Source of the DNA: an uncultured Chloroflexia bacterium
Lineage (GTDB): Bacteria > Chloroflexota > Anaerolineae > Anaerolineales > UBA4823
NCBI GenBank assembly: GCA_963842455.1
Contig: CAWJHE010000006.1
Coordinates: forward strand, 357,624-421,623
Length of the DNA stretch: 64,000 nucleotides
Direction of reading: 5' to 3'
A model generated the notes under the pieces. The model saw only the letters and a program-made list of their open reading frames with translations, searched no databases and had not been told where the DNA came from. The position numbers and the translations under genes were made by a program. Below are positions 1 through 64,000 of this stretch, one piece after another (the stretch's first letter is position 1; every line of letters starts with the position of its first letter).

Positions 1-906
1 AATGCTCTCCAGGTAGGAACGCAGATTGATCGCCAGGTCTGCCAGGTTTTCGGAAAGGGCTTGCGCCGAATCGGATAGAGGCGCCTGGGAAGGATCGATG
101 CGCGCCAGGTGCGATAAAGCCTGCACAACCTGACCGAACAGGTCGCTCACCGGTGGGCTTTCTGGGTTGCCTTCATCCAGGATGAGCAGCGCTTCCTGGG
201 AGAGCGAAGCCAGGTTCTCAGCGTTGGCCAGGCGGTTGCGCTCCTCGCGCAGCTGCTCTTCCTCATCCGGCTTAAGCTGGGTAGATTCGATTTCATTAAT
301 CTGGTAACTGAGCATGTCACTGCGTCGGGCGGCGTCTTGTTCTGCTTCCCGGATCCTGTGCAATTCCTTCTGCACCTGCTGCATGCGCTGGTAAGCCTTT
401 CGGTAGGCGTTCAACTGAGCTTCCAGGCCGAGCTCCGGATCGGTGATGGCATAGCGATCCAACAATCCCAGGTGCTGGTTGACTCGCAGCAGCGATAGGT
501 GCTCAGATTGCCCGTGCAGATCGACCAAAAATTCACCAAGCTCCTTGAGTAAGGAAACGCTGACGCTGCGCCCATTGATGCGGGCGACATTCCTGCCGGT
601 CAGACGAATTTCGCGCCCGAGGGTCAGGGAATTCTTATCCTCTAGTAGATCCTCACGCTCCAGGATGGCCAGGATTTGCTCTCGGGAAGTCGCGGGGATT
701 TTGAAAACAGCCTCGATGCTGGCGCGTTCAGCGCCGGCGCGCACCTGCACCGATTCGGCGCGTCCGCCTAAAACCGTCTCCACCGCGTCGATGATGATCG
801 ATTTTCCCGCGCCGGTCTCACCGGTGAAGGTAGTCAAACCAGAACCCAATTCCAATTCCAGGTTTTCGATAATGGCGAAGTTTTCGATGCGCAGCTCAAG
901 TAACAT
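1..906 (-). CDS. recN: DNA repair protein RecN, N-terminal ~300 codons (3' end lies outside the window)
   Basis: Own minus-strand translation from ATG 906-904: MLLELRIENFAIIENLELELGSGLTTFTGETGAGKSIIIDAVETVLGGRAE... (Walker A GETGAGKS). The frame is open to position 1. It is not in the ORF track because there is no stop codon in the window. Confidence 0.85.
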   Translation of the reverse strand, partial: MLLELRIENFAIIENLELELGSGLTTFTGETGAGKSIIIDAVETVLGGRAESVQVRAGAERASIEAVFKIPATSREQILAILEREDLLEDKNSLTLGREIRLTGRNVARINGRSVSVSLLKELGEFLVDLHGQSEHLSLLRVNQHLGLLDRYAITDPELGLEAQLNAYRKAYQRMQQVQKELHRIREAEQDAARRSDMLSYQINEIESTQLKPDEEEQLREERNRLANAENLASLSQEALLILDEGNPESPPVSDLFGQVVQALSHLARIDPSQAPLSDSAQALSENLADLAINLRSYLESI

Positions 907-1430
907 TACTTAATTTGGATGCCTTTCAGGCGATAGTAAATGGTGGATGTGATCGTGAACAGGTACAGACCTTGCCAGATCAAGCGCCAAAGCACGCTGA
1001 GAAAGCTGGCGCCCGCGACCATGTAGTACAACAATTGCAGCACCATGGGCAGCGCTCCCAGCACGGCAGCCAGGGCGGCAATCTGGAACAGGCGCTTGCC
1101 CCGGCGGCGTTTGGTGATCCAGCGGATGGCTTCGGCAATACCCACTCCGGCAATCGGCGCCAGAAAAATGGTGAAAAAGCCCAGGCTGGGGATCAGGCGG
1201 CTGCCTATATAGGAAAGGATCAGGATGGTAAAAAAGGTCAGCGGATAATCGTACCAGTAAGCGGTCTCAAATATTTTCTGCTGGCGGTTCATGCATTCTT
1301 TGCAACTATAACCCGTAGGGGTCAGTACGGCGCATTTGGGGCAGATAAGCTTTTCGCAAGTTTTACAGCGTAAGCTGGTTTCGACTGTTGGGTGGTTGGC
1401 GCAATAAAGGGTGGGTGGTGTGTCGCTCAT
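906..1430 (-). CDS. B-box-type zinc-finger membrane protein (hypothetical)
   Basis: 174-aa ORF with an N-terminal Cys/His cluster (CANHPTVETSLRCKTCEKLICPKCAVLTPTGYSCKEC) followed by about 4 hydrophobic helices. ATGA overlap with nadK and TAATG overlap with recN. Confidence 0.6.
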   Translation of the reverse strand: MSDTPPTLYCANHPTVETSLRCKTCEKLICPKCAVLTPTGYSCKECMNRQQKIFETAYWYDYPLTFFTILILSYIGSRLIPSLGFFTIFLAPIAGVGIAEAIRWITKRRRGKRLFQIAALAAVLGALPMVLQLLYYMVAGASFLSVLWRLIWQGLYLFTITSTIYYRLKGIQIK

Positions 1431-2299
1431 CGAAAATTTCCTGTGGATGGGTTTTGACTCATATGAGGGGTAAGGTTACGATAAAAATATCCGGGATCTT
1501 GGAAACGCAGGAATTTGGCGGTATGCTCGCTGGCAGATACCTCGACCCGGTCGCCATCAGCCAGGCCGATCGGGACCTGACCATCGGGAGAGAGCACCGC
1601 CTGGTGATCGGTTTGCACGGTGATATTCACCGAAGAACCTTCCGGTAAAACAATCGCCCGGTCCACCGATAGATGGGGAGCAACCGCCACCAGGAGGATA
1701 TTGCGCAGCTCTGGCGGCAGGATCGGACCACCGGCAGCCAGGGCATAGGCCGTGGAGCCGGTCGCTGTTGAAGCGATCAAGCCATCGGCAACATACGTGG
1801 TCAGGTGTCTGCCGTCCAGGTGGACGCTCAGATGCACCGGTCGCACAATATGACCGCGTGATACCACAATCTCATTCAAAACATGCCAGACTCCCAGGCG
1901 TTCGCCGGTGCGCCATTGTTCGGCGCGCAGCATCATGCGTTTCTCGAGCCAATACTCGCCCTCTAAAAGCTGGGGAAGTACTTCCCGCCATTGATCCTGG
2001 CGGATTTCCATCAGAAATCCAAACCGTCCCATATTGATCCCCAGGATGGGGATGCCTAGAGGACCGCATAAATGCCCGGCGCGCAGCATGGTGCCGTCTC
2101 CACCCAAGGAAATGAACAGATCGAATTCGCCTTCTTTCACCCGGCGGCGTAAGGCTTCATCTGAGAGCGAGCCGTGGTGAGTTGAAAAGCCATGTTCCTC
2201 GAGCAGGGCGGCGATTTTTTCCGCTTCCTGGAAACCCTCTTTAATCTGCGGGTGAGCAGCAACGACGATAGAGTGAAATGAGCTTGTTTTATCTGGCAT
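1427..2299 (-). CDS. nadK: NAD+ kinase
   Basis: 290-aa ORF with the GGDGTMLRA motif and NAD kinase-like sequence throughout. Confidence 0.9.
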   Translation of the reverse strand: MPDKTSSFHSIVVAAHPQIKEGFQEAEKIAALLEEHGFSTHHGSLSDEALRRRVKEGEFDLFISLGGDGTMLRAGHLCGPLGIPILGINMGRFGFLMEIRQDQWREVLPQLLEGEYWLEKRMMLRAEQWRTGERLGVWHVLNEIVVSRGHIVRPVHLSVHLDGRHLTTYVADGLIASTATGSTAYALAAGGPILPPELRNILLVAVAPHLSVDRAIVLPEGSSVNITVQTDHQAVLSPDGQVPIGLADGDRVEVSASEHTAKFLRFQDPGYFYRNLTPHMSQNPSTGNFR

Positions 2300-2314
2300 A
2301 ACTGTCCAATTATA

Positions 2315-2827
2315 TTACAGAAGTTTCTGATCGCAGATGTTGCGATAACCGCACCCGCCGCAGCGCTGGCTGGATTCATGCGAGCGAGCAATGTTTTTGC
2401 GACGCTCTTTGCTGTGCAGCTCTTCCAGGAGATCCATGACCAGGCTTTCAAGCTGGGGGGTGAAGTCGATGGCAAAAGTGTGCGTGGGATAGTGCAAAAT
2501 ACCGTAGGCGGGTCTTTTGCCGTAGTGGCGCTGCACCAGCAGGCAATAGGCTGCCAGCTGGTAAATATGGGCATCGTAAGGCGCTGAGCTGACCCGGTTG
2601 GATTTGACTTCGACAGGGATGATCTGCCCGCCGTGTTCCACCAGGTAATCCGGGCGGCCCACCAGGCCAAGCTCTGCATCGTATAACGGCTGCTCAACAG
2701 CACCCCACTTGGATGTGTCGCTGGTGATAATCCTGCCAGCTGGCAAGCCCAAAGATTGGCGCTGACGGCGTGCTTGCCACAGGATAACCAGGGCGATCAG
2801 GATGAGCAGGGCAGCCAGGTAGAGCAT
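2315..2827 (-). CDS. Cas4/RecB-like PD-(D/E)XK nuclease, C-terminal part, with an N-terminal TM helix
   Basis: Motifs RPDYLV, IPVEVKS and YQLAAY, plus C-terminal CGGCGYRNIC. Hydrophobic N-terminus MLYLAALLILIALVILW. Confidence 0.6.
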   Translation of the reverse strand: MLYLAALLILIALVILWQARRQRQSLGLPAGRIITSDTSKWGAVEQPLYDAELGLVGRPDYLVEHGGQIIPVEVKSNRVSSAPYDAHIYQLAAYCLLVQRHYGKRPAYGILHYPTHTFAIDFTPQLESLVMDLLEELHSKERRKNIARSHESSQRCGGCGYRNICDQKLL

Positions 2828-2848
2828 GAGGATTTTAGCCTGCCTTTT

Positions 2849-3085
2849 TTAGATGGCCTGGGAGGTGAAGTAAATGGTGATCAGGATGATGGCCAGCCCA
2901 AGCAAAACAAAAGCCAGGATGGACAGGCAACCGCTTTGCATAGCGGCGCGGCCATGCTGGTAGTGGAACTCGCTGCCCTCGACCATAGCAGCCAGGTTTT
3001 CCGAGGGCTCGCCGCGTTTTTGATACCACCAGGCGCGCTGGCAGTAAAGATAGGTCCCGATTTCGGATGCCCGGATGGTGCGCAT
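2849..3085 (-). CDS. Cas4-like N-terminal segment fused to a TM helix, in frame with the downstream nuclease ORF across one TAA
   Basis: ASEIGTYLYCQRAWWY..GSEFHYQHG matches the N-terminal Cys / G..H segment of Cas4-family nucleases. Followed by LSILAFVLLGLAIILITIYF. Confidence 0.5.
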   Translation of the reverse strand: MRTIRASEIGTYLYCQRAWWYQKRGEPSENLAAMVEGSEFHYQHGRAAMQSGCLSILAFVLLGLAIILITIYFTSQAI

Positions 3086-3096
3086 AGGTTATCTGC

Positions 3097-3723
3097 TTAC
3101 AGTCTTTCTTCGAGCTGCTTCAGGCTCTTTTCCAGTTGTTCCTGGCGCAGGCTGATGGTCAGATCGCCACGCGTGCGCTCGGTGACGCCGCGTACCATAT
3201 CGGTCAGGCGCCTCAAACCATCCGTGATGGCGTCCGGGTAGTCCATGGTGATCAGCACGGCGTAGATATCGTCCATGTAGCTTAGCATGCGTTCGGCTTC
3301 CTTGGAATGCCCGTGGCGCAGGATATCCAGGCAGCGGCGGCGCAGCTCACCAGCAGCTTCTGCCAGGCCGCGCAGGTAGGTGGCATGTTCCAGCGCTAAT
3401 TGCTCCGGATCAGGCAGGGTGTCGTCCAGCACCAGAGAATAGACAATATTGGCTTCGGCAAATTCCTTGAGGGCGTCCTGGGTATAACCGGTATAGTAAA
3501 GATCCGGGTATTCAGCCAGCTCGGTGTGCAAGGTCGTTACCAGGGATTTGGCTTGTGCAAGGTTTTCCAGGGCGAGATCGCGTTCTTCGCGGTGCACGGC
3601 GCGGATAGCATTGGCGCAATAGCGGATCAAGGTGCGGGTTTGGGAAAGGGCGCGTTCGCGCGCCGCGGTGCGGGCGTCAAAAGTGAGGCGGATTCGATCG
3701 GCAATTTCTTCGATATGATGCAT
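3097..3723 (-). CDS. translin-family protein
   Basis: ORF 3097-3840 trimmed to MHHIEEIADRI (ATG 3723). The C-terminal half (YLRGLAEAAGELRRRCLDILRHG..MDDIYAVLITMDYPDAIT..LRRLTDMVRGVTE) resembles the translin/TRAX fold. Confidence 0.55.
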   Translation of the reverse strand: MHHIEEIADRIRLTFDARTAARERALSQTRTLIRYCANAIRAVHREERDLALENLAQAKSLVTTLHTELAEYPDLYYTGYTQDALKEFAEANIVYSLVLDDTLPDPEQLALEHATYLRGLAEAAGELRRRCLDILRHGHSKEAERMLSYMDDIYAVLITMDYPDAITDGLRRLTDMVRGVTERTRGDLTISLRQEQLEKSLKQLEERL

Positions 3724-3730
3724 GGTTTTC

Positions 3731-4057
3731 CTATTCTGGGTTGGGTGGAGTGGGTGGGCGAAAGAGGTGCTCTGCCAGGGTGGTGTCGCCTGGCGCCTTG
3801 ATTTCGCCGAAAGCTGCCTCGTACCTGGCCAGATTTTCACTCAGGGCGCGCTGGAAGAGCTTGGCGCTGAGCGGCGACATGACGATGCGCGAGCTTACCC
3901 GGGCCTGGTTGGGTCCGGGGAGAATGTGCGCAAAGTCAAAAACCAGCTCAGAGACTGAGTGGGCAATGCGCACCAGGTTGACATATTCAACCGGCAAATC
4001 CGGGGGAATTTCCATTGGAGGCAGTTGCCCGGGGGGGCGAGGGGGTGTTTGGGTCAT
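3731..4057 (-). CDS. DUF3467-like small protein
   Basis: 108-aa ORF. The core YVNLVRIAHSVSELVFDFAHILPG resembles the DUF3467 family. Confidence 0.5.
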   Translation of the reverse strand: MTQTPPRPPGQLPPMEIPPDLPVEYVNLVRIAHSVSELVFDFAHILPGPNQARVSSRIVMSPLSAKLFQRALSENLARYEAAFGEIKAPGDTTLAEHLFRPPTPPNPE

Positions 4058-4075
4058 AGACTCTCCATGATTTTA

Positions 4076-4172
4076 CTTTTTTGATCTCTCGCAGAGCTCG
4101 AAGCATCGCTGTCATTGCGAACAATTTTTGTGAAGCAATCTGATCTCTCGCAGAGCCGCAGAGAGCGCAGAG
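4076..4172 (+). repeat. Dispersed intergenic repeat, copy A (two CGCAGAG heads plus the cattgcgaac..gaagcaatc module)
   Basis: ttttttgatctctcgcagagc at 4077-4097, gtcattgcgaacaatttttgtgaagcaatc at 4111-4140, and tgatctctcgcagagccgcagagagcgcagag at 4141-4172. Same motifs as at 6.9, 13.7, 14.6, 16.5 and 55.2 kb. Confidence 0.8.
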
Positions 4173-4187
4173 TTATTCTGTTTTGAA

Positions 4188-4227
4188 AACAAGGGCGACT
4201 ACGCCATCTTGTGCAGTCGCCCTTGTT
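4188..4227 (-). terminator. Probable intrinsic terminator of ssb
   Basis: 13-bp perfect stem aacaagggcgact / agtcgcccttgtt. On the minus strand the stem runs into UUGUUUUC, 19 nt after the ssb stop. Confidence 0.55.
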
Positions 4228-4245
4228 GGGTTGGTCAATCCCAGT

Positions 4246-4665
4246 CTAGAAGGGGATATCGTCCGAATCGGGACCGGACGAAGCGTGAGAGAACTCGTCT
4301 CCGCCGCCCATGTCCTCGCCGCGCGAGGATAGGAAGCGCACGGTTGAGGCGCTGACTTCAAAGGACGAGCCGCTGGTGCCATCCTGGCGGGTGTAGACGC
4401 GCGGCCCGCCTGTGGCGTTATCCACAACCAGACGCCCTTCTACCAGCACTTTGCTGCCTTTCTTCAGATATTGGTTGCAGACTTCAGCCATGCGTCCCCA
4501 TACCGAAACGCGGAACCAAATCGTCTCCTTGACCTGTTCGCCATTGGAGCCGGTGTATTGGCGGCTGGTGGCAACCGAAAAATTGGTCACGGCTTGCCCG
4601 CTAGGCGAATAACGCATTTCGGGGTCGCGGCCCAGGTTGCCTGCAATAATAATGGTGTGAAACAT
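4246..4665 (-). CDS. ssb: single-stranded DNA-binding protein
   Basis: 139-aa ORF with an OB-fold N-terminus (NLGRDPEMRY..TIWFRVSVWG) and an acidic tail ending DDIPF. Confidence 0.9.
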   Translation of the reverse strand: MFHTIIIAGNLGRDPEMRYSPSGQAVTNFSVATSRQYTGSNGEQVKETIWFRVSVWGRMAEVCNQYLKKGSKVLVEGRLVVDNATGGPRVYTRQDGTSGSSFEVSASTVRFLSSRGEDMGGGDEFSHASSGPDSDDIPF

Positions 4666-4837
4666 AATGGGTCTCCTTTTCTGGTTCCAGTGAGCTGCCA
4701 GTTTTTTTTACCGGACGAACGCCGTCCGGGGCAGGTTAAGATAGACTCACTGAGCTTATCTGGATTCTACTCAAGTTTGTAAGATGTGACAAGTCAATCC
4801 GGGGGAATCTATTGTACTTTGCAAAGAAGGCTCCAGA

Positions 4838-5131
4838 ATGTAGAACAAACTGTTAGTTTGTTATGTAGCACAAACTTTAGTTTGTTCCGCCAGCTAGCGA
4901 TTCGTTGCGACCGGTCGAACGGGTAATTTGCCTCCGGCAAATCCGCAAACTGAAGTTTGCGTTACATCCATGCGTAGTCAGGGCAGTATGTAGAACAAAC
5001 TGTTAGTTTGTTATGTAGCACAAACTTTAGTTTGTTCCGCCAGCTTTCGCTTTCGATCCGTTGCAACTGACGGAACGGGTAATTTGCCTCCGGCAAATCC
5101 GCAAACTGACAGTTTGCGTTACATCCATGCG
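4838..5131. repeat. Two tandem ~150-bp units rich in CAAACT..AGTTTG palindromes
   Basis: The 58-nt block 4838-4895 is identical to 4988-5045. The block 4917-4974 matches 5073-5131 apart from one extra c. Each unit contains aacaaactgttagtttgtt, cacaaactttagtttgt, atttgcctccggcaaat and gcaaactga(c)agtttgc. Confidence 0.9.
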
Positions 5132-5133
5132 CG

Positions 5134-5171
5134 GCCAGGCCCGTCGCTGGATAATCAACGACGGGCCTGGC
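5134..5171. other. 13-bp perfect stem-loop downstream of rnj (possible terminator, no clear U-tract)
   Basis: gccaggcccgtcg (5134-5146) pairs with cgacgggcctggc (5159-5171). Confidence 0.4.
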
Positions 5172-5213
5172 GGTTTGGGTTTACTGGTGCTTACAGGAAA
5201 ACGAGTGGTTCGT

Positions 5214-6869
5214 TTACACCTTAATAAAGTTAGGCAGAATCACCGGACGAGATTGGGTCTTGCGGTAGAAAAAGGTCTGCAGCCGTTCTTGCATAGCCAC
5301 CAAGGGATCTTGCGAACCCTTGCGGCCTTTTTGGCGGTAGCTGCGCCGGATTTCTTCCAGAGCGGCTTCCATCAGCTCATCGGCCTCATCCATGTGGGAG
5401 AAGCCGCGCGTGATGATATAAGGCTTACCAGCCAGCTTGCGCTGCTTGTTGATGGGGATATTGACCACCACCACGCCATCCTGCGCCAGTTGCCCCCGGT
5501 CAGCCAGGACGTGCTTGCCGATTTCGCCCACCTGGGGACCATCCACATACACATCCCCAGCTACGACGTTCTCATCCAGCCAGGCTTTATCGCCATCGCT
5601 GGACCATACTGCGCCGTTATGCAGGATGAAGGCATTCTCGGGCGCTAAACCGTTTTCTTGCGCCAGGCGGGTGTGCAAATGCAGGTGGCGCAACTCACCG
5701 TGTACCGGGATCAGGAAACGCGGCCGCACGGCTTCCAGCATCAGGCGCATGTCCTCGCGACTGCCGTGCCCGGAGACATGTACTGTCGCCAGCGGACCGT
5801 AGACCACGTCCGCGCCACGTGCAAACAGGCTGTTGAGCATGCGTCCCACGTCTTCTTCGTTGCCGGGGATGGTGCCACCGGAAACGATGATCTTATCGCC
5901 AGCCTTAACCTGGATTTGTTTGTGTTCGCCGTTCGCCATGCGGGTCAGCGCCGAACGCGGTTCGCCTTGCGAGCCAGTCGCCAGGATGATGAGCTGTTCG
6001 TCTTTCACCTTGTTGTTCAGGTCCACCAGCACGCCGGCGGGAACCTGCATCATGCCCAGGTCTCTGGCCAGCTCAACGTTGGAGAGCAGGCTGCGACCTG
6101 CCAGGGCTACCTTGCGCCCGTGCTTGTGCGCCAGGAAGATAATCTCTTGCAGGCGCGCCAGCAGGGAGGAGAAGGTGGCGATGATGATGCGCTGCCCTTT
6201 GGCTTTGCTGATCAATTCATCCAGGGTGTCGGCGACCAGCTGCTCGGTGGGTGTGCGTCCGGGACGGTCGGCATTGGTGCTGTCGCCCAGCATGGCCAGC
6301 ACACCTTTGGGGGTCAGCTGGCGCAGGCGCGCCAGGTCGGTGGTGCGCCCGCCGGAGGGGGTCTCATCCAGCTTATAGTCGCCGGTATGCACCACCGCGC
6401 CCAGGGGGGTGTCGATCACCAGCCCCAGGGAGCCTGGGATCGAATGCGCCACACCGAAGGGGTTGATGCGGAAAGGTCCCAGCTGGAAGCTGCTCTGGTC
6501 ATCAATCACCTGCAAATTGGCGTATTCACGCACGCCCATCTCATCCAGTTTCAATCCGAGCATACCCAGGGTCAGGGCGGTGCCGTAGACCGGCAGCCCG
6601 CCGGGGATATGCAATTGCTTCAGCAGGTACGGCAACCCGCCGATATGATCCTGGTGCCCGTGGGTTAGCACGATGCCGCGCAGGGTGTTCTGGTTTTGCA
6701 GGATGTAATCGAACTGGGGTAAAACCAGGTCGATGCCGTACAAATCGCTCTCGGGGAACATGACCCCGCAATCGACAATCATTTGGTTACGGCCATACTC
6801 TAAAACGGTCATATTCTTACCGATCTCCCCCAGGCCGCCCAGGGGAATAATTTTCAAATGCTTACTCAT
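5214..6869 (-). CDS. rnj: ribonuclease J
   Basis: 551-aa ORF. Metallo-beta-lactamase motif THGHQDHIGG, beta-CASP-like middle region, RNase J length and N-terminus (KIIPLGGLGEIGKNM). Confidence 0.9.
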   Translation of the reverse strand: MSKHLKIIPLGGLGEIGKNMTVLEYGRNQMIVDCGVMFPESDLYGIDLVLPQFDYILQNQNTLRGIVLTHGHQDHIGGLPYLLKQLHIPGGLPVYGTALTLGMLGLKLDEMGVREYANLQVIDDQSSFQLGPFRINPFGVAHSIPGSLGLVIDTPLGAVVHTGDYKLDETPSGGRTTDLARLRQLTPKGVLAMLGDSTNADRPGRTPTEQLVADTLDELISKAKGQRIIIATFSSLLARLQEIIFLAHKHGRKVALAGRSLLSNVELARDLGMMQVPAGVLVDLNNKVKDEQLIILATGSQGEPRSALTRMANGEHKQIQVKAGDKIIVSGGTIPGNEEDVGRMLNSLFARGADVVYGPLATVHVSGHGSREDMRLMLEAVRPRFLIPVHGELRHLHLHTRLAQENGLAPENAFILHNGAVWSSDGDKAWLDENVVAGDVYVDGPQVGEIGKHVLADRGQLAQDGVVVVNIPINKQRKLAGKPYIITRGFSHMDEADELMEAALEEIRRSYRQKGRKGSQDPLVAMQERLQTFFYRKTQSRPVILPNFIKV

Positions 6870-6893
6870 AAGTTGTGTTACAAATTTCCTTTA

Positions 6894-7005
6894 CTGATTA
6901 ATCTCTCGCAAAGCCGCTAAGGCCGCAAAGTTCTTCTTTAGAAATAATCTATCCCTCAGATCACTTTGCATGGCCGTCGCAGGGCGATGCGTTAATTTAC
7001 TATCT
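6894..7005 (+). repeat. Dispersed intergenic repeat, copy B
   Basis: ttaatctctcgcaaagccgctaaggccgcaaag followed by the tail gatcactttgcatggccgtcgcagggcgatgcg. A partial inverted head (ctttgcgaga) lies at 7146-7155. Confidence 0.7.
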
Positions 7006-7399
7006 AAACCTGGCGACGTTTGTCCTTTGCAGCAATCATACTGGCTGGCCAGGAAAATGGTTTGATCTAATGCCGGTGTGAGCCGGCGCACAACACCAAA
7101 ACATCACCCGCCGGATGCGGGAGCGTCTTTCTGAAGATTTCTGAAAACTTTGCGAGACAGGGAGGTCGAGCGGGGAAGTCAGAGGCTTGCAGTGAGGCGT
7201 GATGTGTGTTAGTGAGGATATGATAACACAAAATAGATAAGAATGGTAGGAGATTATTTTATTAATTATTCTTTATAAAAATACAGCAATTATTTAAGAT
7301 TAGTTAGTGTAAACTATTTTCTGTAAAATTATCCGCCCAAAAGTGATAGGTCTGGTGTATCCTTTGAGAAGCGACCAACTTCAGAAAAGGAGTGACACC

Positions 7400-8581
7400 A
7401 TGACCTACCAAGGCGATTTTACCTTACCAATCGAGTTGCTGGAACAAATTGCTGTCAGCGGTTTCGACAAACTTCCGGAGTTGATCCGGATTGTCGTCAA
7501 CGCTGCCATGCAAGCTGAACGTCAGCAGTATCTCGGAGCAGCACCTTACCAACGTACACCTGAACGTTATGATCAGGCTAACGGCTATAAGCCGAAGACG
7601 GTCAAGACCCGCTTGGGAGAGATCACTTTTGATATACCCCAAGTGCGTCAGGGTAGTTTCTATCCTGAAGCACTCGAGAAAGGCCTGCGCAGTGAACGAG
7701 CTCTCACCATGACACTGGCCGAGATGTACATCCAGGGTGTTTCTACTCGCAAGGTGACTGCGATCCTCGAACGACTGTGCGGCACATCGGTGTCATCTAC
7801 TCAGGTGAGCAAGGCAATTGCTTTGCTGGACGAGACCTTGGAAGCCTGGCGTCGCCGGCCATTGAGCGAGTGTCCTTATCTCTTTCTTGATGCCCGCTAT
7901 GAGAAAGTGCGTCAGGATGGCCAGGTGCGCGATGCAGCTGTTTTGATGGCCTGTGGCATCGACTTGAAGGGCAAAAGACAGCTCCTAGGGGTCTCGGTAT
8001 CACTTGGCGAGCATGAAATCCACTGGCGAACCTTCTTAGAAAGCCTGGTGACCAGGGGATTACGGGGTGTCCAGCTCATCATCAGTGATAGTCACGCAGG
8101 ATTGAAGGCTGCGCGCCTGGCTGTTTTTGGTGGAGCACCCTGGCAGCGTTGCCAATTCCACCTGCAGCAAAACGCCAGCGCTTATGTGCCTCGGCGGGCT
8201 ATGCTCACTGAGGTGGCTGCCGATATCCGGGCTATCTTCAATGCTCCCGATCGCACTTCGGCCGAAACTTTCCTGGCAAAAGCCATCCAAAAGTACCAAA
8301 AAAGTGCTTCAAAACTGGCCGCCTGGTTGGAAGGAAACATCCCAGAAGGGCTAACCGTCTTTGCCTTCCCGGTTGCTCACCGGCGTTTGATCCGCACCAC
8401 AAACGGTTTGGAGCGAGTGAGCCGTGAAGTTCATCGCCGCACGCGGGTGGCGGGGATCTTTCCTAACGAAGCAGCTTGCTTGCGTCTGGTCAGTGCGATC
8501 TTGATGGAGATTGATGACGCCTGGCAGGCTGGGAAGGTGTACCTGACTTTTGAGAGAGAAGATGAGATGCCGCAGTCGTAG
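7400..8581 (+). CDS. IS256-family (mutator-type) transposase
   Basis: ORF 7343-8581. The ATG at 7400 is preceded by aaaggag. Typical IS256 sequence: GYKPKTVKTRLGEITFDIPQVR, YLFLDARYEKVR, LIISDSHAGL, RTTNGLERVSREV. Confidence 0.9.
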   Translation: MTYQGDFTLPIELLEQIAVSGFDKLPELIRIVVNAAMQAERQQYLGAAPYQRTPERYDQANGYKPKTVKTRLGEITFDIPQVRQGSFYPEALEKGLRSERALTMTLAEMYIQGVSTRKVTAILERLCGTSVSSTQVSKAIALLDETLEAWRRRPLSECPYLFLDARYEKVRQDGQVRDAAVLMACGIDLKGKRQLLGVSVSLGEHEIHWRTFLESLVTRGLRGVQLIISDSHAGLKAARLAVFGGAPWQRCQFHLQQNASAYVPRRAMLTEVAADIRAIFNAPDRTSAETFLAKAIQKYQKSASKLAAWLEGNIPEGLTVFAFPVAHRRLIRTTNGLERVSREVHRRTRVAGIFPNEAACLRLVSAILMEIDDAWQAGKVYLTFEREDEMPQS

Positions 8582-8586
8582 TAGTA

Positions 8587-8640
8587 GTTGTGGAAAAGTG
8601 GGCAGGGTTCTTCTGTCCACTTTTCCACAACTGGTTTTCA
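8587..8640 (+). terminator. Intrinsic terminator after the transposase gene
   Basis: 15-bp perfect stem gttgtggaaaagtgg / ccacttttccacaac (8587-8631), followed by tggttttcaagttttt. Confidence 0.7.
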
Positions 8641-8700
8641 AGTTTTTAATGTGCTTTACAAGCTTCCGCAGGAAGCCAGACTACTTTTACAGAAAAATAC

Positions 8701-9567
8701 TTGCACAATCAATGGGAAATTCCAAAATACAAATACAATAATGAAAATCGAACAATAGGAACTGAGATTGTTGGTGAATACATTCAATTTCCGTTGATAT
8801 TAGCATGGTCTGTCACTATCCACAAAAGTCAGGGTTTGACTTTTGACGATCTGATAATAGACCTTGAAAGAGGGGCTTTTACTTATGGTCAAGTGTATGT
8901 CGCACTAAGCCGAGCTAAATCTTTAGAAGGAATATTTCTTCAAAAGCCTATAAGTTCTTTTGATATTAAGGTTGATATTCAGATTAGTCGTTTTTTTGGA
9001 AAAATTAAATTTCTAGGCAAGAACCAAATTAAGGATTTAATTAATACTTGGGAGTTAAAAAATGTAACTCAAGAAGCCGGATTTAATAAAAATGAGTCAA
9101 CTTTTCCTGTAGAAAATATTCCCAATCAAATTGGGAATTTGTCACATCAGGATGCCAGTGACCATTCTAAACTACCTGATGGTAAATCCACTCATTTGTT
9201 GAGTAATCACAATGAAACTTTGCCCAAGACCCTAAGAGAACCAAGTTTTCAAAATTATTTTAATAATAGCGCCCCAAAATTAAGAAGAGTATGTAGATAT
9301 TCTGAAAAAACTCGTATTTTCCTAGCTATTGGCATAGCACTTGTGGCATTATTTTTTTACCAATTTTTGGCGTCAACTGTTTTTGTTAAAGAAAGAATAA
9401 ATCCAACACAACAGCCTTCAGGGGTGATTGTTATAACACCTACAATTGTTAGAATTAAACCTTCTCAGAATCGCCATCACATCTACCTCAACGGAAAAAT
9501 TCAATTCCACACCCACTCCCAAACCAGAAAATACTTCTATTCAAGGTTGCCTATATTCTGTATCTAG
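8701..9567 (+). pseudogene. 5'-truncated Pif1/RecD-like helicase remnant (C-terminal motifs only) continuing into a linker and TM segment
   Basis: [38 protein letters not shown] is the C-terminal motif V/VI region of an SF1 helicase. The ATPase N-terminal ~350 aa are absent and the ORF starts 2 nt after the IS right end. A hydrophobic stretch [23 protein letters not shown] occurs later. Confidence 0.6.
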
Positions 9568-9766
9568 TTTGTCAATCCGAGAATGCCCTGGAATAAATTA
9601 CATAGTGATTGGTTATCTCTTGAACGGTGAATGTGTAGAAATAATAGGCAAGGATGAAACAAACACCTGGATAGCTTTGGAAGGTGGAGGTTGGGTAAAT
9701 GCTTATTATTTAGAAATTAATGATGATTTAAAAATGCTTCCTATATTAGGCTGCTTATTGGATTGA
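9446..9766 (+). CDS. SH3b-like domain ORF, probably the frameshifted continuation of 8701-9567
   Basis: [43 protein letters not shown] looks like a bacterial SH3 domain. Lies in the +1 frame relative to the upstream TM-containing ORF, with a 120-nt overlap. Confidence 0.4.
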
Positions 9767-9940
9767 TATATTAAAAGAAAAGCATAGTTGAAATCCATTG
9801 TCCTGAATATATGTTCAAAGTGTACATTTTAAGAAGGTATATACTTTAACAAGCGATATGATGCGCAAGTTGCCGAAGAGCAGAATTTTAAAAATGGTTT
9901 ATTAATTCTTAGTAGCAAAAACTATAGGTGAAGGATTCCA

Positions 9941-10567
9941 ATGCCTCAAGATTTTACAAGAATGCGTGATGAGGGAAGTAATAGTCCATTTGTCGCCAGG
10001 ATGTTTGTTGGAATTTTAGAAATCAGAGATTTGATCTTAATGACCAATAATGACCCAAGAAATATCCAGATCACGAGACAGCAATTTGACAAGTTATACG
10101 AACCTATTAGAAATTCATTGGAAATGTCATTAATTTCCGCAAGGACTATGGCGCAGTTACATAATGAGTTGCGTTATTTGGGTTTAAAAGGTGAATTAAT
10201 TAAAAACAGCACTGACGGAGGCAGAATCTTCATTAATAATAAGGGACCAATTCTTAAGAAGGAATTTCACTCTGTAGTTGAACATGCATCAATTGCCATA
10301 AAAACTTATTTGCCAAAATTGCTGACTGAAATTTTTGGTTTTGATATTGGATTTTTATATCAGAAAGAAAAAGAATTCCACAAAAGAATTAATGAACTAA
10401 GATCAGATAAGCTAGATCCCCTTGGTGACTATTTATTTTCTGTTAGATTTTGGACCAACCAATTGATTGGTGAATTGTGGAATCAGATGAAACACACTTA
10501 TTGGAAAATGGACGATCCTAAGCTCATAGTGATAGAAGCCAATAGAGTACAATGTTTTAATTCCTGA
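9941..10567 (+). CDS. hypothetical protein (AT-rich island), probably continues in 10536-10805 after a 1-nt frame break
   Basis: 208-aa ORF with no recognisable motif. The +1 frame is open from 10536 and overlaps the ORF end. Confidence 0.4.
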   Translation: MPQDFTRMRDEGSNSPFVARMFVGILEIRDLILMTNNDPRNIQITRQQFDKLYEPIRNSLEMSLISARTMAQLHNELRYLGLKGELIKNSTDGGRIFINNKGPILKKEFHSVVEHASIAIKTYLPKLLTEIFGFDIGFLYQKEKEFHKRINELRSDKLDPLGDYLFSVRFWTNQLIGELWNQMKHTYWKMDDPKLIVIEANRVQCFNS

Positions 10568-10589
10568 AATTATTGGTACCCCGATAGAT

Positions 10590-10805
10590 TTGTTGTCTTT
10601 TAAAATTATCAATCGCTGCTGTTTGTTAGTTGAGGATTTGATTGTTTATGGATTTCAATTTCATAGATCGACACCGATCATAATGATGGAAATTGAAAGC
10701 AGCAATAGAAAGGAATACGGAAACAAACGTTTCACTCCTTCTCCAAAATTTCCAGGAATGCGACCTACATTTCATGAATTTGTGGAGGAATTCGAGATTA
10801 GCTGA
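10590..10805 (+). CDS. hypothetical protein fragment (likely C-terminal part of the 9941 ORF)
   Basis: Frame open from 10536 (KPIEYNVLIPEIIGTPIDLLSFKII...). No independent RBS seen. Confidence 0.3.
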   Translation: MLSFKIINRCCLLVEDLIVYGFQFHRSTPIIMMEIESSNRKEYGNKRFTPSPKFPGMRPTFHEFVEEFEIS

Positions 10806-10834
10806 TTCAATCGACCATCGTCTCCTCGTCATCA

Positions 10835-10957
10835 ACCAACACACATCCTCATCTCCATCCATACTCCAAATCCAAACACAGCTCCACACCAGACAAGCCT
10901 TGCGGTGGGCAGCTGAGCGCCTGTATCAGGCGCGTCCAATAGTTGACCTGGGTGGAA
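10835..10957 (-). repeat. Displaced, diverged copy of the 3' end of the CMD-family gene (att-like direct repeat, copy A)
   Basis: ccacaccagacaagccttgcggtgggcagctgagcgcctgtatcaggcgcgtccaatagttgacctgggtgg aligns with 13017-13092 with about 10% mismatches. The minus-strand translation TQVNYWTRLIQALSCPPQGLSGVELCLDLEYGWR* parallels the CMD C-terminus. Confidence 0.75.
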
Positions 10958-11323
10958 AATGGTTTTTCTGGATCGTCTTGTGGCCTCTTGGCGACTCCAC
11001 CAGCGGCAACGTTCACAGAGAGCTAATTTGGTGGCAGGTCAAGTTAGGATTAATCTGACCGACTGTGGTCTGGATGGTAATCACTGTCAGCATCACATCC
11101 GACTCAACAAGCCGGTCGGTCTACAACAAGTTGTCCTTAGCCTTAGTATCCAACACTAGGAGAGAGATGAACAAGTTGAAATACATCTTGCGAATTTGCA
11201 AGTAATGGAGGAAAGCTATGCTAGAAAAGTTGCCTGGTAGGTATTGGGTTGCACATTACATTAGATAATTAAGAAATAGCAAGGTAGATCTGATGAAACA
11301 GAGAAAGCAAGTTAAACCTTTGT

Positions 11324-11332
11324 TGGTATAAT
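11324..11332 (+). promoter_or_regulatory. Possible extended -10 promoter (TGgTATAAT) for the FGE-domain gene
   Basis: tggtataat lies 45 nt upstream of ATG 11377. No good -35 element. Confidence 0.3.
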
Positions 11333-11376
11333 CTCATCAATCTGGTTCACCATCTCGAATTCATGGAGATGAAATA

Positions 11377-12738
11377 ATGAAGGGGTTTTTACTAAATGCA
11401 CTTTTTCTTCTGATTTTTGCGGGAACGGTGACCGAGTGTGGTATAAGATCGTCGGCGAATGAGGCTTGGGAATTAACAAAAATCATCACAAAGGGAGAGA
11501 GCTATAATTCTCAAGAAGATATTATTGAAGTGAAACATTGCGATGGTCTTCCCGAAAAGAAGAGCTTTGGTTGCACTGCTGGTAAAGTAGCCAATATTGG
11601 GTTCAGTGTTGGGGGAAATTTTGGAGTAAGTAATGTCGCTTCTATTTCTTCTGAAGTATCAAGTGAATTAGGATTTGAGCAAGGACAAAGCGAGACCCTT
11701 GATTTAGAAACCCCTCCGAGTGGGCACATTTATAAATACAAAATACTTACGAGTTACAAAGTATTGTCGGGAGAAGGCGAAGCGTACTCAGACAAAGGGG
11801 GAAAAGCGAAAGTCACATATGTTTTTAAGGCATCATGTAAACTGGAAATTGTTCCGCCGAGAGAAGATATTTTCTGTAAGGGCTCCGATACCACTACTTC
11901 TATCACTGTATCACCAGCTGTGCAAGCACAATCTATCCAAGAACCAACTACGACTGAGGTCCTATCAATTGCACAAGAACCATCTGTGTCTGAAACCCTA
12001 CCACCTCTTGACGGTTCAGAAGAATCACAATCAAAAGATGGAATGGAACTTATTTACATCCCTTCTGGAAAGTTTGTAATGGGAGCTGGGAATTCAGATA
12101 GTGGCGCTTACGAGAGCGAAATGCCACAAAATACAATATCTCTAGACAGTTATTGGATTGATAAATATGAAATTACAAATGCAATGTACAAATTGTGTGT
12201 ACAAGCATCGGTTTGTAGTCCACCATCGGATTTTCAATCATCTACTCACTCGAGTTATTACGGAAATTCCAGATATGATCAATATCCGGTAATAAATATC
12301 ACTTGGTTTGATGCAAATACTTATTGCAAATGGGCTGGGAGGCGACTCCCCACCGAAGCTGAGTGGGAAAAAGCTGCTCGGGGTACAGATGCTAGAATTT
12401 TTCATTGGGGGAATGAATTTGGAGGCAATCTAGCTAATTACAACAACAACAAGTTGGATACAACGCAAGTTGGTTCGTTCCCTGGTGGGTCAAGTTTTTT
12501 TGGACTCTTAGATATGGCTGGCAACGTTTGGGAATGGGTAGCCGATTGGTACCAAGCTTCATATTATAAAGAAATGCCACTGCAGAACCCAACTGGACCT
12601 TCAAGCGGTTCAAGAAAAATAGTGCGAGGCGGTGGCTTTAAATCTACATATTTCTATTTGCGTATTAGCTACCGATTTGGCTGGGACCCTGAATATTACG
12701 ATAACAATATTGGTTTTCGTTGTGCTTCTACACCGTGA
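11377..12738 (+). CDS. secreted/lipoprotein with a C-terminal formylglycine-generating-enzyme (FGE/SUMF1) domain and an unknown N-terminal domain
   Basis: Signal peptide MKGFLLNALFLLIFAGTVTEC. C-terminal motifs MELIYIPSGKFVMG, YWIDKYEITNAMY, VINITWFDANTYCKWAGRRLPTEAEWEKAARG, LDMAGNVWEWVADW, VRGGGF, IGFRCA. Confidence 0.8.
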   Translation: MKGFLLNALFLLIFAGTVTECGIRSSANEAWELTKIITKGESYNSQEDIIEVKHCDGLPEKKSFGCTAGKVANIGFSVGGNFGVSNVASISSEVSSELGFEQGQSETLDLETPPSGHIYKYKILTSYKVLSGEGEAYSDKGGKAKVTYVFKASCKLEIVPPREDIFCKGSDTTTSITVSPAVQAQSIQEPTTTEVLSIAQEPSVSETLPPLDGSEESQSKDGMELIYIPSGKFVMGAGNSDSGAYESEMPQNTISLDSYWIDKYEITNAMYKLCVQASVCSPPSDFQSSTHSSYYGNSRYDQYPVINITWFDANTYCKWAGRRLPTEAEWEKAARGTDARIFHWGNEFGGNLANYNNNKLDTTQVGSFPGGSSFFGLLDMAGNVWEWVADWYQASYYKEMPLQNPTGPSSGSRKIVRGGGFKSTYFYLRISYRFGWDPEYYDNNIGFRCASTP

Positions 12739-12807
12739 GAAAAACGCGATTATTTAAGGTGTAAAGTAAATTCGGAAAAAAACTGGGAAAAGTTCAGGTG
12801 GTGAACT

Positions 12808-12921
12808 ATGGATTTGAAAATGAAATATACCGCCAAACAGAAATCCCATAACGTGCTTGAGGTGTACAAAGAAGAACCTCTGAAGACAAAAACAGCATCG
12901 GATTATGGCATTTTTTCCTAA
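12808..12921 (+). pseudogene. 37-codon ORF resembling the N-terminus of a transposase/HTH protein (remnant)
   Basis: Own translation MDLKMKYTAKQKSHNVLEVYKEEPLKTKTASDYGIFS*. Loosely resembles the IS3-type OrfA start (MKYTAEQK...YGI). Too short to be confident. Confidence 0.25.
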
Positions 12922-12974
12922 GTATCATAATGGTGCTAAGGGCTGGCGTTGGAAGACCAATCGGCCGCTCCCTC

Positions 12975-13092
12975 CAATCCTCAACCCCGAATCACCTCTC
13001 CACATCCAAATACAACCCCACACCAGACAAACCCTGCGGTGGGCAGCCGAGCGCCTGGATCAGGCGCGTCCAGTAGTTGACCTGGGCGGCGG
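12975..13092 (-). repeat. att-like direct repeat, copy B (functional 3' end of the CMD-family gene plus ~20 bp downstream)
   Basis: Aligns with 10835-10957 (see copy A). Confidence 0.75.
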
Positions 13093-13585
13093 TGGTAGCT
13101 AATATCACGATTTCGCGCTCATTGAAATGCTGCTTCAGCTCAGCGATATGCGCACGTGGAAAGTTCAAGGGCGTGCTGGAGATCAGCCGGGCGTATTCAA
13201 TCGCCAGGCTTTCTCTTTTGCTGAACGAGGGGATTTCTTCTACCGGCTTACGACCTTGCAGCGCGGCCAGCTCCTCGGGGGTGATCAGCTTTTCCCAACC
13301 GGCCGAATTCATATCCACGCAAAACGGGCAGCCGGCGGTGAAGGATACGGCCATGCGTACCAGCTTTAAAATCCGTTCATCGAGCTGGCCATCCTGATGG
13401 GCAATCAGACCCTCGAGCACAGCCGAGCTGACAGCCGCCTTGGGATACCAGGCCAGCAGCCGGGCCGGCAGCAGGTCCTCACCGCTGATGCGGCGAGCCA
13501 CCCACAAACCCAGGCGCAGGTACCAGGGGATTTTGGCTGGGGGTGAGATAAAGGCTGGATTGGTTGAGGTGGGTGAATGGATCAT
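12992..13585 (-). CDS. carboxymuconolactone decarboxylase (AhpD-like) family protein
   Basis: 197-aa ORF with the CPFCVDMN (CxxC) motif in an all-helical context typical of the CMD family. Confidence 0.7.
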   Translation of the reverse strand: MIHSPTSTNPAFISPPAKIPWYLRLGLWVARRISGEDLLPARLLAWYPKAAVSSAVLEGLIAHQDGQLDERILKLVRMAVSFTAGCPFCVDMNSAGWEKLITPEELAALQGRKPVEEIPSFSKRESLAIEYARLISSTPLNFPRAHIAELKQHFNEREIVILATTAAQVNYWTRLIQALGCPPQGLSGVGLYLDVER

Positions 13586-13695
13586 TTTTTTGTCCTAATA
13601 AGGCGGTTGACATATCCGATTGTTGGAAACCCTATCTAAATCATGATTGAGTCGATAAGCTCCGAAGGTAGATACTGAGACGAATATTACCACTT

Positions 13696-13912
13696 CTTTT
13701 TTGATCTCTCGCAAAGCTCGCCAAGTACGCAAAGCTTTCTTTTTTTGAAAATTCATCATAATGATCATTTTGCATAGCCCTCGAAGTGTAATGAGCCATT
13801 TTGATCTCTCGCAGAGACGCAGAGATCGCAGAGCTGCTGAGGCCGCGTAGCTTTTCTTTGGTGATTGTTTATTTCATAATTCATTTTAATGGTTCAAGAG
13901 GCGCGATTAGCT
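13696..13912 (+). repeat. Dispersed intergenic repeat, copies C1 and C2 (tandem)
   Basis: C1: ttttttgatctctcgcaaagctcgccaagtacgcaaag..gatcattttgcatagccctcgaagtgtaatgagc. C2: ttttgatctctcgcagagacgcagagatcgcagag..ttcattttaatggttcaagaggcgcgattagc. Confidence 0.8.
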
Positions 13913-13949
13913 TATACTTATATAGAATTTCCTATTTAGGGAGGCAACT

Positions 13950-14505
13950 ATGACCGAGACACCGGAATACAGCGTACTAAAGAAGGATGGGGCGTTTGAG
14001 TTGCGCCGGTACCCTGGCTATGTCAAAGCTGAAGTGACGGTCAAGGACTCGAGTTATCGCAGTGCAGTATTCAAAGGCTTTTCGATCCTAGCTAACTACA
14101 TTTTTGGGGATAATACCAGGGTTGAGAAGATGGCGATGACTGCCCCGGTCCAGGTTTCGCAATCGGAAAAAATTGCCATGACAGCCCCGGTGACGATCAG
14201 CGGCGCGGGGAATTACCAGGTCAGCTTCATTATGCCTTCGAAATACACGCTTGAGACTTTACCCTTGCCCAAAGATCAGCAAATTCGCTTCGTTGACGAA
14301 CCTGAACATCTTATGGCGGCCATGCGCTTTACGGGTTTTTATCGGGAAAGCAAGATCAATCAATGCCAGGCGCAAGTTGAGCAATTGGATTGAAAAAGAG
14401 GATCTCATCCCGGAGGGTGAATTCATCACGGCAGGGTACAACCCACCCTGGGTGCCGGCTTTCCTGGCCCGCAGCGAGGTGATGATCAGGGTGCAACCAA
14501 AATGA
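13950..14505 (+). pseudogene. SOUL heme-binding family protein, interrupted by a +1 frame break near 14356-14364
   Basis: ORF 13950-14393 (YSVLKKDGAFELRRYPGY...MTAPV..MTAPV) continues in ORF 14251-14505 (RRKLSNWIEKEDLIPEGEFITAGYNPPWVPAFLARSEVMIRV). Removing one base (or the tcaa duplication) in gatcaatcaatgcc restores ..ESKIN(Q)ARRKLSNW.. Confidence 0.75.
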
Positions 14506-14620
14506 GGGATGACATGCTACCACTCTTCAAAGTGCAGCCTTAGATGCACCCTTCACGAGACTTTTGGGGTGGAAACTGAGTCTTTGACGGGTTTGATGAA
14601 TCTGAAGAATAACACCAGGA

Positions 14621-14822
14621 TTTTTTTTGATCTCTCGCTAAGACTGTCATTGCGAACGATCTTAGTGAAGCAATCTAATCTCTCGCAGAGCCGCAAAGTC
14701 CGCAGAGCTTATTTTGAAAGTCTATCTAACAGATCATTTTGCATGACCCACAAGGAGCGATGAGCTTTTTTGAAATTTCATATTATGGATCATTTTTTAT
14801 GACCCACGAAATTTGATGAGCT
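14621..14822 (+). repeat. Dispersed intergenic repeat, copy D (two heads, cattgcgaac module, two tails)
   Basis: ttttttttgatctctcgctaagactgtcattgcgaacgatcttagtgaagcaatctaatctctcgcagagccgcaaagtccgcagag, then gatcattttgcatgacccacaaggagcgatgagc, then ggatcattttttatgacccacgaaatttgatgagc. Confidence 0.8.
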
Positions 14823-15880
14823 TATTTTCCGCAACCCTCCCTTGATTCACACGGCACCAGCCAATAGCCATCCGCATCGCCCTCGGCGGTCCAGCCCAGC
14901 AGACCAGTGCCAAACTCAACCACTTGCCACCACACCATGCCATCGGCGCAGTGCGGACCGTCGATTATTTCCATGCCTTTTCCAGGCTGGATCATCCCGA
15001 TGACCTGGTAATTCTTCCCAGGACCTGAACGGACACGGTTGGACAGGGGCGGGTCTGTACTGACATAGGCAAAGCCATTCACTTTTAGCCGGGTTGGCAG
15101 CAAGCCTCTGCAGGCTGGGGTTTGCATGCTGAAAGAGGTTGGATCCAGGATGGCTGTTGGGTCGCAGGGCAGAATGGTTTCATCACCAAATGGGTCCCAA
15201 TATTCTTGATCATATTCGCCGAGAAAAACCGTGCGTAAGATGTATGCTTCCTGGTAAGGGATAAAAACAAAGGCAGCCAAATCGCTAAACAGGCCAGGGT
15301 CCATCTTAGCACACCCATCGTAACAGAATTCAGTCATCGCCCAATCAGGGTCCCAGCCCGAGGTCCAAATTTTTAGCCCATCTAAATCCTGATGAAAGCC
15401 AAGACATGAGATCTGGCTGGAGTCATCCAGGCGATTTTGAAGCTCCCTTAAGATTTCATCTTTTTGATAAGGTTTGCCGCCTTCGATGGGATTATTGGTT
15501 AGATAGAAATAATCCTTGTCGATGATATCTGCCAGTACCGCCGCATCCCGGTTTTCGAGCATCCACAGGAAGCCCTGTGCTATCGATTGCAGATCGGTGC
15601 GGTCGATCTGGAAGACAGGCTCAGCAGCCGGCATTGTGGGTTGGGATGTCGCCGTTGGCGGAGCGGGCTGGGCGGGCTGCGCCGGCTGGGATGTCTCAGC
15701 TGGCGATGGGGGCTGGGTGGGTTGGGCAGGCAGCGGATTGGTTGGGGCGAGGTGTACGACTTCTGTTGGCAACGGCAAGGCGATCTCTGGTTGGGGGTTT
15801 TCAGCCGTCAGGCTGCAAGCCAGGATTGCCAGGCTAATAACAAGCAGGATGGCTAAGAAGCGAATTTGGCGTTTATTCAT
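14822..15880 (-). CDS. lipoprotein with a Pro/Thr/Gln-rich linker and a C-terminal SH3b-like domain
   Basis: Signal peptide plus lipobox LAILAC. Low-complexity stretch PTQPPSPAETSQPAQPAQPAPPTATSQP. C-terminus LKVNGFAYVS..RVRSGPGKNYQVIGMIQPGKGMEIIDG..WWQV. Confidence 0.65.
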   Translation of the reverse strand: MNKRQIRFLAILLVISLAILACSLTAENPQPEIALPLPTEVVHLAPTNPLPAQPTQPPSPAETSQPAQPAQPAPPTATSQPTMPAAEPVFQIDRTDLQSIAQGFLWMLENRDAAVLADIIDKDYFYLTNNPIEGGKPYQKDEILRELQNRLDDSSQISCLGFHQDLDGLKIWTSGWDPDWAMTEFCYDGCAKMDPGLFSDLAAFVFIPYQEAYILRTVFLGEYDQEYWDPFGDETILPCDPTAILDPTSFSMQTPACRGLLPTRLKVNGFAYVSTDPPLSNRVRSGPGKNYQVIGMIQPGKGMEIIDGPHCADGMVWWQVVEFGTGLLGWTAEGDADGYWLVPCESREGCGK

Positions 15881-15980
15881 GTTGATTTTCCCTCTTGTTT
15901 ATGCTTGAACATCTGAATTTCATCTCTCATTGGGCGGAAGGCCTGCAGCAACCCAGATCGAAAAATGATCACGGATGCTA

Positions 15981-16395
15981 CTACAGCGCGGCGAAGATCA
16001 TGATATCCACCCCAAATGGATCGACCACAGGGTAGATGCGAACGGGTTTGTACATCAATTGGTCAGATGGTGCTGGACCCGCTTGCACCGGCAGCAAGAC
16101 AAGCGCTCTGAAACGCCTGTGCATCTTCAATAGTCTCGAATTCGAATGTGATCTCAATATTTTGTGGATTGCCGTGCTTACCCTGTAAGAGGGTAAACCA
16201 ACCGTTCCCGATCGGCCAGCCTCTGGTCCCAACACCCTCCACGTAGCCTGGCGGCCCCAGAACTTGCTCGTAGAAAGCGACCGCGGCCTCGAAATCTTCA
16301 TAAAACAAGGTTGTACCAAAAGTGCCTTTGTAACGATAGCGAGGCAGAGGGCATGGATCAACGAAATAAGCTTTTTGATAGGTATCGAAATCCAT
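15981..16395 (-). pseudogene. VOC (glyoxalase/bleomycin-resistance) family protein, interrupted by a 1-nt insertion near 16077-16080
   Basis: ORF 16063-16395 ends ..AAGASGSSTI*. Deleting one base in the ggg/t region gives ..ASGPAPSDQLMYKPVRIYPVVDPFGVDIMIFAAL* (stop at 15981), a typical VOC C-terminus. Confidence 0.65.
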
Positions 16396-16487
16396 CCTGA
16401 CTTATCCTTGGAATAGCGAACCCCATAAGCAGATGTTGGCCTCTCGATATTACCACATTTAGCAAGCTGGTCGGCTGAACGATAAGG

Positions 16488-16575
16488 TTTTTTTGATCTC
16501 TCGCAGAGCCGCAAAGTGCGCAGAGTTTTTTTGATTTCTCGCAAAGCTTGCCCTCCAGTGTGCAGACGTAGCTTA
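16488..16575 (+). repeat. Dispersed intergenic repeat, copy E (two heads)
   Basis: tttttttgatctctcgcagagccgcaaagtgcgcagag followed by tttttttgatttctcgcaaagcttgccctccagtgtgcagacg. Confidence 0.8.
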
Positions 16576-16608
16576 GGTTGCTCGCCAGGTCCCAGGCCAC
16601 AATCTGGT

Positions 16609-17424
16609 TCATGGTTGAGTGGCCCTCGCAGTTCCATCCTGTTCGCTCAACCCGTCTGCGCTTTCGATCAGGTCTTTTAGCCGTTGGATGAAGCGCGCCG
16701 CCGGGGCGCCGTCGATGATGTCGTGGTCGAAACTGATGGTGACGCTCATAAATTCACGCACTTCGATGCGATGTTCCACAACCCCTGGTTTTTCTGCGAT
16801 GCCGCCCAGGGTGAGCTGCAGGGTATGGTTTGGCACCGGGATGCCCCAACCGCTGCCCGTTCCAAACATGCCAATGGAGGTCAGCAGCACTGTGCCGTAG
16901 TATTCTTTGAGCATTTTGGGGTTTTTGAACAGGGCTTTCAAGAAGAGCCTTCTGACAAAGCCAGGTAACTTGATAAACCAATCGATGAAATTTGATTCCC
17001 GGCTGTCTGAGTGCCCCTTTTGAAAGGCACGGATCTCCTCATGCAGCTCACGAATACTTTTGGTGTTCACGCCACGCATGATGTGCGGCCGGATGGTCTT
17101 TTTGCTATCTACCTCTACTTCGAAGAGCATATTGACATCCACTTCATCGAAAATAACCAGCTGGTTGCGCCAGTTCCGGTAGGCATGCATGTGGCGGTTT
17201 TGCTGGATTGCTTTACCAAGACAGGCTAAGATGAAGGCTGAGAATGACAGGGCCTGTCCGCTTTGAGCTTTTTGCTGGTGCAAAATCTGCCGGGCGCGGG
17301 TCACATCGAACTCCACCAAGCCATGGATGGTATGTTTCTGAATGCCAAGCTGACCGCCATCGGCCATCAGCAGTCTCGCTCTGGGGTATGGCAAAACGGT
17401 GTGGGAGTCAGGTGAAGTGTCCAT
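16609..17424 (-). CDS. 2-oxoacid dehydrogenase acyltransferase (E2 catalytic domain only) family protein
   Basis: C-terminal catalytic motif ISFDHDIIDGAPAARF (DHxxxDG). No lipoyl or E3-binding domains. ATG 17424 lies 1 nt after the upstream GT stop. Confidence 0.75.
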   Translation of the reverse strand: MDTSPDSHTVLPYPRARLLMADGGQLGIQKHTIHGLVEFDVTRARQILHQQKAQSGQALSFSAFILACLGKAIQQNRHMHAYRNWRNQLVIFDEVDVNMLFEVEVDSKKTIRPHIMRGVNTKSIRELHEEIRAFQKGHSDSRESNFIDWFIKLPGFVRRLFLKALFKNPKMLKEYYGTVLLTSIGMFGTGSGWGIPVPNHTLQLTLGGIAEKPGVVEHRIEVREFMSVTISFDHDIIDGAPAARFIQRLKDLIESADGLSEQDGTARATQP

Positions 17425-17425
17425 G

Positions 17426-18710
17426 TTATTTCTCTCTTTTACTCGCTGCGGGATGGCCAAAATAAGTTTCGACGATTTTCACGGCATTGGCAGCGCCATC
17501 TTCAGCACGGATGCTTTCACCGGTTGACCTGGCGCGTTGCCGGATGCCCGGGTCGTTGACTGCCAGGTGGATGGCCTTCGCCAGGCTTTCTGCACTCAAC
17601 TTCTTCTGCGGTATGGGTGCGGGACCCAGTCCCAAGGCCTTGATGCGGGCGCCCCAAAAATATTGATCGAAAACAAAGGGCGTGATCACAGATGGTATGC
17701 CAGCGCGCAAGCCTTCTGCGGTTGTGCCTGCGCCGCCATGGTGAACAACCGCAGCCATGCGTGGAAACAGCCAGCTGTGGGGCGCAGAGTCGAGCACGAT
17801 AACATGATCGGGTAAGTCTGCTGTTCGCAGGCCACCCCAGCCGGTCAGTAGTAGACCACGCTGACCGCTCATGGAGAGCGCTTCAAGGATCATACTGGTT
17901 AAATGTTCCGGATTGTTGCCAGCCATGCTGCCAAATCCAAAGTAGACGGGTGGGTTGCCGGCATCCAGGAAGGTCAGCAATTCTGGCGCAGGCTGCCAGC
18001 TGGTGTGGTCATCCAGAAAAGAGGTAACCGCTGATATGCAGGCTCTCCGGCCAGTCAGGCGGGTGCGGGATGATCGTGGGGCTGTAGGCGCTCAGCATGG
18101 GTGTGGATTTCAAATTGTGTAAGAGCTGGGTGAAGGAAGTTTTCTTTAATCCGAGCTGCTGCCTGAACTGGTTGACAAAGGGCTGGTACCACAGCCAGAT
18201 GACATTGAGCATGGCCACGCCGGACAGAGAATTGTGCCAGCCGCCCAAATCTTTCTGGACCGGCCAGGAGGGAGCCGGGAAAGCCCTGGTCGGCAGCAGG
18301 GGCGTGGGTTCGATCTGGATCATGGGCATGTTCAGCCCTTCTGACAATGCTTGACCGAAGGCGCTGAAGACACCCAGGCAGATGAGCGCGTCACTATCCA
18401 GGCAGGCCTGGTGAAGATCGTTAACCATGGTCATTACGATGGGGGCGATCATGCTGCGCATGGCGCGGATGGATTTGATCGGATTGGCGCCGCCCGTTTG
18501 CATGAAGCTTCGCCCGGTATCGCTAGCCATGATCTGCTGGACATCCCCGCGCAGCGGATAAAATTCCAGGCCGTGTTGCTCAACAAAATCCCTGAAGTTT
18601 TCAGGCGCCGCCAGGCGGATTTGATAACCTGCTTGTTGCAGCCCTTTGCCCAGGACGATGCACGGTTGGATATCACCCCGCGAGCCTGCTGCAAATATGG
18701 TTATTTTCAT
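17426..18710 (-). pseudogene. GT1-family (MGT / UDP-glycosyltransferase-like) glycosyltransferase, split by a 1-nt insertion in an A4/T4 run at 18017-18020
   Basis: N-terminal half 18009-18710 (MKITIFAAGSRGDIQPCIVLGKGL). C-terminal half 17426-17980 (PPVYFGFGSM..HHGGAGTTAEGLRAGIPSVITPFVFDQ). Removing one T gives GYLFLDDHTSWQPAPELLTFLDAGNPPVY. Confidence 0.8.
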
Positions 18711-19684
18711 CCATCATTCCTAAATTGCAGACAATAATGGTGAAACGTATTACTGACCCAGGCGTTACCCAGGCCGTAGGGCGCCAGGCGGATATCGTCC
18801 TGGCACCAGATGCGCTCGTCCTTCAGGGTGTAGACACGGCTCAGGTTGCGCGCCAGGTCCCAGGCCAGGGGGTAGATGCGCCCGCCTTTTTTGACGTTTT
18901 TGACAATGATGGTCAGGTAGGCAGCTGGCTGTAAACAGGGTTTCAGTGCGGTGTAGATGTCCGTTAGTTTTTCCAGGAATTCTTCATAATCCTCAATATT
19001 GCCCAGGTCTTGCGGGTCGTCGGAATAGTAGACATCCACCTGCTGATCCTGGCGGCGCTTGCGCTGGGTTTCGGCGCCACGGGCGCGCAGCATGTCCCAG
19101 TAGGGCGGTGAGGTGAGCACATAATCGATGAGGGGCATATCGTATTGGCGCATATATTCGGCCAGGTGGGCTGCGTCGCCCTGGATGATCTGGGCGCGCA
19201 GTTGGGCGAACTCGATTGCCGGTTCTTGACTGGCGGGTGGTGGCTCAGGTCCTTCCGATGCACCCGGAGATGGTGGATGGTCTTCAGATGTGTTGAGCCA
19301 TTTTGCAGCGGGGTTTTCGGGGGGTTGAGCTTGGTTGCCGGAGCGGGCGGCTGCTTCCACCAGTTGGGCTTGCTCATCAGCCACTACCTGGGCGGCGATG
19401 GATGCGTAGTGCGGGTTGAGCTCGACGCCAAAGCTGTGACGACCGGCGCGCAGGGCGGCCACCAGGGTACTGCCGGTGCCTGCCATGGGGTCTAGCACCA
19501 CCTGGCCGCGTTTGGTGAAAAACTCGATAAATTCCTGCGCCAGAGTCTCGGGGAACTTCGCCGGGTGGCGCAGGACGTCTTTGCGGCGCGGCGGGGGATT
19601 GTGCACAAACCAGGATTTCTGAAATTTGAGCCAGGTTTTGGATTCCAGGTTGTTGAGCTTGTTGCGGAAGGGTCGTTTTGGCAT
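18707..19684 (-). CDS. SAM-dependent methyltransferase with N6A/N4C DNA-methylase-type motifs (orphan)
   Basis: HPAKFPETLAQEFIEFFTKRGQVVLDPMAGTGSTLVAA..GVELN (motif I region) precedes LTSPPYWD (motif IV). A ~70-aa P/E/A/Q-rich insert lies between them. ATGA overlap with the GT gene. Confidence 0.65.
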   Translation of the reverse strand: MPKRPFRNKLNNLESKTWLKFQKSWFVHNPPPRRKDVLRHPAKFPETLAQEFIEFFTKRGQVVLDPMAGTGSTLVAALRAGRHSFGVELNPHYASIAAQVVADEQAQLVEAAARSGNQAQPPENPAAKWLNTSEDHPPSPGASEGPEPPPASQEPAIEFAQLRAQIIQGDAAHLAEYMRQYDMPLIDYVLTSPPYWDMLRARGAETQRKRRQDQQVDVYYSDDPQDLGNIEDYEEFLEKLTDIYTALKPCLQPAAYLTIIVKNVKKGGRIYPLAWDLARNLSRVYTLKDERIWCQDDIRLAPYGLGNAWVSNTFHHYCLQFRNDG

Positions 19685-19711
19685 GGGGGCTTTCTGTTGA
19701 ATGGTTGGTTG

Positions 19712-20491
19712 TTATTCGCTGACCTGGTATATGACCAGCTCGGAAAAATTGACGGTGATGGCATCCGTTGCGGCGGCGCGCACATACAAACCCAGGCTGC
19801 CGCTCAAGATGGAGCTGTCGCGCACGCTGAACAGGAATTGTCCATTGGCGTAGAAGCGCATTTCCCTGCCCAGCGCCCAGACGCCCAGGCGTGAGAAGCT
19901 GGGTGCGCCGGGTGGCACCGCGCCGCTAAAAGTGGGCGGGTGAGGGGCTGAGGCAACGCCTCCCAGCAAGCGATCCAGGCGCGCTTGCCCGTCACAGGTC
20001 AGGCCAAAACGGAAGAAATCTTGAGAGGATTGCATGCGTAACAAAAGCCCATACTCATCGTTGCCGCGGCAAATGCTGGGGCTGGCGGTGATCTCCAGGT
20101 AGAAATTTTCCAGGGTGAAGCCTTGCAGCAAACTGGAAACGTAACCGCGCTCCTGGTTGACCGCCAGGGATAGTTCGTTCACTCCGGGCGCGACTACGCC
20201 TTGCGGGGTTCGTCCCTGGGTCCAGGTTTGCGGATCGGAGAAATCGTCGCGGAAAAATTCCTCTCCATAAATGGGGCTGAGGTCTATAGTGGGCGTGACA
20301 GCGATAGTTGCCCTGGGCAGGGGAGTAAAGGTAGCTGTCGGGGGAAACCAGACGATAGTTGCAGTGGGCGTTTCGGTGGGCGGTAAGGAGGTTGAGGTAG
20401 GGAGAGGCGGCAAGGGTGTGGAAACAGGCAGACAGGCGCTCAGCCCAGCGCTCAAAAAAATGGTTAAAAGGAACAGTCCGAAACGCAGCAT
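19712..20491 (-). CDS. hypothetical lipoprotein (possible lectin/LamG-like beta-sandwich)
   Basis: Signal peptide plus lipobox FLSAGLSAC, a PT-rich linker, and no catalytic motif recognised. Confidence 0.5.
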   Translation of the reverse strand: MLRFGLFLLTIFLSAGLSACLPVSTPLPPLPTSTSLPPTETPTATIVWFPPTATFTPLPRATIAVTPTIDLSPIYGEEFFRDDFSDPQTWTQGRTPQGVVAPGVNELSLAVNQERGYVSSLLQGFTLENFYLEITASPSICRGNDEYGLLLRMQSSQDFFRFGLTCDGQARLDRLLGGVASAPHPPTFSGAVPPGAPSFSRLGVWALGREMRFYANGQFLFSVRDSSILSGSLGLYVRAAATDAITVNFSELVIYQVSE

Positions 20492-20669
20492 AGGCTTAGT
20501 TTACTATGAAATGCTGCCATGCCAAGACCGCAAGCCAGCGAAAATCGTGCAGCATTTCTCGGGTTGATGTAAAATTAATAAGTAGCCTGAGAGCGGTTTT
20601 GTAGCCAGGCTGATTTGAGCGGGTTAGGTTTTCCCAAAATTTGATCACAGACCATCAAAAGGAGCGAAA

Positions 20670-21680
20670 ATGCGCAAAAAAGGGATTTTGATTACCGGCG
20701 CGGCGGGCGAGATTGGAGATGCTTTGATTCGCAACCTGGCTCAACAGGGGGAGAATCGCATCATTACCTTGGACCTGCGGCCTTTGCCGGATGAGAACAT
20801 GAAACTGGTTACCCATGTGCAGGGCGATCTGATGGATGAGAAGCTGCTCTCACGGCTGGTGAGCGAATACGAGATTGCTACCATCTATCACCTGGCAGCT
20901 TTGCTCTCCACACGCGCCGAGTTCACCCCCGAGCTGGCTCATCAAGTTAATGTAGAAGGCACCCTGGGGCTGCTCAAGCTGGCCTCGGAACAATCGCAAT
21001 GGCGCAATGAACCAGTCTTATTTCTGTTCCCGAGCTCCATAGCGGCTTATGGCATGCCTGACCTGAAGGTGAAAAGTGAGTACCCGCGCGTGCGTGAATG
21101 GGAATGGAATTACCCGCGCACCATGTACGGCTGCAATAAATTATATTGTGAAATGCTGGGGATTTATTATAGCCAGCACTACCGCCAGCTGGCAGCTGAA
21201 CGACCGATTATGCTCGATTTCCGCGGCTTACGTTTCCCTGGTTTGGTCAGCGCCTACACGGTTCCCAGTGGCGGGACGAGTGATTATGGTCCGGAGATGC
21301 TGCATGCCGCAGCCAAAGGCGAGGCATACAACTGTTTTGTGCGCGAGGATTCCACCATCCCCTTCATGGCCATGCCAGATGCTGTGAAAGCCTTGTTGGG
21401 TCTTGCTGCTGCTCCGGCTGCTGCGCTGAGCCGGCGAGTGTACAACGTCACCAGTTTCAGTTTGTCTGCATCAGAATTTCGCGACCAGGTTTTGGGTTAT
21501 TTTCCTGATGCCCAAATTGGTTTTAAACCCGATAAACGGCGACAGGGGATTGTGGATAGCTGGCCGGCAGGGTTGAATGATAATGATGCCCGGCGGGATT
21601 GGGGTTGGAAACCGGATTATGACCTGGAGCGAAGTTTCAGGGAGTACCTGGTGCCTAATATTCGCCAGCGCTATCAATAG
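20670..21680 (+). CDS. NAD-dependent epimerase/dehydratase family protein (L-threonine 3-dehydrogenase-like extended SDR)
   Basis: GAAGEIGDAL Rossmann motif and YGCNKLYCE (YxxxK). RBS aaaggag. Confidence 0.75.
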   Translation: MRKKGILITGAAGEIGDALIRNLAQQGENRIITLDLRPLPDENMKLVTHVQGDLMDEKLLSRLVSEYEIATIYHLAALLSTRAEFTPELAHQVNVEGTLGLLKLASEQSQWRNEPVLFLFPSSIAAYGMPDLKVKSEYPRVREWEWNYPRTMYGCNKLYCEMLGIYYSQHYRQLAAERPIMLDFRGLRFPGLVSAYTVPSGGTSDYGPEMLHAAAKGEAYNCFVREDSTIPFMAMPDAVKALLGLAAAPAAALSRRVYNVTSFSLSASEFRDQVLGYFPDAQIGFKPDKRRQGIVDSWPAGLNDNDARRDWGWKPDYDLERSFREYLVPNIRQRYQ

Positions 21681-21699
21681 CCGTTGAGGGTAGATTTTT

Positions 21700-21738
21700 A
21701 AAGGATGGACTGAGGCTGTTATTTGGTCCATCCTTTTT
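21700..21738 (+). terminator. Intrinsic terminator after the epimerase gene
   Basis: 11-bp stem aaaggatggac / gtccatccttt followed by ttt(c). Confidence 0.6.
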
Positions 21739-21784
21739 CGCGGTAAAATTTCATGGTTAATTCTGAACAGTTGGAGCGGATAAT

Positions 21785-22960
21785 ATGAGTGAGGGTTTAA
21801 TGGTAAATGTAAATCAAGAAATGGAGAAACAGGCGCCGGGGGTGGTGGTTTTGTTTGGCTCAGGTGAGACCTCTCCCAGCGGGCGCAAGGTTTTTGATCA
21901 TATCCTGAGCTCGCTGCCTAAGTCGCCGCGAGTCCGACTTTTAGAAACACCGGCTGGATTTGAGTTGAATTCCGAGCGGGTGATTGGCAAGGTGGGTGAA
22001 TTTATCGAGCAACGCCTGCAGAATTACCAGCCTCAAGTCCAAGTGGTGCCTGCTCGCAAGCGCGGTACAGATTTCTCCCCAGATGATGAAGAGATTGCTT
22101 CCCAGCTTTTGGATGCTGATTTGATCTTTATGGGACCTGGCAGCCCTAGCTATGCAGTCCGCCAGTTGAAGGATAGCCTGACCTGGAACTACCTGCTGGC
22201 CCGGCAGCGGCTAGGCGCTGCCCTGGTGCTGGCTTCAGCTGCTGCCATCGCTGTCAGCACCTACGCCTTGCCGGTTTATGAAATTTACAAAGTCGGTGAA
22301 GATCCGCACTGGAAAACTGGTTTGGATTTTTTCGGTTCCTATGGTTTACCCCTGGTGTTTATCCCTCACTGGAACAACCAGGATGGCGGTGATGAGCTGG
22401 ATACCAGCCGCTGTTTTATGGGTCAGTCACGCTTTGCTGGATTAATGGAGCAGCTGCCTCCTGACCTGACCGTGATGGGGATTGATGAGAAAACGGCTTT
22501 GATCCTGGATATGCAAGCCGGAGAGGCGCGCGTGATGGGGCTGGGTGGGGTAACCCTGTTGCATACCGGGCACAAGCATGACTTTTCTAAAGAAAACCCG
22601 GTCAGTCAAAACTTGCTGCAGGTTGCCAGGCAAAGGCGCGGCCATGTCCACCAGTATCATAGCGGAGATGTATTCCCGCTCAGTGATTGCTGCCCGTTTG
22701 ATGAGCCCGTATCACAACCAGGCATCCCCACTGAAATTTGGGAGAAAGCCAGGCAGGTGCACCAGGAATTACAGAAGGATGAGCAAAGCGATTCTGCGGA
22801 AGATGTACCACAGTTCGTTTGGGACCTGGTTGATGCTCGCCAGCAGGCGCGAGAACAGAAACAGTGGCAGCTGGCGGATGAGCTGCGCGCCCAGATTGCC
22901 GCCCAGGGTTGGCAGGTTTTGGACACGCCGCAGGGACCGAAACTGGAGAAGGTTGGTTAG
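21785..22960 (+). CDS. hypothetical protein: peptidase S51 / class-I amidotransferase-like N-domain plus a CysRS-C-terminal-like helical tail
   Basis: VVVLFGSGETSP..LIFMGPGSPSYAV..LASAAAIA pattern in the N-domain. The tail LVDARQQAREQKQWQLADELRAQIAAQGWQVLDTPQGPKL resembles the C-terminal segment of cysteinyl-tRNA synthetases. Confidence 0.45.
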   Translation: MSEGLMVNVNQEMEKQAPGVVVLFGSGETSPSGRKVFDHILSSLPKSPRVRLLETPAGFELNSERVIGKVGEFIEQRLQNYQPQVQVVPARKRGTDFSPDDEEIASQLLDADLIFMGPGSPSYAVRQLKDSLTWNYLLARQRLGAALVLASAAAIAVSTYALPVYEIYKVGEDPHWKTGLDFFGSYGLPLVFIPHWNNQDGGDELDTSRCFMGQSRFAGLMEQLPPDLTVMGIDEKTALILDMQAGEARVMGLGGVTLLHTGHKHDFSKENPVSQNLLQVARQRRGHVHQYHSGDVFPLSDCCPFDEPVSQPGIPTEIWEKARQVHQELQKDEQSDSAEDVPQFVWDLVDARQQAREQKQWQLADELRAQIAAQGWQVLDTPQGPKLEKVG

Positions 22961-23011
22961 ATTGCTTCACTAAGTTCCTAATGACATTAGAAATTATATG
23001 GAGTGGATAAG

Positions 23012-23911
23012 ATGCAAGAGAATTTAAGAGTTGGCTATATTGGACTGGGCTTGATGGGGAAATCCATGGCGCGCAATATTCTTAAGGCTGGTTTTCCTTT
23101 ATGGGTGCATAACCGCAGTCGCGGCGCGGTGCAAGAGCTGGTCGCGGAAGGTGCACAGGAAGCTTTTTCGCCCCAGGAAGTTGCCTCACATGTGGATATT
23201 CTTTTGACCAACCTGCCGGATTCACCCGATGTTGAGCTGGTTGCCCTGGGTGAACAGGGTGTGATCCACGGGGCAAAACCGGGGCTGATCTTCATCGATC
23301 ATTCCACCATCAAACCGGCTACGGCGCGTAAGATTGCTGAGGAATTGGAAAAACAGGGTGTTTCAAGCCTCGATGCCCCTGTCAGCGGCGGCGATATTGG
23401 GGCAAGGGATGGTACTTTGACGATCATGGTGGGTGGGGATGCTCGGGCTTTGGAGAAAGCCATGCCGGTGCTCAAATCTGAGGGTAAATCAATTACCCAT
23501 GTGGGCGAGAGCGGGGCAGGACAGATTGCCAAGGCTGCCAACCAGATTATGGTGGCCGCGCAAATGGTAGCCATGGGTGAATTGTTGGTTTTTGCAAAAA
23601 AAGCTGGCGCGGATCCGCAGCGTGTGGTTGAAGCCATTCGCGGCGGGGCGGCTCAATGCTGGACCCTGGATGTCAAAACGCCGAGGCTTTTCTCAGGCAA
23701 CCGTGCTCCGGGTTTCAAGGCTTATATGCAGGCAAAAGACCTGGCGATTGTCCAGGAAACTGCCAGGCAATATGGCATTCCTTTGCCTTCATCTGCGGTG
23801 CATGCCCAGTTATTCTACGCGATGTTGGAAATGGGCATGGCTGAGCTGGATAATTCTGCTGTGCTCGGAGTCTTGGAGACTTTAGCTGGTATTGAGCTAC
23901 TCGATGAATAA
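23012..23911 (+). CDS. NAD(P)-dependent 3-hydroxyisobutyrate / 2-hydroxy-3-oxopropionate reductase family oxidoreductase
   Basis: VGYIGLGLMGKSMARN dinucleotide-binding motif and DAPVSGG. ATG 23012 is preferred over GTG 23003 on RBS spacing. Confidence 0.8.
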   Translation: MQENLRVGYIGLGLMGKSMARNILKAGFPLWVHNRSRGAVQELVAEGAQEAFSPQEVASHVDILLTNLPDSPDVELVALGEQGVIHGAKPGLIFIDHSTIKPATARKIAEELEKQGVSSLDAPVSGGDIGARDGTLTIMVGGDARALEKAMPVLKSEGKSITHVGESGAGQIAKAANQIMVAAQMVAMGELLVFAKKAGADPQRVVEAIRGGAAQCWTLDVKTPRLFSGNRAPGFKAYMQAKDLAIVQETARQYGIPLPSSAVHAQLFYAMLEMGMAELDNSAVLGVLETLAGIELLDE

Positions 23912-24782
23912 ATTCATCAATCTTAAATTCTCCTGGGCGGCTTTACGGGATTATGGCCTGATTGCCATCGGTTCATTATTGCAGGCAATATCCATCCGTC
24001 TGTTCCTGGTGCCTTCAGGCCTGGTAGGCGGTGGCGTCAGCGGTCTGTCGCAGCTGATCAACCACTACACGGGCTGGCCAATTGGCTTGATGATCCTGAT
24101 TGGCAATCTCCCCTTGTTCATCTTAGGTTGGCGTTACCTGGGTGGGCGGCGCTTTGCTTTGCGAACAGCGTTTGCTGTTGTCACTATTTCCGTTTTTACA
24201 GATGCTCTGGTTTATTTTTTGCCTGTCGATGGGCTGACGGATGATCTGGTGCTCAATGCACTGTATGGCGGCGTGGTCAGTGGGTTTGGTTTCGGCTTGG
24301 TCTATCGCGGGCAGGGGACGAGCGGGGGCAGTGATATTTTGGCGCGTATCCTCAGCCACTGGAAAGGCATTTCGATCTCTCAAAGCTACCTGGTTACCGA
24401 TTCATTGATCATGTTTGGGGCAGGCTTGACCTTTAGTTGGGAGAACGCACTCTATGCTCTGGTCATGCTGTACATCAGCGGCATTGCTGCAGAGGCCATT
24501 ACCCAGGGTTCGGATGTGGTGCGCACGGCTTTGATAATTACCAGCCGGCCTGAGGAAGTAGCAGGCAGGATCATGGGCAACCTGGAGCGTGGTGTGACGG
24601 TGATGAAGGCAAAAGGCGGTTATACTGGCGAGGACCGGACTGTGTTGTATTGTGTGGTCAGTCGTTCAGAGGTTTCCCAGGTTAAAGCCCTAGTCAAGGA
24701 AGCCGATATGCGCGCTTTTATGGTGATTGGGCATGCCGCCGAAGCTCTGGGCGAAGGTTTCCATGCCTTTGAATCTGAATAG
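23904..24782 (+). CDS. YitT-family (DUF2179) membrane protein
   Basis: Multi-TM N-terminal part with a C-terminal DUF2179-like region (VTVMKAKGGYTGEDRTVLYCVVSRSEVSQVKALV). Alternative TTG start at 23892. Confidence 0.75.
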   Translation: MNKFINLKFSWAALRDYGLIAIGSLLQAISIRLFLVPSGLVGGGVSGLSQLINHYTGWPIGLMILIGNLPLFILGWRYLGGRRFALRTAFAVVTISVFTDALVYFLPVDGLTDDLVLNALYGGVVSGFGFGLVYRGQGTSGGSDILARILSHWKGISISQSYLVTDSLIMFGAGLTFSWENALYALVMLYISGIAAEAITQGSDVVRTALIITSRPEEVAGRIMGNLERGVTVMKAKGGYTGEDRTVLYCVVSRSEVSQVKALVKEADMRAFMVIGHAAEALGEGFHAFESE

Positions 24783-24813
24783 AAGAATGATTCTTGTGTT
24801 GAAGAAGGTTTGA

Positions 24814-25391
24814 ATGTTGAAATTAAAATTATCTAGCGTTTTGCTCATTGTGGCTTTGTTGCTGAGCGCCTGTGCGCAGAAAAGCGAGGCTGAGGTCCAG
24901 AAGTGTATTGTGGGAACCTGGCAGCTTTCTGGGAACGAGGCTTTTGGCCGGGCTGTGCTGCCGCCGGGCTCGTTTGATCAGGATGGCATGTCTTTTGTCG
25001 ATGCCGGCGGTGTGGTTGGATACAGCTTTGACGAAAAAGGCAAAGTCTATGTGGATGTGGTTGCCTGGATGAGCCAGTTCCTGGTGGAAATGGATCAGCA
25101 AAAATTACCCGCTTGATTTGCAGATAATGGGTGAGGCCGTGGGCTCCTACAGCCTGGATGGGGATAGGATCCGGGTGACGGCGTTAGACCATTCGGACCT
25201 CGCTTTTGAGGCGTTTCTGGATGGCGATTCGATGATGAAGACCTTGGTCGCTAGATGAATTTGCCCCCTTGTTTGTAACCGCTTACCCGGTTGCACAATT
25301 CGAGTGCTCGGAAACAACCCTAAGCCTGACCATCTTGGAACAACCAGGTTTAACGGCCCCGATCGAATTTGAGAGAGTGAGCCAGGATTAA
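24814..25391 (+). pseudogene. lipocalin-like lipoprotein broken by two +1 frame breaks (~25115 and ~25255)
   Basis: Lipobox LLLSAC and IVGTWQL. Own translation of the following frames gives DLQIMGEAVGSYSLDGDRIRVTALDHSDLAFEAFLDGDSMMKTLVAR* and then EFAPLFVTAYPVAQFECSETTLSLTILEQPGLTAPIEFERVSQD*. Confidence 0.6.
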
Positions 25392-25511
25392 ATCAGACTT
25401 CGAATTTTGCAACTCTTTGGACATCTTTGCGTATATGAGATAGACAAACACCATAGCGCGCTCGGGACACCCGGTAACGAATGGATCCGGTTGCCCATCC
25501 GGAGAAAAACT

Positions 25512-26117
25512 GTGCACGACGAAGAAGCAACCTGGATTGACCAGGCACTAAAAGGGAATTCACAGGCATTTGGTTCATTGGTGGAGTTATACCAACGTCC
25601 CGTGTATAACTTGTGTTACCGCATGTTGAGCAATGCAGAGGACGCTGAGGACGCAGCTCAGGAGACTTTCTTTCGAGCCTATAAAGCCTTGAAACGCTAC
25701 GATCGTTCGCGTGCCTTTTCTACCTGGCTGTTATCCATTGCTGCGCATTATTGCATTGATCAAATCCGCCGGCGCCGCTTCCAGGTGGTGTCTGTGGAAG
25801 ATTTACCGTACCAGGATATTCCAGATTCGGAGCCGGGGGTTGAGTCCAGTTTTTCGCGTAAAGAGGAACAAAAACGAATTCGTGCGGTCTTAGAAGTTCT
25901 TGATCCCACGGACCGGGCGGCGGTGGTGATGTATTACTGGTACGATTTTTCTTACGAAGAGATAGCCGGCGCCCTGTCGTTAACCCTCAGTGCGGTAAAG
26001 AGCCGTCTGCATCGAGCCCGGCGCGCCATGGCAATGCATTGGACAAAAAACCAGGCACAGGTTGCTGAAGGGGCCGTGTCAAAAGAACACTTACTTGTGG
26101 AAAGGACCACGCCATGA
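25512..26117 (+). CDS. ECF-type RNA polymerase sigma-70 family factor
   Basis: GTG 25512 follows ggaga. Region 2 (LVELYQRPVYNLCYRML..AEDAAQETFFRAY) and region 4 (YEEIAGALSLTLSAVKSRLHRAR). Confidence 0.85.
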   Translation: MHDEEATWIDQALKGNSQAFGSLVELYQRPVYNLCYRMLSNAEDAEDAAQETFFRAYKALKRYDRSRAFSTWLLSIAAHYCIDQIRRRRFQVVSVEDLPYQDIPDSEPGVESSFSRKEEQKRIRAVLEVLDPTDRAAVVMYYWYDFSYEEIAGALSLTLSAVKSRLHRARRAMAMHWTKNQAQVAEGAVSKEHLLVERTTP

Positions 26118-26677
26118 ATCACAAACTATTAGAGGAGTGGTTATTCACCTATTTGGAGAGCGATGATTTGGAAGCTGAGCAATCCGCTCAGCTGCAAGAT
26201 CATTTACGAGAATGCCAAACCTGTCAGAACCTGGCCAGGTCCTGGCGCGAAGTAGACCGGCACTTGTTAGGCGCAAAGCTTGTTGCTCCTCGGGCAGGTT
26301 TTACAGATCGCTGGCAGGAACGTTTTGAAAAAGACCGTCAGTTGATGCAGAAAAGGCAGTCCCTGGCGGCTTTAGTCTTTGCCCTGGGAGGCGCAGCGGT
26401 TTTATTTGGATCCCTGATCCTATTGCTTTGGCCTTGGATGGGTATGCCAGAGGTGTTTGTGTGGAGCTGGATCTACCGGCTTTCAACTTTTGTGGTCTAT
26501 GTGGAACCGGCAAATAACTTGATATCTATATTGCTTCAGACGTTTTCAGGGAGAATATCTCCATTTTGGTGGGTTTTGTTTGCAGGGTTGTTGAGTGAGC
26601 TGGCAGTTTTATGGTTAGTTTCATACCGTTGGCTGACCAACCCCAGGAGGGTGATCGTTGATGAAACTACAAACTAA
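26114..26677 (+). CDS. anti-sigma factor (zf-HC2) with TM segments
   Basis: HLRECQTCQNLARSW motif. ATGA overlap with the sigma gene. Hydrophobic helices downstream. Confidence 0.7.
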   Translation: MNHKLLEEWLFTYLESDDLEAEQSAQLQDHLRECQTCQNLARSWREVDRHLLGAKLVAPRAGFTDRWQERFEKDRQLMQKRQSLAALVFALGGAAVLFGSLILLLWPWMGMPEVFVWSWIYRLSTFVVYVEPANNLISILLQTFSGRISPFWWVLFAGLLSELAVLWLVSYRWLTNPRRVIVDETTN

Positions 26678-27872
26678 TCGGAGTAAGTTATTTGTTGTTG
26701 TCATGCTGTTATGCCTGGCAGGGTTCGCTGCTGTACAGGCTGCAACTCCGAGTGTTGCATACGTTAACACATCCACGCAACCGGTCAGACATCCGTTGGC
26801 TGCAGGGATTCTTTCCGTGGGAAAGCCTGCTGTTTCCTTCATCCAAGATAGGGGTCTGCAAAGCTGGCCATTGCAGAGCCAGGATGGTGACAAATTGGTT
26901 TTGGGTGGAAACTTCACGCTTCAATCTGGCGAGACACTGGATGGCAGCCTGATTGTTTTAGGCGGCAATGCACAAATCCTGGAGGGGGCTACGGTTAACG
27001 GCGATATTGTGGTGTTGGGCGGTTCCCTCTCGATGAATGGGGTGATGGATGGGGATGTTTTTATCCTGGCAGGTCTGGGAGAGCTCGGGCAGAATGCTGT
27101 GGTGCGCGGAGATGTTACCACTGTGTCCGGGAATTTACGCCGCGAACCTGGTGCTCAAATCGAGGGTGATATCAGTGAGAATGTGACTGCTCCTATTCCT
27201 TTGCCGTTGCCTGGTAATATCGAGACGCCTTCGGTTTCACCGCCGGTGGTTGTAAACAATGGTCTCTCTATATGGGATGGCTTGTTCTTCCTGTTTCGTT
27301 CCTTTATGTGGGCGGCTCTGGCGATCCTGGTTGTGCTCTTCTTACCCAAGAACACCCAACGAATCGCGGATACCGTTGTTGCGAACACATTAGTTTCTGG
27401 CGCTCTGGGGTTATTAACTGCCATGGTGGCTCCGATTATCCTGGTCGTTATAGCGATAACCATCATCGGCATTCCGGTTAGTTTTCTGGCTGCGTTGGGT
27501 TTGGGAGCTGCCTGGGCTTTGGGCATGGTGGTTGTGGGTGTTGAAACCGGTAATCGCCTGGGCCGTTTTGCCAACCAGGAGTGGGCTTTGCCGGTAAGCG
27601 CTGGCATTGGAACATTTCTCATGACGATCGTGGTGAATGGAATTGGAGAAGTTATTCCCTGTATTGGTTGGCTTGCGCCACTTCTGGTGGGTTCCATTGG
27701 GTTAGGAGCTGTCTTGTTGACTGTGTTTGGCACACGGGGATATCCACCCGCATATGCTGGTAGGGTTCCCCTAGAAGCTACGACCAATAACCGGTGCAGA
27801 ACAGAACCTGCCGCCATTGATCAGGCAAGCTCCTCCTCCGGACGTGCCAGAACAGGTGACGCCACCCGATGA
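26661..27872 (+). CDS. membrane protein with a bactofilin/beta-helix-like repeat ectodomain and a polytopic C-terminus
   Basis: Signal peptide, then repetitive G-D-[IV]-x-V-x-G segments (GDIVVLGGSLSMNGVMDGDVFILAG..VRGDVTTVSGN), then 5 or more TM helices. Confidence 0.55.
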   Translation: MKLQTNRSKLFVVVMLLCLAGFAAVQAATPSVAYVNTSTQPVRHPLAAGILSVGKPAVSFIQDRGLQSWPLQSQDGDKLVLGGNFTLQSGETLDGSLIVLGGNAQILEGATVNGDIVVLGGSLSMNGVMDGDVFILAGLGELGQNAVVRGDVTTVSGNLRREPGAQIEGDISENVTAPIPLPLPGNIETPSVSPPVVVNNGLSIWDGLFFLFRSFMWAALAILVVLFLPKNTQRIADTVVANTLVSGALGLLTAMVAPIILVVIAITIIGIPVSFLAALGLGAAWALGMVVVGVETGNRLGRFANQEWALPVSAGIGTFLMTIVVNGIGEVIPCIGWLAPLLVGSIGLGAVLLTVFGTRGYPPAYAGRVPLEATTNNRCRTEPAAIDQASSSSGRARTGDATR

Positions 27873-27977
27873 GGAGAATTTCTCCGGGTAGAAAAATCTG
27901 ACGTTGTGTTTTTTATGGCTGTTCGGTTAAAACTCTAGTTAGTAAAGAGAAATCAGGAAAAACAGTTCAGAATAATG

Positions 27978-28892
27978 CTAATAACCAAAGCGTTTTAGGA
28001 CGCTATCATCATCCCGCCAGTTTTTGCGAAGCTTGACCTGTATTCTTAAGAAGACCTTACGCCCACTCATGGCTTCGATCTCCTGGCGGGCGACTGTGCC
28101 AATTTTCTTTAGCATGCTGCCGCTTTGCCCGATAACGATCGGTTTGTGGGATTCGCGTTCGACAAATAGTGTCGCCTCAATGTAAGCGCCGTGGTCCTCG
28201 CGCTCGGTGTATTGATCGATGCGAATGGCGATTCCATGCGGCACTTCGTCGCGCAGCAGGTTAAGGGCGGCTTCACGGATCATATCGGCTGCCAGGTCGC
28301 GCTCGTAAAGATCGGTGAGTTGCTCTTCGGGGAAGAAAGGCTCGCCTTCTGGGAGATGCTGGACGATGATTTGTACCAGATCGTCAAGATGGTCGCCCTG
28401 GCTGGCAGAAATGGCTACAGGCGTGGCTAACGGCAGATATTCCAGGAATGCTTCTCTATGCTCCTGCAGCCTCTCTGGTGAGATCAGGTCAATTTTATTT
28501 AAGGCTAGAATGACCGGTGCAGACCGTTTCAAGCTTTTAATAAGATCGATAAGCAGCTGATCTTCGGGTTGCGGTGGTTGGTTGGCCTCGACCACCAGTA
28601 AAATCATATCGCTCTCTTCAAGGGTTTGGGCAGCTTCTTTGTTCATTAACTCGCCCAGCTTGTGATGCGGTTTGTGAACGCCAGGCGTGTCCACGAAAAC
28701 AGCCTGGATGCTGGTGTCATCCTGGTTGAAGGTCAGGATTCCCATCTGGCGTTTGCGTGTTGTTTGCGGGCGAGGCGAAACAGCAGCAACTTTTTGTTTG
28801 AGGATGGCGTTGATTAAAGTAGACTTGCCCACGTTCGGGCGTCCCATAACAGCAATGAAACCGGTTTTAAATTGAATGTCATTCTTTTGCAT
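27978..28892 (-). CDS. era: GTPase Era
   Basis: GRPNVGKST (G1), DTPG, NKID, and a C-terminal KH domain. Confidence 0.9.
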   Translation of the reverse strand: MQKNDIQFKTGFIAVMGRPNVGKSTLINAILKQKVAAVSPRPQTTRKRQMGILTFNQDDTSIQAVFVDTPGVHKPHHKLGELMNKEAAQTLEESDMILLVVEANQPPQPEDQLLIDLIKSLKRSAPVILALNKIDLISPERLQEHREAFLEYLPLATPVAISASQGDHLDDLVQIIVQHLPEGEPFFPEEQLTDLYERDLAADMIREAALNLLRDEVPHGIAIRIDQYTEREDHGAYIEATLFVERESHKPIVIGQSGSMLKKIGTVARQEIEAMSGRKVFLRIQVKLRKNWRDDDSVLKRFGY

Positions 28893-28951
28893 AACCCCAT
28901 TCTATCAAAGAATAGATCAGAAAATGTTAATAAAAAAAGGCAGTTTCCTTC

Positions 28952-28980
28952 TTGACCTTCAGCTTGAGAATCGGTATAAT
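28952..28980 (+). promoter_or_regulatory. Sigma-70-type promoter upstream of rpoB (TTGACC-17-TATAAT)
   Basis: ttgacc at 28952-28957, a 17-nt spacer, and tataat at 28975-28980. About 190 nt upstream of the rpoB ATG. Confidence 0.6.
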
Positions 28981-29178
28981 ACTTATTCGTTAAATATATG
29001 AGCTGCTTGAGTCTGCAATCTATTCTATTGAGTAGTGAAATATAAAAAGACATAGCGCAGATACGATCAAACAAAATTTCCCGGGAAGTATCTTGGAAAT
29101 TGGTTTATCGCGTGTTGCGCTTTGCGCATCTGAATAAGTCTTTGTTGATAAGTTTAGTACTAGACCAGGAGAAAACGC

Positions 29179-32100
29179 ATGGCAACTGTATTGCCGAGCA
29201 AATCGTACGCGAGAATTGACGTCAAGCTCCCTTTGCCCGATTTGATTGAGGTTCAGTTGGAGTCATTCGAGCGCCTTAAGAAAGAAGGCCTGGCGGATTT
29301 ATTTCATGAATTGTCGCCAATCGAATCTTACAACAAGGGGATGAAGCTTTATTTTCCCAGCCGCACACCGGAATCCAAGCAGTGGGGTCTAACCTATTGG
29401 TTTGGAGAGCCGAAGCATAATATGGAAGAATGTGTTGAGCGTGACCTTACTTACGCCAGCCCTCTTTATGTTTCGGTCTTATTAGCCGGTCAGGATGTGC
29501 CTGAGCCTATAAAGCAGGATATCTTTTTAGGCGATTTCCCAGAGATGACGGAAAAGGGTACTTTTATTATCAATGGCACCGAACGAGTGGTTGTCTCGCA
29601 GTTAATCCGCTCGCCAGGTGTTTATTTTGAAGCGCCAATGGATCGTTCTACAGGACGGCCTTTGGCTATGGCAAAGTTGATCCCAGATCGCGGCGCCTGG
29701 ATGGAGTTTGAAACCCGGAAGAGCGATTATCTGACTCTGCGCTTCAATCGAAAGCGGACAGTCCCCGTGACAATTTTCTTGCGGGCTTTGGCTGCGGTCA
29801 GCGATGGTCTGGATGTATCCCCACTCAATCAAGGCACTGATGAAGAATTGTTGGAGCTGTTTGCCGATGTGGATACCAATCCGGATCGCATGTTCATTGC
29901 TTCCACACTCTTCCAGGAGCCGGAATGGGATCTTTCTCATGGTCTCACGATTGCTCAAGCTGCGCTATTGGAATTCTTCAAGCGCATGCGCCCCGGCGAC
30001 CCTGCTACTTTAGAGAATGCGCGTGATTTCCTGGAAGAACAACTTTTCGACCAGCGCCATTATGATTTGGAGCGTGTGGGTCGCTACAAGCTGAATCAGA
30101 AATTGGATTTGTACGAAAATGTGCCGATCACGCACCGTACTGTCACCAAGTATGATGTGCTCAGTCTGTTACGCCGCATGGTAAGCATCAACAATGGCGT
30201 TCAGTCGCCGGATGATATTGATCACCTGGGGAACCGGCGGGCGAAGACTGTTGGTGAGTTGATCCAGAATAAATTACGCATCGGTTTGCGTAGAATGGAG
30301 CGCGTGATCAAAGAACGCATGTCCATCCGCGACCAGGATCAAATTTCCCCGATTACGCTTATCAATATTCGACCGGTTGTGGCTGCTTTACGCGAGTTCT
30401 TTGGCTCTAGCCAGTTATCCCAGTTTATGGACCAGACCAACCCCTTGGCTGAGTTGCGCCACAAGCGCACCCTCTCTGCTCTAGGCCCCGGCGGTTTGCG
30501 ACGGGAGCGAGCCGGCTTCGATGTCCGTGACGTGCATCATAGCCACTATGGCAGAATTTGCCCGATTGAAACCCCAGAAGGTCCGAACATTGGTTTGATT
30601 GGTCGTTTGGCTTCGTTCGCACGTGTCAATGAATATGGTTTTATTGAAACTCCATATCGCCGGGTGCGCAAAGCATTAAAACCAACTGATACGAGGCTGG
30701 TCGGCCGGGCTCTGCGTGAAATATTAACCCATCCTGATACTGGAGAAGTGATTGGAAGCGAAGGTGATCGCATCACCCGGGAGATGTTCGAAAAAATCTC
30801 TTCACTAGCGAACAATGAAATTCTGGTGACGCCTTTTGTGACTACCGAAATGGAGTATTTATCGGCGGACGTAGAAGACCGGTTTGTTATCGCCCAGGCG
30901 AACACCCCCCTGGATGAGCATAATGAGTTTGTGCGCAATCGCGTTTCATCTCGTTATTATTCATCTTTCATTTTTTCACCGCAAACCAGTATTGATTATA
31001 TGGATATTGCCCCACACCAGATTGTGGGTATCTCGGCTGCATTAATTCCCTTCCTTGAGCATGATGATGCCAACCGGGCGTTGATGGGTTCGAATATGCA
31101 GGCCCAGGCTGTCCCGCTCTTGATACCTGATGTGCCACAAGTTTCTACCGGTATGGAATATAGCGCCGCAATGGACTCCGGTCAGGTGGTGATCGCTGAA
31201 GAAGATGGCGAAGTCATCTCGGTTACCGGGCGCACTGTGATTGTACGTACAGCTGAAGCTAAGAACCATGTGTACACCCTGCGCAAATATCAGCGTTCTA
31301 ACCAGAGCACCTGCATCGACCAACGCCCAGCGGTTGTCAAAGGCCAGGTAGTTAAACGGGGAGATGTCATTGCCGATTCTTCATCCACCGAAAGTGGTGA
31401 ATTGGCATTGGGACAGAATGTGGTTGTAGCCTTCCTTTCCTGGGAAGGCGGCAACTTTGAAGATGCTATTTTGATTTCCGAACGCCTGGTTCAAAAGGAT
31501 CAGTTCACTTCGGTACATATAGAAAAATATGAGGTTGAGTCGCGTGACACTCGCTTGGGGCCAGAAGAAATTACGCGTGATATCCCCAATGTGGGTGATG
31601 ACGCTATCAAGGACCTGGATGATCACGGCATTATCCGTATCGGGGCTGAAGTTGGCCCCAATGATATCCTGGTAGGGAAAATTTCTCCGAAAGGCGAGAA
31701 AGAGCTTACTCCTGAGGAGCGCTTGTTGCGTGCTATCTTTGGCGAAAAATCGCGTGATGTGAAGGATACCTCCTTACGCATGCCACATGGCGAGCGCGGA
31801 AAAGTAGTAGATGTCAAAGTGTTTACACGCGAAGACCATGCAGATCTGTCTGCAGGCGTAGATATGATGGTGCGTGTTTCCGTGGCTCAAAAGCGTAAGA
31901 TCACGGCTGGCGACAAAATGGCTGGCCGGCATGGTAACAAAGGTGTTGTCTCGAAGGTCGTTCCTGTCGAAGATATGCCATTCCTGGACAACGGAACACC
32001 CGTCGATATCATTCTCAATCCCTTGGGTGTGCCGGGTCGTATGAATATTGGCCAGGTATTGGAAACTCATCTTGGCTGGGCATCCAGCCGGTTAGGTTTT

Positions 32101-33087
32101 CGAGCTATTACCCCGGTATTTGATGGCGCACGGGAAGATGAAATCGAAGCGGAATTGGCACGCTCCTGGCTGATTGATCATGCCTGGGCGGAGACAGGAT
32201 TGAATGCCTGGAACTGGTTGAAAGAAGAGCCTTACGATCCTGAGATGATCGAAGATGACGACGAAGTTCGCCGGCTTTACATGGAAGCCTGGTTGGGAGA
32301 ACGGAATTACGATATCTACGACCTGGTTAGCAATCCAACCTATGCTCGCCATGCTGCTTTACGCGAATGGTTACGCGACAAAGGTTATAACCCTGAAGCG
32401 ATCCTGGATTTTGACGGGAAAAAGTTTGAGAAAAGATCTCGCCTGGAGAATAACCTGGAAGCTATCAGTGCCTGTTTACGCATTTGGATCGAAAGTCTGG
32501 ATGAGGATGTCGAGAATGTACCGGATGATGCACTAAAAGACCTGGCTACTGAGGTGTCTGTCAAGTACGGTGAGCCTGTGCCCATTCTTGGAAAACTGGT
32601 TCTGCGTGATGGTAAAACGGGTATTCCATACGATCAGCCGGTAACCGTTGGTGTCATGACCATGCTGAAGCTGCACCATCTGGTCGAAGATAAAGTGCAC
32701 GCTCGTTCCACAGGACCGTACAGCCTGGTTTCTCAGCAGCCCTTGGGTGGTAAAGCTCAGTTCGGCGGACAGCGCTTTGGTGAGATGGAAGTTTGGGCGC
32801 TAGAAGCTTATGGCGCTGCATACACCTTACAGGAAATGTTGACCGTGAAGTCGGATGATGTTCAAGGCCGTGTAAAGACTTACGAAGCGATTGTCAAGGG
32901 CGAGCCAATTGAAGAGCCAAGCATTCCTGCTGCTTTCCGGGTTCTCGTCAAGGAATTGCAGAGTTTAGGTTTGGCGGTTGAGGCAATGACGGAAGACGGT
33001 GAGCTGATTCGTTTTGGCAAGGATGAGGAACGTGCTCGACCACCAAGGATGGGAACCGGCTTGCTGGAATTGGGTGACGAACTTTAA
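29179..33087 (+). CDS. rpoB: DNA-directed RNA polymerase subunit beta
   Basis: 1302-aa ORF with conserved beta-subunit blocks ([43 protein letters not shown]-like [44 protein letters not shown]). Confidence 0.95.
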
Positions 33088-33117
33088 GAATTTCCGAATT
33101 TTTACTCGAACTACGCC

Positions 33118-33146
33118 TTGACGACGGTTTGGGCGCATGGTAAAAT
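33118..33146 (+). promoter_or_regulatory. Sigma-70-type promoter of the str operon (TTGACG-17-TGgTAAAAT)
   Basis: ttgacg at 33118-33123, a 17-nt spacer ending in tgg, and taaaat at 33141-33146. A 9-bp stem-loop (33219-33246) lies in the leader. Confidence 0.55.
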
Positions 33147-33304
33147 CGCAGTTCGTTGCCTAAAGTACATAATGGACGGCAGGACCCCCGTCTGGCAATC
33201 TAGCGAACATTAAGTGGTGAGGCCATCAAGCACGAGCGATGGCCTCGCTTAATGGAAGAAAAAAATACGTTTTAGTGAGAAATTATTTAGTTCTGGAGGC
33301 AAAG

Positions 33305-33727
33305 GTGCCAACCATCAATCAGTTAGTCCGTAAAGGACGAAAATCGAAAAAGGTAAAGAGTAAGGCCCCGGCCCTGCTATACACATTGAATTCAATGAAG
33401 CAGCGACGTGTGCGCCAGGATAAGGGTGCGCCACAGAAACGTGGTGTATGCACCAACGTGCGTACAATGACCCCGAAGAAACCCAACTCTGCGCTTCGTA
33501 AGATCGCTCGTGTGCGCTTATCGAATGGTATAGAAGTAACTGCTTATATCCCAGGCGAAGGTCACACCTTGCAGGAGCACTCTGTTGTATTGGTACGCGG
33601 TGGTCGTGTGAAGGACCTTCCCGGTGTACGCTACCACATCGTGCGCGGTACATTGGACACGGGTGGGGTCAATGCGCGCAAACAAGCCCGTTCAAAATAC
33701 GGGACTAAGCGCCAGAAAGCGAAATAG
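33305..33727 (+). CDS. rpsL: 30S ribosomal protein S12
   Basis: GTG 33305 follows ggagg. [20 protein letters not shown].. Confidence 0.9.
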
Positions 33728-33736
33728 GAGCGGCAA

Positions 33737-34207
33737 ATGTCACGTCGAAATAAACCGGAAAAACGTGAAATTCTGCCCGATGTACGCTACAGCAGCGTGC
33801 AGGTGCAGACATTCATTAACCATGTCATGAAGAATGGCAAGAAAAGCACCGCTACCAGCCTGGTGTATGACGCTTTGGCTTTGGTGGAGGAGCGCACTAA
33901 GCGCTCGGGTCTTGAGGTGTTTGAGCAGGCTTTCAAAAATGTTGCGCCTGTCATGGAAGTTAAGCCTCGCCGTGTCGGTGGCGCCACATACCAGGTTCCG
34001 ATGGAAGTTCCTCCTTACCGCCGGTTTGCCCTGGCCACTCGTTGGCTGCTTTCTGCAGCTCGTTCCCGCACAGGAAAGAGCTTCTCGGAAAGCCTGGCAG
34101 CTGAGCTGATGGACGCAGCTAACAACACGGGGTCTGCTATTCGCAAGCGTGAAGAAACGCATAAGATGGCAGAAGCTAACCGCGCTTTCTCTCATTATCG
34201 GATGTAA
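33737..34207 (+). CDS. rpsG: 30S ribosomal protein S7
   Basis: 156-aa ORF with a typical S7 sequence. Confidence 0.95.
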
Positions 34208-34263
34208 TTGAGTTAAGGTATTTATTTGGTATCTATTCTATTGAAGTATTGGTTTGAAGGTTA

Positions 34264-36342
34264 ATGATGGCTCGTATTCACCCGCTTGAAAGCTACCGCA
34301 ATATTGGAATTATCGCGCATATTGACGCGGGTAAGACCACTACAACGGAACGGATTCTTTTCTACACAGGGAAAACGCACCGAATTGGTTCCGTGGATGA
34401 TGGCACTACTGTAACTGACTGGATGGAACAAGAGCGCGAGCGTGGTATTACCATTGTATCGGCAGCAGTCTCAGCAGAATGGAAGGGATACCAGGTTAAC
34501 ATTATTGATACACCTGGGCATATCGACTTCACGGCTGAGGTGCAACGTTCTTTGCGTGTACTGGATGGCGGTGTGGTTGTGTTTGATGCTGTGCAAGGTG
34601 TTGAACCACAGAGCGAAACAGTTTGGCGGCAGGCAGATCGCTATGGTGTGCCTCGTATTTGTTTTGTGAACAAGATGGATAGGACGGGCGCGTCTTATGA
34701 GCGCACGATTGATTCTATCCGCACCAGACTGGGCGCAAAATCGATACCTGTGCAGATGCCTATTGGAGCCGAATCGACTTTCCAGGGTGTGATTGATCTG
34801 TTTGAGATGCGCGCTTACATTTGGAATGATGAATTAGGCCAAATGCCGGAAGCGGAAGATATCCCTGCGGATTTACTCCCAAAAGCTGAAGAAATGCGCA
34901 CTCAGATGATTGAACAGATCTCGGAAACTGATGATGGTCTGATGTTGAAATACCTTGAAGGGGAAGAAGCGAGCGTTGAAGAGTTGAAAGCTGGCTTGCG
35001 CAAGGCTGTTCTGGCAGGTCTGGCTACCCCTGTTTTTTGCGGCAGCTCGTTGCGCAACAAGGGTGTTCAACCGGTCTTGGATGCTGTGATTGATTTTCTC
35101 CCTTCTCCAATGGATATTCCTGCAGTGACTGGCTTGCATCCCAAGACAGATGAAGAACAGATGCGCGAGGCGCGTGATGATGAGCCCTTAAGCGCGTTGG
35201 TATTCAAAATTGTCACGGATCCTTACGTGGGGCGCCTGGCTTATGTACGTGTTTATTCGGGCAAGCTTACCCAGAGCGGAATGGTCTACAACACTTCTAA
35301 AGACCGCCGCGAAAGGGTTGGGCGTCTTTTGCGTATGTATGCTGATCGGCGTGAAGATATTGATGAAGTTTATGCTGGTGACATCTGCGCAATCCTGGGG
35401 ATGAAGAATACAATCACGGGCGATACCTTAAGCGATCCCAACAACCCGGTTGTTTTGGAAACAATCTCGTTCCCAGCTCCGGTAATTTCTGTGGCAATTG
35501 AGCCCAAAACTACTGTCGATCAAGACAAGATGGGCGAAGCGCTGCGTAAACTTTCTGAAGAAGATCCAACCTTCACAGTTCGATCGGATGAAGAAACTGG
35601 GCAGACCATTATTTCTGGTATGGGCGAGTTACATCTGGATATCTTGGTAGACCGTATGCTGCGCGAGTTCAAAGTTCAGGCTCGGGTGGGCAGACCTCAA
35701 GTTGCTTATCGCGAATCGATTACCAGGCCAGTAGCAAAAGTCGATTATCGTTATGTCAAACAATCTGGTGGACGTGGACAATATGGCCACGTTGTGTTGG
35801 AACTGACCCCAGGCGAAGCTGGAAGTGGTATCATTTTTGAAAATAATATTGTCGGTGGGGTTATTCCGAAAGAGTATATTCCGGCTATTGAAAAAGGTGT
35901 ACGTGAAGCTGCAGAAGGTGGTATCACTGCTGGATATCCCGCAACGGATATCAAGGTGCGCCTTTACGATGGTTCGTTCCATGAAGTAGATTCGAATGAG
36001 ATGGCCTTTAAGATGGCAGGCTCTTTAGCTTTCAAAGAAGGCGCTCTAAAAGCCGGCCCAATATTACAAGAACCCATTATGCGAGTAGAAGTTCTTGTAC
36101 CAGAAGACTATTTGGGCGAAATAATTGGACAGATCAATGCCCGGCGTGGAGAAATCCAGGGCATGGAAATTCGTCCCGGAAATGCGCAAGCGGTCAAATC
36201 GATGGTGCCTCTGGCAGAAATGTTCGGTTATGCTACAGATTTGCGTTCGGCTACTCAAGGTCGCGGGGTTTTTAGCATGGAATTTGACCATTACGCTCGT
36301 GTTTCTGAGAGCGTCGCCCGGTCGATTGTGGGCGGCAATTAG
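34264..36342 (+). CDS. fusA: elongation factor G
   Basis: 692 aa. [21 protein letters not shown]. Confidence 0.95.
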
Positions 36343-36428
36343 CTGCTAGGTAAGTGCGGCTAAATTGCAAAAAAATATTAAAACTATAATTATTTGTTTT
36401 TATGTTGTAGGAAAAGGAGAAAGCGTGC

Positions 36429-37631
36429 ATGGCAAAGCAAAAATTTGACCGCAATAAGCCACATATGAATGTAGGGACCATGGGGCATATTGACCATGGG
36501 AAAACGACCTTAACGGCAGCGATCACCAAATACGCCAACATGATGGGATTTGGAGAATATCGCGCCTTTGACTCGATCGACAATGCGCCGGAAGAAAAAG
36601 CGCGCGGCATCACGATCAACATTGCACACGTAGAATACCAGACCGAGAAGCGGCACTATGCGCACGTAGACATGCCGGGACACCGAGACTATATTAAGAA
36701 CATGATCACCGGTGCGGCGCAGGTAGACGGCGCGATCCTGGTAGTGGCAGCGCCGGATGGGCCGATGCCGCAGACCCGAGAGCACGTCTTGCTGGCACGC
36801 CAGGTAGAAGTACCGGCGATCGTGGTGTACTTGAACAAAGTCGACATGATGGACGATCCGGAGCTACTGGAGCTGGTTGAGCTGGAGCTGCGAGAGTTAT
36901 TGAGTGAGTATGGCTTCCCGGGAGACACGACCCCGATCGTACGCGGCAGCGCCTTACACGCCCTGGAGAGCACGAGCAAAGACTTGAATGCACCGGAATA
37001 CGAGAGCATCAAGGAGTTGCTGCGGGTAGTAGATGAGTACATTCCGGAACCGGTACGCGATGTGGACAAACCGTTCATGATGCCGGTGGAAGATGTATTC
37101 TCGATCAAGGGTCGCGGCACGGTTGTGACCGGACGTGTGGATCGTGGACGCATCAAAGTCAGTGAGCAGGTGGAGATCGTAGGGCTGCGCGAGAAGAGCA
37201 TGAGCTCTGTGGTAACGGGAGTGGAAATGTTCCACAAGTCCTTGGATGAGGGCATGGCTGGGGATAACTGCGGATTACTGCTGCGCGGTATTGAGCGCAC
37301 GGATGTGGAACGCGGCATGGTGGTAGCCAAGCCGAAGAGCATCACACCGCACACCAAGTTCATGAGCGAAGTGTACGTGCTGAGGAAGGACGAAGGCGGG
37401 CGGCATAAAGCTTTCTTTACCGGATACCGGCCGCAATTCTATATTCGAACGATGGATGTAACCGGGAACATCAAGTTGCCGGATGGTGTAGAAATGGTAA
37501 TGCCTGGTGATAGCGTCAACCTGGAAGTGGAATTGATCGTACCGGTGGCGTTGGAGCAGGGCTCAAAGTTTGCTATTCGCGAAGGTGGTCTGACTGTAGG
37601 CGCCGGCGTGATCACAAAGATAATTGAGTAG
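36429..37631 (+). CDS. tuf: elongation factor Tu
   Basis: 400 aa. [21 protein letters not shown]. Confidence 0.95.
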
Positions 37632-37639
37632 GTGAATTT

Positions 37640-37952
37640 ATGATGGCCAAGCAAAAAATCCGCATCCGTCTTAAGGCGTATGATCATCGAGTTCTGGACC
37701 AATCTGCAAAACGTATTGTTGAGACTGCTGAAAGAACTGGTGCTCGAGTAGTTGGTCCTGTACCCTTGCCAACTCGCATAGAAAGGTTTACAATACGCCG
37801 CTCGACATTCATCGATAAAGACTTCTCACGAGCATTTTGAGGTCAGAACGCACAACCGGTTGATCGATGTTCTCGATCCTGATTCAAAAACGATAGATAT
37901 GTTGATGAGGTTAAATTTACCTGCCGGTGTAGATATTGAAATAAAGATTTAA
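37640..37952 (+). CDS. rpsJ: 30S ribosomal protein S10, reading frame broken by one extra base near 37823
   Basis: ORF 37640-37840 stops at ..IDKDFSRAF*. The +1 frame continues [42 protein letters not shown] (stop 37950-37952). Confidence 0.85.
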
Positions 37953-37958
37953 TTACGT

Positions 37959-38102
37959 CTCTGGAGTACCGGTTTCTTATTTATGATCTTTGGGTCAAAG
38001 GCGAGAACCGGAAAGCCAGAGTCGTCAAACGGGCAGAGTAAGAACTGCTGAGTCCGCGAACCAAAAATAATAGCTTCGCGACAGGTAGGTTTACTGCTCT
38101 GC
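37959..38102 (+). other. Two extended stem-loops in the unusually long rpsJ-rplC spacer (candidate leader or ncRNA)
   Basis: Hairpin 1: ctctgg (37959-64) pairs with ccagag (38016-21), and ccggtttct (37969-77) pairs with agaaccgg (38004-11). Hairpin 2: gcagagtaa (38033-41) pairs with ttact..ctgc (38091-102), and cgcgaa (38055-60) pairs with ttcgcg (38075-80). Confidence 0.35.
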
Positions 38103-38174
38103 TTTAGGGATGATGCAGCCAAGCCCAGGCTGACAGTCCTGACAGGAAAAATTTTATTTTAGGAGACAATGGAG

Positions 38175-38786
38175 ATGTTGAAAGGGCTGATTGGCAAGAA
38201 AGTCGGCATGACCCAGATTTTCGACGATACCGGTATTGCTGTTCCGGTTACTCTCATCGAAGCTGGGCCTTGCTATGTAACCCAGGTGCGCAATATGGAT
38301 AGCGATGGCTATTCTGCAGTGCAAATGGGCTTTGAAGAGGTCAAGCCAAAGCGTATTTCAGGTGGGGAATTAGGGCACCTTAAGCGCAACAATTTACCTC
38401 CGTTGCGCTTTTTGCGCGAGTTTCGGGAGAAAAACCCGGAAGTGCAAGAAGGCGCTAAGTTGACCGTTGACGTATTCACAGTTGGAGAATACGTGGATGT
38501 TATTGGTACCAGTAAGGGAAAGGGTTTCCAAGGCGGTGTGAAGCGTTACCACTTCCGCGGAGGACCTAAGACCCATGGTCAATCTGACCGACAAAGGGCC
38601 CCTGGTTCACGTGGCTCGGGTACTACACCAGGTCGAGTTTATAAAGGCGCTCGTGGTCCTGGTCATATGGGCGATGATCGGGTGACAGTTCAGAACCAGA
38701 AAGTTGTCCTGGTTGATGCTGAGCGAAACTTGATAGGCGTTCGCGGTGCAGTGCCTGGTGCCAAAGGCGGCCTGGTGCTTGATTAA
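38175..38786 (+). CDS. rplC: 50S ribosomal protein L3
   Basis: [19 protein letters not shown] 38175 lies 8 nt after aggaga. The ORF track starts at 38169. Confidence 0.9.
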
Positions 38787-38834
38787 GGGAGCGCGCAAGC
38801 AATAGGGCGCTATCCGAGAAGGAGTTGAGTGATC

Positions 38835-39464
38835 ATGGAAGTAGATGTCTTCAACATGGAAGGTAAGAAGGTCAGCACGGTAGATTTACCAGCTGCGATC
38901 TTCGAAGCCCCTGTCAATGTAGATTTGATGCACCAGGCTTATGTCCGTCAAATGGCTAATGCTCGCCTGGGCACGCATAGTACCAAAACCCGCAGCGAAG
39001 TATCCGGCGGCGGCAGAAAACCCTGGAAGCAGAAGGGTACAGGACGAGCCCGACAAGGCTCTATACGTTCTGCCCAATGGGTTGGTGGCGGAAAGATCCA
39101 TACGCCAAAGCCGCGCGATTATACACAAAGCATGCCTCGAAAAATGCGCCGGGCAGCACTGCGGTCAGCCCTTTCTGTGAAAGCGGCTGAGCAGGGAATT
39201 GTGATTTTGGACGTACTGGCTTTACCTGAAGTTAAAACCCGTCTGATGGCCCAGGCTTTGGACCGTCTGGTGGGGGATGCCAGCGCTTTGATCGTAATCC
39301 CTGAGAAGAGCGGCGAGTATGATAAGGTCGTTCTTTCGACCAATAACTTGCCGGATGCCAAAACAATTATGGCGAATTACCTGAACGTACGTGACTTGTT
39401 GGGTTATGACCGTCTGGTACTTCCTTTGCCGGTTTTGGATGTTTTGGTCTCATTTTTAGGATAG
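38835..39464 (+). CDS. rplD: 50S ribosomal protein L4
   Basis: ATG 38835 lies 10 nt after aaggag. Typical L4 sequence (GGGRKPWKQKGTGRAR). Confidence 0.9.
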   Translation: MEVDVFNMEGKKVSTVDLPAAIFEAPVNVDLMHQAYVRQMANARLGTHSTKTRSEVSGGGRKPWKQKGTGRARQGSIRSAQWVGGGKIHTPKPRDYTQSMPRKMRRAALRSALSVKAAEQGIVILDVLALPEVKTRLMAQALDRLVGDASALIVIPEKSGEYDKVVLSTNNLPDAKTIMANYLNVRDLLGYDRLVLPLPVLDVLVSFLG

Positions 39465-39476
39465 GTGGAGGAAGCA

Positions 39477-39779
39477 ATGACTACGATTTATGATGTGCTT
39501 CGCCGCCCGCTGATTACAGAGAAATCGAACTATCTGAATGGCGCTTTACACCAGTATGTTTTTGAGGTGTCAGCAGATGCCAACAAGAGAATGATACAGG
39601 AAGCTATTGAGACTTTGTTCGAGGTGAAAGTTTTGCGGGTGAATGTGATCAATATGCCAACTAAGCGTAAGCGGAATATGCGCAGCCGACGAATGGTGCC
39701 ACGCCGCTCAGCTTACAAAAAAGCCATTGTCACATTGGCTCCGGACGATACGATCGCTGTGTTTGAAGGAGTGAAATAA
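39477..39779 (+). CDS. rplW: 50S ribosomal protein L23
   Basis: [20 protein letters not shown] follows ggagga. Confidence 0.9.
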
Positions 39780-40616
39780 TGGGTGTAAAAAAGTATAAAC
39801 CTACAACTCCCGGTACCCGGGGGATGACTGGTTACACATTTGAAGAAATTACAAAGACCACCCCAGAGAAATCTTTGTTGGTGCCGCGTAAAAAGCATGG
39901 TGGACGCAATATGTACGGGCGTGTTACCGTTCGGCATCGTGGAGGCGGTCATCGCCGCCAAATTCGTATCGTGGATTTCAAACGCGATAAGCGTGAAATT
40001 CAAGCTCGAGTGGCTGCAATAGAATACGACCCGAACCGCACTGCCCGATTGGCTTTATTGTTCTATGCAGATGGTGAAAAGCGCTATATCGTGGCGCCAT
40101 TGGATTTACGCGTCGGTGATACGATTGTGGCTGGTCCTCAGGCTGAAATTCATCCTGGGAACAGTATGCCAATTTCAAATATTCCGATTGGAACCATGGT
40201 TCACAATATTGAGCTCAAAGAAGGCCGTGGTGGTCAATTAGTAAGAGCAGCAGGCAGCTCAGCCCAATTACTGGCTAAAGAAGGCGATTATGCTCAAATT
40301 CGTCTTCCATCAGGTGAAGTGCGTTTGGTGCGCCAGACAGTGCTATGCTACCATCGGCCAGGTTGGCAACGTGGATCACAGCAATATCAAGCTAGGCAAA
40401 GCTGGACGAAAACGCCATTTGGGTATTCGACCAGCGGTGCGTGGTACAGCTATGTCTCCTCGCGACCATCCACATGGTGGTGGTGAAGGACGTCAGCCCA
40501 TTGGTATGCCAGGTCCAAAGAGCCCATGGGGTAAACCTACCCTGGGTTACAAGACACGCCGCAACAAACGGACTGATCAGTATATTGTTCGTCGTCGTGG
40601 GAAGAAGCGGCGGTAA
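39779..40616 (+). CDS. rplB: 50S ribosomal protein L2, reading frame broken by one extra base near 40332-40340
   Basis: ORF 39779-40486 leaves the L2 sequence after ..[11 protein letters not shown] 40290-40616 carries [50 protein letters not shown]. Confidence 0.85.
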
Positions 40617-40706
40617 GATTAGCTAACGAACGCAAATCTACCATCGGGTTTTAATGTAAGCTTGATAGAGATTTGTAGTGGATGCGAATTTGTTGGAGAA
40701 AAGACA

Positions 40707-40982
40707 ATGGGACGATCGTTAAAAAAAGGGCCATTTATCGACAAGAAATTGCTCACGAAAATTGAAGCCATGAATGAACGTGGCGACAAGAAGGTTATTC
40801 GCTCGTGGAGCCGCGCCAGCACGATATACCCCCAAATGGTGGGGCATACCATAGCGGTTCACGATGGTCGCAGGCATGTACCGATTTATATTACAGAGAA
40901 TATGGTCGGGCATCGTTTGGGTGAGTTTGCTCCCACTCGAACCTTCCGCGGCCACGTGGCGGAAAAGAAGGCGAGGAGATAG
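40707..40982 (+). CDS. rpsS: 30S ribosomal protein S19
   Basis: [15 protein letters not shown]. Confidence 0.9.
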
Positions 40983-40988
40983 AAAGCC

Positions 40989-41333
40989 ATGGCAACTGAT
41001 ATTTTTGCACAGGCTCGCTTCATCCCTGTTTCAGCCCAGAAAGCGCGTTTGGTCGCAGATTTGGTGCGCGGCAAGGATGTTGTAGAAGCGCTAAATATGT
41101 TGAAATTCACACCAAATGGCGCTGCTCGACCAATCTCGAAGGTTGTAGCTTCCGCTATGTCCAACGGGGAAGAGAACTTTGGTGTAAGCCGGGATGACTT
41201 GTTCGTTTACCGAATCACAGCGGATGAGGCTCCTACCCGGAAATGGCGCAGGTTTGGCGCTCGTGGGCGGTTTAAACCCTGGTTTCGTCGCTCCTCGCAC
41301 ATAACTGTAATTCTGCGTGAGCGTGAAGGCTAG
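40989..41333 (+). CDS. rplV: 50S ribosomal protein L22
   Basis: 114-aa ORF, L22-like, with conserved operon position. Confidence 0.9.
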   Translation: MATDIFAQARFIPVSAQKARLVADLVRGKDVVEALNMLKFTPNGAARPISKVVASAMSNGEENFGVSRDDLFVYRITADEAPTRKWRRFGARGRFKPWFRRSSHITVILREREG

Positions 41334-41345
41334 TAAGGAGATAAT

Positions 41346-42023
41346 ATGGGTCGAAAAGTTCATCCAATCGGTTTTCGATTGAAGGTTAATAAGACCTGGG
41401 AAGGTCGTTGGTTTGCCGAAGGCGAAGACTATGTAAATAATTTACATCAGGACTTCAAGCTGCGCGATCTGGTGCGGTCTGAATCCCCGCGTGCTGGCGT
41501 GTCGCGAATCGAAATAGAGCGCTTCCCCGGTAAAGTGAAGGTTATAGTTCACACCGCCAAACCCGGTATCTTGATTGGTCGCAAAGGCGAAAATGTCAAG
41601 AAAATACGCCAAAGCCTGGAAGCAGAGGTCGGAAAGAAAATTGATCTAGAGATCAAAGAGATCAAAGCTCCAGATTTGGATGCCTTCTTGGTAGCGCAGA
41701 ATATTGCAGAGCAGCTCGAACGGCGTATCAGTTACCAACGCGCAATGAAGCGTGCTATTCAACAGGCCATGCGCCAGGGCGGCGAGGGGATCCGTCTGGA
41801 AGTCTCTGGCCGTTTGAGTGGTGCTGAGATGGCTCGCTCGGTCAATATGCGTGAAGGGCGGGTACCGCGTCAGACACTGCGAGCTGATATAGATTTTTCT
41901 CAGTCAGAAGCTCTGACAACATACGGCCGAATTGGCGTAAAAGTATGGATTTATAAAGGTGAAGTATTGCCCGAAGTAGAAGAGAAAGTTGAATCTACTG
42001 AAGGTGTTTATGTGAGTGAATAA
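41346..42023 (+). CDS. rpsC: 30S ribosomal protein S3
   Basis: [14 protein letters not shown] domain. Confidence 0.95.
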
Positions 42024-42101
42024 ATCCGAATTGTTGGAAATAGGCAGCTGGAACAACCCTGCGCCAGTTTCTAACAGTTCGAACAAAGAGAGGTTGCCAT
42101 T

Positions 42102-42530
42102 ATGTTAATGCCAAAGCGTGTCAAGTGGCGCAAGCAAATGCGTGGCCGTATGAAGGGTAAAGCCTATCGCGGTTCAGAAGTGGTCTTCGGAGATTATGGT
42201 TTGAAAGCTCTGGAGCCAGGTTGGGTGTCAGCACGACAAATAGAGTCGGCTCGCCGTGCCATTGTACGGGCAGCTCGCCGTCGTGGTAAATTCTGGATCC
42301 GTATTTTCCCGGACAAGCCGGTTACCAAGAAACCAGCCGAAACTCGTATGGGTAAAGGCAAAGGTAATGTTGAATTTTGGGTGGCAGTGGTAAAACCGGG
42401 CCGGATTATGTTCGAAATTGGCGGTGGCTTACCCGAAGATATGGCCAAAGAAGCGTTGCGCCTGGCTCAGTATAAATTATCGATCAAGACCAAGATTGTT
42501 GGTCGCCCTGATCAGGCAGGAGGCGAATGA
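42102..42530 (+). CDS. rplP: 50S ribosomal protein L16
   Basis: [15 protein letters not shown]. Confidence 0.95.
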
Positions 42531-42748
42531 TGTCTGAAAAGATTCAGAAACTTCGCGAATTATCACTGGAAGAATTGCATAAGCGCGTGAATGATCTCCG
42601 GGAAGAGCGCATGAATTTACGCTTTCAACAAGCTACCGGTGAATTAACAGATCATACACGACTGCGCCATACTCGTCGCCAGATTGCGCGACTGATTACC
42701 CTAATAGCGGAGAAAGAGCGTATGGCTCAGATGGAAGGTGAAGCATGA
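42527..42748 (+). CDS. rpmC: 50S ribosomal protein L29
   Basis: 73 aa. Operon position and sequence ([11 protein letters not shown]). Confidence 0.9.
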
Positions 42749-43017
42749 ACAGTCGTCGTCGCTTGAATGGTGTTGTAACCAGTGACAAAATGGATAAGAC
42801 GGTCATCGTAGAAATTACACGAACATTCCGTCATCGATTATACAAAAAAGTAGTCCACAGCCGCCGTCGCTTAATGGCGCATGACGAATTGGGCTGCCAA
42901 ATAGGCGATCATGTGCAGATCGTTGAGAGCCGCCCGATTTCCCGCCATAAAGCGTGGGTGGTCGAAACCATTCTCCGTCGTGATGTTGCGGCGGGTGAAC
43001 CCGAGTTGGAGGCATAA
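42745..43017 (+). CDS. rpsQ: 30S ribosomal protein S17
   Basis: 90 aa. [14 protein letters not shown]. Confidence 0.9.
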
Positions 43018-43019
43018 CC

Positions 43020-43391
43020 ATGATCCAGCAAGAGTCACGGGTAAAGGTTGCCGATAACACAGGGGCGCGAGAGTTGCTGGTCATCCATGTGATGGGTGGC
43101 TCAACACGACGCTACGGACGTGTAGGTGATGTGGTTGTAGCTACGGTTAAATCGGCTGCTCCGCAAGGTGCAGTTAAGAAAAGTGATATTGTGCGAGCAG
43201 TAATCGTACGTTGCGCCAAAGAATGGCGCCGTGATGATGGCTCCACCATTCGCTTTGATGATAACGCAGTTGTAATCCTAGATACCGATGGGAAAAATCC
43301 CAAAGGCACCCGCATCTTTGGTCCGGTGGCTCGTGAGTTGCGCGAGAAAGGTTTCATGAAAATCGTTTCACTAGCTCCAGAGGTTCTCTAG
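43020..43391 (+). CDS. rplN: 50S ribosomal protein L14
   Basis: [16 protein letters not shown]. Confidence 0.95.
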
Positions 43392-43428
43392 AGCAGGTGA
43401 TAAAGGTTAGTAAGCAGGAGCGAGAACC

Positions 43429-43758
43429 GTGAATGTAAAGATTCGCAAAGGTGATATTGTAGAAGTGATTAGCGGTCGGCTTGAGGATAAAGGCAAGCGC
43501 GGCGAGGTCATCCGTGTTTCGCCCGAGGATCGACGCGTGGTAATTCAAGGCGTCAACTTGCGCAAGAAACACCAACGCCAGGTCCAAAGCCAAGGCCGGA
43601 CGCTGTCTCCAGGAATTATTGAATTTGAAGCACCGGTGTCCATTTCAAACGTGATGCTTGTATGCCCGTCTTGTAGCCAACCCTCTCGGGTGGGTGTTGT
43701 TCGCAGCGAAAGCGGCGTACAACGGATGTGCAAAAAGTGTCAGGCCAGATTTGATTAA
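43429..43758 (+). CDS. rplX: 50S ribosomal protein L24 (with a C-terminal CxxC..CxxC ribbon)
   Basis: [16 protein letters not shown] motif, then CPSC..CKKC. Confidence 0.9.
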
Positions 43759-43780
43759 TAGGCCGGTTGGGAGTAAGGAT

Positions 43781-44329
43781 ATGAGCCAAGTGCTAAAAGA
43801 ACGTTATCAAAATGAAATCGTGCCGGCCCTCATGAAGTCACTCAATCTCAAGAATGTGATGGAGGCACCGAAGGTCACCAAAATCGTCGTCAATATTGGC
43901 TTAGGCGAGGCTATGGACAATGCAAAAGCCCTTGACGCAGCTGTTGGAGATCTTACACAAATCACTGGGCAGAAACCAGTGGTTACCAAGGCGCGAAAAA
44001 GTATCGCAGCTTTCAAATTGCGCGAGGGTCGCTCAATTGGAGCAAAGGTCACCCTACGTGGTGAGCGCATGTGGTCTTTCTTAGATCGCCTGATGAATGT
44101 TGCCCTACCACGCGTGCGAGATTTTCGTGGAATTTCCCCAGACGCCTTTGATGGACGTGGGAATTACACCTTAGGTCTGCGCGAACAGTTGGTCTTTCCT
44201 GAAATTGAGTATGACAAGATCGATAAGTTCCGCGGTCTTGAGATCACAATTGTGACTACGGCGCGAAATGATGATCATGGCAGGCAGTTGCTGCAAATGC
44301 TCGGCATGCCATTTACGAAGGAAGGGTAA
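43781..44329 (+). CDS. rplE: 50S ribosomal protein L5
   Basis: [22 protein letters not shown] follows gtaagga. Confidence 0.9.
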
Positions 44330-44332
44330 CCA

Positions 44333-44515
44333 ATGGCTAAGAAATGCATGAATTACAGGGAAATGCGGCGTAAATACCCCACTCGAGTAAGGAATCGCTG
44401 CAAAGTCTGTGGGCGGCCGCGTGGATATATTCGACGCTTTGGATTGTGCCGGATTTGTTTTAGAGAGCTGGCATTAGAAGGCAAGATCCCCGGCGTCGCA
44501 AAATCTTCCTGGTAG
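44333..44515 (+). CDS. rpsN: 30S ribosomal protein S14, zinc-binding type Z
   Basis: 60 aa. [20 protein letters not shown]. Confidence 0.9.
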
Positions 44516-44533
44516 CCGGGCGGAGGAATAGAT

Positions 44534-44951
44534 ATGAGTGCTGTTGTTGATCCGATTAGTGATATGTTGACCCGTGTTCGCAATGCTATTATGGCAGGTC
44601 ACAATGTCGTAGCTCTACCCAGTTCAAAAATCAAGGTTGAAATCGCCAGGATTTTGAAAGGACGAAGGCTACGTCAGTGGCTTTGAAGTTGTAGATGGAA
44701 AAGTTGTTGGATCGAAAGTTCTCCGAATTCGCTTGAAATATGTGGGCGAACGCCGAGAACGGCGTCCTGTGATTACCGGTCTTGAGCGAATAAGTCGCCC
44801 AGGTCGCCGGGTTTACACAGGTAAGCAAGAGATCCCTTGGGTGCTCTCGGGTATCGGTGTTGCAATTTTGTCGACACCTAAGGGCGTAATGACAGGGCAG
44901 CGCGCCCGCCAACTCGGCGTAGGCGGCGAAGTCTTGTGCAAGATTTGGTAA
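44534..44951 (+). CDS. rpsH: 30S ribosomal protein S8, reading frame broken by one extra base near 44657-44663
   Basis: Own translation from ATG 44534: [50 protein letters not shown]. The +1 frame gives [31 protein letters not shown]...LCKIW* (ORF 44733-44951). Confidence 0.85.
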
Positions 44952-45008
44952 CTGGAGATCACAAGCGGTTTCTGTTAGATTTCGCTTAATCTCAGGAGGT
45001 AAGGTAAA

Positions 45009-45551
45009 GTGTCAAGAATTGGTCGCTTGCCGGTGGTTGTGCCGAAAGGTGTAGATATTGAAATCAAAGGCTCGAATGTACGCGTGACAGGCCCTAAGGG
45101 TGAGTTACGCCGCACATTTCCGGCTGCTATGGACATAACCTTCAAGGATGATGTCATTGAAGTAAATCGTCCTTCTGATGCCAGTACACACCGCTCATTG
45201 CACGGGATGACCCGGGCTTTAATCAACAATATGGTGGTTGGTGTGAGCACCGGCTTTGAGAAAATATTGGAAGTAAATGGTGTAGGGTATCGCGCCGAAG
45301 TTGATGGGGTTAACCTGGTTTTGAATGTAGGCTATTCTCATCCAGTCGTGATGGAACCGCCCGAAGGTATCTCATTTGTAACGGATACCCGTACACGTCA
45401 GATTAAAGTAATGGGCTACGACAAAGAAATGGTTGGACAAGTTGCTGCCAATATTCGGAAAGTACGCCCACCCGAGCCATACAAGGGCAAAGGGATTAAG
45501 TATTTGAGTGAAAAGATCCGCCGTAAGGCTGGTAAGACTGGTAAGGTGTAA
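45009..45551 (+). CDS. rplF: 50S ribosomal protein L6
   Basis: [15 protein letters not shown]. Confidence 0.95.
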
Positions 45552-45556
45552 GGCAT

Positions 45557-45925
45557 ATGGCAAAAAATAAATCACGTTCAGAAGCACGTATTCGAAGGCA
45601 TACCCGTGTCCGCAAATATATTTCTGGTTCACCAGAGCGGCCGCGATTAAATGTCTTTCGCAGTCTGGCAGAGATCTATGCTCAGGTAATCGATGACGAG
45701 GCTGGAAACACCCTGGTTTCGGCTTCCAGCGTTGATCAGGAATTACGCACCAAGATGGCCGGTCTCAAAAAGACTGAACAAGCTCGTCTGGTGGGGAAAG
45801 CTCTGGCCGAACGCGCAAAAGCGAAGGGTATCGGTAAAGTGGTATTTGACCGCGGTGGATACCGCTACACTGGTCGTGTAAAAGCCCTGGGTGATGCTGC
45901 CCGGGAAGGCGGCCTGGAATTCTAG
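45557..45925 (+). CDS. rplR: 50S ribosomal protein L18
   Basis: 122 aa. RLNVFRS..YAQVIDD. Confidence 0.9.
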
Positions 45926-45984
45926 TAAAGGTCGCTGTTCTGGGAATTGAAACCAGAACAAAGACATTTACTAAGGAGAAAAGT

Positions 45985-46515
45985 ATGTCAGACTTCGAAT
46001 TTTCAGAATTCACACAGGAATTGGACGAGCGTGTAGTAGATATCGCTCGTGTGGCCAAAGTTGTCAAAGGTGGTCGCCGGTTTGCTTTTCGGGTGACGGT
46101 GGTTGTTGGCGATAATCGCGGCAATGTCGGTGTAGGTATTGGAAAAGCCAATGCTGTTCCGGATGCTATGCGTAAAGCTTCAGAGAAGGCGCACAAAAGC
46201 ATGAAGAAAATATATCTTTATGGCACCACGATCCCTCATGAGGTTTTGGGGAAAGTCTCTGGTGCGAGAGTGCTTTTGAAACCGGCTTCTGCTGGTACAG
46301 GTGTTATCGCTGGCGGTGGTGTGCGTGCCGTACTTGAGGCTGTTGGCGTATCCGATATTTTGACCAAATCGTTGGGAAGCAACAATATCCTGAATGTTGT
46401 CTTGGCGACGATGGATGCTCTTGAGCAATTGAAATCGCCTCAAGAAGAAGCTGCTCGTCGTGGCAAACCAGTAAAAGAGCTTGCCCCGTTTTGGGATCGG
46501 AGGAAAGATGGTTAA
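45985..46515 (+). CDS. rpsE: 30S ribosomal protein S5
   Basis: 176 aa. [15 protein letters not shown]. Confidence 0.95.
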
Positions 46516-46720
46516 CTCCAGACCGGCCGACGGAAAAATTGTTCGGATTACATTAGTTAAGAGCCCGATTGGGTACTCTAAACGTCATAAAGCCACAATC
46601 AGGGCGTTGGGTTTACGCAAAATGCATCAAACTGTAGAACATGTTTACAACAATGTTCTCTGGGGTATGCTGGAAAAAGTCCGACACCTTGTTGAAGTGG
46701 AAGAGGACGTGGAGGCGTAG
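46508..46720 (+). CDS. rpmD: 50S ribosomal protein L30
   Basis: ATG 46508 follows ggagga. [29 protein letters not shown]. Confidence 0.85.
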
Positions 46721-46725
46721 GGAAG

Positions 46726-47181
46726 ATGATGAAACTTCACGATCTAATACCGCAAGAAGGATCGAAGAAAAACCGTAAACGTGTGGGTCGCGGTATTTCG
46801 GCTGGCCAGGGTAAAACTGCCGGGCGGGGTACCAAAGGCCAGGGAGCACGAGCAGGCGGCGGCACAAGGCTATACCATCAGGGTGGGAACTTGCCCTTTT
46901 ATCGACGTTTACCATTCGTTCGTGGTAAAGGGTTCACCCCATTCAATTCGGTAGAATTTAATGAGGTAAACCTGGACCAACTGGCTGGATTTGCTGCTGG
47001 AAGCGAAGTGACGCCAGAGTCTTTGGCTGAAGCTCGTTTACTGCGCGATCGTCGGAACCCAATAGCCATATTGGGACGCGGTGAAGTAGCCGTTGCTCTT
47101 AAGTTGCAGGTGCACAGGATTACCAAGGGTGCACAGGCCAAGATCGAAGCTGCTGGCGGCAGCATCGAGATTATTGAGTAA
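46726..47181 (+). CDS. rplO: 50S ribosomal protein L15
   Basis: MKLHDL..GRGISAGQGKTAGRGTKGQ. Confidence 0.9.
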   Translation: MMKLHDLIPQEGSKKNRKRVGRGISAGQGKTAGRGTKGQGARAGGGTRLYHQGGNLPFYRRLPFVRGKGFTPFNSVEFNEVNLDQLAGFAAGSEVTPESLAEARLLRDRRNPIAILGRGEVAVALKLQVHRITKGAQAKIEAAGGSIEIIE

Positions 47182-47200
47182 GGAAAGAGGAGCCAATCAT

Positions 47201-48541
47201 ATGAAGCGGTCAGCTTGGCGCTACCTGTGGCAAGCACAAGATATTCGCCGGAAATTACTGATTACAGTCGGTCTGCTGGCGATATACCGCCTGGCAGCTC
47301 ATGTACCTGTGCCAGGCGCCAACCGCGAAGCTATTGCTCAGATTTTACAGGGCGGCGGCGCGGGGGGCAGCCTGGTAGGATTACTTGATCTGCTTTCAGG
47401 TGGAACAGTATCTAACTTTTCTGTGTTGGCGATGGGTGTTTATCCTTACATCACAGCACAGATTATCCTGCAATTGCTTGTGCCCATTATCCCGGCCCTG
47501 CAGAAACGAATGGAAGAAGATCCTCGCGAAGGCCAAAAATGGATGGAAAAGTGGACTTACATCCTCTCAGTACCCATGGCGGCTTTGCAGGCTGTTGGGC
47601 AGATTAATCTGTTCAACCAACTTTCGGGTGGGCTACCAGTGATCAATAATTTTGGTTTTACTGGCCAATTCTTGTTGCCAACCATGGCTATCATTATCAG
47701 TATGACGGCAGGCACGATGTTTGCTATCTGGTTGGGTGAGTTAATCTCAGAGTTTGGCCTGAAGAAACAGGGTCTTTCGTTGATCATTTTTGCTGGTATT
47801 GTGGCACGGGTTCCGGCTTCCTTGTTAAGCTTGATGGCTGATGAAGAAAATCGTTGGATACTTTTAGCGCTAACGATCATCTTCACAACAGCCACAATCT
47901 TTGCCATCGTGTTTGTTCAACAGGGTCGGCGCAATGTCCCCGTGCTCTACCCAGGACGAAGGGTGGGCAACCGCATGTCCATGCCGGTTAAGGGTACTTT
48001 GCCCTTGATGGTTAACATGGCTGGCATGATCCCGTTGATCTTTGCCCAGGCATTGTTGACTTTCCCGGCAATCATTGCCAGCTTTTTCGCCAATTCAGGT
48101 ACGGAATGGGTCCGCAATACGGCCAATTCTGTGACTAACCTGTTTGGCGGAACCAGTAACTTTTACTGGATTATGTACTTTTTGATGGTGGTAGGTTTCA
48201 CCTTCTTCTATGCCAATGTGTTGTTTACTCAACAGAACTACGGCGAGAATTTGAAGCGCATTGGAGCGCAAATTCCGGGTGTCAGTCGTGGTGCACCAAC
48301 CCAACGGTATTTGAATCGCGTGTTAAGCCGGATTACTTTGCCGGGTGCTCTCTTCCTGGGTTTGGTAGCTATTTTGCCATGGTTGCTGGGATTAATCATC
48401 CCATTGGGGAATAGTGGAAGTTTACTCTTGGTACAGTCAGCCGGTCTTCTGATCGTTGTTGGTGTAGTCCGGGATGCCTTCTTCAATATCGAAGCTGAAT
48501 TGAAGTTGCATGGTTATGAGGATTCGTTGTTGGTGCGCTAA
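47201..48541 (+). CDS. secY: preprotein translocase subunit SecY
   Basis: ATG 47201 follows aggag. 10-TM SecY-like sequence. Confidence 0.9.
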   Translation: MKRSAWRYLWQAQDIRRKLLITVGLLAIYRLAAHVPVPGANREAIAQILQGGGAGGSLVGLLDLLSGGTVSNFSVLAMGVYPYITAQIILQLLVPIIPALQKRMEEDPREGQKWMEKWTYILSVPMAALQAVGQINLFNQLSGGLPVINNFGFTGQFLLPTMAIIISMTAGTMFAIWLGELISEFGLKKQGLSLIIFAGIVARVPASLLSLMADEENRWILLALTIIFTTATIFAIVFVQQGRRNVPVLYPGRRVGNRMSMPVKGTLPLMVNMAGMIPLIFAQALLTFPAIIASFFANSGTEWVRNTANSVTNLFGGTSNFYWIMYFLMVVGFTFFYANVLFTQQNYGENLKRIGAQIPGVSRGAPTQRYLNRVLSRITLPGALFLGLVAILPWLLGLIIPLGNSGSLLLVQSAGLLIVVGVVRDAFFNIEAELKLHGYEDSLLVR

Positions 48542-48563
48542 CCAGATTAATCAGGAATAGCAT

Positions 48564-49223
48564 ATGGCAACTTTCTACGTACTACTTGGACCGCCTGGTG
48601 CTGGAAAAGGCACCCAAGCGCAGATTGTTTCGGAAACACTGGGCATAACGCATGTCTCTTCCGGAGATATTTTCCGGGAAAACTTGAAAAACCAGACGGA
48701 GCTTGGGCAGAAGGTTAAAGGCTTTATTGATCGTGGAGAACTGGTACCAGATGATCTGACAATCTCCATGGTTCGAGATCGGCTTCTGAAACCTGATTGC
48801 AGGCTAGGTGCTTTGCTCGACGGTTTTCCACGCACTCCCGCTCAGGCTGAAGCACTGCAAGAGATGCTGACAGGGATAGGTGCAGAATTAAAAGCCGTCC
48901 CTTATATCAAAGTAGACGCAGAAGTTTTGGTTGAGCGTTTGAGCGGAAGATGGACTTGCAGGGCGCAGGGTCATGTGTTTCATGAAAAGTACAAACCACC
49001 TGAGACACCTGGCGTCTGCGATTTTGATGGCTCTGAACTTTACCAACGTGAAGATGATGAGGCTGAGACCGTTAAAAATAGAATCCAGGTTTACTTCAAA
49101 CAGACTATGCCGCTGATCGAGTATTACCGGCAAGCTGGAACTTTGGTTGAAATAAATGGCGACCAACCGATTGAGCAAGTGTCCCAAGAGATCTTGGGAT
49201 CGTTGAAAAAGGAATCAAATTAA
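48564..49223 (+). CDS. adk: adenylate kinase
   Basis: GPPGAGKGTQ P-loop. Long lid variant. Confidence 0.95.
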   Translation: MATFYVLLGPPGAGKGTQAQIVSETLGITHVSSGDIFRENLKNQTELGQKVKGFIDRGELVPDDLTISMVRDRLLKPDCRLGALLDGFPRTPAQAEALQEMLTGIGAELKAVPYIKVDAEVLVERLSGRWTCRAQGHVFHEKYKPPETPGVCDFDGSELYQREDDEAETVKNRIQVYFKQTMPLIEYYRQAGTLVEINGDQPIEQVSQEILGSLKKESN

Positions 49224-49225
49224 GA

Positions 49226-49996
49226 ATGTCTTGGGATCATGGTGTTATCATCAAAAATGCGGTCGAGCTGGCTCTGATGCGGGAAGCTGGTCGTGTCAAC
49301 GCGTTAGCTTTGGCGACAGTGCGAGAGATGGTAAGGCCTGGAATCAGTACTGCTGAATTGGATGCGGCGGCAGAGGAAGTGATACGGAAGCACGGTGGTA
49401 TACCGGTTTTTAAAGGTTACCCTGGAGCTTATCCATATCCAGCAACCTTGACCATCAGCATTAATGAGGAATTGGTACATGGTATTCCCAGCAAACGCAA
49501 GCTAAAAGAAGGCGATATTGTCTCGATAGATTGTGGGACTTCGCTTGAAGGTTTTGTAGGTGATTCGGCATTTTCGATGGGTGTCGGTGAGATATCAGCA
49601 GAAGCCAAACGGCTTTTAGAAATCACCGAACAAGCCCTTAATGTTGGAATCGAGAAAATGCGTAAAGGAAACCGGACCGGTGATGTCTCGTCGGCGATCC
49701 AGAAATTTGTGGAAAGTCACAGTTTGCATGTTACCAGAGAATATACGGGTCATGGTGTCGGCAGAGATATGCATGAAGGCCCCCAGGTTCCAAACTATGG
49801 AACTCCTGGTCGTGGCATGGAGCTTCGTCCTGGGATCACGATTGCAATCGAGCCAATGGTTTTGATCGGAACGCCGCGCACCCGCGTGAAACCTGATCAA
49901 TGGACAGTTGTGTCAGCTGATGGTTCACTGACGGCCCACTATGAACATACAGTGGCCGTCACAGAAAGTGATCCATTGATTTTGACTTTACCGTAG
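49226..49996 (+). CDS. map: type I methionine aminopeptidase
   Basis: 256 aa with MetAP metal-ligand context (DIVSIDCG, HGVG, IEPM). Confidence 0.9.
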   Translation: MSWDHGVIIKNAVELALMREAGRVNALALATVREMVRPGISTAELDAAAEEVIRKHGGIPVFKGYPGAYPYPATLTISINEELVHGIPSKRKLKEGDIVSIDCGTSLEGFVGDSAFSMGVGEISAEAKRLLEITEQALNVGIEKMRKGNRTGDVSSAIQKFVESHSLHVTREYTGHGVGRDMHEGPQVPNYGTPGRGMELRPGITIAIEPMVLIGTPRTRVKPDQWTVVSADGSLTAHYEHTVAVTESDPLILTLP

Positions 49997-50134
49997 CAAA
50001 ATGTGGAAAATTGCTGAAAATTAGACTGGACGAAATACAAACTCGCTAGTATAATTGAGACTTTGGCTGGCTAGAATCTGGATGTCGGGATGGCGCTGAC
50101 AGAAAGATGAGCCGCCTACAAGGAGAAAGTGGTC

Positions 50135-50248
50135 ATGAAAGTAACTGCATCGATTAAGAAGCGCTGTGCAAATTGTAAGATTGTAAAACGGCGAGGCATT
50201 TTGTACGTAATTTGTGAAAACCCAAAACATAAGCAGAGACAAGGGTAG
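50135..50248 (+). CDS. rpmJ: 50S ribosomal protein L36
   Basis: Own translation [40 protein letters not shown] aaggag. Below the ORF-track length cutoff. Confidence 0.9.
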
Positions 50249-50254
50249 GCAATT

Positions 50255-50641
50255 ATGGCACGTATTGAAGGTGTTGATTTACCGCGAAATAAGCGGATTG
50301 AAATTGGTTTGACCTATATCTACGGGATCGGTTTGCCGCATGCACACAATGTGCTGGCAGCCACAAAAGTCAATCCCGACACTCGGGTGAAAGACTTGAC
50401 CGATGCTGAAGTAAACGCATTGCGCGATTACATCGTCCAAAATTTTAAAGTAGAGGGCGATTTGCGTCGTGAGGTTCAGCTAAACATCAAACGCTTGATT
50501 GAAATCGGTAGTTACCGTGGTTTACGCCATCGGAGAAATTTACCGGTCCGTGGGCAGCGTACTCGTACTAATGCGCGCACTTGCAAAGGTCCCAAGAAGA
50601 CTGTTGCAGGTCGTGGGCGCCGCCGCGGTGGAAAGAAATAA
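50255..50641 (+). CDS. rpsM: 30S ribosomal protein S13
   Basis: [14 protein letters not shown]. Confidence 0.95.
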
Positions 50642-50818
50642 GTTTATTTTCTAGGCCGCTGGTTCAGATGGTTCTGGATTGGCGATGTGTTCAGACATTT
50701 TTCTTTGTTTAGATTGGGTACCTTCCTCCCAGCGGCTATCTGAACAAGTGAAATATGCAGAACATGTTTTATGAGTAAGTGGTCAGTTAGCAACGAAAGA
50801 TAATTGCAGAGAGGTGCT

Positions 50819-51223
50819 ATGGCTCAAAGTGTTCGATCGACACGCCGAAAGGGCGGTGCAAAAAAGACAAAAAGGATGCTGTCTTCGGGACAGGTCCATG
50901 TAAATGCCACATTTAACAACACAATTGTGACAGTTACAGATCCTCAAGGCAATACCATTGCTTGGGGTAGTGCAGGTTCTGCGGGCTTCAAGGGCTCGCG
51001 GAAAAGTACACCATTTGCAGCCAGATTGGCAGCTGAACAAGCTATCAAAGCTGCAGTGGCTATGGGAATTCAAGAAGTGGAATTATTTGTCAAAGGTCCT
51101 GGCCCTGGCCGTGAATCGGCTATCCGAGCAGTACAAACTTTGGGTCTGAAAGTGACCGCCATTTTTGATATTACACCGGTTCCGCACAACGGATGCCGGC
51201 CACCCAAGAAACGCCGCGTATAA
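50819..51223 (+). CDS. rpsK: 30S ribosomal protein S11
   Basis: ATG 50819 follows gagagg. [20 protein letters not shown]. Confidence 0.9.
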
Positions 51224-51253
51224 ATTTTTAAGGAAGGACAAGGTAGAAATCAT

Positions 51254-51892
51254 ATGGCTAAGTATCGTGGGCCAGTATGCAAATTGTGCCGGCGCGAAGG
51301 TGAAAAGCTGTTCCTAAAAGGGGAGCGTTGTTTTACACCTAAGTGCTCGTTTGAACGTCGAGGTTACGCTCCGGGTCAGCATGGGAAGAGTTCCCAGTTC
51401 CGTCGCCGGCGCGAATCAGACTATAACCGCCAGTTACGTGCCAAGCAAAAAGCTCGTCGCGTGTATGGTGTGTTGGAACGACAATTCCATCGCTACTACA
51501 CAGTTGCGTTGGGTCGTCGTGGTTTGACCGGTCTCAACCTGCTACAAATTTTGGAAACCAGGTTGGACAATGTGATCTACAGATTGGGTTACGCAGATAG
51601 CCGGGCGCAAGCACGAGTCCTGGTTACTCACGGACATTTTTCCGTGAATGGTCGGCGAACGGATATCCCATCCATGTTGGTCTCAGCAGGCGATGTAGTT
51701 GAGGTTCGCGAAGGCTCGCGCAAGCGAACATTCTTCAAAGACCTGGCAGCCTTTGCTGAAGATAAGAACGTCCCAGTCTGGTTAGGGCGCGATCTCAAAG
51801 GCCTTTCAGGGACGATGATCCGTCTTCCTGAAAGATCTGAGGTTGACAGTAATTTGAACGAACAATTAATCGTTGAGTACTACTCACGATAA
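51254..51892 (+). CDS. rpsD: 30S ribosomal protein S4
   Basis: [16 protein letters not shown]. Confidence 0.95.
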
Positions 51893-51982
51893 GACCTAAA
51901 CTGGTTGGCAGCCTTGCATGCCGGGAGTAAATCAACCCGGGGCAAGGCTGACAGCCTTAGTATTTTGGGGACGAGGTGAACC

Positions 51983-52954
51983 GTGATCGGTTTGAGTAAT
52001 ATGGTAACGCCGAAGATAGAGCGTGACGCTGAAGCTCGAAATTACGGCAAGTTTGTCATCAGCCCGCTGGAGCGTGGTTATGGTATCACGCTAGGTAATG
52101 CCCTTCGCCGGGTATTGTTGTCCTCCCTAGAGGGCGCGGCGGTCACCTCCATTCGCATAGCTGATGTTCAGCATGAGTTCAGCGACATTCCTGGTGTGCG
52201 TGAAGATGTGATCCGGGTCATGCTGCAGATCAAGCAATTGCGAATGAAATTATTTGATGTAGACAACGCTCGTTTGCACCTGGAAGTACGGGGCAGCGGT
52301 GTTGTAACAGCAGGTGACATCATCACGCCACCGGAAGTTGAGATTATGAATCCTGATTTATATCTCTTCACCGTGGATGATAGCGATGCTCATCTGGAAA
52401 TCGAATTAACCGTTGAACGCGGTCGAGGTTACTCACCGGCAGATGACCGTCTGGGTCGTCTACCCATTGGGGAATTACCGGTTGATGCAATTTATAGTCC
52501 TGTACGCAGGGTGAACTGGGATGTTGCCAGCGCACGTGTGTTACAGAGTACAAATTTTGATAAATTAGTTCTAGAAATTTGGACTGACGGCACCGTTGGT
52601 CCAGAGGATGCCTTGAGCACCAGCGCAAAGATTATTATCGATCACTTGCGCTACATTGCTGGTGTCAGCGAGGAATCGCTGGCAGCAATAGCTCTCGAAG
52701 AAGTGGAGAGCAGCCGGTTAACCAGCGAAATGATTGAGACTCCGATTGAGAATCTTGATCTTTCGGTGCGGGTGTTCAATTCTTTGAAACGGACAGGTAT
52801 AACCACGGTTGGTGAAGTGCTCGAGCTGTTAGAAAAGGGCGATGAAGCGGTTATGTCTATCCGGAACTTTGGTGAGAAAAGCCTGGACGAGCTTCGTCAG
52901 AAGATGCGCGAGAAGGGCTATCTTAAAGATGGAAATGAAAACGAAGCGGAGTAG
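51983..52954 (+). CDS. rpoA: DNA-directed RNA polymerase subunit alpha
   Basis: YGKFVISPLERGYGITLGNALRR. The start is either GTG 51983 or ATG 52001. Confidence 0.9.
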   Translation: MIGLSNMVTPKIERDAEARNYGKFVISPLERGYGITLGNALRRVLLSSLEGAAVTSIRIADVQHEFSDIPGVREDVIRVMLQIKQLRMKLFDVDNARLHLEVRGSGVVTAGDIITPPEVEIMNPDLYLFTVDDSDAHLEIELTVERGRGYSPADDRLGRLPIGELPVDAIYSPVRRVNWDVASARVLQSTNFDKLVLEIWTDGTVGPEDALSTSAKIIIDHLRYIAGVSEESLAAIALEEVESSRLTSEMIETPIENLDLSVRVFNSLKRTGITTVGEVLELLEKGDEAVMSIRNFGEKSLDELRQKMREKGYLKDGNENEAE

Positions 52955-52960
52955 TTAGCG

Positions 52961-53338
52961 ATGCGACATAGAGTAGCTGGACACAAATTGAGCCGAGGTA
53001 AGGATGAACGAACGGCCCTTCGGCGAAACCTGGTCAAGCAATTGTTTGAGCACGAGCGCATTCGTACTACCAGCGCTAAGGCGCAGGCAGTACGCGGGCA
53101 GGCTGAACGCCTGATTACCCTGGCAAAAAATGGCAACAAAGCTGGCGACGAGAAGATGGTACATGCTCGCCGCCTGGCAGCTGCACGTTTAAGCGATGCT
53201 GGTGCAGTCAAGAAATTGTTTGAGGATATTGCGCCGCGGTTCGTGGATCGTCCAGGTGGCTATACTCGGATTGTCAAACTGGGTTTACGACAGGGCGATG
53301 CAGCTGAGATGGTCATTCTGGAGTTAGTTGAAGGTTAG
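52961..53338 (+). CDS. rplQ: 50S ribosomal protein L17
   Basis: MRHRVAGHKLSR. Confidence 0.95.
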   Translation: MRHRVAGHKLSRGKDERTALRRNLVKQLFEHERIRTTSAKAQAVRGQAERLITLAKNGNKAGDEKMVHARRLAAARLSDAGAVKKLFEDIAPRFVDRPGGYTRIVKLGLRQGDAAEMVILELVEG

Positions 53339-53367
53339 TCGATAGCGAGTAGCTTTGCTCGCCTATC

Positions 53368-54129
53368 ATGGCACGTTACCAGGTAATTCTTAAATACGAC
53401 GGAACCGAGTACTTCGGGTTTCAACGGCAGGCTGAGGACCGAACACAGAAGACTGTACAATCTGTTGTTGAAACTGCACTCAAACGCATTGGTTGGCAGG
53501 GTAGTTCTATCCTGGCAGCTGGTCGCACCGATACAGGTGTACATGCAAAAGGGCAAGTCATTGCTTTCGATCTTGATTGGAGACACACTCCTCAAGACTT
53601 AATGGCTGCTATGAATGCAAATTTACCATCGGATGTGGCAACCAGTTGTGTGAACCTCGTTCACAACAGTTTCCATCCTCGCTTTGATGCAATAAGCCGA
53701 ACTTACCAGTACCGGATTATTTGCCAGCCTACTCGCGATCCTTTGAGAGAGCGTTACGCCTGGAGAGTGTTTCCGGTTTTGGAATTCGAAGTTTTACAGC
53801 AATGTGCTGAACACTTGATTGGATTTCATGATTTTGCTGCCTTTGGAACCCCGCCCCGGACCGGAGGCGCAACCATCCGGCAAGTGTTTCACAGTCATTG
53901 GCTATATCGGAATGACGAATTGGTGTTCGAAATCCAGGCAAATGCCTTCCTGTACCACATGGTGAGGCGGCTGGTTGGCTTTCAGGTTAGTATCGGTCAG
54001 GGAAGGCATAGCTTGCAGGATTTAGCATCCAGGCTCTCATCCGGTCATCATGACCTGGTTAAGGAACTGGCGCCTCCACAAGGGTTGAGCCTGATCGAGG
54101 TGGAATACCCGGAACGTGTCGTAGATTGA
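53368..54129 (+). CDS. truA: tRNA pseudouridine(38-40) synthase TruA
   Basis: YDGTEYFGFQRQ, AGRTDTGVHA. Confidence 0.9.
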   Translation: MARYQVILKYDGTEYFGFQRQAEDRTQKTVQSVVETALKRIGWQGSSILAAGRTDTGVHAKGQVIAFDLDWRHTPQDLMAAMNANLPSDVATSCVNLVHNSFHPRFDAISRTYQYRIICQPTRDPLRERYAWRVFPVLEFEVLQQCAEHLIGFHDFAAFGTPPRTGGATIRQVFHSHWLYRNDELVFEIQANAFLYHMVRRLVGFQVSIGQGRHSLQDLASRLSSGHHDLVKELAPPQGLSLIEVEYPERVVD

Positions 54130-54195
54130 ATTGCTTGAAGCCATTCAAATATATTTTTAAGTAGCGGTGGTTGGCATATTTATTGCCCCTCGCTG

Positions 54196-54654
54196 ATGAG
54201 CGGAGAGATAAGCGTGGATAAAACATACGTACCTAAAGCAGCTGAGATATCCCATGATTGGATCCTGGTTGATGCCAATGATCAAAACTTGGGCCGTCTG
54301 GCCACACAAATTGCCAGTTTTCTTTTGGGGAAGCATAAACCCAATTTCACTCCTGGCATGGAGACGGGCGATTTTGTGGTGGTAGTTAATTGCGAACGAG
54401 TGCGCGTGACGGGCAATAAAATGGAAGAAAAGTTTTATTACCGTTACTCCGGGTATCCCAGCGGGCTGAAGCAAATTAGCTTGCGGGATCAACTGCGCCG
54501 TTTCCCTGAAAGGGTGATTCGAGGTGCAGTCTGGGGCATGTTGCCGCACAACAAGTTCGGGCGGAAGATTATAAAGAATCTAAAAATTTATGCTGGGCCG
54601 GACCATCCCCACGAGGCGCAGCAACCTAAACCGTGGGTGTTAGGTAAGGAGTAA
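54196..54654 (+). CDS. rplM: 50S ribosomal protein L13
   Basis: WILVDANDQNLGRLATQIA. The exact start is uncertain (ATG 54196 or GTG 54214). Confidence 0.9.
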   Translation: MSGEISVDKTYVPKAAEISHDWILVDANDQNLGRLATQIASFLLGKHKPNFTPGMETGDFVVVVNCERVRVTGNKMEEKFYYRYSGYPSGLKQISLRDQLRRFPERVIRGAVWGMLPHNKFGRKIIKNLKIYAGPDHPHEAQQPKPWVLGKE

Positions 54655-54655
54655 G

Positions 54656-55054
54656 ATGATGGCAGTTCAATATTACGAAGGCGTTGGTCGTCGCAAAGAA
54701 AGTACCGCCCGTGTGCGTGTAATGAATGGTTCTGGCAAGTTTATTGTCAACGAAAAGCCAGCTGAAGTCTATTTCCCGCGCATTGGTGATATGGAGAGTA
54801 TCTTGGCACCTTTGGCTACCGCTGGTGAGAACCACCAGCAATTAGACATCACTGTTGTTGTCAGAGGTGGCGGTGTTTCTGGCCAGACCGATGCAGTGCG
54901 CCTGGGTGTGGCACGCGCGTTAATCAAAATGAACCCTGATCTTCAACCGGCATTACGCAAAGGTGGTTTCTTAACCCGAGATGCTCGCATTAAGGAACGC
55001 AAGAAACCAGGTCTGAAGCGCGCCCGCAAAGCCCCGACCTATACAAAACGTTAG
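54656..55054 (+). CDS. rpsI: 30S ribosomal protein S9
   Basis: GVGRRKESTARV...KKPGLKRARKAPTYTKR. Confidence 0.95.
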   Translation: MMAVQYYEGVGRRKESTARVRVMNGSGKFIVNEKPAEVYFPRIGDMESILAPLATAGENHQQLDITVVVRGGGVSGQTDAVRLGVARALIKMNPDLQPALRKGGFLTRDARIKERKKPGLKRARKAPTYTKR

Positions 55055-55075
55055 TTTTTTACCAGTTTTTCATGC

Positions 55076-55140
55076 GTAATGCGTATGGCAACTGCGTTTT
55101 CTGAAAAGAAAGACGCAATTGCCAACGCATTACTTTTTGT
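55076..55140 (+). terminator. Strong intrinsic terminator after rpsI
   Basis: gtaatgcgtatggcaactgcgt pairs with acgcaattgccaacgcattac (20 bp with one bulge and one mismatch), followed by tttttgtttt. Confidence 0.8.
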
Positions 55141-55167
55141 TTTAAGGTTATTTATTTACGATATTCA

Positions 55168-55275
55168 CGGTAAAGCTCTGCACACTTCGTGGGTCATGCA
55201 AAATGAACTAAGTACAAGAATGTAAAAAAAGAAATGTACTGCGCATTCTGCGACTCTGCGAGATATCAAAAAAAT
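55168..55275 (-). repeat. Dispersed intergenic repeat, copy F (inverted orientation)
   Basis: Reverse complement reads tttttttgatatctcgcagagtcgcagaatgcgcag...gttcattttgcatgacccacgaagtgtgcagagc. Confidence 0.75.
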
Positions 55276-55346
55276 TGAGGAGTTTGTGCTTCACCCACTA
55301 GGTAAGTATTCAATCATTTCAACCGATCGGTAAATGGGGAGTTTTT

Positions 55347-56810
55347 ATGGACAAAGCCAGCATTGTTATTCTTGGCCTGGGGCCTGGAAATCCAGGTCAG
55401 TTGACCCACCAGGCTTGGGAAATTTTACAGACTTGCACTGAATTGTATGTACGCACAAGGCATCATCCTGTGGTCCAGGCTCTGCCTGAAAATATAGAGG
55501 TTTATTCATTTGATGATCTCTATGAAAAAGAAGAATCAATCGATGCTGTCTATCATCAAATTGTTGAACAGGTATTAACCCTTGGGCGTCGTGATCAGGG
55601 AGTGATTTATGCTGTTCCAGGTCACCCTTATGTTGCTGAAGCTACCAGCCCAGAAATTGCCCGGCGCGCCAACCAGGAGGGTTTGTCAGTGAAAATTGTT
55701 GATGGGCTCAGTTTTTTGGAGCCAACATTCACTGCATTAAGGTTCGATCCCTTGCCACAACTGACGATTCTGGATGCTATGGAGCTTGCTCAGCGCCATG
55801 CGCCAATATCCCCACCGCATTTGCCTTTATTGGTGGCACAAATACACTCTGTTCTGGTAGCTTCAGAAGTCAAGCTAACACTCAACGTACTTTACCCAGA
55901 CCAACACCCAGTTAAATTGGTACATGCTGTGGGAACAGATAAGCAAATTGTTGAAGAACTGGCTTTATACCAGATTGACCGGAGTCCACACATCGGCTTG
56001 TTGAGCGTCTTGTATGTACCGGGGCTGGGTACAGGGACATCGTTTGAAGAGTTTTTAGATGTGGTCGCACACTTGCGATCATCGGATGGATGCCCTTGGG
56101 ATCGGGAGCAAACTCATCAGAGTTTGCGCGCGACTTTATTAGAAGAAACATATGAAGTATTAGATGCGTTGGATAAAGAGGATACCGCAGGATTGCAGGA
56201 GGAATTGGGGGATTTGTTGCTGCAAATCTACTTGCATGCTCAAATTGCTGTGGATGAAGGCGAGTTCACCATGGCAGATATTATGCAGGGTATCTATTCA
56301 AAAATTATACGGCGACACCCGCATGTCTTTTCTCGGATAGATGTGGATGGTGTGTCTGGAGTTCTGGTGAATTGGGAGCGCATAAAGGCGGAAGAACGTG
56401 CGGCAAATGGCAAACAAGAACTGAGTTTGTTAGATGGGGTAACCAAAACACTGCCTGCACTTACCCAATCTGACCAGTATTTGAAACGTGTCGCACGCGT
56501 AGGTTTTGATTGGCCAGACCTGCAGGCGGTTTTGGCAAAACTTCAGGAGGAGCTTGCTGAAGTGGACCACGCTTCAAATGGCGAAGAAAAACTGCACGAA
56601 GTTGGTGATCTGTTGTTGGCAGTGGTTAACCTTGCTCGCTGGATCCATGTTGATCCTGAAAGTGCGCTACGCCTGGCAAATCTGCGGTTTAAGCAACGTT
56701 TTGGTTATATTGAATCAACAGCAAAATCGCAAGGAAGATCCGTTTCTGATTTAAGCCTGGCAGAGATGGAGGCGCTTTGGCAAGAAGCCAAGATATTATT
56801 CGACAGCTGA
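55347..56810 (+). CDS. mazG: MazG-family NTP pyrophosphohydrolase fused to an N-terminal tetrapyrrole-methylase-like domain (YabN-like)
   Basis: 487 aa. N-terminal IVILGLGPGNPGQLT. Tandem MazG EExxE-type segments in the C-terminal half (LLEETYEVLDAL, EELGDLLL; LQEELAEV, EVGDLLL). Confidence 0.8.
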   Translation: MDKASIVILGLGPGNPGQLTHQAWEILQTCTELYVRTRHHPVVQALPENIEVYSFDDLYEKEESIDAVYHQIVEQVLTLGRRDQGVIYAVPGHPYVAEATSPEIARRANQEGLSVKIVDGLSFLEPTFTALRFDPLPQLTILDAMELAQRHAPISPPHLPLLVAQIHSVLVASEVKLTLNVLYPDQHPVKLVHAVGTDKQIVEELALYQIDRSPHIGLLSVLYVPGLGTGTSFEEFLDVVAHLRSSDGCPWDREQTHQSLRATLLEETYEVLDALDKEDTAGLQEELGDLLLQIYLHAQIAVDEGEFTMADIMQGIYSKIIRRHPHVFSRIDVDGVSGVLVNWERIKAEERAANGKQELSLLDGVTKTLPALTQSDQYLKRVARVGFDWPDLQAVLAKLQEELAEVDHASNGEEKLHEVGDLLLAVVNLARWIHVDPESALRLANLRFKQRFGYIESTAKSQGRSVSDLSLAEMEALWQEAKILFDS

Positions 56811-57212
56811 GGCAGGCCTGGCAATCATGTAGATGTAGCCCAAGAGTAAAATAGCAAACACAGCACTGGTGATCCATCCAGCTGGAGTTTGCCACACCGC
56901 AGTTTGCTGAGTAAGTGATACCATCAAACCCATCACATTGGAAAGCAGAAGGGCGAATAGGATCCCGCGCTGACTATTGCGATCCAATTGATGAATAGAG
57001 TTCCGCAAGGCAAATAGCAAAAGTCCAAAGCCGAATAATGCTGCCCCAAACATGCGCGCAAAAGCAGCTAGATGCCAGTAAGTGAGGGCATCAATTTCAA
57101 GGGTTTCCGGGATGGCGAAAAAGGCGAGCATCAGCGGCCCATACAGGGCAAATGCGATGCCAAAGCCAAGTAGAAGTATGGCATGAGTCGAAAGTAATCC
57201 TTTTACGTTCAT
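56796..57212 (-). CDS. hypothetical 4-TM membrane protein
   Basis: 138-aa hydrophobic ORF. Its 3' end overlaps the mazG 3' end by 15 bp (convergent). Confidence 0.5.
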   Translation of the reverse strand: MNVKGLLSTHAILLLGFGIAFALYGPLMLAFFAIPETLEIDALTYWHLAAFARMFGAALFGFGLLLFALRNSIHQLDRNSQRGILFALLLSNVMGLMVSLTQQTAVWQTPAGWITSAVFAILLLGYIYMIARPASAVE

Positions 57213-57242
57213 ATCGATTTCCCTCTCTTTTGTGGAAAGACT

Positions 57243-57791
57243 TCAATGATTTTGGATCTGGAAATTGGCTTTTATTTGCAGCTCATTGATTCCATCCATT
57301 GAATCTGAAACCAGGGCAATTTGGTCGATGGTCATTTCCCAATGATAGGTTTGAGATGCTAGAAATTTCAAAACAGGTCCAATGTTTTCTGGGGTAAGAT
57401 TCTCATGGACAAGGGTTATATGGGGAACCCATGTGTCTGGGCTGTAAAGCGGGCTTAATTCTTTCGAATGAGCTTTTCCGGCTTGCCAAATCTTCTTATG
57501 AATATCGATTAAATGGCAATCTTTTACAATCGGTACATAGATGACCTGGCGTATTCCAGTGAATAGACCAATCCCATTTGTCCTGATCTGAAAGGGTGGT
57601 ATTGTTTGGGTAATTTCTGTGATCGATTGTGCTAATAATTCTTGATCGTATTGTTCAGCGATTTGCCAGGAAAAATGTGGAATGGGTGAAACCAGGAATC
57701 CAATCAGATTGAATTGGGTTTCCAGGGTCTCCCAAATTTTCTCGACTTGTTGATAAAAAGGTTGCGGTAAAAGAGAAACTAATCCGAGCAT
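57243..57791 (-). CDS. 2H phosphoesterase / 2'-5' RNA ligase (LigT-like) family protein
   Basis: ORF trimmed to MLGLVSLL (ATG 57791). Two HxS/T motifs (PHFSW, PHITL). Confidence 0.55.
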   Translation of the reverse strand: MLGLVSLLPQPFYQQVEKIWETLETQFNLIGFLVSPIPHFSWQIAEQYDQELLAQSITEITQTIPPFQIRTNGIGLFTGIRQVIYVPIVKDCHLIDIHKKIWQAGKAHSKELSPLYSPDTWVPHITLVHENLTPENIGPVLKFLASQTYHWEMTIDQIALVSDSMDGINELQIKANFQIQNH

Positions 57792-57820
57792 TTCAATTCT
57801 AAACCCATATACTTGAAACC

Positions 57821-58753
57821 TTATTGGTCTTGTGATGACCAACGAGCGAATATGGCGGTTGAGAGGATTCTTTGTGCACTTTTTTCGACAAGCACAAGTT
57901 CCCCACTTTCTATTCTGCCACCAAGCGAAGAGACCATTTCTTGTAAAGCATAGAAAGCGCTTAATGCGGATGCCCGGATTGCATAGGCAGTGAGGACCAC
58001 AAACAAGGGATGGTCGCTGAGAATTGCGCGGCAATCCTGCAACAGGTTAGGTAATGACTCGAAAAACTCCCACACCTGTCCCTGGGGTCCGCGTCCAAAC
58101 TTTGGCGGATCGAGAATAATCCCATCATACTTTGAACCACGTCGAACCTCTCTGCGCACGAATTTGAAAGCGTCATCCACCAACCAGCGAACCGGTTGAT
58201 GGTCCAATTCAGAGAGATGTTGATTTTCTTGTCCAATTTGGATGACTTTTTTTGAAGCGTCAACATGGGTAACGCGTGCCCCAGCTCTAGCAGCAGCCAG
58301 TGTCGCCAATCCTGTGTAACCAAACAAATTGAGGATTTGTGGGCCATCTTCTCCGAGTGGGCGACCGGAATTTTGGATTTGTTCACCAATCCAATCCCAA
58401 TGACAGGCTTGCTCAGGAAATACGCCGACATGCCGTGATCCACTGGTATGCGCTCGAAAGCGAAGCCCCTTGTAGTTCATGATCCATGTCGGCTTGACAT
58501 TTTTGTGATATTCCCAAGCGCCCCCACTTTCCCCGCCTGTTGTCTTAAAAGTTGCATGGGCAGCTTCCCATTCTGATTTTGGTAACGCTGGCGTCCATAT
58601 AGCCTGGTGTTCGGGACGCACAAATTTGTACGGGCCATAACGTTCAAGCTTCAAGCCATGCCCGCTATCTAATAGTTCGTAATCGGTCCAATCCGGTGAG
58701 GCGAGTAAATGGATCACAGTTGGTGAATGAGTCTGAAACCGCTGGTTGTTCAT
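57821..58753 (-). CDS. class I SAM-dependent (RlmI/RlmK-like) RNA methyltransferase
   Basis: YELLDSGHGLKLERYGPY N-terminal signature. LNLFGYTGLATLAAA motif I, ILDPPKFG motif IV. ATG 58753 lies 4 nt after the tnaA stop. Confidence 0.6.
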   Translation of the reverse strand: MNNQRFQTHSPTVIHLLASPDWTDYELLDSGHGLKLERYGPYKFVRPEHQAIWTPALPKSEWEAAHATFKTTGGESGGAWEYHKNVKPTWIMNYKGLRFRAHTSGSRHVGVFPEQACHWDWIGEQIQNSGRPLGEDGPQILNLFGYTGLATLAAARAGARVTHVDASKKVIQIGQENQHLSELDHQPVRWLVDDAFKFVRREVRRGSKYDGIILDPPKFGRGPQGQVWEFFESLPNLLQDCRAILSDHPLFVVLTAYAIRASALSAFYALQEMVSSLGGRIESGELVLVEKSAQRILSTAIFARWSSQDQ

Positions 58754-58757
58754 AAAA

Positions 58758-60134
58758 TTAAACAGATTCAAAACTGGCAGAAAAATGCCTGAGCAGCTCT
58801 GGGGCATAAGTAAAGCGATAACCCCTGGCTTTATCCTTTTGCTGTTTGATTTTAATCAGCGTGTCCACGACATAGTCCATATGGCTTTGGGTATAAACTC
58901 GACGTGGTAATGCCAGGCGGACCAATTCTAGCTTCGGGTGCTCTATGATGCCTGTATCTGGGTTGGGATGTGAAAACATGACCGATCCGATTTCCGAAGC
59001 TCTGATTGCCCCGACACGGTACAATTCAATCGCCAGGGATTGCCCTGGGAATTCAGATTGGGGAATGTGAGAAAACAGCCGTCCGGCATCCAGGTATACA
59101 GCATGCCCGCCTGCAGGTTCAACGATGGGGATATCATTTTCGAGCAAGCGCTCTGCCAGATAGGCGGTTTGGCCTAAACGATAAGCGAGATATTCTTCAT
59201 TAAGGCCTTCTTTCAAACCTGTCGCCATGGCATCTAAATCGCGGCCGGCCAGGCCTCCATAGGTGGGGAAACCTTCGCGTAAAATCAATTCATTGCAGGC
59301 TCTTTGAAAGAGTGTTTCGTCATTCATTGCAAGAAAGCCGCCAATATTCACAATGGCATCTTTCTTAGCACTCATCGTGGCGCCATCTGCCAGAGCAAAA
59401 ATTTCTCTGGCAATTTCGAGAGGACTTTTGTCGGCATAACCTGGTTCGCGCATTTTGATGAATTGTGCATTTTCAGCGAACCGGCAGGCATCGATAAAAA
59501 ATGGAATCCCATAACTGTGATAGGTATCGGCTACCTGGCGTAAATTCTCCATGGATACGGGTTGTCCACCTCCCGCATTATTTGTGATCGTGATCATTCC
59601 AAGCGGGATTTTGTCTGCACCGACCTGTTCGATAAAATTTCGTAATTTCTGAATATCCATATTGCCTTTGAAAGGCAAGTGTAAGGTCGGATTCTCTGCA
59701 GCTTCAATGACTAGGTTGGTGGGGCGTCCTCCACGTGCACGGATATTGGCGTCGGTCGTGTCAAAATGCATGTTGGAAGGAATATATTGCCCCGGTTTAA
59801 CCAATAAGCCGCTAAGAATATTCTCTGCGGCGCGTCCCTGGTGTGTAGGCACAAAAAAGCGAAAGCCGAAGATTTCTTCCATCACTAATGCCAGACGTTG
59901 GTAAGAACGAGCGCCAGCATAAGATTCATCACCTTGCATAAGCGCAGACCACTGATAATGACTCATCGCTCCTGTTCCAGAATCGGTTAACAAATCGATA
60001 AAAACATCTTGTGCTTTCAGTTTGAAAACATTAAAACCAGCCTCCACCAACGCCTGCTCGCGTGCGTCAGTATCAATCAGTTGAATCGGTTCTACCATCT
60101 TTATGCGAAACGGTTCAGGGGGGTAAAGTGCCAT
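58758..60134 (-). CDS. tnaA: tryptophanase (beta-eliminating lyase family)
   Basis: ATG 60134 follows ggaga. DLLTDSGTGAMS, PTHQGRAAE, PLP-lysine SAKKDA, FAENAQFIK, EGFPTYGGL and LRHFSA resemble TnaA more than tyrosine phenol-lyase (SGKKDC, EGMPSYGGL). Confidence 0.8.
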   Translation of the reverse strand: MALYPPEPFRIKMVEPIQLIDTDAREQALVEAGFNVFKLKAQDVFIDLLTDSGTGAMSHYQWSALMQGDESYAGARSYQRLALVMEEIFGFRFFVPTHQGRAAENILSGLLVKPGQYIPSNMHFDTTDANIRARGGRPTNLVIEAAENPTLHLPFKGNMDIQKLRNFIEQVGADKIPLGMITITNNAGGGQPVSMENLRQVADTYHSYGIPFFIDACRFAENAQFIKMREPGYADKSPLEIAREIFALADGATMSAKKDAIVNIGGFLAMNDETLFQRACNELILREGFPTYGGLAGRDLDAMATGLKEGLNEEYLAYRLGQTAYLAERLLENDIPIVEPAGGHAVYLDAGRLFSHIPQSEFPGQSLAIELYRVGAIRASEIGSVMFSHPNPDTGIIEHPKLELVRLALPRRVYTQSHMDYVVDTLIKIKQQKDKARGYRFTYAPELLRHFSASFESV

Positions 60135-60178
60135 AAGTGGTCTCCGTGTGAATGTATAGGATTGGGATATCTTGGAGT

Positions 60179-60256
60179 TTAGCACGGTTTATCTTGATCG
60201 CCAAGATGTGAGCTTGGACAAAACCAAGTCATCATAAGTGTGTGCCAGGGATTCAT
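60179..60256 (-). promoter_or_regulatory. 25-codon upstream ORF with two Trp codons, 44 nt before tnaA (candidate leader peptide)
   Basis: Own translation MNPWHTLMMTWFCPSSHLGDQDKPC*. No obvious SD. See findings. Confidence 0.3.
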
Positions 60257-60262
60257 GTATAA

Positions 60263-60967
60263 TTGAAAATTATGTTTTTAGGTTTACGGCGCTGGTTGGC
60301 TCTTTTATTGTTGGCGATTTCCATACTCATGATGGCTTGGAGCCTATGGCCGTATTCCGATGACGCCAGAGAGTTGTCCTTCCAACCGATCGATCTCCAA
60401 TTGAATTCCGGGTTTGAAAGTCCCGACCCGTTCCGTGCCATTTTAGAACCACGCCGTTTGTCGATTTCCTGGCCGCGTAAGATTCGGCTTGGCGATGTGC
60501 AATCGATTGCAATTGTATTCGCGCCGGAAACATCAGGGGCAGCAGGCGCCGAACTGAACGGGGCTGATGATCAGATGCTTGATGTTTTCGAAACGCATAA
60601 CGTGATCGTTGAGAGCCGTTTGGAGTTACCGGGTCTGGCTTTTACACCTGATGGACAGGTTAGCCAATACCTACGGATGGGTGAGCCAGTTGCCTTTGTG
60701 TGGAAGGTAAAGGTTGAACAAGCCGATGTGTACGAAGGGACTGCCTGGGTGTACCTGAAGTTCATCTCTAAGGAAACAGGACATGAGGACAAACAGGTGT
60801 TAACGGCCCAACGATTTGATTTCGAAGGTGTAGATTTCTTAGGTCTTAACTTTGTATCGACGCAGTTGATAGGTAGTCTTGGGATAGCAATAGGAATGGT
60901 CTTAGGCTTTGACTGGTTGTGGGCTGAATTATGGCGCTTCATCCAAAACAGAAAGAAAAACCGGTGA
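60263..60967 (+). CDS. hypothetical membrane protein
   Basis: 234-aa ORF with N- and C-terminal TM helices. The start may be ATG 60272. Confidence 0.5.
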   Translation: MKIMFLGLRRWLALLLLAISILMMAWSLWPYSDDARELSFQPIDLQLNSGFESPDPFRAILEPRRLSISWPRKIRLGDVQSIAIVFAPETSGAAGAELNGADDQMLDVFETHNVIVESRLELPGLAFTPDGQVSQYLRMGEPVAFVWKVKVEQADVYEGTAWVYLKFISKETGHEDKQVLTAQRFDFEGVDFLGLNFVSTQLIGSLGIAIGMVLGFDWLWAELWRFIQNRKKNR

Positions 60968-60996
60968 GGTTCGTTGCCAGCTGCAGGTAGAGAGGA

Positions 60997-61638
60997 ATGA
61001 TTATGCTGGAAATAAAAACATTTGTTCTTGGTCCAGTACAGACGAACGTGTATTTAGTTTGGGACAAAAATACAGGTCAGGCCATCGTGATTGACCCTGC
61101 CTGGGATGGTGATGTGATTGCCAATGATCTTACGAGCCGTGGGTTGACTTTGGATGCAGTCTGGTTAACGCATGGGCATTTTGATCATTTTGCAGGTGTA
61201 GCCGGTCTCCTGGCTAAATTGGGTCAAGAAGTTCCAGTTGCATTACACAAGGAAGATTTTTTATTGTGGAAACTATACGGAGGTGCACCCTTGTTTGGGA
61301 TGCGCATCGATCGCGGCCCCGAACCCAGTATCCAGGTTGAGCACGGTCAATATTTGCCTGTAGGAAATTATCAATTCCAAGTGCGGCACTCACCAGGGCA
61401 TACCCCGGGGCATGTTGTTTATTATTGCAGCGATGAAAACCTGGTTTTTTGCGGGGACGTGATTTTTGGGGGAAGTATTGGCAGGACAGATTTGCCTGGT
61501 GGGAGTCATGCACAGTTGATGAAAAGCATTTCAGATCAGATCATGACACTTCCAAATGATACACGCTTGTTGTCAGGACATGGTCCTGAAACAACGGTGG
61601 GCATCGAGCGAGTAGAGAATCCGTTCTTGAGATTCTGA
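60997..61638 (+). CDS. MBL-fold metallo-hydrolase (hydroxyacylglutathione hydrolase-like)
   Basis: THGHFDH motif, 213 aa. Confidence 0.8.
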   Translation: MIMLEIKTFVLGPVQTNVYLVWDKNTGQAIVIDPAWDGDVIANDLTSRGLTLDAVWLTHGHFDHFAGVAGLLAKLGQEVPVALHKEDFLLWKLYGGAPLFGMRIDRGPEPSIQVEHGQYLPVGNYQFQVRHSPGHTPGHVVYYCSDENLVFCGDVIFGGSIGRTDLPGGSHAQLMKSISDQIMTLPNDTRLLSGHGPETTVGIERVENPFLRF

Positions 61639-61647
61639 AAGATGAAA

Positions 61648-61690
61648 AACCCTCTTGCTGGTTCTAATTGGCAAGAGGGTTGTGTTTTTT
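61648..61690. terminator. Bidirectional intrinsic terminator between the MBL gene and rny
   Basis: 11-bp stem aaccctcttgc / gcaagagggtt, flanked by aaaaa upstream and gtgtttttt downstream. Confidence 0.8.
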
Positions 61691-61707
61691 ATTCAGAGAC
61701 CAAGTGC

Positions 61708-63258
61708 TTATTTGGCATAATCTACAGCGCGAGTTTCCCGGATAACCGTAACCTTGATCTGCCCAGGATACTGCATACTTTCTTCGATAGATTTCGCTAC
61801 ATTGCGAGCCAATCGGATGGATTCTAGATCGTCGATTTCTTCTGGTCTAACGAAAATGCGTACTTCCCGGCCAGCCTGCAAGGCATAACTCTGGGTGACA
61901 CCTTTGTGGGAATTGGCGATATCTTCCAGGGCGCGAACGCGCTTGATATATTGGTCAAGGCTTTCCCGGCGTGCTCCAGGTCGTGCGCCTGAAATAGCGT
62001 CGGCTGCTTCAACGATAGCAGCCTCAACCGTCTCCTGGTCAACTTCGTGGTGATGGGAGGCGATGGCATTGACCACCTTGGCGGATACTCCATAGCGCTT
62101 TGCTATCTCTGCTCCCAGCTGGGCATGCGTGCCTTCTGTATTGTGGTCGACTGCTTTGCCCAGATCGTGTAATAAAGCAGCCAGGCGAGTGGTCTCTACA
62201 TCTGCACCAAGCTCAGCAGCTATCACAGCCGCGATTTTCGCGGTTTCTACTGCATGATATAACTGGTTTTGTCCATAAGATGTGCGGTACTTCAATCTAC
62301 CGAATATTTTGATAATTTCCGGATGCAGAGCAGGTACGCCGGCTTCGAAGATAGCCTGTTCACCCGCTTCGATGATTGCGCGATCTACTTCCTTTTGCTC
62401 CGTCTTAAGCACTTTTTCGATATGTGCAGGGTGGATGCGACCATCCTGGATCAACTTGGCCAGGGCGCGCCGGGCGACTTCTCGTCGGACAGGGTCAAAG
62501 CAGGATATGGTTACGGCTTCAGGGGTATCATCCACAATAACATCGACGCCAGCAGCTTGTTCAAATGCGTGGATATTGCGTCCATTGCGTCCGATGATAC
62601 GTCCCTTCATCTCGTCGGAGGGGATCTCAACCACCGATGTGGTCAGCTCGACAACTTGATCAGAAGCAACCCTTTGTATCGCGCCGACAATGATCTTGCG
62701 AGCACGGTTATCACCTTCTTCACGCGCTTCGTTTTCGATGTTGCGAATGATCCGAGCCATATCAACACGGGCATCTTTTTCCACATCTTCCAGAAGCAGC
62801 GCTCGGGCTTCTTCTAAGGTGAGCTGTGAAATGCGCTGCAATTCTTCAATTTCCTTAGAATATAATTTTTCGACATCGTTCGTGCGCTTGTCCAAAGCAG
62901 ATTGGCGCTTATTGATATTTTGCTCACGCTTTTCAAGGCGGTCGAGACGGTTGTCTAACTCTTCTCTTCGTTTTTGTAAGCGATCTTCTTCTTTGCTCAG
63001 TTCCGAGCGTTTTCGGTCAATCTCTGTTTCGGCTTTCTGTAAAATTCTCAAAGCCTGATCCCGTGCTTGAATTTCTGTCAGACGGGCATTTTCTTTTGCT
63101 TCATCAAGAATTCGTTCAGCTTCGTCTTTTTTCTGCAGCTGAGCTTTTTCGACCTGGCTTTGCTTGTACAAATATCCAATGACTAAGCCAAGCACCAGGG
63201 CAATTGGCAAGAAAATGAGTTCAATCCATATTAAAACGTTTGGTGGAAAGTTGAACAT
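61708..63258 (-). CDS. rny: ribonuclease Y
   Basis: 516 aa. N-terminal TM helix, coiled-coil, KH domain ([11 protein letters not shown]), HD domain (LLHDLGKA). Confidence 0.9.
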
Positions 63259-63260
63259 AA

Positions 63261-63911
63261 CTAAACCCCTTCATCTGGTATTAGGTCTGTCTGGTGGATT
63301 TCTGCCCATAGTCTGCTAACAACTATTGAGCTCGTCTCGTAGTTGAAGCCGCGCTGGGCAAGAAATCGAGTGAGTTTGAGGCGAAAATCGCCCCAGTCCA
63401 AGTCTTGTAGTCTTTGAGATCGCTTGATGGCTGCTTGATATGCCAGTTCTTCTTCATCAATACCATCAAGCACATCTTCGATTGTGTCTGGGCTGACACC
63501 TCTCTGTTTAAGTTCATAAGATAATGCTCGCCGTCCGCGTGGACGCATTTCTTTCCGGTTTTCAACCCATGCTTTGGCGAAACTTGTATCATTTAATAAA
63601 CCGCTGCGTTTTAGCCTTTCAATAACATGCTCGATATGCTCATCAGAAATTTGATGTTTCTTTAATTTCTGAGTTATCTCGGTTTCAGAATGCAAACGAT
63701 AACTGAGTAAATTGAGAGCCTTTTGGTAGGCAATTTCTTGTTGGTCATCGCTTTTTAGCTGGAGAATTTTCTCTTCGCTTAAAGTTTGACCCATTACCAG
63801 CCATGCTGCAACGATGCGCTGAAGCCCAAAAGCAAACTCGCCGTCCAGAAAAACATTAATCCGTTGCGGGTTCTTTTTTTGAGCTGTTAGAGCTGTGATT
63901 GTATGTTCCAT
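63261..63911 (-). CDS. recX: regulatory protein RecX
   Basis: 216 aa with the RecX repeat pattern ([25 protein letters not shown]). 2-nt gap to rny. Confidence 0.8.
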
Positions 63912-64000
63912 CTCTCAATCAATCCACTTAATAACACAAAGCCACGATCCTGCCGAGAAGACCATGGCTGTGATTGAATCTGAATGACCTCAGTTGTGGA

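What the first reader, a model, noticed from the sequence alone, without database searches (positions are those of the whole stretch)
2315..3085. Cas4/RecB-like nuclease divided by a single in-frame TAA and carrying a two-helix membrane hairpin
ORF 2849-3085 encodes the N-terminal Cas4-type segment (ASEIGTYLYCQRAWWY...GSEFHYQHG) and then a hydrophobic helix (LSILAFVLLGLAIILITIYF). ORF 2315-2827 opens with a second hydrophobic helix (MLYLAALLILIALVILW). It then has the PD-(D/E)XK core (RPDYLV, IPVEVKS, YQLAAY) and the C-terminal CGGCGYRNIC. The four Cys residues that coordinate the Fe-S cluster in Cas4-family nucleases are therefore split 1+3 between two ORFs. On the minus strand the ORFs are separated by TAA (2851-2849), then 21 nt, then ATG (2827-2825), so they share one frame. 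Read-through would give a ~256-aa protein with a TM hairpin inserted between the N-terminal helix and the nuclease core. No cas genes or CRISPR array are nearby. Possible explanations are a two-subunit membrane-tethered nuclease, stop-codon read-through, a nonsense mutation, or a base-call error.
Basis: partly seen in the sequence, partly recalled or inferred. Interest (0 to 1): 0.6.

Follow-up and report, generated by a model that had tools for sequence, protein, structure and literature searches.

The report
Conserved two-gene, membrane-anchored split Cas4 nuclease
What looked like one Cas4-type DNA nuclease gene broken by a stop codon is really two separate, strongly conserved genes found throughout Chloroflexota bacteria, each encoding half of the enzyme plus one membrane-spanning helix, so the active nuclease is probably assembled from two pieces on the inner face of the cell membrane.

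Summary
On the minus strand, a 78-aa ORF (3085-2849) carries the Cas4 N-terminal segment plus a C-terminal TM helix. After TAA and 21 nt, a 170-aa ORF (2827-2315) carries an N-terminal TM helix plus the Cas4 core. The stop is not a mutation, a sequencing error or a read-through site. The same two-gene arrangement occurs in 163 related loci. Gaps run from -13 to over 2,000 nt, all three stop codons are used, and only 33% of pairs are in frame, which is the chance level. Sometimes a whole gene lies between the halves. Both halves are under strong constraint. The N-half keeps the first Fe-S cysteine and the motif-I histidine. The C-half keeps D, ExK, QxxxY and CxxCx5C. Charge distribution places both soluble parts in the cytoplasm, and both helices carry small-residue heptads. 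Rare fused relatives exist, and one arose by a 17-nt deletion. No CRISPR array or cas gene is nearby, and the family is absent from viral contigs. The pair sits in a conserved SSB...NAD kinase-RecN neighbourhood. The most likely reading is an obligate heteromeric, membrane-tethered solo-Cas4 nuclease. Its biological role (DNA repair or defence) is only inferred. I found no description of the split or the membrane anchoring in the literature.

The parts
2849..3085 (-). N-half gene (ORF A, 78 aa): cytoplasmic Cas4 N-terminal segment followed by a C-terminal tail-anchor TM helix
   Evidence: TIGR00372 cas4 positions 2-47, E 1e-5. A family of 581 proteins, the top 120 all 75-82 aa. Found upstream of the C-half in 82/84 and 81/87 loci. 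R5, S7, C15, R17, W19, G37 and H41 are invariant in 79 loci.
3041..3043 (-). Cys15 of the N-half: predicted first ligand of the [4Fe-4S] cluster
   Evidence: 100% conserved. In the fused-family profile it aligns with the N-terminal Cys of type I-C Cas4 8d3l (FQFCKRQW).
2954..2977 (-). G37-x3-H41-x2-H44 (GSEFHYQH): RecB/Cas4 motif I with the predicted catalytic-metal histidine
   Evidence: G37 and H41 are 100% conserved and H44 98%. G-x3-H aligns with EGQHLH of Cas4 8d3l.
2870..2929 (-). TM helix of the N-half (residues 53-72); only 6 residues (FTSQAI, 2852-2869) follow it
   Evidence: KD 2.97. Across 79 loci a median of 4 residues follow the helix, with K+R 2.65 before versus 0.46 after. Positions 58 and 65 are 100% Gly/Ala/Ser.
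2828..2851 (-). TAA stop of the N-half (2851-2849) plus the 21-nt intergenic spacer; an ordinary gene boundary, not a recoding site
   Evidence: Gap and frame vary freely in relatives. No promoter- or terminator-like site here.
2315..2827 (-). C-half gene (ORF B, 170 aa): N-terminal TM helix, basic juxtamembrane linker, Cas4/RecB nuclease core
   Evidence: TIGR00372 72 bits, above the cutoff of 65. PF01930 and PF12705. 3115 and 1332 relatives. AF2 pLDDT 79.6, best PDB matches Cas4 8d3l and 7mi4.
2771..2827 (-). TM helix of the C-half (residues 1-19), starting at the initiator Met, followed by RRQRQ
   Evidence: KD 2.51. No residues precede the helix, and 3.68 K+R lie in the next 15 aa. Positions 5, 12 and 19 are 86/100/97% Gly/Ala/Ser and W17 is 87%. 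The model has a helix at 2-25 with pLDDT about 91.
2603..2653 (-). Motifs II and III of the PD-(D/E)XK core (P59-D60 ... E73-V-K75)
   Evidence: D60, E73 and K75 are invariant in the 24-sequence alignment. They align with GRAD...IEIK of SSO0001 and the equivalent motifs of 8d3l and 4r5q.
2546..2560 (-). QxxxY motif (Q90-L-A-A-Y94)
   Evidence: Q90 and Y94 are invariant.
2333..2362 (-). C156-x2-C159-x5-C165: the three C-terminal [4Fe-4S] ligands
   Evidence: All three are invariant. They align with the C-terminal Cys triad of Cas4 structures. This region has low pLDDT in cluster-free models.
3097..3723 (-). Translin-family gene (PRK14562-like) ending 11 nt upstream of the N-half; conserved neighbour
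   Evidence: NCBIfam NF011160, 275 bits (cutoff 291). Pfam Translin E 6e-5. Present upstream in 41/62 loci.
3731..4057 (-). DUF3467 gene, conserved neighbour
   Evidence: PF11950 E 5e-19; 41/62 loci.
4246..4665 (-). SSB gene, conserved neighbour
   Evidence: PF00436 in relatives; 40/62 loci.
1427..2299 (-). NAD kinase gene immediately downstream of the C-half
   Evidence: PF01513 and PF20143 in relatives; 76/80 loci.
906..1430 (-). B-box zinc-finger multi-TM protein, conserved between NAD kinase and RecN
   Evidence: PF00643 E 1.6e-5; 61/65 loci.
1..905 (-). RecN (N-terminal ~300 aa; runs off the window start)
   Evidence: TIGR00634 recN E 1e-25 for the first 80 aa; 61/65 loci.

Best explanation
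These are two separate, co-oriented and probably co-transcribed genes. Each encodes one half of a single Cas4-family (RecB-type PD-(D/E)XK, [4Fe-4S]) nuclease domain, and the break falls exactly where a transmembrane hairpin is inserted.

The 78-aa N-half is a tail-anchored protein (N-in, C-out). Its cytoplasmic part supplies the first cluster cysteine (C15) and the motif-I G-x3-H histidine (H41). The 170-aa C-half begins directly with a TM helix (N-out, C-in). Its cytoplasmic part supplies motif II (D60), motif III (E73-x-K75), QxxxY and the CxxCx5C triad.

Shown by the data: both halves exist, are conserved, stay adjacent and are often translationally coupled, and the split is ancestral and vertically inherited in Chloroflexota.

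Inferred: the two TM helices pair antiparallel in the membrane, and the cytoplasmic pieces reassemble into one nuclease. Its Fe-S cluster and catalytic metal site would each be built from both chains, so activity would need the heterodimer and would be confined to the inner face of the membrane.

Inferred more weakly: it is a housekeeping, CRISPR-independent solo-Cas4 that processes DNA ends in repair or recombination, given its fixed neighbourhood with SSB and NAD kinase-RecN.
For: - **Split conserved.** The top 120 hits to the read-through query are all about 170 aa, at 62-100% identity. About 130 of 150 representatives at 50% clustering are C-half type, and no soluble single-chain Cas4 appears among them. 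The N-half family has 581 members of 75-82 aa.
- **Two genes, not one.** The N-half lies upstream of the C-half in 82/84 genome loci and 81/87 metagenome loci. Gaps run from -13 to over 2,000 nt. Frames are 33/27/22 and 20/10/51. All three stop codons are used, and many pairs overlap as ATGA or by 1 nt. A ~210-aa gene lies between the halves in about 12 loci.
- **Constraint on both halves.** N-half invariants are R5, S7, C15, R17, W19, G37 and H41. C-half invariants are D60, E73, K75, Q90, Y94, C156, C159 and C165. Pairwise identities of the two halves correlate at r = 0.69.
- **Composite active site.** The fused-family profile aligns YC..W and G...H to type I-C Cas4 residues 7-62, and the core to residues 102-202. 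TIGR00372 coverage is 2-47 for the N-half and 60-178 for the C-half.
- **Topology.** Positive-inside statistics and the near absence of any extramembrane tail or head fit cytoplasmic soluble parts. Both helices carry small-residue heptads.
- **Fusion is compatible.** A natural allele (L085/P0274) fuses the halves through a 17-nt deletion over the ATGA overlap. It models as a Cas4 fold with a TM hairpin (pLDDT 83.5, pTM 0.79; best PDB hits Cas4 8d3l and 7mi4).
- **Solo and housekeeping.** No CRISPR array or cas genes are nearby. There are 0 relatives in 2.9 million viral contigs. Synteny holds with NAD kinase (76/80), RecN (61/65) and SSB (40/62). Solo-Cas4 was already reported as monophyletic in many Chloroflexi and as vertically inherited (PMC5704561).
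Against: - Nothing here shows expression of the 78-aa protein, membrane insertion, physical association of the halves, Fe-S binding or nuclease activity.
- The heterodimer itself could not be modelled, because only a single-chain fused homologue was allowed.
- The Cys-bearing C-terminus has low confidence in both models.
- In M. mazei Solo-Cas4 (PMC12501428), and according to the highlights of the L. interrogans Cas4 paper (PMC8610317), loss of the cluster did not abolish nuclease activity. The C-half might therefore keep some activity without the N-half's cysteine.
- In about 25 loci the halves are 0.5-2.2 kb apart, and in one locus (L150) no N-half was found within 4.9 kb upstream. Tight coupling is therefore not universal.
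- The proposed repair role rests only on gene neighbourhood. NAD kinase-RecN is (from general knowledge) a widespread pair in its own right, so adjacency may be historical rather than functional.
Confidence: 0.7

Rival explanations
1. This is a single gene whose TAA is read through or recoded, giving a 256-aa protein with an intact TM hairpin.
For: In this window the two ORFs share a frame and are only 21 nt apart. Natural fused relatives exist, so a single chain can fold.
Against: Only 53 of 163 related pairs are in frame, which is the chance level. Many pairs overlap out of frame (ATGA or 1 nt). Gaps reach over 2 kb, and some loci have a gene in between. All three stop codons are used. The C-half always has its own start codon aligned with M1 (ATG in 75 of 82 loci). 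The search with the read-through query found no fused form among the close relatives listed.
Confidence: 0.02
2. The stop is a nonsense mutation, a pseudogene feature or a base-call error in this assembly.
For: A single stop codon in an otherwise continuous frame looks like an error when seen in isolation.
Against: The same split occurs in 163 loci from independent genomes and metagenomes. The exact N-half and C-half sequences are on record in several public sources. Both halves show strong purifying constraint and conserved lengths.
Confidence: 0.01
3. The C-half is a self-sufficient membrane-anchored nuclease. The N-half is a separate small membrane protein that regulates it (inhibitor, chaperone or anchor) and does not complete its fold.
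For: The C-half alone passes the cas4 model cutoff and folds confidently except for its C-terminus. Some Cas4 enzymes remain active without the cluster (PMC12501428). The halves can lie kilobases apart.
Against: The N-half's invariant residues are exactly the Cas4 N-terminal cluster Cys and the motif-I G-x3-H. These residues only make sense inside the assembled domain. Fused relatives and the re-fusion allele place the N-half in the canonical position of the fold. Without C15 the CxxCx5C triad would lack a fourth ligand.
Confidence: 0.12
4. The molecular architecture is the same, but the role is defence or surveillance of DNA crossing the membrane (phage injection, conjugation, transformation) rather than chromosomal repair.
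For: Membrane tethering puts the nuclease where foreign DNA enters. Cas4-family enzymes do take part in defence, for example CRISPR adaptation and ACE1 with Argonaute (structural hits; PMC12094033). Solo-Cas4 has been suggested to have 'uncharacterized defense or repair functions' (PMC5704561).
Against: The locus is a fixed, vertically inherited housekeeping neighbourhood (SSB, RNase J, NAD kinase, RecN) and not a variable defence island. No relatives occur on viral contigs. No partner defence genes are conserved next to it.
Confidence: 0.25

Closest known systems
Solo-Cas4 (Cas4-family nucleases encoded outside CRISPR-cas loci; Hudaiberdiev et al. 2017, PMC5704561; M. mazei Solo-Cas4, PMC12501428)
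   Same: It belongs to the Cas4 family (COG1468/PF01930/TIGR00372), has no cas or CRISPR context, and is vertically inherited. The 2017 survey already noted a monophyletic solo-Cas4 clade in 'many Chloroflexi'. The four-Cys signature and the RecB-type motifs are the same.
   Different: Described solo-Cas4 proteins are single soluble polypeptides; M. mazei Solo-Cas4 forms a ~318-kDa soluble oligomer. Here the domain is encoded by two genes, each half has a TM helix, and the cluster and metal sites are predicted to span two chains. The 2017 paper does not contain the words transmembrane or split.
CRISPR-associated Cas4 (type I-C Cas4 in Cas4-Cas1-Cas2, PDB 8d3l; G. sulfurreducens Cas4/Cas1 fusion, 7mi4; SSO0001 4ic1; Pcal_0546 4r5q)
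   Same: These are the best structural and sequence matches for both the fused homologue and the window's own C-half. They share the catalytic motifs and the 1+3 cysteine arrangement.
   Different: There is no Cas1/Cas2 partner, no CRISPR array and no PAM-processing context. About 80 residues of TM hairpin are inserted between model positions ~47 and ~60. The protein is split into two polypeptides and is membrane-bound.
[quoted passage not shown]
   Same: It is another Cas4-family nuclease recruited outside CRISPR adaptation, and it is a structural hit (E about 1e-5).
   Different: ACE1 is a soluble single chain that works with a long-A pAgo. No Argonaute gene is linked here.
Fe-S-containing RecB-family nuclease domains of end-resection machines (AddB, AdnAB, Dna2, and MGME1 without a cluster)
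   Same: They share the PD-(D/E)XK fold and motif set and appear as weaker structural hits. The RecN/SSB neighbourhood here fits a DNA-end-processing role like theirs.
   Different: Those domains are fused to helicase/translocase modules and are soluble. This enzyme is minimal, has no helicase, is membrane-anchored and is split.
Naturally split (fission) enzymes encoded by two adjacent, translationally coupled genes
   Same: Both halves are conserved, co-oriented and often overlap as ATGA. An occasional re-fusion allele exists.
   Different: Here the fission point lies in the outer loop of a TM hairpin. Each half keeps one helix as its membrane anchor and probable dimerisation element. I found no precedent for this in the Cas4/RecB family in the searchable literature.

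Membership tests
Cas4 family (PF01930 / TIGR00372 / COG1468) | Profile-HMM match above the curated cutoff | tested here: met
   The C-half alone scores 72 bits against a cutoff of 65, and the concatenation scores 93.6 bits. The N-half alone scores 25.5 bits (E 1e-5), below the cutoff but covering model positions 2-47. PF01930 and PF12705 are above their gathering scores for the C-half.
Cas4 family (PF01930 / TIGR00372 / COG1468) | RecB-type catalytic motifs: motif I His, motif II Asp, motif III ExK, QxxxY | tested here: met
   H41 (G-x3-H) lies in the N-half; D60, E73-x-K75 and Q90-x3-Y94 lie in the C-half. All are invariant and align to the Cas4 structures 8d3l, 4r5q and 4ic1. The motifs are spread over two polypeptides.
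Cas4 family (PF01930 / TIGR00372 / COG1468) | Four cysteines (one N-terminal plus C-x2-C-x5-C at the C-terminus) for a [4Fe-4S] cluster | tested here: met
   C15 (N-half) and C156, C159, C165 (C-half) are invariant. Actual cluster binding is not testable here.
Cas4 family (PF01930 / TIGR00372 / COG1468) | Cas4 three-dimensional fold | tested here: met
   AF2 models of the C-half (pLDDT 79.6) and of a fused homologue (pLDDT 83.5) have type I-C Cas4 and Cas4/Cas1 as their best PDB matches, with E 1e-6 to 3e-5 and probability 1.00.
Cas4 family (PF01930 / TIGR00372 / COG1468) | Single soluble polypeptide carrying the whole domain (the architecture of all characterised members) | tested here: not met
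   There are two genes with a TM helix on each side of the break, conserved in 163 loci.
Cas4 family (PF01930 / TIGR00372 / COG1468) | Metal-dependent DNA nuclease activity | not testable with these tools
   This needs biochemistry on the co-expressed halves.
CRISPR-associated Cas4 (adaptation module) | Encoded next to cas1/cas2 and a CRISPR array | tested here: not met
   No array in the 64-kb window. No cas-family match among the ORFs scanned out to about 22 kb or among the neighbours in relatives.
Solo-Cas4 (sensu Hudaiberdiev 2017) | Cas4-family gene outside cas loci and mobile elements, mainly vertically inherited | tested here: met
   Synteny is conserved across Anaerolineae species genomes. 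There are 0 hits in viral contigs. Hits are restricted to Chloroflexota-labelled records wherever a name is given.
Programmed stop-codon read-through / recoding | In-frame arrangement and stop context conserved among relatives | tested here: not met
   The frame relation is at the chance level (53/163 in frame). Spacing and stop codon both vary.
Pseudogene / sequencing artefact | The disruption is specific to this sequence, and the fragments evolve without constraint | tested here: not met
   The split is shared by 163 loci, and both fragments have invariant functional residues and fixed lengths.
Gene-fission heteromeric enzyme | Both halves conserved, adjacent, co-oriented and co-inherited | tested here: met
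   The halves are adjacent in 82/84 and 81/87 loci. Overlapping start/stop codons are common. The mirror-tree correlation is r = 0.69.
Gene-fission heteromeric enzyme | Physical association of the two products into one active enzyme | not testable with these tools
   This is supported only indirectly: complementary motifs, small-residue heptads in both helices and a viable natural re-fusion.
Tail-anchored membrane protein (N-half) | A single TM helix at the extreme C-terminus with a cytoplasmic N-terminal domain | tested here: met
   The helix starts at about residue 56 of 78, with a median of 4 residues after it. K+R is 2.65 before versus 0.46 after the helix. Actual insertion was not tested.

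The most novel reading that the evidence does not exclude
This would be the first membrane-integral member of the Cas4/RecB nuclease family. It would be an obligate heterodimer in which a tail-anchored 78-aa subunit and a signal-anchored 170-aa subunit pair through their TM helices and jointly build both the [4Fe-4S] cluster (1+3 cysteines) and the catalytic metal site (His from one chain, Asp/Glu/Lys from the other). It would be conserved as a housekeeping gene pair across Chloroflexota and would act on DNA at the membrane together with the adjacent SSB/RecN repair genes.
Probability: 0.45. Interest if true: 0.7.

Novelty: new variant of a known kind. Interest (0 to 1): 0.55.

Why it matters
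The function of solo-Cas4 nucleases is an open question. Here is a large, vertically inherited clade whose architecture says something concrete: the enzyme is held at the membrane and needs two gene products.

- **Biochemistry.** An inter-subunit Fe-S cluster and a composite active site would be a natural split-enzyme system, with activity gated by assembly.
- **Annotation.** Hundreds of public 78-aa 'hypothetical proteins' are in fact the missing N-terminal half of the neighbouring 'Cas4'. The 170-aa 'CRISPR-associated Cas4' entries in Chloroflexota are neither CRISPR-associated nor complete enzymes.
- **Evolution.** The locus documents stable gene fission inside a TM hairpin and an observable re-fusion by a 17-nt deletion.
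- **Biology.** The fixed linkage to SSB, NAD kinase and RecN gives a testable lead for a membrane-proximal DNA repair or DNA-processing step in Chloroflexota.

Tried and rejected
1. The read-through translation could not be submitted to the exhaustive representative search because of its internal stop. ORF B was used instead.
2. I first took the fused proteins P0183 and P0274 to be the ancestral single-chain state, and rejected that.
   - P0183 is a singleton whose nearest relatives are split C-halves of Chloroflexia.
   - P0274's closest 80 metagenome relatives are split.
   - Its own 90% cluster contains split alleles.
   - The fusion comes from a 17-nt deletion.
   - Whether the deeper fused forms (P0236, P0265, P0244, P0245) are ancestral remains open. 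Their contigs gave no taxonomy and no shared context.
3. The N-half profile alone found no Cas4 in PDB sequences. The link needed the fused-family profile.
4. My first regex-based classification of the metagenome loci produced some spurious N-half coordinates. I replaced it with an HMM-based count.
5. P0125, P0216, P0268 and P0160 look like fusions but contain frameshift garbage, or a junction to NAD kinase, and were discarded as assembly artefacts.
6. The second cysteine of ORF A (C53) was considered as a cluster ligand and rejected, because it alternates with Leu.
7. Rfam gave no hit in 1-9000. The promoter and terminator scan found nothing above chance and nothing between the halves.
8. The AFDB Foldseek library was unavailable, so UniProt taxonomy of structural neighbours could not be obtained.
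9. Model coordinates were not exposed, so Cys-Cys and His-Asp distances could not be measured.
10. Literature searches for membrane, tail-anchored or split Cas4 found nothing relevant.
Full report
On the minus strand, ORF A (3085-2849, 78 aa) ends in TAA (2851-2849). A 21-nt spacer follows, and ORF B (2827-2315, 170 aa) begins with ATG in the same frame, so read-through would give 256 aa. ORF A contains RASEIGTYLYC15QRAWWY, G37SEFH41YQH44G and a hydrophobic stretch (residues 53-72), followed by only six more residues. ORF B begins directly with a hydrophobic stretch (residues 1-19) followed by RRQRQ. It then carries PD60YLV, IPVE73VK75, Q90LAAY94 and C156GGC159GYRNIC165.

The Cas4 assignment is statistically sound.
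- In NCBIfam TIGR00372 (cas4), ORF A matches model positions 2-47 (E 1e-5). ORF B matches positions 60-178 at 72 bits, above the curated cutoff of 65. The concatenation scores 93.6 bits.
- ORF B also matches Pfam PF01930 and PF12705.
- One Cas4 domain is therefore interrupted between model positions ~47 and ~60 by two hydrophobic helices and a gene boundary.

**2. It is two genes, not a broken gene.**
- A search with the read-through sequence returned 3,115 relatives. The best 120 (62-100% identity) are all about 170 aa and cover only the C-terminal two-thirds of the query. A fused close relative would have outscored them, and none was listed.
- In the exhaustive 50%-clustered library, about 130 of the top 150 representatives are C-half type with an N-terminal TM helix. 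Five are fused, and none is an ordinary soluble Cas4.
- ORF A has its own family of 581 proteins. The top 120 are 75-82 aa, mostly annotated 'hypothetical'.
- In 84 genome loci, from 367 matching stretches in species-representative genomes, all labelled Anaerolineae or Chloroflexota, the N-half lies upstream of the C-half in 82. The two exceptions are cut by contig ends. The gap ranges from -4 (ATGA overlap) to 786 nt, frame relations are 33/27/22, stops are TGA 34, TAA 27 and TAG 21, and about 12 loci have a whole ~210-aa gene between the halves.
- A second, independent set of metagenome loci gave 81 split pairs, with gaps from -13 to 2,207 nt and many 1-nt or 4-nt overlaps.
- Pooled, 53 of 163 pairs are in frame, which is the chance expectation.
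- Read-through, nonsense mutation and base-call error are therefore excluded. The shared frame in this window is a coincidence.

**3. Both halves are constrained, and each holds part of the active site.**
- Across 79 loci the N-half keeps R5, S7, C15, R17, W19, G37 and H41 at 100% and H44 at 98%. Its length stays at 77-83 aa in 78 of the 79 loci (one outlier of 97 aa). C53 alternates with Leu, so it is not a ligand.
- The C-half keeps D60, E73, K75, Q90, Y94, C156, C159 and C165 invariant in the 24-sequence family alignment.
- A profile of full-length fused relatives aligns to type I-C Cas4 (PDB 8d3l) in two blocks. The N-terminal block pairs ...YC..W...G...H with FQFCKRQW...EGQHLH, and the C-terminal block covers ExK, QxxxY and the Cys triad.
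- The N-half thus supplies the first [4Fe-4S] cysteine and the motif-I histidine, and the C-half supplies everything else. Neither half has a complete cluster site or a complete metal site.
- Pairwise identities of the two halves across loci correlate at r = 0.69.

**4. Membrane topology.**
- In the N-half family the best 19-residue hydrophobic window averages KD 2.58 and starts at about residue 56. A median of 4 residues follow it, and K+R average 2.65 in the 15 residues before versus 0.46 after.
- In the C-half family the helix starts at residue 1 with nothing before it, and 3.68 K+R lie in the next 15 residues.
- By the positive-inside rule, both soluble parts are cytoplasmic. The N-half is tail-anchored (N-in/C-out) and the C-half is N-out/C-in. 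This is exactly the topology of a hairpin cut in its outer loop.
- Both helices carry a heptad of small residues: N-half positions 58 and 65 are 100% Gly/Ala/Ser, and C-half positions 5, 12 and 19 are 86, 100 and 97%. The positions between them vary among hydrophobic residues. This pattern fits tight antiparallel helix packing (inference).

**5. Fused relatives and direction of change.**
- P0183 (286 aa) is a singleton whose nearest relatives are split C-halves from Roseiflexaceae and Chloroflexaceae. The split therefore also covers class Chloroflexia.
- P0274/P0515 (245-247 aa) sits in a 90%-identity cluster that also contains 174-aa members. Sister contigs with the same neighbours encode an 81-aa N-half overlapping a 174-aa C-half by ATGA. 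The fused allele differs by a 17-nt deletion that removes the overlap and restores the frame, plus a 6-nt deletion. It is therefore a secondary re-fusion.
- Its AlphaFold model has pLDDT 83.5 and pTM 0.79. It shows an N-terminal helix, a long helix running into TM1, a ~10-residue loop, TM2 and an alpha/beta core.
- The model's best PDB matches are Cas4 in Cas4-Cas1-Cas2 (8d3l, 7mi4; E 1e-6 to 1e-5), then ACE1, MGME1, Pcal_0546, AdnAB and AddAB.
- The window's own C-half models at pLDDT 79.6, with a confident N-terminal helix (2-25) and the same Cas4, MGME1 and Dna2 matches. The Cys-bearing tail is disordered in the cluster-free model.
- Deeper fused forms with 2 or about 4 TM helices exist (P0236, P0265, P0244, P0245; ~38% identity). 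They are singletons in unrelated contexts. Whether they represent the ancestral single-chain state is unresolved.

**6. Context.**
- The window contains no CRISPR-like array and no cas genes within about 22 kb. The family has no relatives in 2.9 million viral contigs.
- The window's gene order on the minus strand is RNase J, SSB, DUF3467, a translin-family gene, N-half, C-half, NAD kinase, a B-box zinc-finger membrane protein and RecN.
- NAD kinase follows the C-half in 76/80 loci. The B-box protein and RecN follow in 61/65. The SSB-DUF3467-translin block precedes in about 41/62.
- No promoter- or terminator-like site lies between the halves.
- The fused or split relatives in other sub-clades have different neighbours, so the repair neighbourhood is a feature of Anaerolineae rather than of the whole family.

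**7. Mechanism proposed.**
- *Shown:* two conserved, adjacent and frequently overlapping genes encode complementary parts of one Cas4 domain, each with one TM helix.
- *Inferred (about 0.7):* the helices pair in the membrane. The cytoplasmic parts reconstitute a Cas4 nuclease whose [4Fe-4S] cluster (C15 plus C156/C159/C165) and catalytic metal site (H41 plus D60/E73/K75) bridge the two chains. Activity would then depend on the heterodimer and be confined to the inner membrane face.
- *Inferred weakly (about 0.35):* the enzyme is a housekeeping DNA-end-processing nuclease working with SSB and RecN. A role against DNA entering through the membrane is the main functional alternative (about 0.25).

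**8. Comparison with what is known.** The closest known entity is solo-Cas4. The 2017 phylogenomic survey noted a monophyletic solo-Cas4 clade in 'many Chloroflexi' and mainly vertical inheritance, but it contains no mention of transmembrane segments or a split. The only biochemically studied solo-Cas4 I found (M. mazei) is a soluble high-order oligomer. Literature searches for membrane-anchored, tail-anchored or split Cas4 found nothing. Public annotation calls the C-half 'CRISPR-associated exonuclease Cas4' and the N-half 'hypothetical protein'.

**9. Verdict.** This is a real, ordinary-looking gene boundary inside an unusual enzyme. It belongs to the Cas4 family by sequence, motifs and fold, but it fails the single-soluble-chain architecture. 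I class it as a new variant of a known kind. Interest is moderate (0.55): the finding is robust, widespread and apparently undescribed, and it gives a concrete handle on solo-Cas4 function. However, assembly, activity and biological role remain untested.

Noticed in passing
window 4834-5144: A ~155-nt unit is tandemly duplicated (copies 4834-4987 and 4984-5144, 85-94% identical) in the SSB-RNase J intergenic region. It has no Rfam match, and its short ORF-like translations are probably spurious.
   Followed up: partly
window 4075-4097, 4134-4156, 13695-13717, 13795-13817, 16487-16509, 16525-16547: A dispersed 23-nt repeat (consensus TTTTTTGATCTCTCGCAGAGC) occurs as three pairs spaced 38-100 nt apart in different regions. 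Its meaning is unknown; it could be a regulatory or REP-like element.
   Followed up: no
window 7343-9567 and 16609-19684: A Mutator/IS256-type transposase (PF00872, E 2e-110) lies next to an ORF that matches only a UvrD-like helicase C-terminal fragment. Further on, several ORFs match only part of their Pfam domain (2-oxoacid_dh 148-228/232, Glyco_transf_28 N-terminus, N6_N4_Mtase 138-220/221). This suggests a zone of gene decay or rearrangement.
   Followed up: partly
L021 328-988, L026 4333-5000, L040 4340-5000, and others (about 12 Anaerolineae loci): A ~210-aa gene (MSVLNRIAYFQNRRDEVPNQELAKDLA...) with no Pfam or NCBIfam match is inserted between the N-half and C-half genes. Some metagenome loci also have 0.5-2.2 kb between the halves.
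   Followed up: partly
window 3097-4057: A translin-family protein (PRK14562-like, misnamed 'haloacid dehalogenase superfamily' in NCBIfam; 275 bits against a cutoff of 291) and a DUF3467 protein form a conserved pair immediately upstream of the split Cas4 in about two-thirds of Anaerolineae loci. They may be functional partners.
   Followed up: partly
window 906-1430: A B-box zinc-finger domain fused to a multi-TM region is conserved between NAD kinase and RecN in 61/65 loci. This is an unusual bacterial architecture of unknown function.
   Followed up: no
L085 4130-4290 versus L167 2905-3075: Fused and split alleles coexist among near-identical strains. A 17-nt deletion across the ATGA stop/start overlap, plus a 6-nt deletion, re-fuses the two genes into one 245-aa ORF.
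   Followed up: yes
L005 and L030 (both from bin CWP4-3.bin.157): One MAG carries two copies of the split pair (91% and 60% identical to the window's C-half). They are either paralogues or the bin is mixed.
   Followed up: no
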